A DNA stretch of 64,000 nucleotides. Source: Amoebophrya sp. A120. Taxonomy: Eukaryota; Protista; Dinoflagellata. The position numbers and the translations under genes were made by a program. The stretch spans positions 61,697 to 125,696 of the forward strand of contig CAJINV010000027.1 in assembly GCA_905178155.1 (NCBI GenBank), in the 5' to 3' direction. Shown here piece by piece: positions 1-64,000 of this stretch. The stretch's first letter is position 1, and every line of letters starts with the position of its first letter. Below the pieces are notes generated by a model. That model saw only the letters and a list, made by a program, of their open reading frames with translations. It was not told where the DNA came from and did not search any database.

Positions 1-13
1 GACAACACCAAGC

Positions 14-303
14 TATTGAACACAAATGTTTCTGGGCCTGCGAGGATGAAAACTCGTCATGCGAAAGCTACCTCGTGCAAAATAAAAATCTGTGTTGCGT
101 AAGTGAACGGCAAATCCTACCCACGCCATGCCACACAAGAAAGGGCGAATTTCTTATTCGGAATATACATAATTGAGAAGCCCTTGCACAATTTGTGATG
201 CTTCTAGGCGCGCCGAAGTTCCAGACCATTTGTGTATTCCACGAGCTGCATGACAAACCGTGCATTCTTCCAGCCCCAGATAACATCATATGTGCAATGC
301 ATA
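14..303. mobile_element. degenerate family A introner
   Basis: Decayed ends (aaatgtttctgggcctg ... cttccagccccagata...gcata) with internal gcatgacaa/ttgtgatgc motifs. Confidence 0.5.
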
Positions 304-1277
304 CAAGCAGGACCAGCTAGCAGCAGTTCCTCATCTACTTCATCATCGACGCCAAATTATCTTTGGCAAACGCATCGTACTTCGGTAACGAAATGGAAAC
401 ATGCATGCATGACAACATTGTCGTGCATTATTACAACTTGTGTGTGCCTGACAAGTGCCATTTCCTACGTTGCTAAAATAATTTCTATTTCTATTTCTTA
501 TGCGATTGCTACCAAAGTACGATGATCGTTTTGCATTGCACACGAAGCCAATCGCGAACGAAGCCAATCCTGAACTGGTGGTTTTCGAGAATTGTCGGAC
601 CAGGATGGGAGACTATGAAATCATAAACCGTCGTTTTGTCGTAAACCACGGAGGCAACGGAGTTGTGCCGCCCTACTGGGTCGAAAACGGTTTTGTATTC
701 AGTGCAAAAGCAAGTAATCGCACTTACACCTAGTATAGAATTAAAAATGAATTGCATTTGCAAAAATATCAAAAAGAGTATTTGCCAGGCAGGTTCAGAT
801 AGGACATCACGTTTGTCAAATGCAGGATTGCAATGAGCGCAAGTACCCCACTGCTTTTGCACAGCATACGAGGTCACCTTTCTGCACGAGCCAGACGCGG
901 AGCCCTCCCTCGCCACGAGTGCTGGTAATTGTAGTAGCGGGGTTGGGAGCAGCAGCAGTGCGGCACAATCACCCGCCCCCGGGATACAGTCACCAGTGGC
1001 TGCTGCAGACCACGCAGACGCGACTGGTGCAGGAGGTGCTGGGGCCACCAATGGTGCTGCGCAAGATTCCGCTCCCGAACTCGGAGGTGATGCGGGTGAA
1101 CAGGTAAGTAGTACAACAGGACAACCTTCTCCTGCCGTCGGCGGTCCTGGGGCCGGCCAACAGGGAGAAGATGGTCCTGTTGACAATGGCAATGGGAACA
1201 ATGGTGCCAACGCTTTCGATAATGATGCTCCTGCGGAAAACCCTTGTCGTTTTCCCGAGCCGGAGCCTGAAGAGTGA
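304..1277 (+). CDS. 3' part of an unknown gene interrupted by degenerate introners
   Basis: Exon ~543-695 (KPIANEANPELVVFENCRTRMGDYEII...VENGF) joins in frame to 874-1277 (VTFLHEPD...PEPEPEE*) after removing element 696-868 plus 5 nt; 5' exons are uncertain. Confidence 0.55.
358..542. mobile_element. degenerate family B introner
   Basis: tatctttggcaaacgcatcgtact ... agtacgat...ttttgcattgca. Confidence 0.5.
696..868. mobile_element. degenerate family B introner
   Basis: tattcagtgcaaaag ... cttttgcacagcata; removal restores the frame. Confidence 0.6.
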
Positions 1278-2725
1278 AGATAAACGCAAATCGCCAACAC
1301 AGCCCAATTATAATACCTTGTGCCGTAAGGCGGGAGGCATTACTTAGAATTTGGTGGAACTGCTTACCAAAGCCTGATGTAGCCGTAGTGATCCTACGGA
1401 ATGCGTTTACGCCCGTCGAGTACCTGTGATGCGCAGTCCGACTATTTTTGTTTACGTATCATAGTCACAAAATAAAAAGTTTCACCAACGACCTTTTTAT
1501 TTCTCGCTAGCGTGGAAGATAGATTCAGTGCTTGTTTGCAAAAGTATCGTAAGGGCGTACACGGCTCTATATATGATGTTTTATTTACTTTAGATTTCTC
1601 TGAAGATCTCAGATGCAGCATGCTTGACCTTGCGTGCAAGAAAGTATAGTTGGAAAATGAAACTTCTATACATGATTGGAAAATTAAATTATCCATGTTC
1701 ACGCTCGAAAAGAGCGCAACAAGAAGCCAAGGAAAGCTGTCATTTAGAAACGTAGCAGCAATTGGGAAATTCACATTCTAATAGCACCTCCTGTCGGTTT
1801 TTATTCTGGGGAACAGCAACAGCATTTCATGGAAAATAGACAATAGACTGTACGAAGAAAACAACAAATCAGTACATGGAGAATCACAAAGATACGCTCT
1901 GACGGACGGATAAAGTTATGTTGTACCAACCTTCGGGCAAAACGAAGAGACGAATTCCTATTCGAAGCATACTTCTTGCACTTTCGCGAGCTGGCAAACA
2001 GCATTCACTAGTGGATAATTCATACGGGGTAGTTCAAGAAAGAAAAACATGGAGAATACATTCTGAAGGACGTAGTAATTATCGTTTCAACACTCTCGTG
2101 CAAAACGAGAAGAAGAAAATGTAGAGGCAAGCGCAGTTTTTGCGCTTCACTTTGAAATTGTAGCAGGCAACAATTCACTTCTCTGCGACCAAGTTCTTCG
2201 CTTCCGTGTTCTGGCGAAGCTGTAACCCTGAACATCCGAGAACAAGCTGAGTACACGGAGCGAAGCCCAGTCTAGAAGTACAGCTCCACACGTACGTAGA
2301 AATCAAAACCAAGTGAGGGCAAAGAGCCTCTGAGGGGACAGAGTGTTGGAGCAAGGCGTGGAGCGACGAGAAGAAAGCGCTTGGCCGCTTAGGCGTGTGA
2401 TTGACCACTCTCTGTAGCTCTGTCTGCGCGAAGCCTCCATCCGTTGGAGGCAGCTCGCGCCCCGTTTATTGCCCTGCTCCGTCTTCCCCTCGGGCACACA
2501 GGGCGCTTCGATGGTGGGGCCGGTCCGGCATGCGTGGATCCAGTGCCGCCCCTGCTGCAGGGCGCGCCTCCGGGGACAATCCTCGAACCGTTCCCGCCGC
2601 TTGTTGGGGGAGAAAATTCTGCGGGCGGAAGTAGTGTTGATATGTTTCTCCCCGGGGCCGCGAGTAGCGGTGGCGGCGGTCCGCCGCGGCGCCCGGGCGG
2701 AAATGGCGAGGACGACCAAGGTCAT

Positions 2726-2905
2726 ATCCACTGTAAGAGTGATGTCTGGGAGGTCTGGAACATCGCAACTTGTCATGCAAAACTTGGATCGTACAGATGA
2801 AGTCTGTGTTGCATGAACGACTGCCGTGAATGTTTCCCTAATATTGTTCTTGCCGAGAGAATAAAACGAAAAGCCAATCTCTCATGCGGAATAGGCATGT
2901 AGAAG
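2726..2905. mobile_element. truncated family A introner (left part)
   Basis: tatccactgtaa...atgtctgggaggtctggaa...acttgtcatgc; no right TIR found nearby. Confidence 0.5.
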
Positions 2906-4231
2906 CCGCCACCCAAATCGAACTTGGAGAAACGAGCTTGCCTTCGCCAAACGGCGCGAGCACCACACCTGGTGATGGGTCATCTCCTTCTAGCAGCTCT
3001 GCTGCTCCCTCTCCCTCTCCCATGCGTGGAAGGATCCAGTGCCGCCCCTGCTGCAGGGCGCGCCGAATCTGAAGGACTGCCTCACGTTCGCCGACAATGC
3101 AACCGCGCCGATTAACTGCGCCGCGGGCGGTAATCGGCGAAATGCTCGGCCTTTTTGCACGAGCTGCGCGCCAAATGTTGACGCCCCAGCCACTGGCGCC
3201 GCCACCGGTGGGCGCCGCTTTTTCGTGGGATCGGAACAGGCCGGCCCGCGCTCTGTTGTGTGATTGCCGCCCAGGGCCGCCGCCGCCCATTCTTTTTTGC
3301 TCGGAATTTTTGGCCTTATAGATTATAGGGGCGCTCTTAAAAAATGATTAGTAGGGAGATCACTTTCTAGAAGCTTCCTCTAGAAGCTTCCCCTAAGAGA
3401 GCTCCTGGAGGAAGCTTCTAAGCGAACGCCTGTAAGAAAAAGAGCGGCATCGTGGGGACCAAAAGCTCTGTATGTGCGAGCGTCCTCCCCGCGGGTGGCC
3501 CCTGGGCATGTTACAAGTGCGGCTTCGTTACTTTGTAGCACTGCTAACAGCCGGGCGCTTTTTTGCAATGCGGGCAGCTGCAAGTCGCGACGCAGGCGGC
3601 AACTTGCGCTAAAGGCTGCAGCTTGCAAAGCAGGCTGACGCCTGCGCTGCGATTTCCGCGCTGTAAGTGCTGCAAGCTGTGCCTTTCTTGCAATTCGGCC
3701 TGCAACATTTTGCGGTCGGTGCACGCTGGCGCTATTGATGCAGGTGGCGGCTACCTGCAACACGGGCCGACGCGCAAGCTGGGACAGACTACAAGTTGCG
3801 ACGCCAGTGGCCGTCTACAACGTGGGCGACCGAGAGCTGGCAACGATGCAAGCGGCAGCCCGGGCCGCAGGCTGCAACCTGCGCCGCACGCGACAGCTTG
3901 ATCTTCAAGCTGCGATCTGCAACGCAACCGGAAAAGGCGTTGCAAACCCTTGCAGCCTCCGCTTCCAGCTCTTGCAATCTGCGCTTGGGGGTGCAACCTG
4001 CATCGCAGACCAAAGACTCCCGAGCCTTTGGCAGGCTAGCGCGCAAACACCGCCGGCTGGAGGAGCCGCAACAAAGCCGCCGGGCCGGTGTTTAGCAGCC
4101 CTATTCTGGCTACCCTCCGGCACCTGCGTCTTTGGGGGGTAGGGGGGGGCGGTGCAAGAGCGCTCCCGCCCCGGCAGAGCGAGCGAGCCCGCCGCCCCAC
4201 CGACCGCCATCCGATGGATCGATCGGAAGCA

Positions 4232-4361
4232 TGGGGATATATCTGGGGATATATCTGGGGACATATCTGGGGACATGTCTGGGGATATATCTGGGGATAT
4301 ACCTGGGGACATATTTATCTGGGGAGGTATCTGGGGAGATATCTGGGGAGATATCTGGGGG
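4232..4361. repeat. 12-bp minisatellite (ATATCTGGGGAN, ~11 units)
   Basis: Eleven GGGG runs at a 12-nt period (one 16-nt step). Confidence 0.95.
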
Positions 4362-5234
4362 AGGCTACAGGAGGAGTAGCGGGAGTGGCTAAAGGAAATT
4401 CTTTGCCTTCTAGAGGCCTCGCTTCGAGAGCTTCGCTGGGCGGCCTGCGGGTGGTCCTTTGTAGAAGTCAGACAGCCCAAGAAACGGGAAGCAGGCCAAG
4501 GCCAGCGGCCGGGCTGGGACGGGGCAGAAGCGCAGGGAACGAAGGCGGGCGCGTCCGCTTCTAATGCGGGCCGCTACTAGTGAACGGCGTCACTAGCAAG
4601 CGCGGGCCCGTTTTGTCATGCTAAAACCGCCTAGAGGGTTCCTGCTAGTGGCCGCGTCTCCACTAGCAGATTCCCACAAGGGCGACTCTGTCGCCAAATT
4701 TGTTCCGGTAGCGTTTCGTGATAGTTTTTTAATTTTAGACTTACTAGACGACCTATCGCCGGCGTCCTGGACGCCGGCGTAGTAGTCTAGTAAAACTATA
4801 GGTCACTGCAGCTTGTTCGCCATTGCAAGAGCGACCTGCTTGGCGGAGATACATTAATTGAGCCCGTTTCTGCTGAATGTTGTGAGGGTAACGACGAGCA
4901 CGAGAGGACAGGGATTTCTGTTGTGGCGAGGTCATACAAGTCTCACTTACAGGCACACCTACGGGTGAGAGTTTAATGGGCGCTTCTGGAGTGAGTGAGA
5001 GTGTTGAAGGGCAATGGGGATGCTTTTCTATTTCTATCATCATGCAGACACCCGTATCGCAAATTCATAGCTCTTTTTCAGTGGAGTTTCCTTTTCCGCT
5101 GAATGCGTGCCGCCGAGATGGTGCAATACGAGCGGGGCCTGCGAGGTATTGAAAGAGGCCTCAGCCCGCATATGTCCGAGGCGCAGAAGGGCGTCACGGC
5201 GTATAAGCTGCAGAAGGCGCAGCACGCCAAGGGT

Positions 5235-5489
5235 TATCCTGTGTAACAACGTTCTTCCCCCGGGGTAATCAGCAGGTTGAGAAGTTGGCAACACAAATGC
5301 AGAACTTTTGGGAAGAATGCATCACAAGTTTCTCTCAGACGCATGAAGAGGCTGCTAGATCTCTTCTTTATAGCATCAAGATCAGTAGAAATGCCTTTTC
5401 CGGGTTTGCGTATCACAAGCTCTTACACTATTCCGTAGATGCAGATCTGCGTGACACCTTGATGGGAACGGGCGTTTTTACTGAGGATA
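5235..5489. mobile_element. degenerate family C introner
   Basis: tatcctgtgtaacaacgt ... gcgtttttactgaggata. Confidence 0.7.
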
Positions 5490-5544
5490 AAGACGAAGCG
5501 CGGATGACAGCGGCGTCGAAACACGTCGCTGGGAAGATAGCTGA

Positions 5545-5793
5545 TATCAACAGAAAAAAAACTCTGGCTCTGGATTTCTTTGTCTTGCTGCGCCTTGTCG
5601 TTCAGTTTTTGTATGGCCCAGAAGCGAAGATTTCAAGTGCGGGCCACAGCGTCACAAGCTTCCACCGGCGCACCTCGCGATGCGTCGGTGGATCTCTTTT
5701 GTTGCTCATGCAGTACAGGTTTCGTCCTTGTCGTCCAGAGCTCGCATGACAAACAAGACCTACCAGATCGTCCAGATGTATTTGCAATCCATA
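5545..5793. mobile_element. degenerate family A introner
   Basis: tatcaacagaaaaaaaactctggctctgga ... ccagatgtatttgcaatccata. Confidence 0.6.
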
Positions 5794-7138
5794 GGGCAGT
5801 ACGACGCGCAAATAACGGCGCAAGAGAAGAAGTACAAGACGCCGCGCAAATGCTGAAGCCTCTCCCGAGCGATCGGCGCCGCCACCGGTGGGCGCCACTT
5901 TTCCCTGCACGGGAGGCCCGCCCGCCCTGTGTTGCGTGCCTCCTGGGGCCGCCGCGCGCCCCTTCTCGGCGCGCCCGCGGACTGGGGCCGGCCAGGTGCA
6001 CACCGGCCCCGCCCTTCGCGCCGGGGCGTTGCCCCAAAGATTATCGGGCGCGCGCGCGAAGCCTATGCCGGCTAGCTGTTGCGCTCTGGCGCGGGCTGTT
6101 GCCGCGCTTTGGCGCGGGCTTTGTGTTGCGCTCGCCGCCGAGGCGCTGGCACAAGTAACGGCCCTGCCGCCCGTCTTCTTCGCGCTGGTCATTCAGGAAC
6201 AGAATTATTACGCCCGAAGGAACAAGGCCGCCCGGCTTCTGCAGGTTTCGCTGCTGGGAAAGACAGTGTGTCGTAGTCTGCAAAACAAAAGTGTGAATCC
6301 TTTGGCTTTTTGCGTCGTGTTCCGTTACTAAACCGATTGCCTTTAGTTTGAGCAGGGGCGAGGTGCTGCAGCGGGTTCGTCCCCGTCACTGCGGGATGCA
6401 GTGTCATGCAAGAAAAGTGAGTGAACGTGAAGGACAGGAGAGCGACAGTGCGGCAACTCAGGGTATATTTTACGGCAGAATCTAAATCTGATTTGAGTGA
6501 AGGAGAGTGAGAATCCGTGAGGCACACAAGCGGTGCGATCTTCTCATGAGCTCATGCGAAGACGGATGCTGATGTGCGTGTGCACCGACGGCACTACTAC
6601 TGTTGCGTGACATGCGAGTTGACGCATAATAGATACACCCTTCGTCGTGCGCAGCACACGTCTCATATTACGCTGTCGCGCACAAGGCGATGAGCAGATG
6701 AGGTGACTGTGCTCACTACTTTGCACCATCATGGAACGAAAGTGTTGCGCTTCGTCTCTGGAGCGGTCCGGTCCGCGAGTTTTTCCGTCTGGACATTAGT
6801 GCTGGCCCCCCGTCCGTGGTTGGGATTCCCGCGCAGATCACCTCCCCGATCCTGGATCCGGGTTCGTGTCATGGTATATGAGAACAGTTGAGGTTTTTTT
6901 TGGATGCAGTAATTCCATTTTTCGTGTTGTCGCGTGAGCGGTTATTTTTACAACAGGACGAAGTTCAAAATTCGTTGCTGAAAATTAACACAAACAGTGG
7001 ACCACGTTTGGGAAGCGCTCAGCGCTCCCGGCGCCTCGAAGATCCAACGCACTGGTGTACCCCCGACGCACCAACGGAGTGCTTACCGCCCACCGACGCG
7101 ACACGCGCGCGGTTTTCCTTGCGGCCGCAGCGGCCTTT

Positions 7139-7344
7139 TGCATGACTCCTGATGTCTGTGATGCATGCCCTAGCATCACACATTTTGTGAGGGCTTCCTG
7201 ATGCCTATACCGCATGACAAATGCTCTTTCCGTATAGCAAAACTTGGACTCTCTTTGCTGCTCATGGGATACAGATTTTTTTAGAATCCAAAATCAGCAT
7301 CACAAGTTGGATTCTTCCAGACCCAGACATTTTTACATTTGATA
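7139..7344. mobile_element. left-truncated family A introner
   Basis: Only the right TIR cttccagacccagacatttttacatttgata is present; starts just after anchor copy 1. Confidence 0.8.
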
Positions 7345-7779
7345 ACGACTACGGCGGTAGTACATCAACGGGCAGTGGTATCCAAGAAAAAAACGTTGTT
7401 AGTGTAGATTTTTGATGCGCAACATGCAAGATGATTGCGTCTGTCATGCTTGGCATGCATCGTAGGGTCCATGAAAGGGCGTTTTCCCGTACTATCTGCG
7501 CATGACAGGTTTTTGCTGTCATGCCAGGCAAATTTGTAATGCTGTTCCTCCAAAAAAGTTACACCTACAGCGTTTTTTTCTTGGATAAGTGGAACTACAG
7601 GAAACAACATTCCCTGGCGGCGCAAGGCCGAAGCGCGGGACTGGTTGCGGCGCGAGTACGGGACGAAATTGCTGGGTGGGGAGTACGATTTTTTCCTGAG
7701 CAGCGTGGAATTGTGGGCAGTAAGTCCCGCGGGAAGTGGGCGGGTGAAATGGGACTTGGTGGAAAAAGTGGATTTGTAA
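7345..7779 (+). pseudogene. captured 3' end of an unknown gene
   Basis: DYGGSTSTGS|GTTGNNIPWRRKAEARDWLRREYGTKLLGGEYDFFLSSVELW...KVDL* is open after removing the family E element. Confidence 0.55.
7379..7587. mobile_element. family E introner
   Basis: TIR tatccaagaaaaaaacg / cgtttttttcttggata; perfect DR agtgg. Confidence 0.9.
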
Positions 7780-8599
7780 AGACGGTGTTGTAGCTGATGT
7801 GTTGGTTCTTCGTCCACAGCTTGCTGGGTCTGCTGCGGTTCCCGGGAGTTGTCTCTCGTGAATTTCTGCAGATCATTCCGACCGTCGTGATACTGAAGAC
7901 ATGTAGAACAAGAGAAAAACAACTAGAACTAGTACACCGTAAAATACTAAATGTTAGCGCGCAGTAGATCGTGGATGGAAATGCGATTTTGGTTCTTCAA
8001 ATGAAATGTAGTGTATTTGTATCGACGCCGCGGGCGAGGGGGGACAGCCTGTCCTCTTCCTTCATCTCATCACCCCCTTTTCATCTCTCATCATGGAATC
8101 GAGCTTCACTGTTGTTCTGAATTTTACGGCTTGAAGATGGTTTACTCTGCCGTCCCCGGCCGCCGCCGGAACCTGAGCGGGCGATGAGTCCAGATAGATA
8201 CCTAGCTCTAGCCAGAAGTTCTAGAAGACGAGTGGGAGCAGATCTTCACTGACCACAGTGACAGAGGATATTAGAAGAACTACAATACGCGGTAAACGTA
8301 CAAATCTAGAGCGGTTTACTAGTGTGACAGCGACAATTGATTCAGTTTCAGACGTTGAGGTTGGTCCTCGTCGGAGTTCACACCACCCTGGAGCGAGATT
8401 CAATTTAGCGTAGAACGAGTTTTCAACAATAATTGTCACATATAGAAATATCAACGGTAGTTAGCTGTTTTAGAGTAACAGAAACAAGATTACGGCGACA
8501 AGTACACCACTTAGAAGAAATCTAGCTGTCACCCCCGACGCACCAACGGACTCCTTACCGGCCACCGACGCGACACGCGCGCGGTTTTCAGGACGTGGA

Positions 8600-8869
8600 T
8601 ATCAAATGCAAAAATATCTGGGCCTCGAAAGTTGGAACTTGTGATGCTAACTTTGGACTCTAAAAAAAATCTGTATTGCATGAGCAGCAAGAGGAGCCAC
8701 GTTTGTGCTACGCGCGGAGGGCATTTGTCACGCGGAAATGGCATCAGGAAGCCTTCCAAAAATGAAAAATCTGTGATGCTGGGTCATGCATTACAAGCAT
8801 CATGGGTCATGCCAGACAAGCATGACAAGCCTTGCATTCTTCCAGACCCAGACACTTTTGCATTTGATA
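8600..8869. mobile_element. family A introner
   Basis: TIR tatcaaatgcaaaaatatctggg / cccagacacttttgcatttgata; perfect DR gtgga. Confidence 0.9.
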
Positions 8870-9221
8870 GTGGAATCCAACAGGAAAGTACAGTCGCACC
8901 AGCACAGCTCCGACGGTTCTCTTCGCGGCCGCGGTCCGCGTACTGGCCGTGTGCTTCTAGCAAGTACAAATCTACTCCTGTGTCCGTGTCTACTCATGCA
9001 GCCGGAAATAATGGCATAGATGTTCCGTCTCCTTTTGCATGACAAACTTGCTAATTCTATCTCTTTCAAGTTTTCCAGCCATGCGAGAAAACGCAATACA
9101 AATTTTTGTTTCCTGTTACTGTAACGCCATGTGCGAGCGTGTAGTTCTTTTCTGTGGGATATCCGCAGATCTGCTTCAAGGTCGGACGCCGTTATGCGGA
9201 CCTCCACTTCGCGCACCAAAC

Positions 9222-9370
9222 TATGAACTGCAAAAGTATCGCACTCGTATAAATGCATTACAAATTTCCTCAGCATGAGAAATAAAATTTGTCATGCTGA
9301 TTTACGCCAAGAAAAAGATTTGTAATGCATGATTGCAATTACTACGAGTACGATACTTTTGCACAGGATA
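9222..9370. mobile_element. family B introner with non-matching flanks
   Basis: Clean TIRs; flanks caaac / ttgag do not form a DR. Confidence 0.85.
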
Positions 9371-9435
9371 TTGAGTAGCGATCCGGAAACTGGATCTCCA
9401 TGCAGGGATCGACGATGGAGAACATGGCACGATTG

Positions 9436-9547
9436 TATCCAAAAAAAAAAAACTGCCATCCCCATCCAATTTGTCATGCAAAACATGTATGAATTTCTGT
9501 GTTTGTGATGCATAAAATGAATGGGGATGGTTATTTTTTCCTGCATA
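9436..9547. mobile_element. family L introner (112 bp)
   Basis: tatccaaaaa...ccatccccat / atggggatgg...ttttttcctgcata; DR gattg/gactg. Confidence 0.8.
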
Positions 9548-9822
9548 GACTGGCCCCGCCCCGGTGCGTGTAGAGGTGCGCGTGCGGCGGTTTGCCGTAG
9601 ATCATCGCGTAAAGGATTATCCCCAACGACCAAATATCCGTCTCCGGCCGCATTTTCATACTGGACTCGTACTGCTCGCCCTGGTGGAAGGCCTCCGGGG
9701 CCATGTACAGAACCGTCCCGCAGTGGCCGTGCCTGCTAATGTGGGTTTTGTTCGGTTCCAGCACCCTGGCGAGCCCGAAGTCGGACAGCTTCACCTTGGT
9801 CCGATTGTCGAACAACAGAAAG

Positions 9823-10008
9823 TATGCTGCGCAAAAGTACCGCACTGCTACTCATTGCAAGTAGAACCATGCATGACAAATCGATGTATAATTTTTATAC
9901 CTAGAAGTCGCCAACCTAGCATGACAAATTGCATTTTGAAAGTTGAGAACAGTTCTTCTACTTGCAATAAGACAAGACTTATTCTGTGCGATCCATTTGG
10001 ATTGCGTA
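9823..10008. mobile_element. degenerate family B introner
   Basis: tatgctgcgcaaaagtac left end; removal rejoins kinase subdomains VIb and VII. Confidence 0.75.
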
Positions 10009-10980
10009 CGAAGTTGCCGGGTTTATTCAGGTCAAAGTGCACGATCTTCTGTGCGTGAATGAAGCGGACCGCGGCAACCATTTGTGTGAAGCAATGCAGG
10101 ATAACCGACAACGGACTCCTTACCGGCCACCGACGCGACGCGCGCGCGGTTTTCCTTGGTCGTCTGGAATGCAGCACCGGTCATGCTCGGTGCTGCATTC
10201 CAGACGACATGGGTCGTAGAGAATCTGCATGACAAGTCTCGCAACGTTCCAGACCCAGACATATTTGCATTTGACAGGCCGCTGCTGCTGACGATAGCCA
10301 TCTCGACCTGTCCAACATATCCATAATCGCACACGAAGAGTCCTCCATAATCGAAGCAGAAGATGATATGCAGGAGAAAAACAAGTGTGTGTAGTGTAAA
10401 TCTTTTGGACGCCGGAAAGCGCCAACATCACTTGCAATTTGGCGCAGGTGGTAAAATAGAACAAGTCCGTGCTCCTGTATTAAACCCGGCACGATGACTG
10501 TAGCGGGTGCCCTTTAGTATACAGCTCCCTAAAAATTACATTCTTCGGCATTACGGAAGATCTACACTAGCAAGCACATTTTTTTCGCTGCGACACAACC
10601 TACAGGCCACAATCAGAGTCTGCACGAACTGGTAACACCATTAAGCGGATGTGGTGCGGCTGCGGGCAGTGCATTTTCCGACGTTTCGCAACAGCTGCCG
10701 CCGCCACCACAATTGGACCTTTCCTATGTTCATTTGTCGCGTCAGCCTTCGTCCCTGGTCGGGTTGAGCAATAACACGAGCGTTGACGACGGCGGCGTCC
10801 CTGCAGGCTCGCTGGATATGAGCAACAATACCTTGGACAGCATGACGCCTCCGACTCCCCCTGTCCTCCGATACCTTGGACAGCAATGCAGGATAACCGA
10901 CAACGGACTCCTTACCGGCCACCGACGCGACACGCGCGCGCGGTTTTCCTTGCGGCCAACCGACAACTCCTTTCCTTTAC

Positions 10981-11242
10981 CACCCCCTAGTCAAGATGGG
11001 GAATCGGCTAGACAAGTCCACAAGTTTTGGCTGTTTTGCATGACAACTTTGGGCTCGAAGCGTAGTGCTCCTGTTTGAGGTAGTTCAGCAGCATCACGCA
11101 TCTAGTACATCGTGCTGACTGGAGCATTACAAATCCCAAAACACAACTGCAAAATGCTTCTCATGGGGCTTCGCATGACAAACATTTTGAGCCTGCAGAT
11201 TAGCATGACAATTCTGGGACGGGGACGCTTTTACACAGAATA
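10981..11242. mobile_element. left-truncated family C introner
   Basis: Right TIR ggggacgcttttacacagaata; left TIR missing, starts just after anchor copy 4. Confidence 0.8.
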
Positions 11243-11293
11243 GCCCAGCGGCTCATCCGGGACCAGTTGAAGTTGTCGCTCGCCCTCTTCCAA

Positions 11294-11570
11294 TACCAAC
11301 TGCAAAAATGTCTGGGGCTGGAAGAATGCTGCAAGACTTGTCATGCAGGTTTTGTATGATCCATGATTTCTGTGATGCACCGCGTAGCATTACAGAGTTA
11401 GTGGGTGCCTCCTGATGCCCATACCGCATGAGAAATACCGTAACCGCGTAGCAGAAACTGGACTGGTGTTGCTCCTCACGCATTACAGATTTTTGTAGGA
11501 TCCAAAGGCAGCACCAGCATAACAAGCTGGAACCCTATTCCGGACCCACTCATATTTGCATTTATGCATA
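11294..11570. mobile_element. family A introner
   Basis: taccaactgcaaaaatgtctggggctggaag left end; DR tccaa/tacaa. Confidence 0.8.
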
Positions 11571-14146
11571 TACAAGGGGCACGAAAGGCCTGCGAGCAGG
11601 TCGTCGGTGCTCCGGAACAGGTGGTCGTCAACAGGCGTCGGGTGCTGCAGAAGCAGTATCAGAAGATCGTGGGAGCCATCCGAGACACCGTATCATACTG
11701 AAAACTTTATCGTACTGGCAGGTGCGACGTGGTATAAAATCTGTCTGCATCTTCGTCCACAAAAAAAAATTTCCTTTGAAACGCAATTTTTTGCAAGATA
11801 GCGCAGAGTCGTCTTAGACACGTTGCCGTGTGCTGAGTTCGGCCACAATCCAACCATTGTGGAGAAACCTTTTTTCTTTGAACAGACGAAATCAACAAGC
11901 TCCATCTGTCAGGCTGACATGAATCTTTTCGACATGTCTACTTAGCTGTCTTTGAAGACCCGTAGAAAGACACACTGCCAGCTTGATGTAAAGTTTTCAG
12001 TTTGAGAACGCAAAGAGCGAATCGACGCGGTGGTCAAGCTGCTGGAGCAGCATGACAATGTCGTGGAGCGCGGCTACTACCAGGCCATGTACGGAACAAC
12101 TGTCGAACAAAACATTGTGCGCAGCCAGACCACAAACGGAGATGCTAGTGCCGGCACTAGGCTACAACAGGGACAGCCGAGTAACTCTCTCGTCGCGCGG
12201 CCAGTAACTCTCTCGTCGCGCGTCTCTCGGCTCGTTGTCACCCCCGACGCACCAACGGACTCCTTACCGGCCACCGACGCGACACGCGCGCGCGGTTTTC
12301 CTCATTTGGAAATGGGATCCTTCAATTGGTGCTTACGATACGACTCTGGACTTGCCGACGACATTGCGATACTGGTTGTGGATGAGAAAACGATGCTACG
12401 ATGGGAAACCGATGCTCTAATGGGAGAAGATGACGTGATGAGGATTGGGGCACGAAGCTTGTGGAAGTTGTTTATGGATTTATGCTATACAGATTTGGAC
12501 TTACGATTTAGAATTCCATGTAGGATATAGACTTTTAGTTTCGGCCTGTTTCTGTATCAAGCTTCTGTAAGATTTATGGTTTTAGATTTTGACTATGAGA
12601 AAAAGCGTTGGGGGCGGTTTGGGTAAATGAAAACTGGTTGGAAACGCTATTTCTCATAGATCAAATTGCAAAAATGAACAGGATGATAAGAAAAAGGAAG
12701 CGAAATCGATCGAGCAAGAAAAAGACCAAAAACCAAGGAAAAGCAAGCAAATTCTTGCCACGATCGACAGAAAAAGGAAAAGGAAAAGAGAAGAAGAAGA
12801 AGGCAAAGACATTAGGTTTGATTTACATTGGATCCGCATGAAAAACTGGACTTTCTTACTACTTTCAAGGAGCGGAGCCATGGCTACGGTCACAATGGGC
12901 AAGGTTAGGAATACGAATTTAGCATAAGAAACTGGAAAAACTAGACTGCGGATTAAGGATTTGTAATGCGAACCTATTGAATTTGAACTAGTTTTAGTTG
13001 GTGTTCGATTATGATCTCGGTATGCTTGCGGTTGAGAATTAACCTCTCCATTTCGAAACTAGATCCTTCAATTGGTGGAGAACCTGGGCATAGTTCGACT
13101 CAGATGCAACGCGTAGCCTTACCGTTTTAGCTAGATACCCCACCACTATGACCCCGAGCAGAATGCTGAAGGAAAAGCCGCACCGCAGAAGCAGGGAAGA
13201 CCGCCGCAAAGAAACCGCAAAACAACCAGAACAGGAAGAAAGAAGGCTTGCTATAGGGTCTATAGCAACAGACGAGAACTCACCTGGACCGCAGGCGAAG
13301 TAGAAAACAGTGGAGATGTACGAACCACGCACGACGTGGGGTGTTGATGGAGTACGACCGCGCGAAATTGATTTGGACGGGGAAATGCTGCAACAGGATA
13401 GATTGGAAACCGACAAGACCAGTCCCAGAACCGGAGGCCGCTTTCGTTATTTCTAGCACTACACGGGAAAGATTTGTTACACGGGATTTGTTTTTAGACC
13501 ACGGGATATATTTGTTTAACGAGACCTCAGTCGCGCTACAGAGTTCGCGGGAACTAGTTCGACAAACGACGCGGCTGGGGTACGTTCCAAGATTTGTTTA
13601 CGGATACGGGTTTTATTTGGGTTCACGATTTACGGACTCCTTACCGGCCACCGACACGACGCGCGCGCGGTTTTCCTTGTCGCAGCGGCAAAGCTTCTTT
13701 GCGTGTCTTGCATTCATTTTCTCGTGCATCAGTCGTGTACAGTAGCTAGATTGACATTGTATAATTTCTCCCCTTTTGCTGTTCCTCGCGCAGTTCATGA
13801 GTCGCCTTTCTTCAACTGGAAAATGAAAAAATTCGCGGCCAGGAAAATCAACAATGGTTTTCAATTTTTATGCAAGACAAATGTCCGTCGAAGTTGTGAT
13901 GCTGTTTTTCATATACAGTAACAAAGGCACGTAGAACAACTCGAAGGCGAAGTGGAGGAAGTCGAAGCAAATCCTTGATGTCGAAGCAAATCCTTGATAT
14001 CGAGGTTGCTGTGGTGTATGTTGAGAGTGAGATGAGGGACGAGGGCATACAAGCAAAACCATTCACACAACGAAAATAGGCCATGTTCTTGGTGCATAAT
14101 GCAGTACATTCAACAAAAAAAGTCTCACTTGCTATACAGCAAAGCT

Positions 14147-14420
14147 TATCCACTGCAAACATGTCGGGTGGTCTGGAAATTTCTTATGCTATTTCAGCAA
14201 TATTAATGGTTGGCGTACTGCAATTTGCAGCTAAGCATGACAAGTTTACAGCTAGTTCGTACATGATGCTGCGTTTTCCGCAAGGAGGCCCGCGCTTTTG
14301 GTGACACGCATGAGGCTTTATTTTCGCTTCTCATGCATGACAGAATTGAGAGTGAGGGGAAACCAACAAGACAAACCTTTATTCATCTTCCAGACCACCC
14401 AGACGTATTTGCGATGCATA
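14147..14420. mobile_element. degenerate family A introner
   Basis: tatccactgcaaacatgtcgggtggtctggaa / ttccagaccacccagacgtatttgcgatgcata. Confidence 0.75.
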
Positions 14421-14548
14421 ACTACCCAGACGTTGCCCGCGTAGTTTTGGCGCTTCTTCTCCTTCTGCTAACCTTCGTAGCTTGGCCGGCGGGACTCGGG
14501 ACACGGTACCGTGGGTCTGGAGAGTTGCAGCTGGTACTTCTGCATCAG

Positions 14549-14808
14549 TATACACTACAAACACGTCTGTGTCTGGAAGGACGCAAACCTGTGATGTGGA
14601 AACTGAAACGGGCAAAAATCAGTGCTGCATGGGCTGCGGTTGCAAAGGGTGTGCGTTGTTGTCGTGCAGAAGAGGGGTCCAGGAGTCTCCGCAGAGTTTG
14701 TCATGCCCCTTGTTTAATACTCCATGGTACAGACCTCCTTGCAGTGACAGAAACGGCATGAAAGATGGCTTCTTCCTTCAAGACCCAGACACATTTTTGC
14801 ATTTGATA
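14549..14808. mobile_element. family A introner
   Basis: Degenerate TIRs; perfect DR atcag. Confidence 0.8.
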
Positions 14809-15001
14809 ATCAGCGCAGCTGCGTATCGTTCCGACGCTTTCAGCTCCATGACATGCGTATCCGATGCGAATGTGTCTGGGTTCTTTGGTAAACTGGAACT
14901 TGTTATGCTTGCCTTGTATTTCTGCAAAAGCTGTATTGCATCAGCGGACTCCTTACCGGCCACCGACGCGACGCGCGCGCGCGGTTTTCTGTGGACGTGG
15001 A

Positions 15002-15152
15002 TATCAAATGCAAAAATATCTGGGCCTCGAAAGTTGGAACTTGTGATGCTAACTTTGGACTCTAAAAAAAATCTGTATTGCATGACCAGCAAGAGGAGCC
15101 ACGTTTGTGCTACGCGAGGAGGGCATTTGTCATGCGGAAATGGCATCAGGAA
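15002..15152. mobile_element. right-truncated family A introner, near-copy of 8600-8750
   Basis: Same flank (ggacgtgga) and internal sequence as the 8600 element, with a few substitutions. Confidence 0.85.
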
Positions 15153-15398
15153 AATTGCTTACGCGGCATGATCTGAGACGGCCACCAATCTCTCATGCAG
15201 AGAAATTTGTCTCTCTCTCATGCAGAGAAATTTGTCTTGCTGAATTGACAACAAATGTGTAGCTGTAACACTTTTTTCGTTCGATATTGACGAGGAGTTA
15301 AGCCTATCCTTCGACGACCTCTGTCGGTCGTCCGTGGCGGAGCTAACCCAGATCCTTTTGGACGCGCTTCAGCGGCGGCCGCTCGACCTGCCGAATGA

Positions 15399-15608
15399 TA
15401 TTCTTTGCAAAAGTATAAAAATCGACGTATTAGTATGTCGTGGTATTAAAAACTATTGCAATTGTACACATTAGCTGCTCAGCATCTTGACAAAAAATGG
15501 AACAATATTTCATGCTGATTTAGCTTGGGAGAAAGATGATTTGTCTTGTATGACTGCGATAATTCGACGTACGAGCACGAGTGCAAGAATACTTTTTCAT
15601 CGAGGATA
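15399..15608. mobile_element. degenerate family B introner
   Basis: tattctttgcaaaagtat / atactttttcatcgaggata; DR aatga/actga. Confidence 0.7.
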
Positions 15609-15708
15609 ACTGACCCGGCCCAGCAAGTCGTTTTACTATGGGGAGGGGGGATTTTTCATTCTGATACCAGCGCGGTCCTTCTCATCCGGGACCAACAAGC
15701 CTCAGCTC

Positions 15709-15857
15709 TATCCTGTGCAAAAGCATCGTATTCGTATAAATGCAAGTCTTGCATTACAAATCTTTCTTTTAAGGCAAATCAGCATTACAAATTTTATTTC
15801 TCATGCTGAGAAAATTTGTAATGCATTTATACGAGTGCGATACTTTTGCAGTTCATA
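15709..15857. mobile_element. family B introner
   Basis: Clean TIRs; perfect DR agctc. Confidence 0.9.
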
Positions 15858-15877
15858 AGCTCCGAAGGCAAGCAACG

Positions 15878-16055
15878 TATCCTGTGCAAAAGTATCGCAC
15901 TCGTATTGCAATCATGCATATACTAATCGTAATCTTTTTCTTAAGGTAAATCAACATGACAGATTTTCTTGTTTCTCATGCTGTCTGAGGAAATTTTTGT
16001 ATAGTGCATTTATAATATTAATACCACGAGCGCGATACTTGTTTTGCAAGTCATA
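15878..16055. mobile_element. family B introner
   Basis: TIRs present; DR caacg/cgacg. Confidence 0.85.
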
Positions 16056-16119
16056 CGACGAGCGCGAATTTGATTTTTGGCATCGGCTACAGCAAGACCG
16101 CCACGGAGCACATGGACAA

Positions 16120-16441
16120 TATCAAAAGGAAAAATCCCCCCTCCCCATATCAAAACGAAGTTTCTGATGCAGGATTTGCGTACACAAATCAGCTTTGTAT
16201 TGCAGGAAGGCACTGCGGTCGGATCCCCAAGCTAGGTAGGGGCGTATGCGTCTAGTTGTTCAGCATGGTAAGCGGCTCCCCTTTAGGCCCAACAGCATGA
16301 CAAATCGCTTCCATAATGGGGCAGAAGCTTCTGCCCTTGTCTTCTTGCAAAACAAATCTGATTTGTGACCTCAAATCAGCAACACAAATTTTCGCAAACA
16401 TGCATTTTCAATATGGGGAGGGGGGATTTTTCCTCTCAATA
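16120..16441. mobile_element. family G introner
   Basis: TIR tatcaaaaggaaaaatcccccctccccatat / atatggggagggggatttttcctctcaata. Confidence 0.9.
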
Positions 16442-16575
16442 GTTCCAGCCAGACGACCAGACCGAAGAGGGGAAGAAGATGGCCGCGGACGCTTTTTCCA
16501 ACATTGCTATGCAAAGCCCGGAGGAGAAGCTTTCCGAAGATCCGCTGGACCCCGATGGGCTGCACTCAGCCTGGG

Positions 16576-16837
16576 TATCAAATGTAAAAATGTCTGGGTC
16601 TGGAAGAATTCAACTTGTCATGCTAAATCTGAAGCATGCAAAAATCTGTGTTGCATGATTACCAAAAGTCGTCCAGTTTTGACCAAGTCGGGAGGTAGTT
16701 TCTCATGCAGGATAGGCATTAGAAAGGTCTCGCAGAATCTGCCATGCTAGGTTCTGCATTCCAGACCTCATGGGTCAGGGAAAAGCAGCATGACAAATCG
16801 CGCACTCTTCCAGACCCAGACATTTTTACATTTGATA
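16576..16837. mobile_element. family A introner
   Basis: Near-perfect ~30-bp TIR; perfect DR ctggg. Confidence 0.92.
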
Positions 16838-19029
16838 CTGGGACACCTTTTACGATTCTTTTCTTTCCGGACTCCTTACCGGCCACCGACGCGACACGCG
16901 CGCGGTTTTCCTTGCGAAAGGGAATAGTGAGGACACTGTAATGCGCTGCCAAGCATGACATGTATTTCCGTGGTTTTGAGTTGCGTACTTCGCATGAGAA
17001 ACTGCGTTTTTGCATGACAGGCAAGACGAGGAGCTCTTTGCGGTGACGCAACACAGAGTTCAGAGTCATGCCAGATTAGCATGACAAATCTCGCAACTTC
17101 CCAGAGGACCCAGACATAGTTGCACTGGATAAGGGGGAAGAATTACCGATTTTAGCGGAAGAGATTGCCGATGCGGAGGAGCTGTGCTTCTTCTTCGAGA
17201 ACGAAAATTTGTCGAGACGAGATTATTCACCTTCGTCAAAATCTCCCTCCAAATCAACAACGCGAGCGGGGCCTGGAGGTGCGCAACTATCCTCGTCGAA
17301 ACAAACCACGACGGTTGTTATCCAAAAGCAAACCCTGGGTCTGTTGATGAAGCAGGCAGTTGAGATCACGACGGCGTTCCGGACAGATTTGCTCATCCTG
17401 GAGTTTGACGAAGTAATTCTGTCGAAGAAGAACGAGAAAATCGAGAAGCTAGACAGTCAAATCAAGCAATTCTGGGTCAAGAAAGTGAATCAGCTCGCAG
17501 GACCGCACGCCGGCCACCGACGCGACACGCGCGCGGTTTTCCTTGCGGCGCACAGTTGAGCTGGCCAGAACACTGGGCCCGCAGCGGCCGCGCAGCTAGC
17601 ACAGGGCGCGGGCGGCAGGGCCGCGGAGTAGATCTCGGGGCCGGTCGGCGCGCTTGTACGCAGCCGGCCCTCAGGCCTGGGCCAGATCTTGCCTGGGGCC
17701 CGCCGGCTGCTCCCGGTCATCGATCTGCGCCCCCGTTTATTCGAATCGAAAAGGTGGCGAGCGTCCCTGTGCGCCGCTGCACGGGGGCGCCTCCAGATAG
17801 AAGTGTCACACGGACGCCCCACGACCGCGCACAGACGAAGGCGCAGCGGCGCGTTGGTGTTGCCCGTCCTGGGGCCACCGCCGCCACCAAGTTATCACAC
17901 CCACTGCAACTGTCGTGACAGCGGGAAACCTCTCCTGTGATTTGGTGGCATGCAGGCGCCGCTGCCGGGCCTTTGTAACAGGACATTTTGAAGCAGAGGA
18001 AACTTCGTGAACAGAAACACCGATGTGGTTGGTGAAGAAATGCGGCGGGGCTGCAAAAATGACCGCCTGCGTAATTCTAAATCATGTTCATCTTTCTAGA
18101 GCACGCGGTCCGACTGAGACTGTGCGAAGAGGATCCCGGAAGGTCGTGTACTAAGATTTTCCACTACACGACCCTCCTCAATAAAATCAACGAAGATCCT
18201 ACTGTTGATCCGCAAACCCGATCCGGCAAAGGAAAAATGATGCAAATGGAAATTATACAGCTCTTCGGCGGGTGCCAGCACTGCCACCGGTGCCACAAGA
18301 AAAAAATCACTTTTTCAAGATACCCATTTCGTTTTTTCGGTTCTTCGCAAATTGAAACTGCATGAAGCTCCTCCTCCTTCCTACGGAGCCCGCGCACGGA
18401 TGGGGGCCTCCAACGCAGGGCGACCAAATTTTTTTCTTTTTCGGTAAAAAATCAGCCCCAACCCCTCGCGAATTTTCAAAAAACACTCGAAAAAGCAAGT
18501 TCGGCTTCAACGTTGCAGGCGTGCTAGACCCTATGCCCCTCTTGTTGACAAAGGAGCTACTACGTGCACATGCGCAATGGATCTTCCGTCTGTAGCCTTT
18601 GCTGCACTTCTACACACCGATCGCTTTCCGCAATAAAATTCATGATGATCATCTGAGAATTTTTATTGTTCCCGACTACAAAAGAACCTATGTTGGCGTT
18701 CCACAAACTCCTGTCGGTACTGCGAAATCAGTTTCAAAAAGATCATTTTCCTCACGTTCCGTTCCTTCGGTCTTTCTCACAAATGAGCATGATCAGTGAT
18801 AAAAATGCACCTCAAGTAGATCCTCTTCCCGACAAACACAAAACGTTGCGGAGCTGTTTCTGCAACACAAGAAGGTCAGATCCTACGGTAGAAGAAATAA
18901 ATGCATACAACGTGTCAACGCATCGGTTGCTGGCATTGTTCTGCGGCCATGTAACTACAAATAAATGCGTAGTTGTCCCATTCTGTGCCAACATAAGTAG
19001 ATGTTTTATTCCCAATGCAACAGGTTAAA

Positions 19030-19322
19030 AGCTTTGAAGCAATAACAGCTTCTTCAAACTCGCATCAACAATACTACTAGCTGATCCGCGCAAGTGGAAG
19101 TCCTGCTAGAGCTAGGAAATAGTTGTACAACCAGGAGGTAAAAAACCGTTTGAGTTTATACCGTGTTATAGCAACATCAAAGTGGCTCTTCAAAATTCTC
19201 ACTTTAACGGTGGCTCTTTCAAACTAACGCATAACAGGTGTATAGAGCTTTGAATCAGCGTCTTACAACTCGCGTGAGCAATACTAGCCATTCCGCGCAA
19301 GTGGAATTTCTGCTAGAGCTCG
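19030..19322. repeat. diverged ~85-bp direct duplication
   Basis: agctttgaa...caatactag...tccgcgcaagtggaa...ctgctagagct at ~19030-19115 and ~19246-19321. Confidence 0.75.
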
Positions 19323-20717
19323 ACAGTACTGCGGAGAAACAAGAAGTACCGTGTAACAACTGAGAACTTGTTTTCGGCTTGTTTTGAAAGGTTGTGATAT
19401 TAAAGTAGGAATATTCATCACGTTCAGGGCAGCGCTGCCATTCCTTTACTCTGGCAGTAGAGGAGCCTTATTTTCCCCGTGAAAATACGACTACTTGCAA
19501 AAAAATATCAACCAAGACTTCAGACCTGTTGATGCAAACCAATCTGCCATCGCAGTAGAATAGACAGCATATTTTTAGTGGCCATAGCTGCGTCATACTT
19601 TGCTCGCCGCGAGGGAGCAATTTTTCATCGAACACACCGAAAAACCAAAAAGTTTATTCTGCACAACGCGGTGGTCGGACTTTGGGTTTGGCCTTTATAC
19701 CATTTTCATTTCGCGGCAGAAGCTGAAACGGCATTCGTCATCGTGTGTGGCACCATTCTTGCAGGAGCTGCTTTTTTTGGCAGAACCTCGCAGGCTGCTG
19801 CTCTTTATTAGTAGTTCTTAGGGGAGCTTTTGCGCTGTATGATTTATTGAAAAAGGAGTAGGAAAAGTAGTATTGGCATTGTTAAAAAGAGTCAGAACTG
19901 TAATCGCACTAGCTTTGCTACGTAGACCATACCCGACATTATCTTTTCTTCCGACGAGATTGCGTACTCTTGTCGAGATTTTACTACTTCGAGCGATTTT
20001 ATTCACAGCACAAAGAAACTGGAACTGCGTTGAGAACTTGATGTACTAGTACACTTTTGGTTTGTTCGCACGAGAAATTTACCCGAACAGGAAGGTTTCG
20101 GCCGCTGAAACATACAAAAGGAAAAGCACTACCTTTATTCGAATTTTTCAACAGGAACTCTTTGCTGGACTAGCACATAGTATCTTTACTTTCCGTCAAA
20201 ATTGGGTGAGTCTCAATTTCGTCGAGACCGAAAAGGGTTATTCAGCTGTTGTACTATTTGTTGTATTAAACAGAACGTATTCACTACCGGAGTATTATCC
20301 AGAAGCACGTACTGCATCGTCGTTGTTCCGAGAGCAAGAGCAACACGAAGCGGAAAGAACGTCAAGCGCATTAAACTATCCACAAAGAGCACTGCATTTA
20401 TTCTGCCAAGAGCCGAGGCCTTGTTTTATCTATTTTCAATCGTTTTTAATCATCAACGTCCGACTTCTCAACAAGGTCAAGACGTCGAGAAAATACCTGA
20501 AGCTATTGTACAATTTTTGTTGAAGTAACCACTACTTCAGTCACACAACTTTTCAAAGAAACAGTACTAGAATTGCACATCAAAGAAATACAGGCAGCAG
20601 AGTCTCACAACAGAGATCTACTCTTGCGAAGACATTAACAGCAGAAGTGCGTTGTATCGCAGTTGCCACCAGGTTTATTTTTACCAACAATTTTTCTCGC
20701 TTTACTTCAAAATCAAA

Positions 20718-23700
20718 ATGGCAAAACACTCAAACTGTTCCTCCCACCCACGCAAAATGCTGAACCGCGTGGTCGTGGGAAAGAATACCTGTGGTCAACA
20801 CCTCCCCGCTGCCCGTACAACTCTTCGCGCCCTGCAAGTGGCCGCGGCTGCCGCAGCCGGCGTTGGATTCATTTTTGGGGTCGCCGTGGACTGCGGCTTT
20901 ATGATCGGCGCGAGCTCCTTCGTCGAAGCAGCTGCAAGTAGTAGCTCCGGTGCGAATGATACATCTCCTGCTGGGGCACATCAACTACTAGGTTCTACAG
21001 AACTACCTCCCGACCAGATCACGTTTCCGGTGAGCCAAAACATCGGCGGTGCAGCCCAGGAAGCTGACGGGGGGCGGAAGGAAAACGAATTCTGGAAATC
21101 CCTGCTCCGGGACGGGGAAAGCAATCTGGCTGATGTAGTGCTTGGAGTGGAAAATGAAAATCACGCAGCTGGGGCAGAAACAATCGGACCAGCGAGGGAG
21201 CAGTTGACAGAATATTGGACCTCTTTCGTCCAACGCACCGCACATTTCGTAGCCCAGGTGGATGAAGAATACGGCAAGGTCTGTCGTGGCCCTGTGGAAA
21301 GAGCAGATTATCGTCCACCTGGAGAGGACCTCCAGCATCGCACTACTACTAATATCGTCTGGCGTCTAGAGGAAGTTGGGTTGAAACAGAAGTTAGCCGA
21401 AAAAGTTCGGAATCTCTTAAACCTTCGAGAAGAGGAGCTTAACACCAGGCAGTTTTATGACAAATCCTACTACCGGCGCAAAGTGCTGCAGGTGGTTCGG
21501 AATGACAACGATGTGCTCGCCGCAAAGGTTGGGGCGCCACCACTGGAGCTGGCTGAGTCGCCGGACGTGCCGCACGGGCTTGGTGACGAGTCGCATCAGA
21601 GGTTGAGGCTGGTGCCACTAATCGAGCCGGGGGACGTAGCACTCGTTGCGTGCGCAGTGGAACGTCAGGAACATTTTTTGGATGGCCGACCAGCTGCGCC
21701 TGCTCAGGAGATCATGACTTCTTCACCTGGTACTAGCCACGAAGGAAAAACAAATCATTTTCTCAACGTCCCTACCATCGCAGCTGCGTACCTGCTCCTG
21801 CAGGAGCACTTCATTGACTTTGCGGATATGGAAGCCGATGAGTTTTGGCACGTCGCAAACGGGAAACTGCTGCAGTCCACGCTCCTGCAGCAACCGGGAG
21901 CAACGGGAGCTTTAAAGACGCATAAAAGTATAAAGGAGAATCTCACGAAGCGCGCTTTTTTCGCGGCGACACGGGCACGGACGAAAACGCTGGGAACGTT
22001 TTTGAACGTCGTTGCCGAGGACGATCAGTATTACAACAATCCAGTAGACTCTACGCGTCAACAATCCTCCGGCGTCAATCGCAAACTCGCGACCCGAATC
22101 GCCATGACAATGCAGCTACTGTATGCGAAAAGACTACAAAACCGGAACCGAGGGGAGACCGAGATGTGGGACACTTTGAAACTGAAAGCGGACATGGATC
22201 AGTATTTCAAGGAATTTGCCGACCTCAGCGAAAGGCCGGTCACCCAACAGGTTGGCATCACAGGTTGCAAGCACTGTTACCAAAAGTGGCGCGCTATGGA
22301 CCAAGAATTCTTCGATGCCCGGCAAGCGGCATTTGACGGGGGGCGGCTGCACATCGACGTTGCAATTGTGTCTACAACGGAGACCGCGAGCAGTGCCACT
22401 CCGCCTTTGACGCCTGTCCTGCTGAACAACCTCTCGAAAGTAGAGGCGGAAAACCTGCAGAAATTTTACCAGGAATGGTTCAGCAAACCGTCGTATCAAA
22501 TGTAAAAATGTCCGGGTCTGGAAGAATGCAAGTTTGTCATGCTTGTCTGGCATGACTCTTAAATCTGTCATGCACATTACCAAAGAGCCCCACTTTTCTG
22601 TCATGCAGAAACGTAGTTTGTCATGCAGAATAGGCAACACCTAGAAGCTCAGAAACTTGTCATGCTGAGCCAGCAAGTGTGGCCTCCTCATGATATGCCA
22701 CACAGCATCACAAGTTTCCAGACCCAGACATTTTTCCATTTGATCCGTCGGGTTCATCTTTCGTGAAGATCGAGTTCTTGGTATCCTGAGTAAAAACGCT
22801 CCCACGCCAGAGTTAAGATGGGGAATCGGCTAGACAAACCTTGGAGTTTTGGAAGTCACGCATGACAAGTTGCAGGCTGTAGTGTAGTGCAGTTAAGCAA
22901 GGAAAGCCGCATAGCAAATCCATCTCCCCATGCTGTTGCCAGCATTACAAGTTCCAAAACACGCTGGGAAATGCCTCTCATGGGGATGCGCATTACAAAT
23001 GCTCTTGTGCTTGTAGATCTGCATGACAACTATGGGGTGGGGACGTTTTTACACAGGATACTTGGACGCCATAAAAGTGACCGGCACCACGGGCGAGGAA
23101 ATCGTTCTGAGCGGCCCTATGACGACCACAGTCGGAGGACTACAGGTCGGAGGGGCAGGAACTGGTCTGCCGCTCGCCGGCACCATTCGCGTTGGAACCT
23201 TGGACGCACTGAAGCAGGCGGCGCTGCTGGACCAGAAGAACGGTAACAGCACTGGGGCAAGAACCGCTTCCACTACAACGGGGGGTCCACCGTCTCAGTA
23301 TCTCTACGTGACCACGGTTGAAGGTGGTGGAAATGATAATGAAATAGAAGATACTACCGGGGCCGCGGCACGCGCCCACAACAATTATGGTTCCTCTTAC
23401 CCTATCGTGCAAGACCTGTTCATCTCGAAAAAACTGACCGACGTAAGCCAGATTGTGGAGCTTGCCCTCCCGGGTGCCGACACCCTCCAGCCCATCTTCC
23501 CGTACTTGGTGACCGAAATGCAGAAGGTCGGCGAGGCGTTTGCCATCGTGAAGGACCATTTGGTCTTTGCCTCCGGGCGGGACAGCCCTCAACATGATCA
23601 TCTCGACAGAAGACAAAGTTTCACACAACTCGCACTTCCGGCGCTGGAACGGCGAATGCGGTTGGAGTTGCGGGATTTTTCACGCAAACACAACCAATTC

Positions 23701-26700
23701 GAGGACCTGACAGAGGAAGATGCGCTCAGGTTGCGTTCAGGCGACGTGACGCAGCAGCAAACATTTCTGCGCACGGGGGGTCATGGAGGTGCCAATTCAT
23801 CCGATGATGTCATCTACGGGGGGTTTACCGCGAAGGAAGTCGCAACGGTTCTGGTGTACGATTTGGTGGAGCTTTATGGCCCTGTCAGGATTGAAATCGT
23901 CAAAGTTGAGATGATTTGTAATGCATAAAATGCAAGGCATGAAGTGCCTGTCTTGCCGGGATGGCAAGTGAGGGAGCGCCCCGAACCCGTTTTAGCGCAC
24001 ATTTATGATGGCCTTACTGTTTTTAAAAGGATTTAGATCAGTTCGTAGAACCCAATCTGTTCATGCTAGCAAAGGGCTAGCGCGCTGTGGACCCCCAGGA
24101 TCAGGCAGACGAGGTCCCAGACCGAAGTGGTAGGCGCTTAGGGTGAACTATGTGCGTAGCGCTTAGGGCCCTTCCGTGCGGCCATTTTGTATGTCCCGCA
24201 ACGGGGTTCGCCTAAGTCGGTCATTTGTATGCAAGGCGTTGGGTTACCCGGTCGGCAGAGCCGATCCACAACGAACGGGATGGCAAGTGAGGGAGATTGT
24301 GAGCCTATTTAGAGCTTGGGATAGAGCTGCTAAAGGAGCATGACAAAAGCAGTCTTCTGTGCCCAAACAGAATGACAAATTGGATTCCGGTGCTCCGAAA
24401 ATTTGTCATGCGCCGCTTGGAAATTGGTCTTCCAGCTGGTATCCATTTTTTTTATGCATGACAAATCATTTCAACTTTGTCGATTTCAAACCTGACGCTT
24501 GCATAAACTTTTTCTGCAACGCCCGTTTCAGGAATTCCAGGCCACGGTCGTGGCTGAGAACACCAGCCAGAAGTTATTCCGAGTAAAAACATCCCCACCC
24601 CAGGGTTGTCATGCAAATTTGCATGGCAAAAAAGTTTCTCATGCAAAGCCCCATGAGAAGCTTTTTCTTGTCGTGTTTTGAGATTTGTAATGCTAGAAAT
24701 AGCATGATATGCTAGATCTGTGATGCTTCTGAGCTAGCTACTCAGGATAACACTACGAAGACAAACTTGTCATGCGAAACAACCAAAGCTGGCCGATTTG
24801 TGTAAGCAGACTTTCCATCTTGACTCTGTTATGGGAACTTTTTTACTCAGGATAGAAGTATGATGTGATGATGAACTATCCCCTGCTGCACGACTGGGCG
24901 CACAAAATTTTTCAGAAAGCTGCGAAAGCGGAGAACTTCACCGAAAGCGAAAAGATGTTGCGCAAAGAATTGCGTCCCTATCCGGAAAATCCTGACGATA
25001 GACTCGCTTGCCGGGCTCTACAGGCCCACGACCCGACTGACGCCTTCGAGCCTATTATCGCGAGGAAAAATCCCCCCCTCCCCACATTGACAAGGTACGT
25101 TCTTTCCGAAATAAATTTGTGTTAGTGTTGCTGATTTGCGACCACAAATCATCGCGTCTGTCTTGCAAAAAGGCAACTCCACAAGCTCCACAGCGTTCTT
25201 TTTCAGGCGGTTTGTGAAGATGCTGTTGAGCCTACAGCACGGAGGTCTCTCATGCTAGACGCCTAGGCCAAAACCTCTCTACTTAGGCTTGCCTAGTATG
25301 GGCCTGCTTTTTCCTGTCCAGCAAGACAAATCTAATTTGTGTGCGGAAATCCTGCATCAGAAACTTCGTTTTGATATGCCGAGGGGGGATTTTTTCTTTC
25401 AATACCAATTAGATGGAACCCTGATCATGATCCGGTACCACAACTGCGCGGATACCACAGTGTACCTGTAACGACGGATGCGGCGACCGAACGTGCCGCG
25501 AAACGCGTATACCTGGAAGCCGTGGAGGGTACGTCTCAACTGCACCAGCTAACGACCTGGGAGGGCGCTTTCGGCGTTCTGAAGAAGCTCCATCGAATAT
25601 GAGAGTGCACAATTCCCCCTCCTCCTGATTTGTCATGCAGAATACGAAATCCAAGAGCCGCCTTGTGGTACAGTTTGCATGACAATCTTCGGAAGCCCAA
25701 ACTTTACTTGATTGCGCGTTTGAACTTGTCATGCACAGGCTCCACATGTCCGGCTGTTTGCATTGCTGTTCATGCAATAGTACTTACAAATGAAGGGGAG
25801 GGTGACGAGTTGTGCACTTTTATACCGAATGTCAAAGGAGGCGAACAGGAGTCTCGACGCGCATTCTACCGCGACCCTGACAAACTTCGTGCGGAACCGT
25901 TTGCTGGACAGCTTCCACAGCACGAAAAAATACTTTGCCGAAGCGCTGCTGTGCCGCTACTTCGACGTGCACAGTAAGATGGACCCGGCTTTGGTGCACG
26001 TGGAGGAGGGAAAGGTGGACTCTTTCTACTCATCGACCGAGTACAACAACAAGAACGCGACCAACCATCTCGAGGCGCAGCAATACTGCGCAAGCGGATC
26101 CGTGGAAGCCAAAGCGCTGGTGGAAAAGTTTCTCGCCGAGCAAAAGGGATTTATCGCAGAGAAACTAAACAGCGCTGTGGAGCTGTGGCTGCAGCATTTA
26201 GAGTCCGAGGGTATTATTGACGAGACGAAGGACTGGAATAGGGAGAAATGGCTCGCGCAGAACCCTATGCTTGTCAAGATGCAGCGGGGCAGAGACTCGA
26301 CAAAAAGCGCGCGGCAGAAAACGCTCTCGCAGCAGCGGGAGGACGCAGCACTTTCGACTCATCATGGAGCAGGTCAACTATGAGCTGCAAAAGCATCGCA
26401 CTACTAGCAGAAATCGCATCACAAACAATTTGGTCAGCATGACAAATGGAAGTTGTAATGCGGATTCGCATTTGCCTTAAGGGGGAGAGTTATACTTATG
26501 CATGGTCGCAATTACTATCTACGAGTACGATACTTTTGCAGTTCATATCCACATCCCTCCGAGGACAACTTTTCTTTCTTTACTTCTATCCATGCCCGGG
26601 AATGGCGTCAAAGATTCAAGGCCCTAAAGGAGGACAACTACAGACGCATGATCAACAGCGAGAAGAGACTCATTTCGGCCGGCGCCCCGCGGGGCCACGC

Positions 26701-29700
26701 CGAGATCATTTTGATCTACTTGCACGGCTTTGGTGAGGTGGTCACGCAGGACAGCTGTGACCAGGTGCTGGAGCGGCTGCTATACGAAAAGCAGCGCGCG
26801 GGGCTGCTTGCCAACCAGGCCACGCGAGTGGTCTGCCCGCAGGCAACGGGGAAGGGGTACTACGATGGAGTGCCCGCTTGGTACAATTCTATGGGCGGCG
26901 AGGACCTCGACAACTCAAGCGAAGCGATTCGTGAGCTGCTGCGCCTCGAAGTCCAGGGCGGATTCGACTTCCTGCAAAGTGTCTTCTTGGCCGGCGTAGG
27001 TGATGCCGGGGCGGTCGCCCTGCATACCATCTTGGCCGGCATTGCGAACGGCGCGTTTAAAAGCAACGAACTGCAAGAGAAATTCAAGCTCAAGGGGTTG
27101 ATTGTATACCATGGGACGATAGAGGACCAAAGAACCTGGCGGGACAGGGTGGAAGACCCACACAACATCAACCTTGTTCGGGACCAGCTCGGAAAAAAAC
27201 CGTTTCACCTCCACGTGTGGTCCAGTGCGCTTGAAGGAGACGAAGCTAGCAGTTTCTTCTCGGCTCGCCAGGTCCAGGAAGTTTGTGCCCGGCACTTTCT
27301 CGGCAAGTCTGGGCTCCGGTTACCGCACTACAAAGGGCTGCAGAACTATATGGATGTGTCAGGATTGAAATCGACAAAGTTGAAATAACTTGTAATGCAT
27401 AAAATGAATGAAAGTTGTAGTCCAGTTTCCAAGTGGCGCATGACAAATTTGGGTAGAGCCAAAATCCAGTTTGTCATGCTATTTGGGTAAGGAAGACGCC
27501 TTTTGTCATGCTACTTTAGCAGCTCAGTTTCTACCCCGAAACAGGCTTACAATCTGCCTCCCTTGCCTACTCTGCAAGACAGGCATTTTCTGCGTTGTAT
27601 TTTATGCATGACAAACTATTTCAACTTTGACGATTTCAAACCTGACGCTTCCATAAACTACGAGCAGCATACGGACAAGCGGGAGGAGTACATCGCGAAG
27701 TCCCTGGTCTTATGCCCTGCAAAAGTATCGCACCTACTCGTATATTCAATGCATTACAAATTTCCTCAGCATGAGAAATAAAATTTGTAATGCGGATTTT
27801 GCTTCAGAAAAAGATTTGTAATGCATTATTGCAATCACTACGAGTACGATGCTTTTGCATTGCATACGTCTACATCTTCGCCGCCGATGCGGAGCTAAAG
27901 CAAATCGACGTCTCTATCCTGAGTAAAAACGTCCCCACACCAGAGTTGTAATGCGGATTTGCAAAGACAGGAAGACTTGTAATGCGCATCCCCATGAGAG
28001 CCATTTCCAGTCGTGTTTTGGAATTTGTGATGCTGTGAACAGGATGAGCAGATGAATCTGTGATGCGGCTGCACTTGCTAACCTGCACTACACTGCAGAG
28101 TGCAACTTGTCATGCGTGACTCACAAAAGTCCTAGGTTTGTGTTGCAAAATCCCCATCCTGACTCTGGTGTGGGTACGTTTTTACTCAGGATAGTCTCTA
28201 CCCCCTTTCCGACCGTCAACGCCACAATTCCGACGCTGCTGCACCAGGATCTCGCGCGATCTTCCACGGTGGTCTTTAACAGAGCGTTTATTTTGCAAAA
28301 GTACCTCGTGTATCCTGTGCAAAAGTGTCGTCCTCGTATTGCAATCATGCACGACAAATCTTTTTTTTACGGTAAATCCGCATTACAAATTTCATTTCTC
28401 ATGCTGAGGAAATTTGTAATGCATTTATACGAGTGCGATACTTTTGCAGTTCATATCGTGCGGGTGGTGCATTCAGCATTCAGAGTTTTCAACCCCGCGA
28501 CAGAGGCCTCGGGAGCTCCTGCAGGGGGGGAGCAAGACAAGTACGCCGGCAGCGACTTCCTCATATCACACGAAAAAAGTGTTACAGTTACACATTCGTT
28601 GGAGTTTCTGCATCACAAATTTTCTCTGTGTGGCAGAGAAAACTTCTAATGCGAAGATCATAAGGGAAAACAGGAAGGAAACGAGGCTCCCAAGCATTTC
28701 CTGCATGAGAAAGGTTCTCTGTGTTGCCGGTCTTGCAACACAATGTGTAACTGTAACACTTTTTTCTTGCGATACCTCACCTACGGAAAAGACTACAGCT
28801 TGATCCGGGAGTATCCAAGAAAAAAACTGTGTTAGTGTAACTTTCTTTGGCTGACAGCATCACAGGTTTGCTCTACATGATAGAGAAAACCTGCCATGCG
28901 TGAGCTGTATCATCATCATCATTATCTATCCTGCACGGGGATGAAGGTGTAACTCTCTCTATTGCATGTTCTGCATTTTTACAGAGTTAGAGTTACACTT
29001 ACACAGTTTTTTTTTTTTCATAGAGGGGGCAGCAACCCCGCAAAGTGCAGGTTTTTCGACCACCGCGCGTCGCTTCTGCCTGCGCGCGACGAAAGCGGCT
29101 CCCGGTACAACTATTCCGGCTCTCTAAATTTGGATGAAGACGGGTTAATCCAATTTCTGCAAATTCGGCACGACTGCTACCTGACCCCGCCAGTGTTTGT
29201 CACGCGAAAGATGTCGAATGCGGAGTTTTTTTTACAGTACAGACGAATTTTCGCGGTGCAAATGACGAATTTTATTTTGCGCGACGAGCCTCCTTCGGAT
29301 CTTCGCAGTCAATCACAGATCCACCTGGGAGGTCATTCCTTTTCTTCCCGAGATCGGCAATTTATGTTGAAGCACTTCGGACTCAGAACGTTCACTCTGG
29401 GCGGAGGTCGTGGTAATATTACAGGCCATTTATACGACCCTGCAAGAACATGGCCTGCTGCTTCTACCGTGGCTGTGCCTGCTGTGCCTACCGCGACAAG
29501 ACTTCCGGAAGAAGTAGTCCAAAAGCGGAGAGATGCGGCCCTTGCGGAAGTCAAATTCAGGGGGCTGCTGCAGCAGAAGTTTTTTGCGAACCTAGATCGC
29601 TGGCTGAAGACAGTAACAGAAGGGGAACTTCTGAAGAACAAATTATCCCCCAGCCGTGACATTCTCGTCGGCGTCAGCGACTGCGCAGCGGAGGGCCATG

Positions 29701-32700
29701 GAGATGGTGCAGAAGAAGCGTTTCTGCTGAAGGTCGCCTTGCTAGAACGGTTTTTTCTTTCGCCCGATAAAGAACATTTTAACCACCCGTTGCATGACTG
29801 GCGGTCCGGAAACACTTGGAAAGAGTTATCCGAAAGCAAAGCGCACCGCTATGGAAAAATTTCGCGTGGTGAAGCGCTGAAAAAGCTTTGCGAAGGACCA
29901 CATCAGCAGCACTTCCATTTTATCAAATGCAAATATGTCGGGGTCTGGAAACTTGTGATGCGGTGTGGCGTATCATGAGGAGGCCACAACTGCTGGCTCA
30001 GCATGACAAGTTTCTGAGGTTCTAGGTGTTGCCTATTCTGCATGACAGACTGCGTCTCTGCATGACAGAAAAGTGGTGCTCTTGGGTAACGTGCATGACA
30101 GATTTGGGAGTCCTGCCAGACAAGCATGACAAACATGCATTCTTCCAGACCCAGACATATTTGCACTTAATACATTTCACCGAGATCGCGGACGACCACG
30201 CGGAAGTGCTATTAAAAGATAACTACACTGTTCACGAAAGGAGGATGATGATGAAGGCTTCTCCGCTGAAAAACAAAGCTCTAAACGAAGCTTTGGCTAC
30301 CGAGCTGGCGGCAAGTACAGGAGCGGAATGGTGGCGTCTGCCGCATGACACGGTGGATAAATTTCTGCCCACGCTTGTCGCGCACAACCCCTGGGCAGTA
30401 GCGCGGCGCGTCAGCAAGTGCCTGACGGCCATGGGCAGCACCCAAGACCACGGGAAATCCGACACTACGAAAATTTTAAACGAGAAAACCCGCAGTATCC
30501 TATTTAAAAACGTCCCCACCCCATAGTTGTAATGCAAATCTGCATGCTGAAAATGTTTCTCATGCGGAGCTCCATGAGAAGCATTTTCCAGCACTCGTGT
30601 TGTGCAATTTGTCATGCTCCAATCAGCATGGTATCCTAGATCTGTGATGCTGCTGAGCTAGCTCAAACAGCACTACACTACGAATCCAAATTTGTCATGC
30701 AAAACAGCCAAAACTTGTGGATTTGTCTAGCCGATTCCCCAACTTGACTATGGTGTGGGGACGTTTTTACTCAGGATACGCAGAAAGAAGCGCGTTGTCG
30801 AGCGTCTGATCGCGTTCGTGCGGGGCACGGCCGCGAGCACGATGTCGGTAAACGGGGGAATGTATGAAATGCAAAAATGTCTGGGTCCTCTGGAAACTTG
30901 TGATGCTAAAATGTGCATGATGAAAACACTTCCGAATGCAGTCCGGCATGACAACTTCCCAAAACGCTTTCTTGTAGGCAATCCGCATGAGAGACGGCGT
31001 TTTTGCATGACAAAGGAGGCTGCGACTTCTGTTGGTGATGCAATACAGATTTTCTAGGTATGGAAAGCTCGCATTACAAGTTCCAACCTTCCAGACCCAG
31101 ACATTTCTACAGTCCATAGAATGAAGAACTATGACAAAACCCACCTCCCGGCGAACGCGAGTCTAGTTGCGGAACTGAACAGCACGCTTTATCGTATTGA
31201 AAAACATCCCCGCCCCAGAGTCAAGATGGGGAGTTTGCAACACAAACCTAGAAGTTTTAGGACTCACGCATCACAAGTTTCTTGCAGTCCGTACCCGTAG
31301 TGTAGTGCAGGTTAGCAAGGACAAACGCATCACAAATCCATCTGCTTATCCTGGTTAGAGCATTAGAAATGCCAAAACACGACTAGAAACGCGTCTCATG
31401 GAGATGCGCATTACAAATGTTCTTGTCATTGCAAATCTGGATCACAACTCTGGGGCGGGGACGTTTTTACAAATGATACGCTCGGAAATTTATTCCTGTT
31501 CGACTCCAACGAGGACTCAGTCACAGCACCGGTGAGCGCCAGCCGCCGGGCCGCGGGCCAGTTGCATCACGCGCTCGCGAAGCGGTTGTTTTTTGAAAAG
31601 ATGATGAACACGAACTTTTCGCTCCATGCCATGAAATCCTTGGAGGACAAAGCGTTACACGTTCCCGTCACGACAATGCTAGAGCAAGAGGAATCCGAAT
31701 CGAAGCAGGTGTTGCGGGACCAATTTTCGCTGCAGCAACAACTGTTCTCCTCCGCAAGGTCTTTTGTCGAGATATGGCGTTCTCAAATGTTACATTCTCA
31801 ACTGTTACCTGAATTTGTAATGCAAGAACGGCGAAAGTGAAAGGGGGAAGATTGCGCCTTTTGCATTACAGACTTGGCACAGATTTAGATGCTGTTTAGC
31901 CCTTCGGATATTTGTGATGCGAAACAGCTTAATCACGACGATCTTAGTGGTAAAATTGCATGACAAATCATGTAACAGTTGAGAATGTAACAGTTGAGAA
32001 CGCCATACGAGAAGGTCGCGGGAGCGCCGGAGCAGGTGGTGATTAACAAGCGGCGCGTCCTACTGAAGGAATTGGAGACCACACGAGCGCAGATCGCAAA
32101 GGCAAAGAAGGACCTGCTGAGTCTATTCTCACTTCTGGACCAGGGACTGCAACTTGTTGAAGGTCGTGGTCGTCCCGTAAGAACCCCCTTCGTGCCAAAG
32201 GTAGTCGCGCAGGGGTACTTTTTGGCGACCAACAAAGAGTTCGGGAAATCGGATCTGCATCCGGACGTGCGGCTGTTTGTGAAGTTATACCAAGGCCTGC
32301 AGTGGCTGCTTCCGTTGGTTTCGGCTGACAAAGGTTCAGGTTCATCTGCTCGTAGAGAATTGACTAGATCTTTCACCGCGGAAGGGCCTGAGACGAGTGA
32401 CGGTGAGGAAAGTGAAAGTTTAACTGACGGTGAATCTTCATCATTATCAAAAGAGCTGCAATTATCCGACGCCGGCGCTGCAGCCGCGGCGGAGCTGCAG
32501 CTGCAGGAGTTTGCCCAAGACGTGAAGGACGAGTTCCTGCACCTCTACAGGGTGACAAGAAAATCTTCGAATCAAAAGCTGCGAACAAAGAAATCCAAAG
32601 CGAAGGGAACAAGTCGTAGGAAATCTTCGAACAAAAAGCTGCGATCATCAAAGAAATCCAAAGCGAAGGGAAGTACAAGTAGTAGAACCAAGTACAAGGA

Positions 32701-35700
32701 GTTCACGTTTGTTCCATCCATGGGGTGGCAACAGGATCTGCTGGATAACAATTTGATCTCGCCACAAAATCACGAGCAGATCATGTTGGCGGTATGGGAA
32801 GAGAAGCAAAAATCTGGGGAAGAAGAGAAGATGGAGAGAAGAAGTAGCGGTCGTGCAGCCGGAGCTGCAAGTCGTAGTCCGTCCTCGACGCGGGCATCTT
32901 CTGACACACCGTCCACCTCCGCGTCCTCCACCCCGAACAGTAGTACAACTGTGGAACAAAGAACCGAAATGATGAAAAACCTCACAGCAACAGCTGATAA
33001 TCGAGCAGCTTGGCTGGAGCAGAAGAAGCAGCGTTTCGCGCTGCACAGAAAGCTGCTTAGAAACGGTTTCTCCAAAATGGTATTCAGAGATTTCCTCGGC
33101 GGCATTCTTTCTCCGCGGGCGCAAGAAGAAGATCATGACGATGAACTACAAAATGCATACACAAAATTACGGGCTGACAAGAGAACATCAGAGCGAAAGA
33201 CAAAGGCAATTAGGGCCGCGGAAAAGATCTTCTCTGTTCTGAAAGTCATTCTGCCGAACTGGATCAAGACCGCTGACTTTGGAGATGAAACAGCGGCCAC
33301 GACCCTATGCCTTGCAAATACCGATCTGGGTCTTGAAGGTTGCTGCAACTTCGATCATGCTAAACCTGCATCTTCATGCAAAGATCTGTGATGCTGCATG
33401 GGTAGTACCAAAAGCTGTTTTCTTTTGACCAGGTTGAGGGGGACGAGTTTATTCTCATGCAGTATAGGCATGGTATTAAAGACTACTTCGAAGAATCTGT
33501 CATGCTGGGTGCCGCACTCCAGGGCTGCTCAAGGGTCAAGGTCATGGAAAATCTGCATGGAAAGCGTTGCAACCTTCCAGACCTACACATGATATTTGCG
33601 CTTGATACACGACCCTAAAAATTTTCAACGAACAAGAAGAGCAAGAATTTCGGGACGCGGTTCGGGCACACTACGAGCGCCGGCAAACGGAGGAAGAGCA
33701 GGGAATAACGAGGGAGATGAGACAGCGTGGAATTTTTAAAAAAGCTATGCACCCGCGGATCGTGACCCCGGAAGACCTATCCACTGCAGATAAAGTATCG
33801 TACTAGTATAAATCGCATGACAAATTGGAATTTCCTCGGCATGCGAAATGAAATTTGTAATGCAAATTTAACTTAGCAGAAAAACTTGTAATGCACAAAT
33901 GCGATTAGTACGAGTACCTTACTTTTGCAGTGCATAAGACCACATCGAGTCTTTACCGGTGGACGAATTGGTGGAGAAGATCATCCAGGAAGACCTTGTG
34001 CAGAACCTGCACCTATGAACTGCAAATATGTCTGGGTCTGGAAACTTGTGATGCTGAGTGGCGTATCAGGAGGAGGCCACAAGTTTTGGCTCAGCATGAC
34101 CACAAGTTTCTGACGAGCTTCTAGGTGTTGCCTATTCTGCGTGAGGACAAATTGCGTTTCTGCATGACAGAGCAATGGGGCTCTTGGTCTTGGATATAAG
34201 CGTGCATGACAGATTTCAGAGTCATCCCAGACTCAAGCATGACAAACTTGCATTCTTCCAGACGGAGACATTTTTGCAATCCATAGCACCTTTCGTTTGA
34301 CCATCTACGGGCACAAGAGGAAAGCTTGATGAAGAGCCTGGCCTTACTTACCTACAAAGACGAACTGGAGGGCATGTTGGCCTTCACCGTGGGGCACATG
34401 ATCGAAGTTCCGGAAAACTATTTGCGCAAGTACCGAGCCGAGCCAAAGGAGGAGGAGTTTTTTGTCGTGAGAATTCTCAAAACCATTGTCGAAGACGCGA
34501 AAAAGAACCACAAACTTTGTTCTTATCCTGTGCAAACGTATCTGATACTCGTATTGCAGTCATGCATAATACAAATCTTTTTTGTAAGGTAAATCCGCAT
34601 ATAAAAATTTCACCTCTGATGCTGAGGATATTTGGAAAATGCATTGATACGAGTACTACGATACTTTTGCAGTTCATAGTGCTGGTGACCATCAGCCGAT
34701 TGATGCGCAACAAGGAGTATCAAATGCAAAAATGTCTGGGTCTGGAAGAATGCGCGATTTGTCATGCAGCTTTTCCATGAGCCATGAGGTCTGGAATGCA
34801 GGACCTAGCATGACAGATTCTGCGCGATCTCTCTCATGCCTATCCTGCATGACAAACTCCCTCCTGACTTGTTCTAAACTGGACGACTTTTGGTAATCAT
34901 GCAACACAGATTTTTGCATGCTGGAGATTTAGCATGACAAGTTCCAACCTTCCAGACCCAGACATTTTTGCATTTGATAAGGAGCCGCCGTCAGTAGGCC
35001 CAGGCGTGGCGCCGATCATCTGGTGAAACTGACCGGAAACTGTGTGCCCAAGCGAAACGAACACCTGGAAATGTGCCACGGGGTCGTGCACTGTGCGAAC
35101 CACAAGCTCGTAATGGAGACCGAGGGCCGGCGCGCACACTGGTGGGGTTGGCAGAACTTGGACAATTGTGAGCGGGCACGAACCGATCTGCAACTGCAAT
35201 TTCTTGCGCCGCCAGACGAATCCGCGACGACGCAGCTCGGCCGGCAGCAAAAGTTTATCCGGGGCCAGAACACGGACTGCTTTGGACGGCAGACCTGCGA
35301 CGCGTGTCAGTACCGAAATATCGAGACGTTGCTGCAAAACGGCGACCAAGTGGACCCGCAGTACGCGCGGCTGAGTTTTCTGCAGGAAGAGATCTTTTAC
35401 CGCGAAAACTCCGGACTGGGTTGTGGCGCGTGCGCCGTGTCTCCGGTGAACGCCGTGAACAAAGCGATTTCAATGGCCTACTTCAGCTTTGCCGCGGTCT
35501 ATTGGCTTGCTGCGTTACCCATCGTTATCACAGCAGGAGTAGCTACCGGGGGCGGGGCTGCAGTCATGCTGCTTGCCCCCGGCCTCAGTCACGTATGGCA
35601 CGGGTACGAGGCTCGGTACAACCGTGAGTTAAATTGGCACCAGTTTGGCATGCGCCAGATCGCGCAACCCCTGCAATTTATCCGGCAAGTGGCGAGTCCC

Positions 35701-44913: not shown

Positions 44914-47651
44914 ATGCTCCGCGGTGATAGGGTTCATCTTCGGAAGCAGGGCGATGCAGTGCCACGACAACTGCCACTGCGTCTACTTCTCCTCGCGGTA
45001 GCTTATTTCGAGTTCGTACCACGATCATGCGGCGCCCACCGTGTGTCCATCGCAGTCGCGCGCGGTTCCCCGGGTGACCGGAATATGGTAAATGAACCAA
45101 CCGTACGAAGTGCAAAAGCATCGTACTAGTATAAATCGCATGACAAATTTTCTCAGCATGAAGAAGAAAATTTGTAATGCGGATTTAACCTGTGAAAAAA
45201 ATTTGTAATGCATGAATGCGATTAGTACGAGTACGATACTTTTGCATATGCATAAACCGAAACAAGAAGCTCTACCGAGGAGCACGTGCTTGACATTGGC
45301 GAGGTTGCGCTTGACGTCGCGACGCCTTCCTATCCATAGTAAATTTCCTGTACACGACGTACAAAGGCTGTCTCTGCATGACAAAATTTGCCTTCAATCT
45401 TAGTCAGCATGACAAGTTTGACATTCAAAGTTAGCGAAGTTTGTGATGCATTTTGTACATCATGTACGCGAAATTTGTATTGCATACCCCCTCCGCAATG
45501 TTTACGGCGGGCTGGTCCTCCACTACCGACCACGAGAGCACAACCGCCAGTACCGCAACGACGCACGTTCCTCCGGAACCTGGGGGCAGCATATCCTGAG
45601 TAAAAACGTCCCCACACCAGAGTCAAGAAGGGAAATCTGCTAGACAAGTCACACAGTTTTGCTTGTTTGGCATGGCAAAGTTGTCCTTGTAGTGTGGTTC
45701 TGTTTACCTAGCTCAGAAGCATCACAGATCTAGCGTAGCATGCTGATCCTAGCATCACAAATCCCAAAACACGAATAGAGAGTGCTTCACTTCATAGGGC
45801 TCCGCATGAGAAACTTTTTATTTTTTGGCATGCAGAATTGCATGACAGCTCTGGGGTGGGGATGTTTTTACACGGGATACAGCACCAACGAACATCACAA
45901 CTTCCAGCAGAATTATTTTTCTGACGCAACTTCAACAGTCGCACACACAGTGCCTGTTCCCGGCACGCAGCAGACGTTTCCCGTCGTTGGCATTGCAGAT
46001 CTGCATACCACTGAGGCCATCACCAGTCCCACACCTACTAGTACTTCAGCAACCACTTCCGCAGCAACGCGAGCATCAACGTCGACTTCCATGTACAGAA
46101 TCGCAAACGCGTGGTCAACAGCAGCGCAAGGACTTAGAAGAAGCACAGCACGACCTGAAATTTCGGATCCAGAACAACCATCGACTTCTCACGGATCGCA
46201 TAACCCTAGCAGCGGTGATGCCCCCCCAAGAACGAACGTCGTCCAACAGGTCGTGATTGGGCGCCCGGCGGGTAGTAGTACTGCAGCAGCAAATGGAGCT
46301 ACAACATCAGACAGGCCTGATTTTGTCTGGAGGGGAAATAGGCCTTCGATACTGTCGCCGAACCCGCTGCGCGACTTTGTCGTTGGGAGACCCCAACTTA
46401 GTCACCGGGATCCCCGACACTTTTTCCGCGTTTGCGGGTGGCGTTGCGGCACCAGCAGACGGGGTGCTGCTGGAGGTTCGTACGATTCTGGCGCTGGCCC
46501 ATCGAGTGGCGGAAACCCCGGCATGAACGGACGAGAAGCAGGGGCAGGAGGTTTGCACCAGCCCGAAACCTGGGTCCCGGGCCAGCCAGCGAGCTCCAAC
46601 GCACGAGCGGCCGCTCCACAAGACTTTCAACCCGGGACGGTTTCTGGAGGCGTCCCAAACGCCTTGGCGCAGCGAGATTTGGAGCGAAACCGATTTTCAC
46701 CGCCCAGAAATAGAACGTTCGGGGTGTCGGTGGATGCGGACAGCGTCATGGTATGACTTGCAAAGACATTGTATATAGTTGAACTGATTGCACTCATGCT
46801 CATGCATAGAAAATTTCTTCCTTAAACTGAATCTGCATGACATTTTTCATTTGTCATGCTGAAGAAATCTGTCATGTGAAGATTTCTGCTTAGTGCGATA
46901 GTTTTGATGCAATGCATACCCGGTGCGTCGAAACCATTTTATCGGCGAGGATATTCGGACGGTTCCTAACTGCTGTGTCGGAAGAAAAAACCGCTTCGCT
47001 GGAGGTTTGTCATGCATGAAATGCAACACAGACCACGCATTTGTCTCGCTACACAGGCAAGACCACTGGTTGTCAAGCGTGTTGTTTCTTCTACTTGGAA
47101 AGTAGCACGCATGGCAGTTATGTGTTGTAACTTGTTGTAAAGCAAAACTTGCAAAAGCAAAATGAAAATCTCCTTTCAGCGAAACATTATTTTTTTCTTA
47201 CGATATACTGCGCCACGACTCCAAACAGCCTGTGGTGTTGCTGGAGCTCTTGGCGTACGCGTTGCAAAAGTATCATCTTTGTTTGCTAGTACGTAATTTT
47301 TGCACGACAAATTCTGTGCAGAGCAGTTTACAACGTAGTTTGCTGATTGACGTTACAGATGAAATTTGTCATGCTAACGTGATCTTCATTCCACTTACAT
47401 CACGGGCACATCTACAACGGAGGATACTTTTGCACAGGATATCTCTGTGGTGCTGCATCCCAGGCGTCTATTCAGTGAACGGGGCCGACTCAATGCACGA
47501 TCCTTTTTCGAGCCTTTTCTTTTTTGACTTTTTGAAGGTATTCAACTTAGCAGCGTTTTTTCTGTGCTTTATTCTCTTCGGCATCCTGTGCGCATTTTCG
47601 GAGTCTTTTCGAAGCACGTTTTTCGGGGGGAGCGATACGTATTACAGCTAA
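44914..47651 (+). CDS. ~509-aa Thr/Ser/Pro-rich protein with N-terminal hydrophobic stretch, Cys-Cys motifs and a C-terminal TM-like segment; 7 exons
   Basis: Exons 44914-45103, 45260-45330, 45492-45591, 45885-46751, 46924-46975, 47211-47255, 47447-47651 total 1,530 nt; all six joins are in frame. Start could be ATG 45084. Confidence 0.78.
45104..45254. mobile_element. family B introner
   Basis: TIRs; perfect DR aaccg. Confidence 0.9.
45331..45486. mobile_element. family J introner
   Basis: aaatttcctgtacacgacgtacaaa / tttgtacatcatgtacgcgaaattt; DR cttcc/ccccc. Confidence 0.8.
45592..45879. mobile_element. family C introner
   Basis: TIRs; perfect DR cagca. Confidence 0.93.
46752..46918. mobile_element. 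degenerate family B-like introner
   Basis: tatgacttgcaaag / tgcaatgcata; DR catgg/cccgg. Confidence 0.7.
46976..47205. mobile_element. family K introner
   Basis: tgtcggaagaaaaaa...ttcgctg / cagcgaa...ttttttcttacgata; DR tgctg/tactg. Confidence 0.75.
47256..47441. mobile_element. degenerate family B introner
   Basis: tgcaaaagtatc / gatacttttgcacaggata; DR eroded, but removal with 5 nt is in frame. Confidence 0.75.
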
Positions 47652-49081
47652 ATGCAAATTTTTTTATGTAGTTGTTAAAAAAATGAACTGGGCAAATGAT
47701 GTAGATGGATCGCGTATTAGCAATTTCATGTTTCTCGTCCGCAGTTGGTTTTGGTTCATCTCCAAGAAATGTCTGCGAAAAATCGGTCGATCATTTGATA
47801 GCATCCCAGAGAATGTTTCCTCCCACACAGATGATGCAGTGACAGTGTGGATGTAGCAGAAGATTTGGATTTGCGTTTCTTCTTGCACCAAAGCACCGCC
47901 AAGCAAAATGAATTCAACGTAAATGTTGAAAAGATGATCCCATCCGTTCAGAGTTTGACCGCATACACAGGTTCAAATGGGCAGTTTGCCTGTCCAAAAA
48001 TCGCTAGCTCCCCCCGCCAGAGGTAAGTTTTCGAAAAATAAAGTTTAGTTTTCGAACAAGAGCTGCAGAGATCATGAAAAATCTACTAGCGATCTGAAGT
48101 TCTACCGTCTTCCTGCATTCCGCTGTGCCTGGTGTCGCGGAAAAGTTCTTTCCAATTCACAAATTTTGGATCCGTGCGAAGATGATGAAGATCCTGATCC
48201 GTGTGAAGATCCCTCGGTCGATCGGTAAAAAAATCAAACGTTGACGAAATCCATTCAAATTCTTTTCGTTCCCGCAAGTTCTTTTTCGTGAAAAAAATCG
48301 GAAATAATTCGACCAGCTCGTCAGCCTAGTCCACGAGCAGTATGATAGATACACCTCTCGTGATACACTTCTACCAAAAAACGAAACAGTAGATTGAATT
48401 TGCACGCAAGCGAGCAGAGTCTGCTAGTTCTTTTAGTGGGTGATAAAGTATAGTAAAGTAGAAGTTCCGATCGTGGTAGTATAGTATAGTAGAATTCCGT
48501 GGCTTTTCTCCGAGAAGTGTTCTCCTTCTACGTAGGCCACTTATTGTTCCACCCCTAAAGATTCATTTTACGACGTAGACGCGAACAAGTGTAGTGCGTC
48601 TGCGTCGCCCCAAAAATCTTCCTCTAGTGCGTCGTGTGTGCCGCATTATCATCCCCTTAAGCCTAAAAAAACGTTTTCATTTCTTTCGACTGCGATATTA
48701 AAGTTAAGTCAGAAGGTCGCGGTCCTCAGGGGAACGCCTTACGTCGAATCATTATTTTATTCCCACCTTCATCTAGAATTCCATCTGCAGGGCGCAGTAT
48801 GAATCAATATTTTTCCATCGAGAAGAATTTCTTCACCTATTGTACCGTCAAAAACATAAGAGTAAAGACAAGTAGATAATCCAAATTCCATTATAATTCA
48901 GAAAACAATCCGACACCTACTACAAGGAGTTTGCAATGGTCCCCCCACCAAAAACGGAGGTGCTTTTTTTTCTTGTAGCTTGCACACGTACAACAACTGA
49001 GGTGAAAATGACCAGGAATAGTACTACATCATAGTCAGAACTTCCGGTGGAGGTGGTCTTGCTGCGTTATACGACTGCCCT

Positions 49082-52000
49082 ATGAAGAACTCTGACGAGA
49101 TGGAGTTCTTGCGACGGCAGAAGTTTTCTCCCCATCGAAGGTCGTTCCTCAGCACGGAGAACTTTTCACGACCGAGGCAGCGGGAAGTCCCGCTACATTC
49201 CGCATTTTCGAAAACCTCTGTGCAGTGTTTTCTGCTGCTTCTGCTACCGCTTTTTTCCTCCACGACCTTCACACTGGGACTTCGATATCAAGCAGGTATA
49301 ATATCACCTACTTCATCGTCCTCGACGTCCACAAGCTCTTGCAAGAATAGCACGACCAGCACTTCTTCTGGGCAAGGAAGATGGAAACAAAGTGGGAAAT
49401 CTGGTTTTGAAGAGGGAGGCGAGGAGGCTGCGAAAAAGGTGGAGAGCAGCGGTGAAGGAGATAGAGCTCTTGGTCTTGTACCAAAAACCGACGACCTCAA
49501 GCAGGGCGTGGTTCTACTTTCAACGCAAGAGGATGTTGTAGTACAGCCACCGCGACCAGCGCCATCAACAGAAGCAGACCAGCATGTCGAGGGCAACATT
49601 AGTGGCCCGCCGCCACCAACTGCAGTGGTAGAAGCTGCCGCTGCTGCCGCCCGGCCGAGGCCGAGCCGAGAGACGGAGCAGAAGCATGTGTTGTCGAGCA
49701 CCGGGAGCGGAGGTCTGCGGGTGGAGTTTGCGGCCAGTAGTACAACAGCTTCTACCTCCAGTGGTGGTCCTGCACCACCGCCGGGAGGTCCTGCCACAAC
49801 TACTTTGCATCAGGATCATGTTCTTCACCCTGATCCTTTGGCCGCCCCCAGTTCTTTCGTCGACGAGTCGAAGCCCACGTGCGAGATCCACTTCACCTTG
49901 CACCAGAACAGCAGGCAGCAATACTACGGAGTTGTAGACCACGAAGATGTAGAGAGCCAGCACGGCGTACAGCACGACGGTGCGTTGCTGTTGCAGGGTG
50001 AGGATTTCGGGTCTCGAGGGACGACGTTGCAAGATGAACCACGTAGTAGCAGCTTTCATTTGACCAGTACGACGGGTTCTACTTGGGCTGAAAAAGTGCA
50101 GCGAAGTGTGGAAGCGCGTAGCAAAGACGTCAGCGGCACGAACCGTGATTATAAGCTTCGGAAATTCTATATGGAAGCGTCAGGTTTGAAATCACCAAAG
50201 TGGAAATAATTTGTCATGCATAAAATGGATGTCAGTTGTGACCCAGTTTCCAAGTGGCGCATGACAAATTTGGGTCAAACCGAAATCGAGTTTGTCATGC
50301 TGTTTGGGTGAGGAAGACGCCTTTTGTCATGCTATTTTAGCACCTCTATTTCTCCCCCTCAGTAGGCTTACAATCTGCCTCCCTTGCCTACTCTGCAAGA
50401 CAGGCATTTTGTGGGTTGCATTTTATGCATCACAAACTATAATTTCAACTTTGACGATTTCAAACCTGACGCTTCCATATTCTACCTTCTCAAGGCTGTG
50501 GACGCGAACACCATTGCAGTAAAATTTTCCTGGCCTGCTGATGCAGAAGTAGTAGGTGAACAACAAATGGAAGATGAAACAGCGACGGGGTGCTGGGGTA
50601 AAAAAGCTTCCCTCTGCCCCGCTGAAAGAGCGTTCTGGGGCGGTCGTCAAAGAAGGCACTGGGCCAACCAAGTTCGCGCCAAGATGACGCTGGACGATTG
50701 GCGGCGCCTATTTTTCCCCGATTTTGAGAGCGGCCAGGCAGGGTATGCGTTTCAGGTCTTCGCACCATCGGGGAAGAATGCTGGCGAAGGTGTTGTAGGT
50801 CCTTTCGCGGTGCTGGACCCGTCAAAGACGATTGCAGGCGATTTGTGCCGCGATCACGGCGGGACGAGGACAACCAGAACTTCGCATCGTGCTACAGATC
50901 ATTCTGGCCCATCACAAGGGGGTGGGCCCCAACAACATCATGCTGACCACGAGTCGTCCGTCGTTGTCCACGTCAGTGTTACCCGAATCGTCGCGCCCCT
51001 GTGGGCGCTTGCGCGGGACACGGAGACGCGCATCAGATATTGAGAGGAAAAATCCCTCCTCCCCATTCCAGAACGGGATACTTCTCAAAATTTGTCATGC
51101 TGATTTGAGGTCACAAATCGTCTCTGTATTGCAAGAAGACAAATAAAAAAACCCCGCCGCGTTATGCAGGCAATTTGTAACGCTGTCTGGCCTACAGAGA
51201 ATATCCCTACCTTGCTAGGCGCCTACACCAAAACATCCCTAATCCGGCTTTGTATCTGTCTGCAGTCCTCTATTGCAAGACAGAGCCGATTTGTGTACAC
51301 AAATCCCGCATCACAGATTTCCATTTCGATATGGGGTGGGGGGATTTTTCCTTTTGATATCAGAACGCAAGAATTTGCACTGGAGCCGGCTTTTCTGCGA
51401 GCGCCCCGGCTTCGACCGTATGAATCGCTGTATTACCGGGCTGGGAGCATGGTTCGCTTCAGTGCAGCCGACAAGAGCGGGTCGTGGCACCACGATGAGA
51501 TGCAGTCACGGTGGGGAAATACTATTAAAATGGCAGCAGATGGGCGCAATGCGATGGGGCAAGAGATGTACCGTCTGACCGCACTCCTGTACGTGCAATG
51601 GGGCAAGAGATGTGCTACCAGCAGGGACGAGAAGAGCCGCGGTGTAGCTCTTACTGCAGAAACTACGCTCAGCTACAGTGACGAGCTTTATTGGCGCCTT
51701 GCGTTGAACATAGCGGCCGTTCTCGGCATCCCGTGGAAAGACGGCCTTCCGGCGTTGTCCCCTTGTGAGGTGCCCAGCAGCTCGGTGGACCTCCACCTGC
51801 GACAGAGACCCGGCTTGCTCCAGCAGAGTAATAGCAGATCTGATGAAGAGTCCACCGGTGACAACGGCGAAGAAGAATCTTCTGCCGCGTTGACATCCGG
51901 TGTGGTTGCGTCCGAGCTCCCAGCCTTTGGCGAGCCTGCATTTTTGTCCGTGGAGCGTCAGTTGGAAGCGCTGGACTTCGATGCCTACACCAGTTTCTAT

Positions 52001-55000
52001 GCAAAACGAAAAGACCACGAGCAGCACGATTTCTATCGCAAGACGAGTATGAAGACCCCAGTGTCTACAAATACTAATGTCGATGTCCGGGACAGAATAG
52101 CTCGTGGCTTCCAGCGCTTCTGGAAGGCGGACTGTATGCTGAGGCTCGCCTTCCTCATGGAAGAACTGACGGGGAAAGAGGTATTTGCCGCGCACTGTGA
52201 TTGGGCCCCGCCGCAGCACGCCCCGCCGCACACGCATTGGGAAACGCACGAAAAGACGATTCGCCGAGACCACATGCGGCGACAGCAAATCGGCGGTGGT
52301 GTCACGTTTTTGTTTGATGCCGAGAAAAGCTTGCTCGATGCTGGAAAGCTGAAGCTCGTTGGCCTGGACTTTGTGGCGGCAAACCCCCGGGAAACAACTC
52401 TCGCTGCCTCTGCCATTTTGTTGCGGTTGGCGGGTTTTGTTAATGAAGGTCCACGAGCTGCAATAGGGCATAATCCTGCTGGAGGCTTTGGCGTCGCTGC
52501 TGCAACTGCATCTTCGCCCTGCATGGCAAGTTGTACCGCGACAAGAACTCCTGCATCGAGCGCAGCTAGTACTACGAGTTGTAGTGCGCTGATCGTGCCA
52601 CCACCTGCGTTACCAGGACCTGCAGATTTTATTGCGCAGCTGGCGCCACCGCCGTCTGCCATACCGCGACCTGCAAATAATGATCCTGCTGCGGGGGCAG
52701 CATCTTCGTCCATAGCAGGTGGGCAATCACCAGCACCGATCCAATTGCCGCCCGCATCAACACTTGTGGTGTCCTCTGGGAACGGACAGCAGGACGGAGC
52801 GCTACAAACTTCAACATTTTTGACTAAAACTAGTACAAACAAGGGTCCGCACCAGCAATCGGGGCAGAAGCCCAGGGCGTCGAAACCACTACAGAAAGAC
52901 CCCATGATTCTTGGCCCTCCGCACGTCGCGGCCCCTCGTCGTCTTCCGGGTATAATTGTAGCAGGCCATGCGACAGCGACTTCTACACCCGCGGAGAAAA
53001 CATCAACCCCAGCAAGAAGTGGTCCCACGACTACCGTCCCGCCCCAGTCGCAAATTGTCTGCGAAGATTTCGACAGCGTTTGGGAGCTGATTCGAAGAAG
53101 CCCTGCGGCCTTGGAGTACGCCAGCGAAGGTTGCCGCGATAGCTTCTATCTGGTGCTGGAGGCCGTGCGGTTTGAGGAAGTTGATTTTCCTAAAGCTGCA
53201 ACCGTGGTTCTTGCGGAAAATAAAGACAACCAGGAAATAAATTCATCTTCTTCCCGTGTTAAGATTTATATTCCGGGGCTGCTCCGGTTTGCTTCCTCCC
53301 GGTTACAGGACCACGGGGATATCGTTTTCCCCGCAGTGAGACGCGTGGCGCACAACTTGCGGTTTGCTTCTCCCCGACTACAGGACGACAGAGACCTGGC
53401 AGCGATCGCCGTCGAAGCTTCTGGCGTTTTATTGGAATTTGCTTCCGAGTATGCATTGCAAAAGTACCGTACGAGTACAAATTGCATTACAAATTCGCCC
53501 TGCATTACGAATTATGAATTTGTAATGGTGATTTACCTTGGCAAAGAGATTTGTAATGCATAAATGCAATTACTATGAGTACGATACTTTTGCAATCCAT
53601 TCCGAGCGCCTGCGGGGGGACCGGGATCTCGTCCGCTTGGCGATTGACAGCGAAATAGTAGTGTTGAACAACGCAGTTGCAACAGCTGCTCGTCCTCCAC
53701 CTGAGCGCACGACAGGAACTACTGGCGACTGCACCGTGATGAGTTTTGCAGCGTCAAATCTGCGGGCGGACCGCGAGCTGGGGTTCGCTGCGGTACGAAA
53801 ATGTGGAAGGGCTTTGCAGTTTCTTGCCTCCGCATTACGCGATGATGATACACTTTGCCATGAAGCGATCGCACAAGACGCTACCGCCCTCGAGTTTTCG
53901 TCGGACCGCTTTCGCGAGAGTTATCAGGAATCACGGCGGCAACTGGATGTTCTCTTTTGGACCGTCACCGGGGTTGCGATCTTTTTGGGCACAGGTCTTG
54001 TTGTGCTGGCGGTGATTATGATCTTTTATTCTCATCTCGGGGCGGTTGTACTGTGGTGGCTGCAGTGTAGAAATAACGGAGATGTTGCGAAAGATGAAGA
54101 AGAGGCCGATCTGATGGCCAATGATGGAGACCTGCTAGTACTCGGTACTGCAACCGGCAGCGCGCCACGACTGCACGACGCGGTACCAAATGATGGCGCT
54201 TCGACAGGGACTTCTAGTGGTTCGGGACCACCTTCAGGCAAAATCAGATTCGACGTGAAGCAGCGCCGGTTTGTTCGGGTACAGGAAATAAGGGGTTGTT
54301 CTCACGGTGTTGTCCCGGCGCGGAAAAAAAGAGATCGCGCTGATCATGTTCTACACGGCCACCAGGAGGCTCCTGGACAACTTTCCAGCAAGGTAGAAAT
54401 AACGGGACCGCAAATAATAAAAAGCCGTGCACAGTACGGTAGCACGCAAGCATCTCCGCAAGCAGCAGACAGGGCACCAGCCGCCGCTATGGACCGCTCC
54501 GCAGCTGTTCCAGCCGCCACTATGGACCGCTCCGCAGCTGTTCCAGACGAAACAAAAATCTTCACGCCGGGCGGCAACAAGGGCCCTCCTATTTGTTCTC
54601 AAAAGCCGCGGCCGGCGCCGCCGGCACAAGCCTTCCGGACGGTCGAGGGCGCGCCCGCACGGGTGCGTGTGTACGAAGCAGCAGAGTCGAACGAGGAAGG
54701 AAGAGTGAAGCAGGGGCGCTGCTTCGTTATCAACGTGGAGCAAAAGGACGCTGCCGTCGTGGGAGTACCAGCTGCAACAGCAGCAGCAGGCCAGAAGATG
54801 ATGTTAATAAAGCAGCCACTGCAAGAGGCCCCCGCAGAGGGGCAGCCGCAGGAAAAACTCGCTATTGCCCCCGCCTCCCCCTATTGGCAAGCAGGAGCAG
54901 GAGCTGCTTGTGCTCCGGCGCAATTTTTCTACCGCGAGCAATATGGATTGCAAAAATGTCTGGGTCTGGAAGAGTGGAGCTTGTAATGCTGTCTGCGGAT

Positions 55001-58000
55001 TCTAAAAATATCTGTGTTGCATGACGAGCAGCAAGAGAAGTCAGTTCTTGGTAGGCGGAGAGGGCATTTCTGATGCGTAATTAGCATCAAGAAGCTCTCA
55101 AGAAATCTGTGATGCTAGCACCAGCATCACAGACCTCACGGGTCATGCAAAATGTGCATGACAAGTCCCAACTCTTCCAGACCCAGACATTTTTGCAGTT
55201 GATAAACAACAAGAAATATGAACTGCAAAAGTATCGTACTCGTATAAATGCATTACAAATTCCCTCAGCATGAGAAATAAAATTTGTAATGCAGATTTGC
55301 CTTGGAAACAAGATTTGTAATGCAAGACTTGCATTTGTACGAGTACGATACTTTTGCACAGGATAAGAAAATATACCCAGGAAAACAGCCCTCACCGTCA
55401 CGTTGCCCGAGGACTCTGAGTATCAAATGTAAAAATGTCTGGGTCTGGAAGAGTCCAAACTTGTGATGCGGTCTCTGGATTCGAAAAAGATTTGTATTGC
55501 ATGACCAGCAAGAGGAGTAGATATCGTGCTCCGCGGAGATGGCATTTGTCATGCGGAATAGGCATGAGGAAGCGCTCTAAAAATCTGTGATGCTACGGCA
55601 TGCATCACAGACATCATGGGTCATGGAAAATATGCATGAGAAATCTAGAAATCTTCCAGAACCAGACATTTTTACATTTGATACTGAGTCTGCGGTGAAA
55701 GACACACTACATCGGACAAGTAACATTTCTAGCAGAGAACAACCTTGCTCCGACCAGGTAGCGCTTAACGATCACTTCATTGCCAAGATGGGCCTTGACA
55801 AAGCTGGAGGCGTTTTTCCGCTGCTGCCTTGGCACGAGGGAGTGGATAGTACGCCGTGTGGTTCTGGATTTAATATGTTAGGCCCCCCATGGTGCGAGAT
55901 GCACGCGGAAGGAGATGATCTTCGCGATGTCCACCTTTATGCGGACGCTACGTGTGGTTCTGGATTTAATAATATGTTATGCCTTGGACGGGCGTTAGCA
56001 TACAGAAGGGTGAATCTGCAGTGAATTTGTATTGCGTGGCAATGCATGAGCTAATCACGTGCATGCGAAGAACACGTGGAAAACAAGCAGCCAGTGCGCC
56101 GTGTTGATGGGCTGCTTGGCTGGTGACGCTGCCCTCCTGTGGACGCTTGCCGCTTGTTGCCCAAAGAGGCGCACCTGGTGGACTGCGAAGCAACACAGGT
56201 GGCTTGTGTCGCCGGTATTACATCACAATACTTCATGTTGGTCCTCAGACTCGATGGTGGCGGATCGATAGGGAGGGCCATGCCTGGAAAGGGGGGCAGG
56301 GGCAGTAGCTCAATATCTCAAAATAGAGAAGTCGCGTCACGGGTCGTTGCTGTCTCGGCTTGAACATCTGGAGACGCGTTGCAATGGATGCTAGCATCGC
56401 CTGCTTTGCTCTGTAACTTCGTCCCAGCTGTGTTCCTGCCCCATCTTGGTCGGGTCCTCTAGTCTTCTTTGACGTGACCCCCAGGTCAGGAATTTTCTTG
56501 GTGAATTTTGGGGCTTTTTGTTTTGGCGAAACTTTTTTGAAGCACCACAACCCGGAGTTTCTCGTGCGTTAGCGAATTTTGAATAGGCACCTTGGGCCAA
56601 AATCCACCCACGGCTTTTTCAATATTCACCCCAAAATTCACCGGGCGCCCATTTTCGACCGTGATAAGCAAACTTTAGCGCAGAAAAGTGCTCAAAAACG
56701 TGCACAGGTAGGCCCTGGGAAGTGGGGCCGGGGGGTAAAGACAGGCGCCCTCTGCTGCCCTCAGCCCGTCTATATTCTGCCGAAAAGGCCTGGAGAGTTC
56801 ACGCACCTGCCGGATAGACGCGTCAAAGCTCTCGGCCTGGTCCTTTCACCCTTGCTCTCGCGCCTTCATCTTGCCTAAACTGTATGTGCTTCGCGGCTCT
56901 TGTTTTTGGCGTCTTTGCCACGGCTGCTGCAGTGCCTGCTCTTTTGCAAGCACAGGAAGACGAAAAGACATGGCCAAAGAACGACGCCCAGGCCATGTCC
57001 AGCTGCCTGCCGCATGGCCGGCGAGTTCTGCGGTGTGCAGAACGCTCTTCCCAGAAGGGCGAGAGGGACAATGTCCCGGCAGTCTCCTCTGCTATTTGTC
57101 ATGCAAAATTCACTAGAGATTCGCCACGTCGCATGCTAGCGCGTGTTAAAGCTCTAAATAATATGTTAGGCCCCCCATGCGTATCAAATGTAAAAATGTC
57201 TGGGTCTGGAAGGATCCGAACTTGTGATGCGCATTTTCGAACACAGAAAAATCTCTCATGCATAGGTAGCAAAAGCTGCTCAATTCTGTCACCAAAATGG
57301 GCGATTTCTCATGCAGGTTCGGCATTGCGGAGGCCTCTCGAAACCTGTGATGCTAGACCGCCCATGCCAGACCTTCTGACTCATGCAAAAACAGCATGAA
57401 TCTTCCAGACCCAGACATTTTTCCATTTGATACTGCGAGATGAACGCGGAAGGAGATGATCTTCACGATGTTCTTATCCTGAGTAAAAACGTACCCACAC
57501 CAGAGTCAGGATGGGGATTTTGCAACACAAACCTAGGAGTTTTAGGAGTCACGCATGACAAGTTTCAGTCCGTAAGGTAGTGCAAGTTAGCAAGGAAAGC
57601 CGCATCACAAATCGACCTTCTGATCCTGTTTACAGCATTACAAGTTCCCAAACACGATTGAAAATACCTGTCATGGGGTTGCGCATCACAAATGTTCCTG
57701 TCATGGCAAATCTGCATGACAACTCTGGGGTGGGGACGTTTTTACACAGGATAGTTCTCTATGCGGACGCTACGGCGCCAGCATTCAGCTGGCCTGGCGC
57801 TGAGGTCTCTAGTACTGCTGCTGTTGTTGGTCCACACGGGGGTGCAGCAGGTGGTCCTTATTTCGCAGCGCCAGAAGCTGAGGGCCACGACGGCCAAAAA
57901 ACTACCGTAATCCGCCCTCCCCCAATAGCAGCGCACGACTACGCCTCGTCTGGATCATCCTCGTTTGCGCCCCCGCAAACCGCAAAGGAGTGGGAGAGCC

Positions 58001-58038
58001 TGCAAATCATGCGCGGCTACCAGGGGCCAGGGGTATGA
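49082..58038 (+). CDS. ~1,912-aa signal-peptide/single-TM protein with DUF4116-like repeats; 10 exons
   Basis: Exons 49082-50169, 50485-51037, 51365-53449, 53607-54941, 55210-55216, 55371-55420, 55689-55979, 57169-57181, 57438-57474, 57759-58038 total 5,739 nt in frame. Repeats ALEYAS / LRFASPRLQDDRDL / LEFASERLRGDRDLV / ALQFLASALRDD; TM-like LFWTVTGVAIFLGTGLVVLAVIMIFY. If 55980-57168 is not spliced the CDS stops at 56024. Confidence 0.8.
50170..50479. mobile_element. family D introner
   Basis: Perfect TIR tatggaagcgtcaggtttgaaatc; perfect DR ttcta. Confidence 0.95.
51038..51359. mobile_element. family G introner
   Basis: TIRs; perfect DR tcaga. Confidence 0.93.
53450..53601. mobile_element. 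family B introner
   Basis: TIRs; perfect DR ccgag. Confidence 0.92.
54942..55204. mobile_element. family A introner
   Basis: TIRs; DR agcaa/aacaa. Confidence 0.92.
55217..55365. mobile_element. family B introner
   Basis: TIRs; perfect DR agaaa. Confidence 0.93.
55421..55683. mobile_element. family A introner
   Basis: TIRs; perfect DR ctgag. Confidence 0.94.
55855..55979 (+). repeat. ~96-bp coding tandem repeat (CGSGFNMLGPPWCEMHAEGDDLRDVHLYADAT); second unit interrupted by three insertions
   Basis: cgtgtggttctggatttaat at 55855 and 55951; the second unit resumes at 57169, 57438 and 57759. Confidence 0.85.
55980..57156. mobile_element. ~1.18-kb insertion with degenerate ~55-bp TIRs and a 12-bp flanking direct repeat
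   Basis: aataatatgtta at 55968-55979 and 57157-57168; left gcgttagcat...gaatctgcagtgaattt pairs with right aaattcactagagattc...atgctagcgc. Confidence 0.8.
57182..57432. mobile_element. family A introner
   Basis: TIRs; DR atgcg/ctgcg. Confidence 0.92.
57475..57753. mobile_element. family C introner
   Basis: TIRs; perfect DR gttct. Confidence 0.95.
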
Positions 58039-59517
58039 CTCGACAGATTTCGTGGTCGTCGTTGCCGTTTTTTTTTTAGCAAGTGGAAGACCATTAAGAA
58101 TAAGAGAGTTACAGTGACCACGGCACAAGAAAAATTTATTTGAAATTCCACGACCTCGACTACCCAGGCAAAACAAGCTCATCGAAACGTAGTTTTCGAA
58201 ATGTTTTTTTACCGCGAAATGTTTCCCAGAGTAAGTACCCCGACGACAACAAGTCTACACTTCCTATCTCTGAGGAGGTTCTTACCCCCAACTGTACAAT
58301 CATTTTTTTCATCATCGTATAAATATTCATTTTCTACCGATACTGTGCCCTGCGAACAACGCGCATCGGCATCAGGACGCGAGTTCGAAAGCTTTGCCTC
58401 CAAAACCTGTTGTGCTTGGCGCCTGAAGAACGAGTCGCTCTGCGCAACAGGGTGAGAGTGAGCAAGCTACTCTGTGCAATATTTATAAATCGATTTTATT
58501 CGCCAACATAGTAGTACAAGTGCGATGTATAAAGTAGTAGTACAAGTAGCATTTTAGTGATAGTCATGAGCGAGAGAAGCCGCGTCATAAGGGCGAACGT
58601 GATGATGCGTTAGACCAGAGATCCTTGTCCCCTAACCGCTTCACGTGAGGGGAGGAACAGTAAGAAAGCCTACCAGCAAATGACGTTCCTTGATGTCACA
58701 GACACAGTGGAAGGCCGCGGTTAAATGCTAGAGGTTCACTTTGATTATTTTTCATACAGTGTAGTGTGCACTATAGTCGAGGAGACGGGAAAAACTGTAG
58801 CAGCAAATGTGTGATGAGATGTGCTTTATGCAAAATCTTTTTTTTTTACGCGACTGGCTTGAGGGCTTCGGCTTTGATGTTAAACAGCGAACAATAAGTG
58901 CATTTGGTGTATGAATTTACAGTAACCGATAGCATCGACTAAAAGTGGTCCTCGTGGAGCAAGTGAATTCGTCAATCGTGTGAACTCTATGGGATTCCGA
59001 ATGAAAGTGATTTATGTTGAAAATAATAATATACGTATGTTAGATCGGGATCGGACAAGTGTTGGAGCCGTCCCATGGAACTCATCAGAAGTCGATCGGT
59101 GATTAGTGATGTTCACCTCAATCTTCAGATCGGTAAACAGATTAATGTGTGTGTTTTTTCCGCGTGAGGTTTCTTATCGTTTTTTCCGAGTCGCTCTGTC
59201 GTACGAACCGCATTACAAATGCGTCTTTCTTTGTCGCATTGTTTCTTACATCGCAACACAGGCATACATATTTCTTCGGGAAAAATGGAACAACATCGTG
59301 TGAGTCGTTAGATAGTCCCTGGAACCTGTACAAACAATTTTGTCTGAGCCTTTGGCTCAAGGTTGAGCAAAATACACAGGAAGAAGTTTTTTGTCGTTCC
59401 CCCGGGAAGAACGCAAGTGTTCAGGTGGCAATACGAAGGTTTGCATCTTCATCAATTAGCTATCAGCTGTCCGTTTGCAGCCTTGTAACAGACAGAGTGA
59501 TTTGATCTGGTAACCAA

Positions 59518-60188
59518 ATGTCTGCCTCAGTGCACGCGGAAGGAGATGATCTTCACGATGTCCTCTATGCGGACGCTACGGCGCCAGCATTCAGCTGGCC
59601 TGGCGCTGACGTCTCTAGTACTGCTGTTGTTGTTGATCCACACGGTGCAGTAGGTGGTCCTTATTTCGCTGCGCCGGAACAAGCAGGGGGTGGGGGCCAC
59701 GGCGGCCAAAAAACTACCGTACAAAACCTATCAAGAGGAAAAATTCCCCCTCCCCATATCGAAACGAAGTTTCTGATGCTGGATTTCCGTACACAAATCA
59801 GATTTGTCTTGCAGTAGAGGACTGCGGGCATATGTCAAGCCTCGGCCGACGGGTTTTGACGTAGGCGCCTAGCATGACAAACGTGTATGCTCTAAGCCCA
59901 ACAGCATCACAAACCGCCTGCAAAATCGAGGGGGGTCTCTGGACTTGCCTTCTTGCAAGACAGACAAGATTTGAGGTCACAAATGTGCATCACAAATTTT
60001 CAGACGGATGCGTTTTCAATATGGGGAGGGGGGATTTTTCTTTACGATAAAACCTCGAAAACCGCCCTCCCCCAGTGGCAACGCACGACTACGCCTCGTC
60101 TGGATCCTTGTTCGCGCCCCCGCAAACCGCAAAGGAGTGGGAGAGCCTGCAAATCATGCGTGGCTACCAGGGGCCTCCAGGGGTATGA
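59518..60188 (+). CDS. ~114-aa partial duplicate of the 3' end of the 49082-58038 gene (possibly a pseudogene)
   Basis: MSASVHAEGDDLHDVLYADATAPAFSWPG...KTTVQN|LENRPPP...KEWESLQIMRGYQGPPGV*; exons 59518-59728 and 60055-60188. Confidence 0.65.
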
Positions 60189-60600
60189 TTCGATACATTT
60201 GTCATACAAAGAAAGTAGTTAGTACAGTCGTGGCGAGAGAACAAGAAAAATCTATTGTTCATAGATAATTTTCGACCCCGGCGACCATACAGCCAAAAGC
60301 CCATCGGCGCGTTTTCGAAATCTTTCGTGCCACGAAATTTTTTTACCCGTAGTACTTACCCAGACGAAAACAACTCGTGTGTACAAATTTCACCTATACA
60401 ACCCCGACGACAACAAGTGTACTACGGCTTCCTATCTCGGAGGTTCTTACCCCCAACTGTAAAATCAGTTTTTTCAACATCGTATTGCACGTTCTACCGA
60501 TGCTGTGCCCTGTGAACATAAACAGAGGACAATAAGTGAATTTGGTGTATAAAGTTACAGTAACTGATCGCATCGACTAAAAGTGGTCCTCGTGCAGCAA
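59531..60600 (+). repeat. segmental tandem duplicate of ~57442-58962
   Basis: Coding tail and downstream non-coding blocks (gaggttcttacccccaactgta; gcatcgactaaaagtggtcctcgtg) occur in both copies. Confidence 0.9.
59729..60049. mobile_element. family G introner
   Basis: TIRs; perfect DR aaacc. Confidence 0.93.
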
Positions 60601-62117
60601 ACAAGGCTTTTCAAAACCGACACCTCCAACGAACTTTGTTCTCTGTGAAGTAGTGACCTGAAGAGCTGCGCAGCTACAGACTGCCTCGTAGCGCGGCCGT
60701 GTTCTTTTCTGTCTGCTTGTATAATATAGGCGGGCGAAATTGAAGATGCAAAAAAAAACATTCTTCAACGCCGAAAAAAAACAGCGAGAAATGTTCTACA
60801 GGCGAAACGATCTTGTCAATGCTCATGATCTACTTCAAGGGACCCCTACTTCGTTCTCCACCGCTCGTCTTCTCGGGGCCGCCCCTGGGTAAGAACCAGT
60901 GGCAGGAGGATGAAAAAAATGTGTGCGTAGGGTCGGGCGTCGATCGGTGTTTGATTTTATTCACTTGATCTGCTTCAAAAGGATATCGAACTAAAAAATC
61001 CTCGAGTTCTTGAACAGGTCGCTGCCACGGTCTGGACGATGCTTTGACAAAAATGAATAGGTCCTTGCTCCTGCCGGCGTGCTGCTTGAAATTATGTTCC
61101 GGAAAATCTAAATTCAAATGAAAAAAATCGGTTGGCTCCAGTACAACAAATGCTGCCGATCTTCGAGGCAGGTAATGTGTCCTGCAGCCTGCCTCTACTG
61201 CAAGAAAAAATGCGTTGTAAGTACATACTTTCTTACCTGAAGATCGTCCAGTAAGTATAATATTCTCGGTGTAGTTTCTGTATCGGTTCTTGATCAGAAG
61301 GTCGAAATCAGAATTATTGATGTCTACATTCGGAAAACCAACGCACAAAAACTCGGAGGTGTGCACAACCTGTCGGGACCTCGACCAGAACGAATTGTGG
61401 AGAAATGACAAATAAAAATAAACAGGATGGAGGTACAAGAGCAGGGGTGAGATGAAATGTAGCGATAAACTAATAAGACCCTAAACACTAGTCTAGCGAC
61501 GCAACACCATTAGCCTGTTTTGCCTGATTTGTTGACGTGCTTCTTCTTCTCCGGAAACTTATTCGTACGTCGATTTTTGAAACTGTAATTGCGGACGAGT
61601 GTGATCCTGTCATTTCTCGCAAGAGGGAAACTCTTCCCATCGCTGTTGACGCCGTGTAAACAAGACATCAACGACGTCGTGTGCTATAATTGATCGCTGT
61701 ATGATATTTTGGGCACTTATCCCTTCACAACTACTCACGTATTTTTTACCTCTTCTACTAGTCAAGCGAGATACAGATATTTTTTTATAGTAGGTTGCAA
61801 ATCAGTTTTTTGGTGCTATAGAGACAAGTACTACCAGAAGTAGTAGCTTTCGTTCCTGTAAAGAATCTTCAGGGCGGCGGTCTCCCACACGAGATCATGA
61901 GACAGTTCCAGGAAAGTAGATTTTTTTTTCACCTTTATTTGCTCATTGTTTAGTTTGAGTCAGTTTTAGCAATTACCGCTGCACGTAGAAGTACAACTAC
62001 AACCCAGTCGTAGGATTATATTGATGCAGGTTTAGTATCGTCAATCTAATGGCCGCGGCTTGAGGTAGTAGTTCTACGTCCCGCCCCAGTAGAGGACCTC
62101 CTCGTCCCAGCACCAGT

Positions 62118-62265
62118 TATCCTGTGCAAAAGTATCGTCTTCGTATTGCAGTCATGCATTGCAAGTCTTGTTCTTAAGCTAAATGCGCATTACAAATTTT
62201 ATTTCTCATGCAGAGGAAATTGTTTGTGATGCATTTATACGAGTACGATACTTTTGCAGTGCATA
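62118..62265. mobile_element. family B introner (probably in a 5' UTR)
   Basis: TIRs; perfect DR ccagt. Confidence 0.92.
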
Positions 62266-62297
62266 CCAGTAGGTTCATCTTGATCAGTCTGCGAAAA

Positions 62298-63958
62298 ATG
62301 ATCCGGTCCTCGTCGGGCAACAGATGGCTGCCGAAAGGCACGTCGGGGTTGTACTGGTGGCACCTGCACTGTATCCTGTTTCCCATCCTGTTCGACCTAG
62401 AAGCTGGTGCTGGTTGGTGCACAGCTAGTAAAAAATCGGTGAGCGTCGTTGAGGCCGCAGCTTCTATGGAGCAGGACAGACACTTCTCGAGCGAAGAGAA
62501 AGTATCGAGCTTGGCGCCCGCAATTGAACGTTCCTCGGAGCAGGGAAACGTCGCGTCGTCAATGGGATACGATCCTACGGACATTTGGGATCATCATCCT
62601 GTGAAGACGTCGAGCACGAGAGATACATGCGAAATTCGGTTTGAGCTGAAGGACTGGAAGGTGAAGCAGCAACTTCAATGGACTGCGGAGAGAGCGAACA
62701 CATCACGAGGACGAGCCTCACTCGTCGACCCGGGACCACAAGCCACCGCCGAAGCCGAAGCCCGGTCCGCGACGTGGCCAGGACCACAGATGGAGACGAG
62801 CACCCAACACTGGCTCTTGTCTGCGCTCGAAAAGAGGCGCGAGCGGTTTCACTTCTTGTCAGGGCGGCACTGGCTCCATGTTAACCCTGGAGTGTGGATA
62901 GAGAACAGCCGACATCTTTCACGGGAAACCAGTGTCTTCGACGGTCCCCCGAGACAGAGCGTTGTAATAAAAGTGGAGGATGATGAAGATGCCACTACAG
63001 TGTCAGTGAAATTCCAAAACCCAGCACTCATACGAGCAAGTGCAGCTGCCGCTTCTTTTTTAAACTCAACGCTGGCAGATTGGCGTTCCCTTCTTTTCCA
63101 GGATTTCGACGCAGGCCAGGCAGGATACATCTTTCTGGACAGAAGAAGAGCCGGGCTGGCATCGCCGACGATCACCTCACTGAAATCTTTGTGTCTTGTT
63201 TCTTCCAGAACCGCGCCTCGGTTCCTTCTGGGACGTACTGAAGCCGTTGTTCACCTTTTGGTTCAAAGAATCATCTCACCACTCTGGGAACTTGCCGATC
63301 TCCTGCTCCCGACAAGCTCAATACATGAGCTAATTTCGCAGCGCGGATGGGCAAACACGCAGCTCCGCCTGACCACACTGCTCGAAGGAAAACAAATCGA
63401 CCCTACGCAAGAAAAGGAAACAAATAGTCGGAAAGTAGAAGTCCAGGCTTCGCAGCTAATCGAAAGTGGCCGGGGGCGTCGGGGGGTGATCGATGCAGGC
63501 GGGCATGCGCATGGCGCGACGTTCCCTCGAAGCCTCGGCACTATCATCGCAAGGCTTCTCGAAATAGACTGGAACCAGGGAGATGAGTCGAACACGTCCG
63601 GAGCCGCGATTGGTGGTGCACGAGTCCGCCCCTTTGGGGACCCGGCATTTCTCCCGCTGGGAAAGCAGTTGTCGGCCTTGGATTTTGTTCGGCTGCACTT
63701 TTCTACAACAGAAGGGCGCTTTCTGAAATCGGCACTACCGTTTGGCACTTCTCTCGTCGATGGGTTCTCTTTCAGCGGGGCGGACTGCGATTTGAAAACT
63801 ACCGGTTTTCTGGAGGATAAAATTCCAATAAGATTTGGGCGAAGTAAACAGCAATACGTATTTGCAGTAACCTGCGATAAGATCCTCCGCGCAAAAGAAG
63901 TAGAGCACGACGGCGAGGAAAGCGGCTTGCGGACTCTCGGTGGTACTGCGCCAAGCGA
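62298..63958 (+). CDS. first exon of a paralog of the 49082 gene; continues past the window end
   Basis: Open + frame absent from the ORF track because it has no stop in the window; shares TCEIxF, TLxDWRxLxFxDFxxGQAGYxF, VVHxxVxRIxxPLWxLA and FGxPAFLxxxxQLxALDF with the 49082 gene. Confidence 0.85.
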
Positions 63959-64000
63959 TATCCTGTGCAAAAGTATCGTACTCGTAGTAATTGCATTTGC
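63959..64000. mobile_element. family B introner, left end (cut by the window)
   Basis: tatcctgtgcaaaagtatcgtactcgta. Confidence 0.85.

Follow-up and report, generated by a model that had tools for sequence, protein, structure and literature searches.

In CRISPR arrays, repeats separate acquired pieces of DNA, with polarity. A stretch of 64 kb from the protist Amoebophrya sp. A120 (hereafter the window) raises the question of how such a layout could arise in a eukaryote, since an earlier note on these letters described an array of short direct anchors separating captured pieces of genes. Here we ask whether the array is real, what the anchors and spacers consist of, and what process could have built it.

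Results

The window contains nine anchor cores, all on the + strand, that together span 7086-17526 (starts at 7086, 8558, 10123, 10915, 12267, 13644, 14956, 16879 and 17510). No further core was found in the 64-kb window outside the array; 0.16 cores are expected by chance, and none of 100 shuffles reached nine. The eight spacers between the anchors are 593-1878 bp long. Thus, the earlier note was correct in placing nine same-strand anchors here at intervals of 0.6-1.9 kb, and nowhere else in the window. It had also raised the concern that the junctions might go unspanned, as in a chimera. However, short-read-type contigs from two samples cross many anchor/spacer junctions: among the contigs displayed, at least 7 of 16 junctions are crossed with at least 31 letters on each side, and S3/A4 with 30. 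Three of these seven are supported by X4, which is a separate sample and study; X1 and X3 are possibly from the assembly's own sample. An assembly or amplification chimera is therefore barely conceivable, even though the short contigs show the order of the units only in part and the records place one protein model, P0002, on two contigs, neither longer than 354 kb (yet at single-copy depth); the word "amplification" is absent from the main text of the genome paper. We conclude that the array in Amoebophrya sp. A120 is real.

A second concern was that the anchor might be a small dispersed element. Summed contig depth, which is a rough guide only, is 413-447 at the anchor and ~45 in the flanks, corresponding to 9-10 copies, and this number is accounted for by the array. 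All four loose ends at the anchor in X1 match the present array, and the contigs of the sequencing run examined gave no evidence of other anchor arrays. Instead, the anchor belongs to exon 2 of a gene that is spliced, here called G, and lies near the coding end of that gene. The visible part of G exon 1 (6617..6873, + strand) is followed by a canonical GT-AG intron (6874..6997) and by exon 2 (6998..7135), which runs through the first anchor, A1 (about 7056-7135 by alignment). An X4 contig of 6617-6872 is joined to 6997 over a GT..AG gap, skipping 124 nt with the cut shifted by +1. Exon 2 is covered by X4 and X1 contigs (7002-7119), and X4 sequence at 7090-7134 overruns its end; G's RNA appears to extend into S1. 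At the other side of the array, A9 begins at consensus position 32 and, with the right flank, occupies 17510..17599 (+), where a 5006-bp contig from 17514 has a depth of 42.7. This flank is single-copy, such that the anchor is continuous with single-copy sequence on both sides. A9 extends 30 nt beyond A1 after consensus position 71, and probably preserves the 3' end that G had originally, with a stop close to 17597 in a reconstructed ancestral frame. G carries two frame-shifting differences, read by eye, from its paralog or from A2/A5; exon 1 has a 5-nt duplication near 6770-6775 relative to the paralog, which has a loose end at 6770.

Every spacer (8/8) is flanked by a duplication of 38-81 bp around a constant 32-bp core (consensus positions 32-63), the implied lengths being 81, 46, 69, 72, 46, 47, 43 and 38 bp. 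On the + strand throughout, A2 (8527..8589) corresponds to consensus positions 1-63, A3 (10109..10158) to 18-67, A5 (12236..12302) to 1-65, A6 (13632..13679, with one private substitution) to 20-67, A7 (14945..14989) to 21-63 and A8 (16868..16916) to 21-69. A4 (10882..10957) consists of 19 nt of the end of S2 followed by consensus 18-72, with 33 upstream nucleotides common to A3. Entry points range from -1 to 32 (33 nt) and exits from 63 to 81 (18 nt), in agreement with the variation of up to ~30 nt claimed previously. Entries cluster at about 0 (3/8) and at 18-21 (4/8), and they rise from left to right along the array (P=0.006 over all 40,320 orders); the exits follow no such trend. From the trend in entries, the array seems to have grown at its end distal to the transcribed side, apart from two internal events. 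A4 is entered at -1 even though kinase DNA occupies that position, suggesting that entry position is set by distance.

A local repeat of at least 15 nt is present in 3/16 junction flanks, as compared to 2.6% of 1500 background windows, and a long templated scar is absent from the other 13/16. The scars include a 21-bp fold-back in S3 and an 11-nt copy, through which S3 overlaps A4 by 4 nt. Older parts of the array were themselves copied at two junctions: S7 starts with a repeat of the A2/S2 junction, and A4 with a repeat of the S2/A3 junction. Outside a CG run, A2-A9 differ by 1 substitution in about 400 sites, whereas the rate of amino-acid-changing substitutions between S8 and its donor predicts ~12; A1 differs from them in the alignment by 3 substitutions and a 1-nt deletion. 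All four states of the CG-run variants occur, and they do not follow the reconstructed order of events. To explain how alike A2-A9 are, one must further assume homogenisation, mutation in the course of capture, or a source that is not resident. A CG-rich hairpin is predicted in the anchor, with z of -0.6 to -1.4 across five folds, and is followed by TTTT.

The spacers are pieces of diverse DNA. S1 (7136..8526, +) comprises an introner without its first ~53 nt, a 34-nt exon, a whole introner (7379-7587), a last exon and downstream DNA, with no Pfam match. S2 (8590..10108, -) is an antisense fragment of a protein kinase gene that has introns and introners and is cut inside the kinase domain; Pfam Pkinase matches (E=2.8e-18 and 1.8e-4) substantiate the kinase C-lobe reported from the letters alone, and variant contigs indicate a close relative at another locus. 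S3 (10159..10881, no strand assigned) starts with the perfect 21-bp fold-back (10159-10208) onto a cut introner and ends with the 11-nt copy, of 10828-10838. It is covered by an unbroken contig (10251-10911, depth 39.5), and neither a protein match nor a close donor was detected. S4 (10958..12235, +) consists of locally templated filler, a cut introner and exons, with a 20-nt templated duplication at its end. A contig of 11410-12265 spans its second half; for 11410-12235, no close donor was detected and a protein search gave only P0002, a chimeric model. A 75-codon open frame lies downstream of A5. S5 (12303..13631, no strand assigned) is intronless multi-copy DNA, with a depth of 133-360 versus about 45, and has a repeated motif at 12316 and 13062 but no Pfam or Atlas match. 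Presumably the two motifs resemble an LTR end with a primer-binding site; hence, what had been described as a Lys-rich piece is likely part of an LTR retroelement. S6 (13680..14944, no strand assigned) is genic DNA with introners that terminates inside an introner; one unbroken contig (13576-14974, depth 43) covers it with 0 differences, and no close donor was detected. S7 (14990..16867, +) is a mosaic whose first 160 bp are 98% identical to those of S2, with other gene pieces from near 15152 and variant contigs at 15306-15357 and 15692-15696. S8 (16917..17509, +) is a cut introner and an exon, followed by ~13 nt unlike the donor protein. The description of the spacers as mutually unrelated therefore mostly stands, except that the start of S7 copies S2 and A4 holds the last 19 nt of S2.

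The S8 exon matches residues 1209-1329 of a 1684-aa A120 protein, P0001, at 113/122 positions (93% aa identity). The P0001 gene, on a 13.2-Mb contig, is the donor of S8, and the template thus persists at its source. For parts of S1, S2, S5 and S7 there are signs of close relatives; in the assembled contigs, no 31-mer branch links S3, the second half of S4 or S6 to another locus. The expectation of an intact donor for each spacer is accordingly realised for S8, indicated for parts of four others, and not for these three.

Introners are cut at the anchor or at most 35 nt away at 7136, 10171, 10980, 14945 and about 16929, and 4/8 spacers begin in or beside a cut introner. Inserts occur in both orientations (S2 antisense, S8 sense), and spacer ends lack poly(A), with a longest A run of 4. 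We conclude, as did the earlier note, that the inserts are genomic DNA and not cDNA. No reverse transcriptase was found in any spacer frame tested, and no nuclease, reverse transcriptase, transposase, RepHel or Cas family among the 28 window ORFs.

Discussion

The claim that this site repeatedly acquired genomic fragments while duplicating itself is upheld by junctions crossed in two samples and by an anchor that is not dispersed. We propose, with about even confidence, that the site was repeatedly cut in an offset manner, and that polymerase-assisted end joining captured genomic DNA and recreated the target. Nicks on opposite strands, 40-80 nt apart, would leave long overhangs; the ends would use a loose fragment as a template for priming or as an annealing partner, accompanied by snap-back and by short fillers copied from a template; and fill-in of both overhangs would duplicate the inter-nick stretch, recreating the target around an insert of 0.6-1.9 kb. 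After that, most rounds would have struck the right-hand copy, which would explain the rightward erosion of the entry points; two (S2 and S3) would have taken place at an internal copy. A broken anchor may sometimes have copied a sister anchor, as at the start of S7, which would keep A2-A9 alike, and A1, being mutated, may have escaped further cutting. We infer this order of events by parsimony. We guess that the putative cutter is an endonuclease that recognises a sequence and belongs to a mobile element, and rank this above structure- or transcription-linked nicking at the CG-rich hairpin.

Paired nicks are known to cause tandem duplication of the inter-nick segment by cNHEJ/TMEJ over repeated rounds of cutting, with snap-back, and Pol-theta products carry inserts templated in cis (Schimmel et al. 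2017, PMC5730883, in the parts available). The array has variably trimmed direct repeats at 8/8 inserts, the nicks being presumed, and templated inserts at 3/16 flanks. However, the published products derive from engineered Cas9 nickases in mouse cells, whereas the array is natural and each of its eight rounds brought in a distant fragment of 0.6-1.9 kb; kb-size ectopic capture is not described in the available parts of that paper. Likewise, Class 2 templated sequence insertions patch breaks with distant DNA (PMC5110952), and genomic inserts at antibody loci share a recurrent acceptor and exons with flanking introns (PMC9457163), but the available parts of these two reports describe one insert per allele and no self-renewing target duplication.

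We read the array as a repair scar rather than an adaptive device. The component processes are already known from engineered breaks and tumours, although the literature searched held no natural eight-round array of this kind, and nothing on break repair in Amoebophrya. A repeat-spacer layout with apparent polarity could thus arise in a eukaryote from repair of a self-recreating break site, with no dedicated acquisition machinery in sight among the 28 window ORFs. The array would be a countable record of eight repair events in one lineage, and points to a putative nuclease or fragile structure in Amoebophrya. A bolder version, to which we give little weight, is a eukaryotic tape recorder of natural origin, in which a nuclease specific to one sequence would cut the self-renewing target over and over and the locus would log DNA in time order, including DNA of other Amoebophrya lineages encountered in a shared host or by mating. 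Such an origin would explain the spacers with no donor in the A120 genome, and if true would directly show that cryptic lineages of the parasite exchange DNA.

An alternative to offset cutting, improbable but ranked above those below, is that a fork stalls at the CG-rich hairpin and its nascent strand, after copying from distant templates, comes back a little upstream of where it left, in iterated "cycles of templated insertion" (MMBIR/FoSTeS). The geometry matches that of cancer cycles, in which distant inserts accompany a rereplicated host segment (Li et al. 2020, PMC7025897, in the parts available). Return upstream of departure is seen here, as are templated scars and, in S7, a multi-template mosaic that starts from A2/S2; the S8 donor is still present, implying that S8 was copied. 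Nevertheless, the segment that would have been rereplicated has narrow limits (38-81 bp) and ends that cluster, the hairpin is unexceptional (z about -1.4), and copying of resident templates does not predict the lack of a shared 31-mer branch for S3, part of S4 and S6. Moreover, the cancer cycles are somatic and string 2-7 templates together in one event, whereas the array revisits the same 32-bp core between inserts, for three of which no close donor was detected.

We consider it unlikely that the site is a meiotic SPO11 hotspot, at which two chromatids break at different positions and are rejoined with an excised fragment between them, in some cases one from a mating partner's diverged genome. 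This would account for missing or over-diverged donors, but breaks within an 80-bp zone over eight rounds are narrow for such a hotspot. SPO11 and other meiotic genes are expressed in A120 (bioRxiv 2025.04.10.648098, in the parts available), and double-cuts at recurrent break sites in mouse yield tandem duplications, ectopic inserts of fragments from other loci and fold-back inversions (Lukaszewicz et al., bioRxiv 2020.06.23.168138). However, the available parts of the latter describe single events with kb-size duplications and inserts of 15-349 bp within deletions, in contrast to 593-1878 bp with a duplication here.

It is very doubtful that the array is an evolved cassette system, with captures serving as swappable 3' ends of G (Rhs-like) or as memory yielding regulatory RNA (CRISPR- or piRNA-trap-like). 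The anchor is near the coding end of G, whose RNA apparently enters S1, acquisition looks polarised, and there is the open frame after A5. Yet in half of the spacers a cut introner lies at or beside the start, G has the two frame-shifting differences, and there is a single locus with eroding anchors and no machinery in the 28 window ORFs. A CRISPR array is rejected on spacer length, on CRISPR-DR20 scores of 21.5-23.8 bits versus 42, and on the lack of a Cas family in those ORFs. In rhs C-terminal displacement arrays, repeated gene-end units also separate acquired pieces, with polarity (PMC2935791, in the parts available). Unlike rhs and CRISPR, the array has no intact in-frame tips, no uniform spacer size, and no recombinase or Cas genes.

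Site-specific non-LTR elements, among them SLACS/CRE and R9, also form tandem arrays. Utopia does so with insertions split by duplicated target, and RLE elements can make 20-bp duplications (PMC4640811, in the parts available); non-LTR elements are present in A120 (PMC7789003, likewise in part). Even so, there is very little chance that such machinery inserted cDNA of cellular RNAs here with long target duplications: introners are kept and cut, A runs do not exceed 4, orientation differs between S2 and S8, and spacer frames tested encode no reverse transcriptase. In Utopia-type arrays the insert is the element itself, with a precise 3' junction, whereas the inserts of this array are unrelated pieces of genomic DNA and neither junction is fixed (entries from -1 to 32, exits from 63 to 81), which rejects membership among RLE elements. 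The target is an exon and not a multicopy RNA gene or repeat (0/15 Rfam matches reach the gathering score). RNA templates are thus largely refuted, and a non-LTR endonuclease alone is still a candidate cutter.

Pack-type TIR transposons have terminal inverted repeats, short fixed-length target duplications, dispersed copies and captured intron-bearing fragments; Helitrons have precise 5' TC and 3' CTRR ends, a subterminal GC hairpin and no target duplication. That the anchor is the end of either is scarcely plausible, despite the gene fragments with introns and the GC hairpin followed by TTTT, since the anchors are direct, with no terminal inverted repeat (introner or fold-back arms account for all 25 of the longest inverted pairs, out of 112), the duplication varies from 38 to 81 bp, both ends are imprecise with no CTRR at anchor exits, the 9-10 copies all lie in the array, and the anchor is continuous with both single-copy flanks. 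Thus, of the routes suggested earlier, a template-switch or repair hotspot fits the array, whereas a Pack-TE or Helitron does not.

A local array of nine anchors

Nine copies of a 17-nt core, all on the + strand, lie between 7086 and 17526 (anchors A1-A9), whereas 0.16 would be expected by chance in the window. The spacers between them (S1-S8, left to right) are 593-1878 bp long. Self-BLAST of the window returned no anchor match outside the array, in agreement with the earlier note, which had seen the anchor nowhere else in the window. That note also considered that the anchor might be a small dispersed element. However, within 6500-7134, depth in sequencing run X1 rises from 45 in flanking sequence to 413-447 at the anchor core (summed depth being a rough guide). 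Among the pieces listed for this interval, the four loose ends found at the anchor all correspond to junctions of the same array. We conclude that the anchor is local. Anchor patterns had no matches in metagenome_contigs or viral_contigs, and no Rfam match reached the gathering score.

Assembly support

Read evidence was drawn from 4 of 11 listed runs (X1, X3, X4 and X9). X1 and X3 represent one sample, which may be the source of the assembly; X4 comes from a different sample and study. Flank depth in X1 is 43-51. Among the pieces listed, contigs cross at least 7 of the 16 anchor/spacer junctions with at least 31 letters on each side: S1/A2 in X3; S4/A5, S6/A7 and A7/S7 in X4; and A5/S5, S5/A6 and A6/S6 in X1. 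For S3/A4 the crossing has 30 letters. At the right edge, A9 continues into a 5-kb contig of the flank. These crossings, including those from the second sample, argue against an assembly or MDA chimera, the other objection foreseen at the outset; the complete unit order rests on the assembly. A 214-aa predicted protein named as Amoebophrya sp. A120 (P0002) spans S4-A5-S5 and is 99% identical to a frame of the window. P0002 (window 11560-12530) is a chimeric gene predicted over S4, A5 and S5 by the public annotation. It appears under two accessions on two contigs, yet depth is single-copy; this reflects either a redundant scaffold or two structural alleles.

The anchor lies within an exon of a spliced gene

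In X4, which we took to be RNA based on a tool's guess and a single GT..AG joint, that joint removes 6874-6997, and contigs continue through A1. A1 is therefore part of exon 2 in a spliced host gene, G. The ancestral frame of G likely runs to a stop codon in the right-hand flank, and we infer that left flank, anchor and right flank together represent the pre-insertion site. A paralog of G matches it in the intron, where 10 of 120 positions differ, and at the beginning of the exon, but no paralog sequence was placed on the anchor. By eye, against the paralog's 30-letter loose ends, exon 1 of G carries 5 additional nt, and A1 lacks one base retained by A2 and A5. A 1528-bp contig that matches window 6739-6770 and 7002-7041 has an exon-2-like piece ahead of an exon-1-like one, so the paralog appears to be tandemly repeated elsewhere. 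At the exit zone, A9 is 30 nt longer than A1 (17550-17579, between short GGC repeats); either A9 bears the mark of a tenth repair or A1 has undergone a deletion.

A protein search with exon 2 of G gave no match among 6 candidates (a weak blank); WD40-like and transposase-like assignments were considered by eye and dropped. The surrounding ~9 kb (1300-7000 and 17600-20570) is gene-poor, with palindromes at 3368-3420 and 4741-4793 and a 10-nt tandem repeat at 4232-4360. None of the frames tested there had a Pfam domain above the cut-off.

Spacers derive from genomic DNA

The spacers retain introners, the short inverted-repeat introns of A120, and five junctions fall in or beside cut introners. 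These elements start with TAT and extend to an A run, as described for A120 introners in PMC7789003. Poly(A) is absent from the spacers. S2 holds part of a kinase gene in antisense orientation, whereas S8 is a sense fragment of a gene for a 1684-aa protein on a 13.2-Mb contig (113/122 identical). Together, these features indicate genomic rather than cDNA donors, as originally proposed. The expectation of an intact donor for every spacer was borne out in part: beyond S8, variant contigs or raised depth indicate close relatives for parts of S1, S2, S5 and S7. In contrast, S3, 11410-12235 of S4, and S6 each lie under unbroken contigs at single depth. At 10% divergence, a donor should have 2-5 perfect 31-mer runs in common with each stretch, so that donors of these three are likely absent or more than ~10-15% diverged. 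Protein searches gave weak blanks: no match among 1096 for the S3 frame, and only the array's own chimeric model, P0002, for the S4/S5 frame. One S5 frame had no Atlas match. An S4 exon (11593-11653) resembles 31956-32068, within another gene of the window (ORF 31991-33391) that is a diverged family member and not the donor.

A2-A9 differ by 1 substitution outside a CG run (4 counting an A/G change in the run), against ~12 predicted from the distance between S8 and its donor. To explain this likeness, the anchors would have to have been homogenised, the capture to have been mutagenic, or the source to lie outside the resident genome. Four of eight exonic variant letters in the spacers are synonymous, and S8 differs from its donor by 8 replacements and one extra residue; these changes are too few for a claim of purifying selection on the spacers or of a functional foreign source. 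Partial introners make up 7/19 in the array and 4/37 outside, a comparison that is descriptive only, because the reference set was built from the same window and one of those in the array (14334-14412) probably represents a complete but old element. The raw RNA run X9 was uninformative: its 188 reads are all partial matches, and depth is confined to 4 introner-rich bins out of 30.

Junctions suggest repeated cutting and end joining

In consensus coordinates (positions along the aligned anchor copies, with a constant core at 32-63), entries are at 1 (A2), 18 (A3), -1 (A4), 1 (A5), 20 (A6), 21 (A7), 21 (A8) and 32 (A9), and exits at 81 (A1), 63 (A2), 67 (A3), 72 (A4), 65 (A5), 67 (A6), 63 (A7) and 69 (A8). 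Thus, every insert lies between duplications of 38-81 bp. Entry positions increase from left to right (P=0.006); exits have no such trend. A possible 10.5-nt period in the entry positions (0, 21, 32) was considered by eye and dropped. In the simplest history, S1, S4, S5, S6, S7 and S8 would have been added at the right-hand anchor, and S2 and S3 at an internal anchor. The last 19 nt of S2 recur in A4, indicating that the duplication there extended into an older insert.

Offset nicks, followed by end joining with capture and fill-in, would explain why the duplication is bounded and the entries are clustered, and also the scars and the repetition of the process. Such duplications and repeated rounds are shown for paired nicks in PMC5730883. 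No cutter was found among 28 ORFs of the window. The main rivals are fork template switching, which the earlier note had offered in iterative form as one option, and SPO11 double cuts. The first 160 bp of S2 are copied at the start of S7 (98%), suggesting that a broken anchor copied a sister anchor and then switched. At 3 of 16 junction flanks there are local repeats, 15-21 nt long and one of them a perfect fold-back, against 2.6% of background windows; the other 13 have none. Repeated capture with duplication, as first envisaged, stands, but a Pack-TE or Helitron origin does not; these, like retroposition and CRISPR, each fail on defining features.

We found no natural array of this kind in the literature searched, most subscription papers being outside the search. 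Since the components of the offset-nick reading are known, we regard the array as break repair accompanied by ectopic insertion in a new arrangement, represented by a single locus of a single genome with no demonstrated function.

Other repeats in the window

A second direct repeat of 40-44 bp (2529-2568, 3021-3064) surrounds 450 bp with half an introner (2725 to ~2900). Both copies lie within similar open frames, and the repeat may be a coding repeat or a further capture. A GC-rich, diverged 110-bp repeat (76%) occurs at 3184-3293 and 5864-5966, with a weak third echo at ~17856-17885. Lastly, gene segments at 55900-60600 are duplicated in tandem with 88-91% identity.
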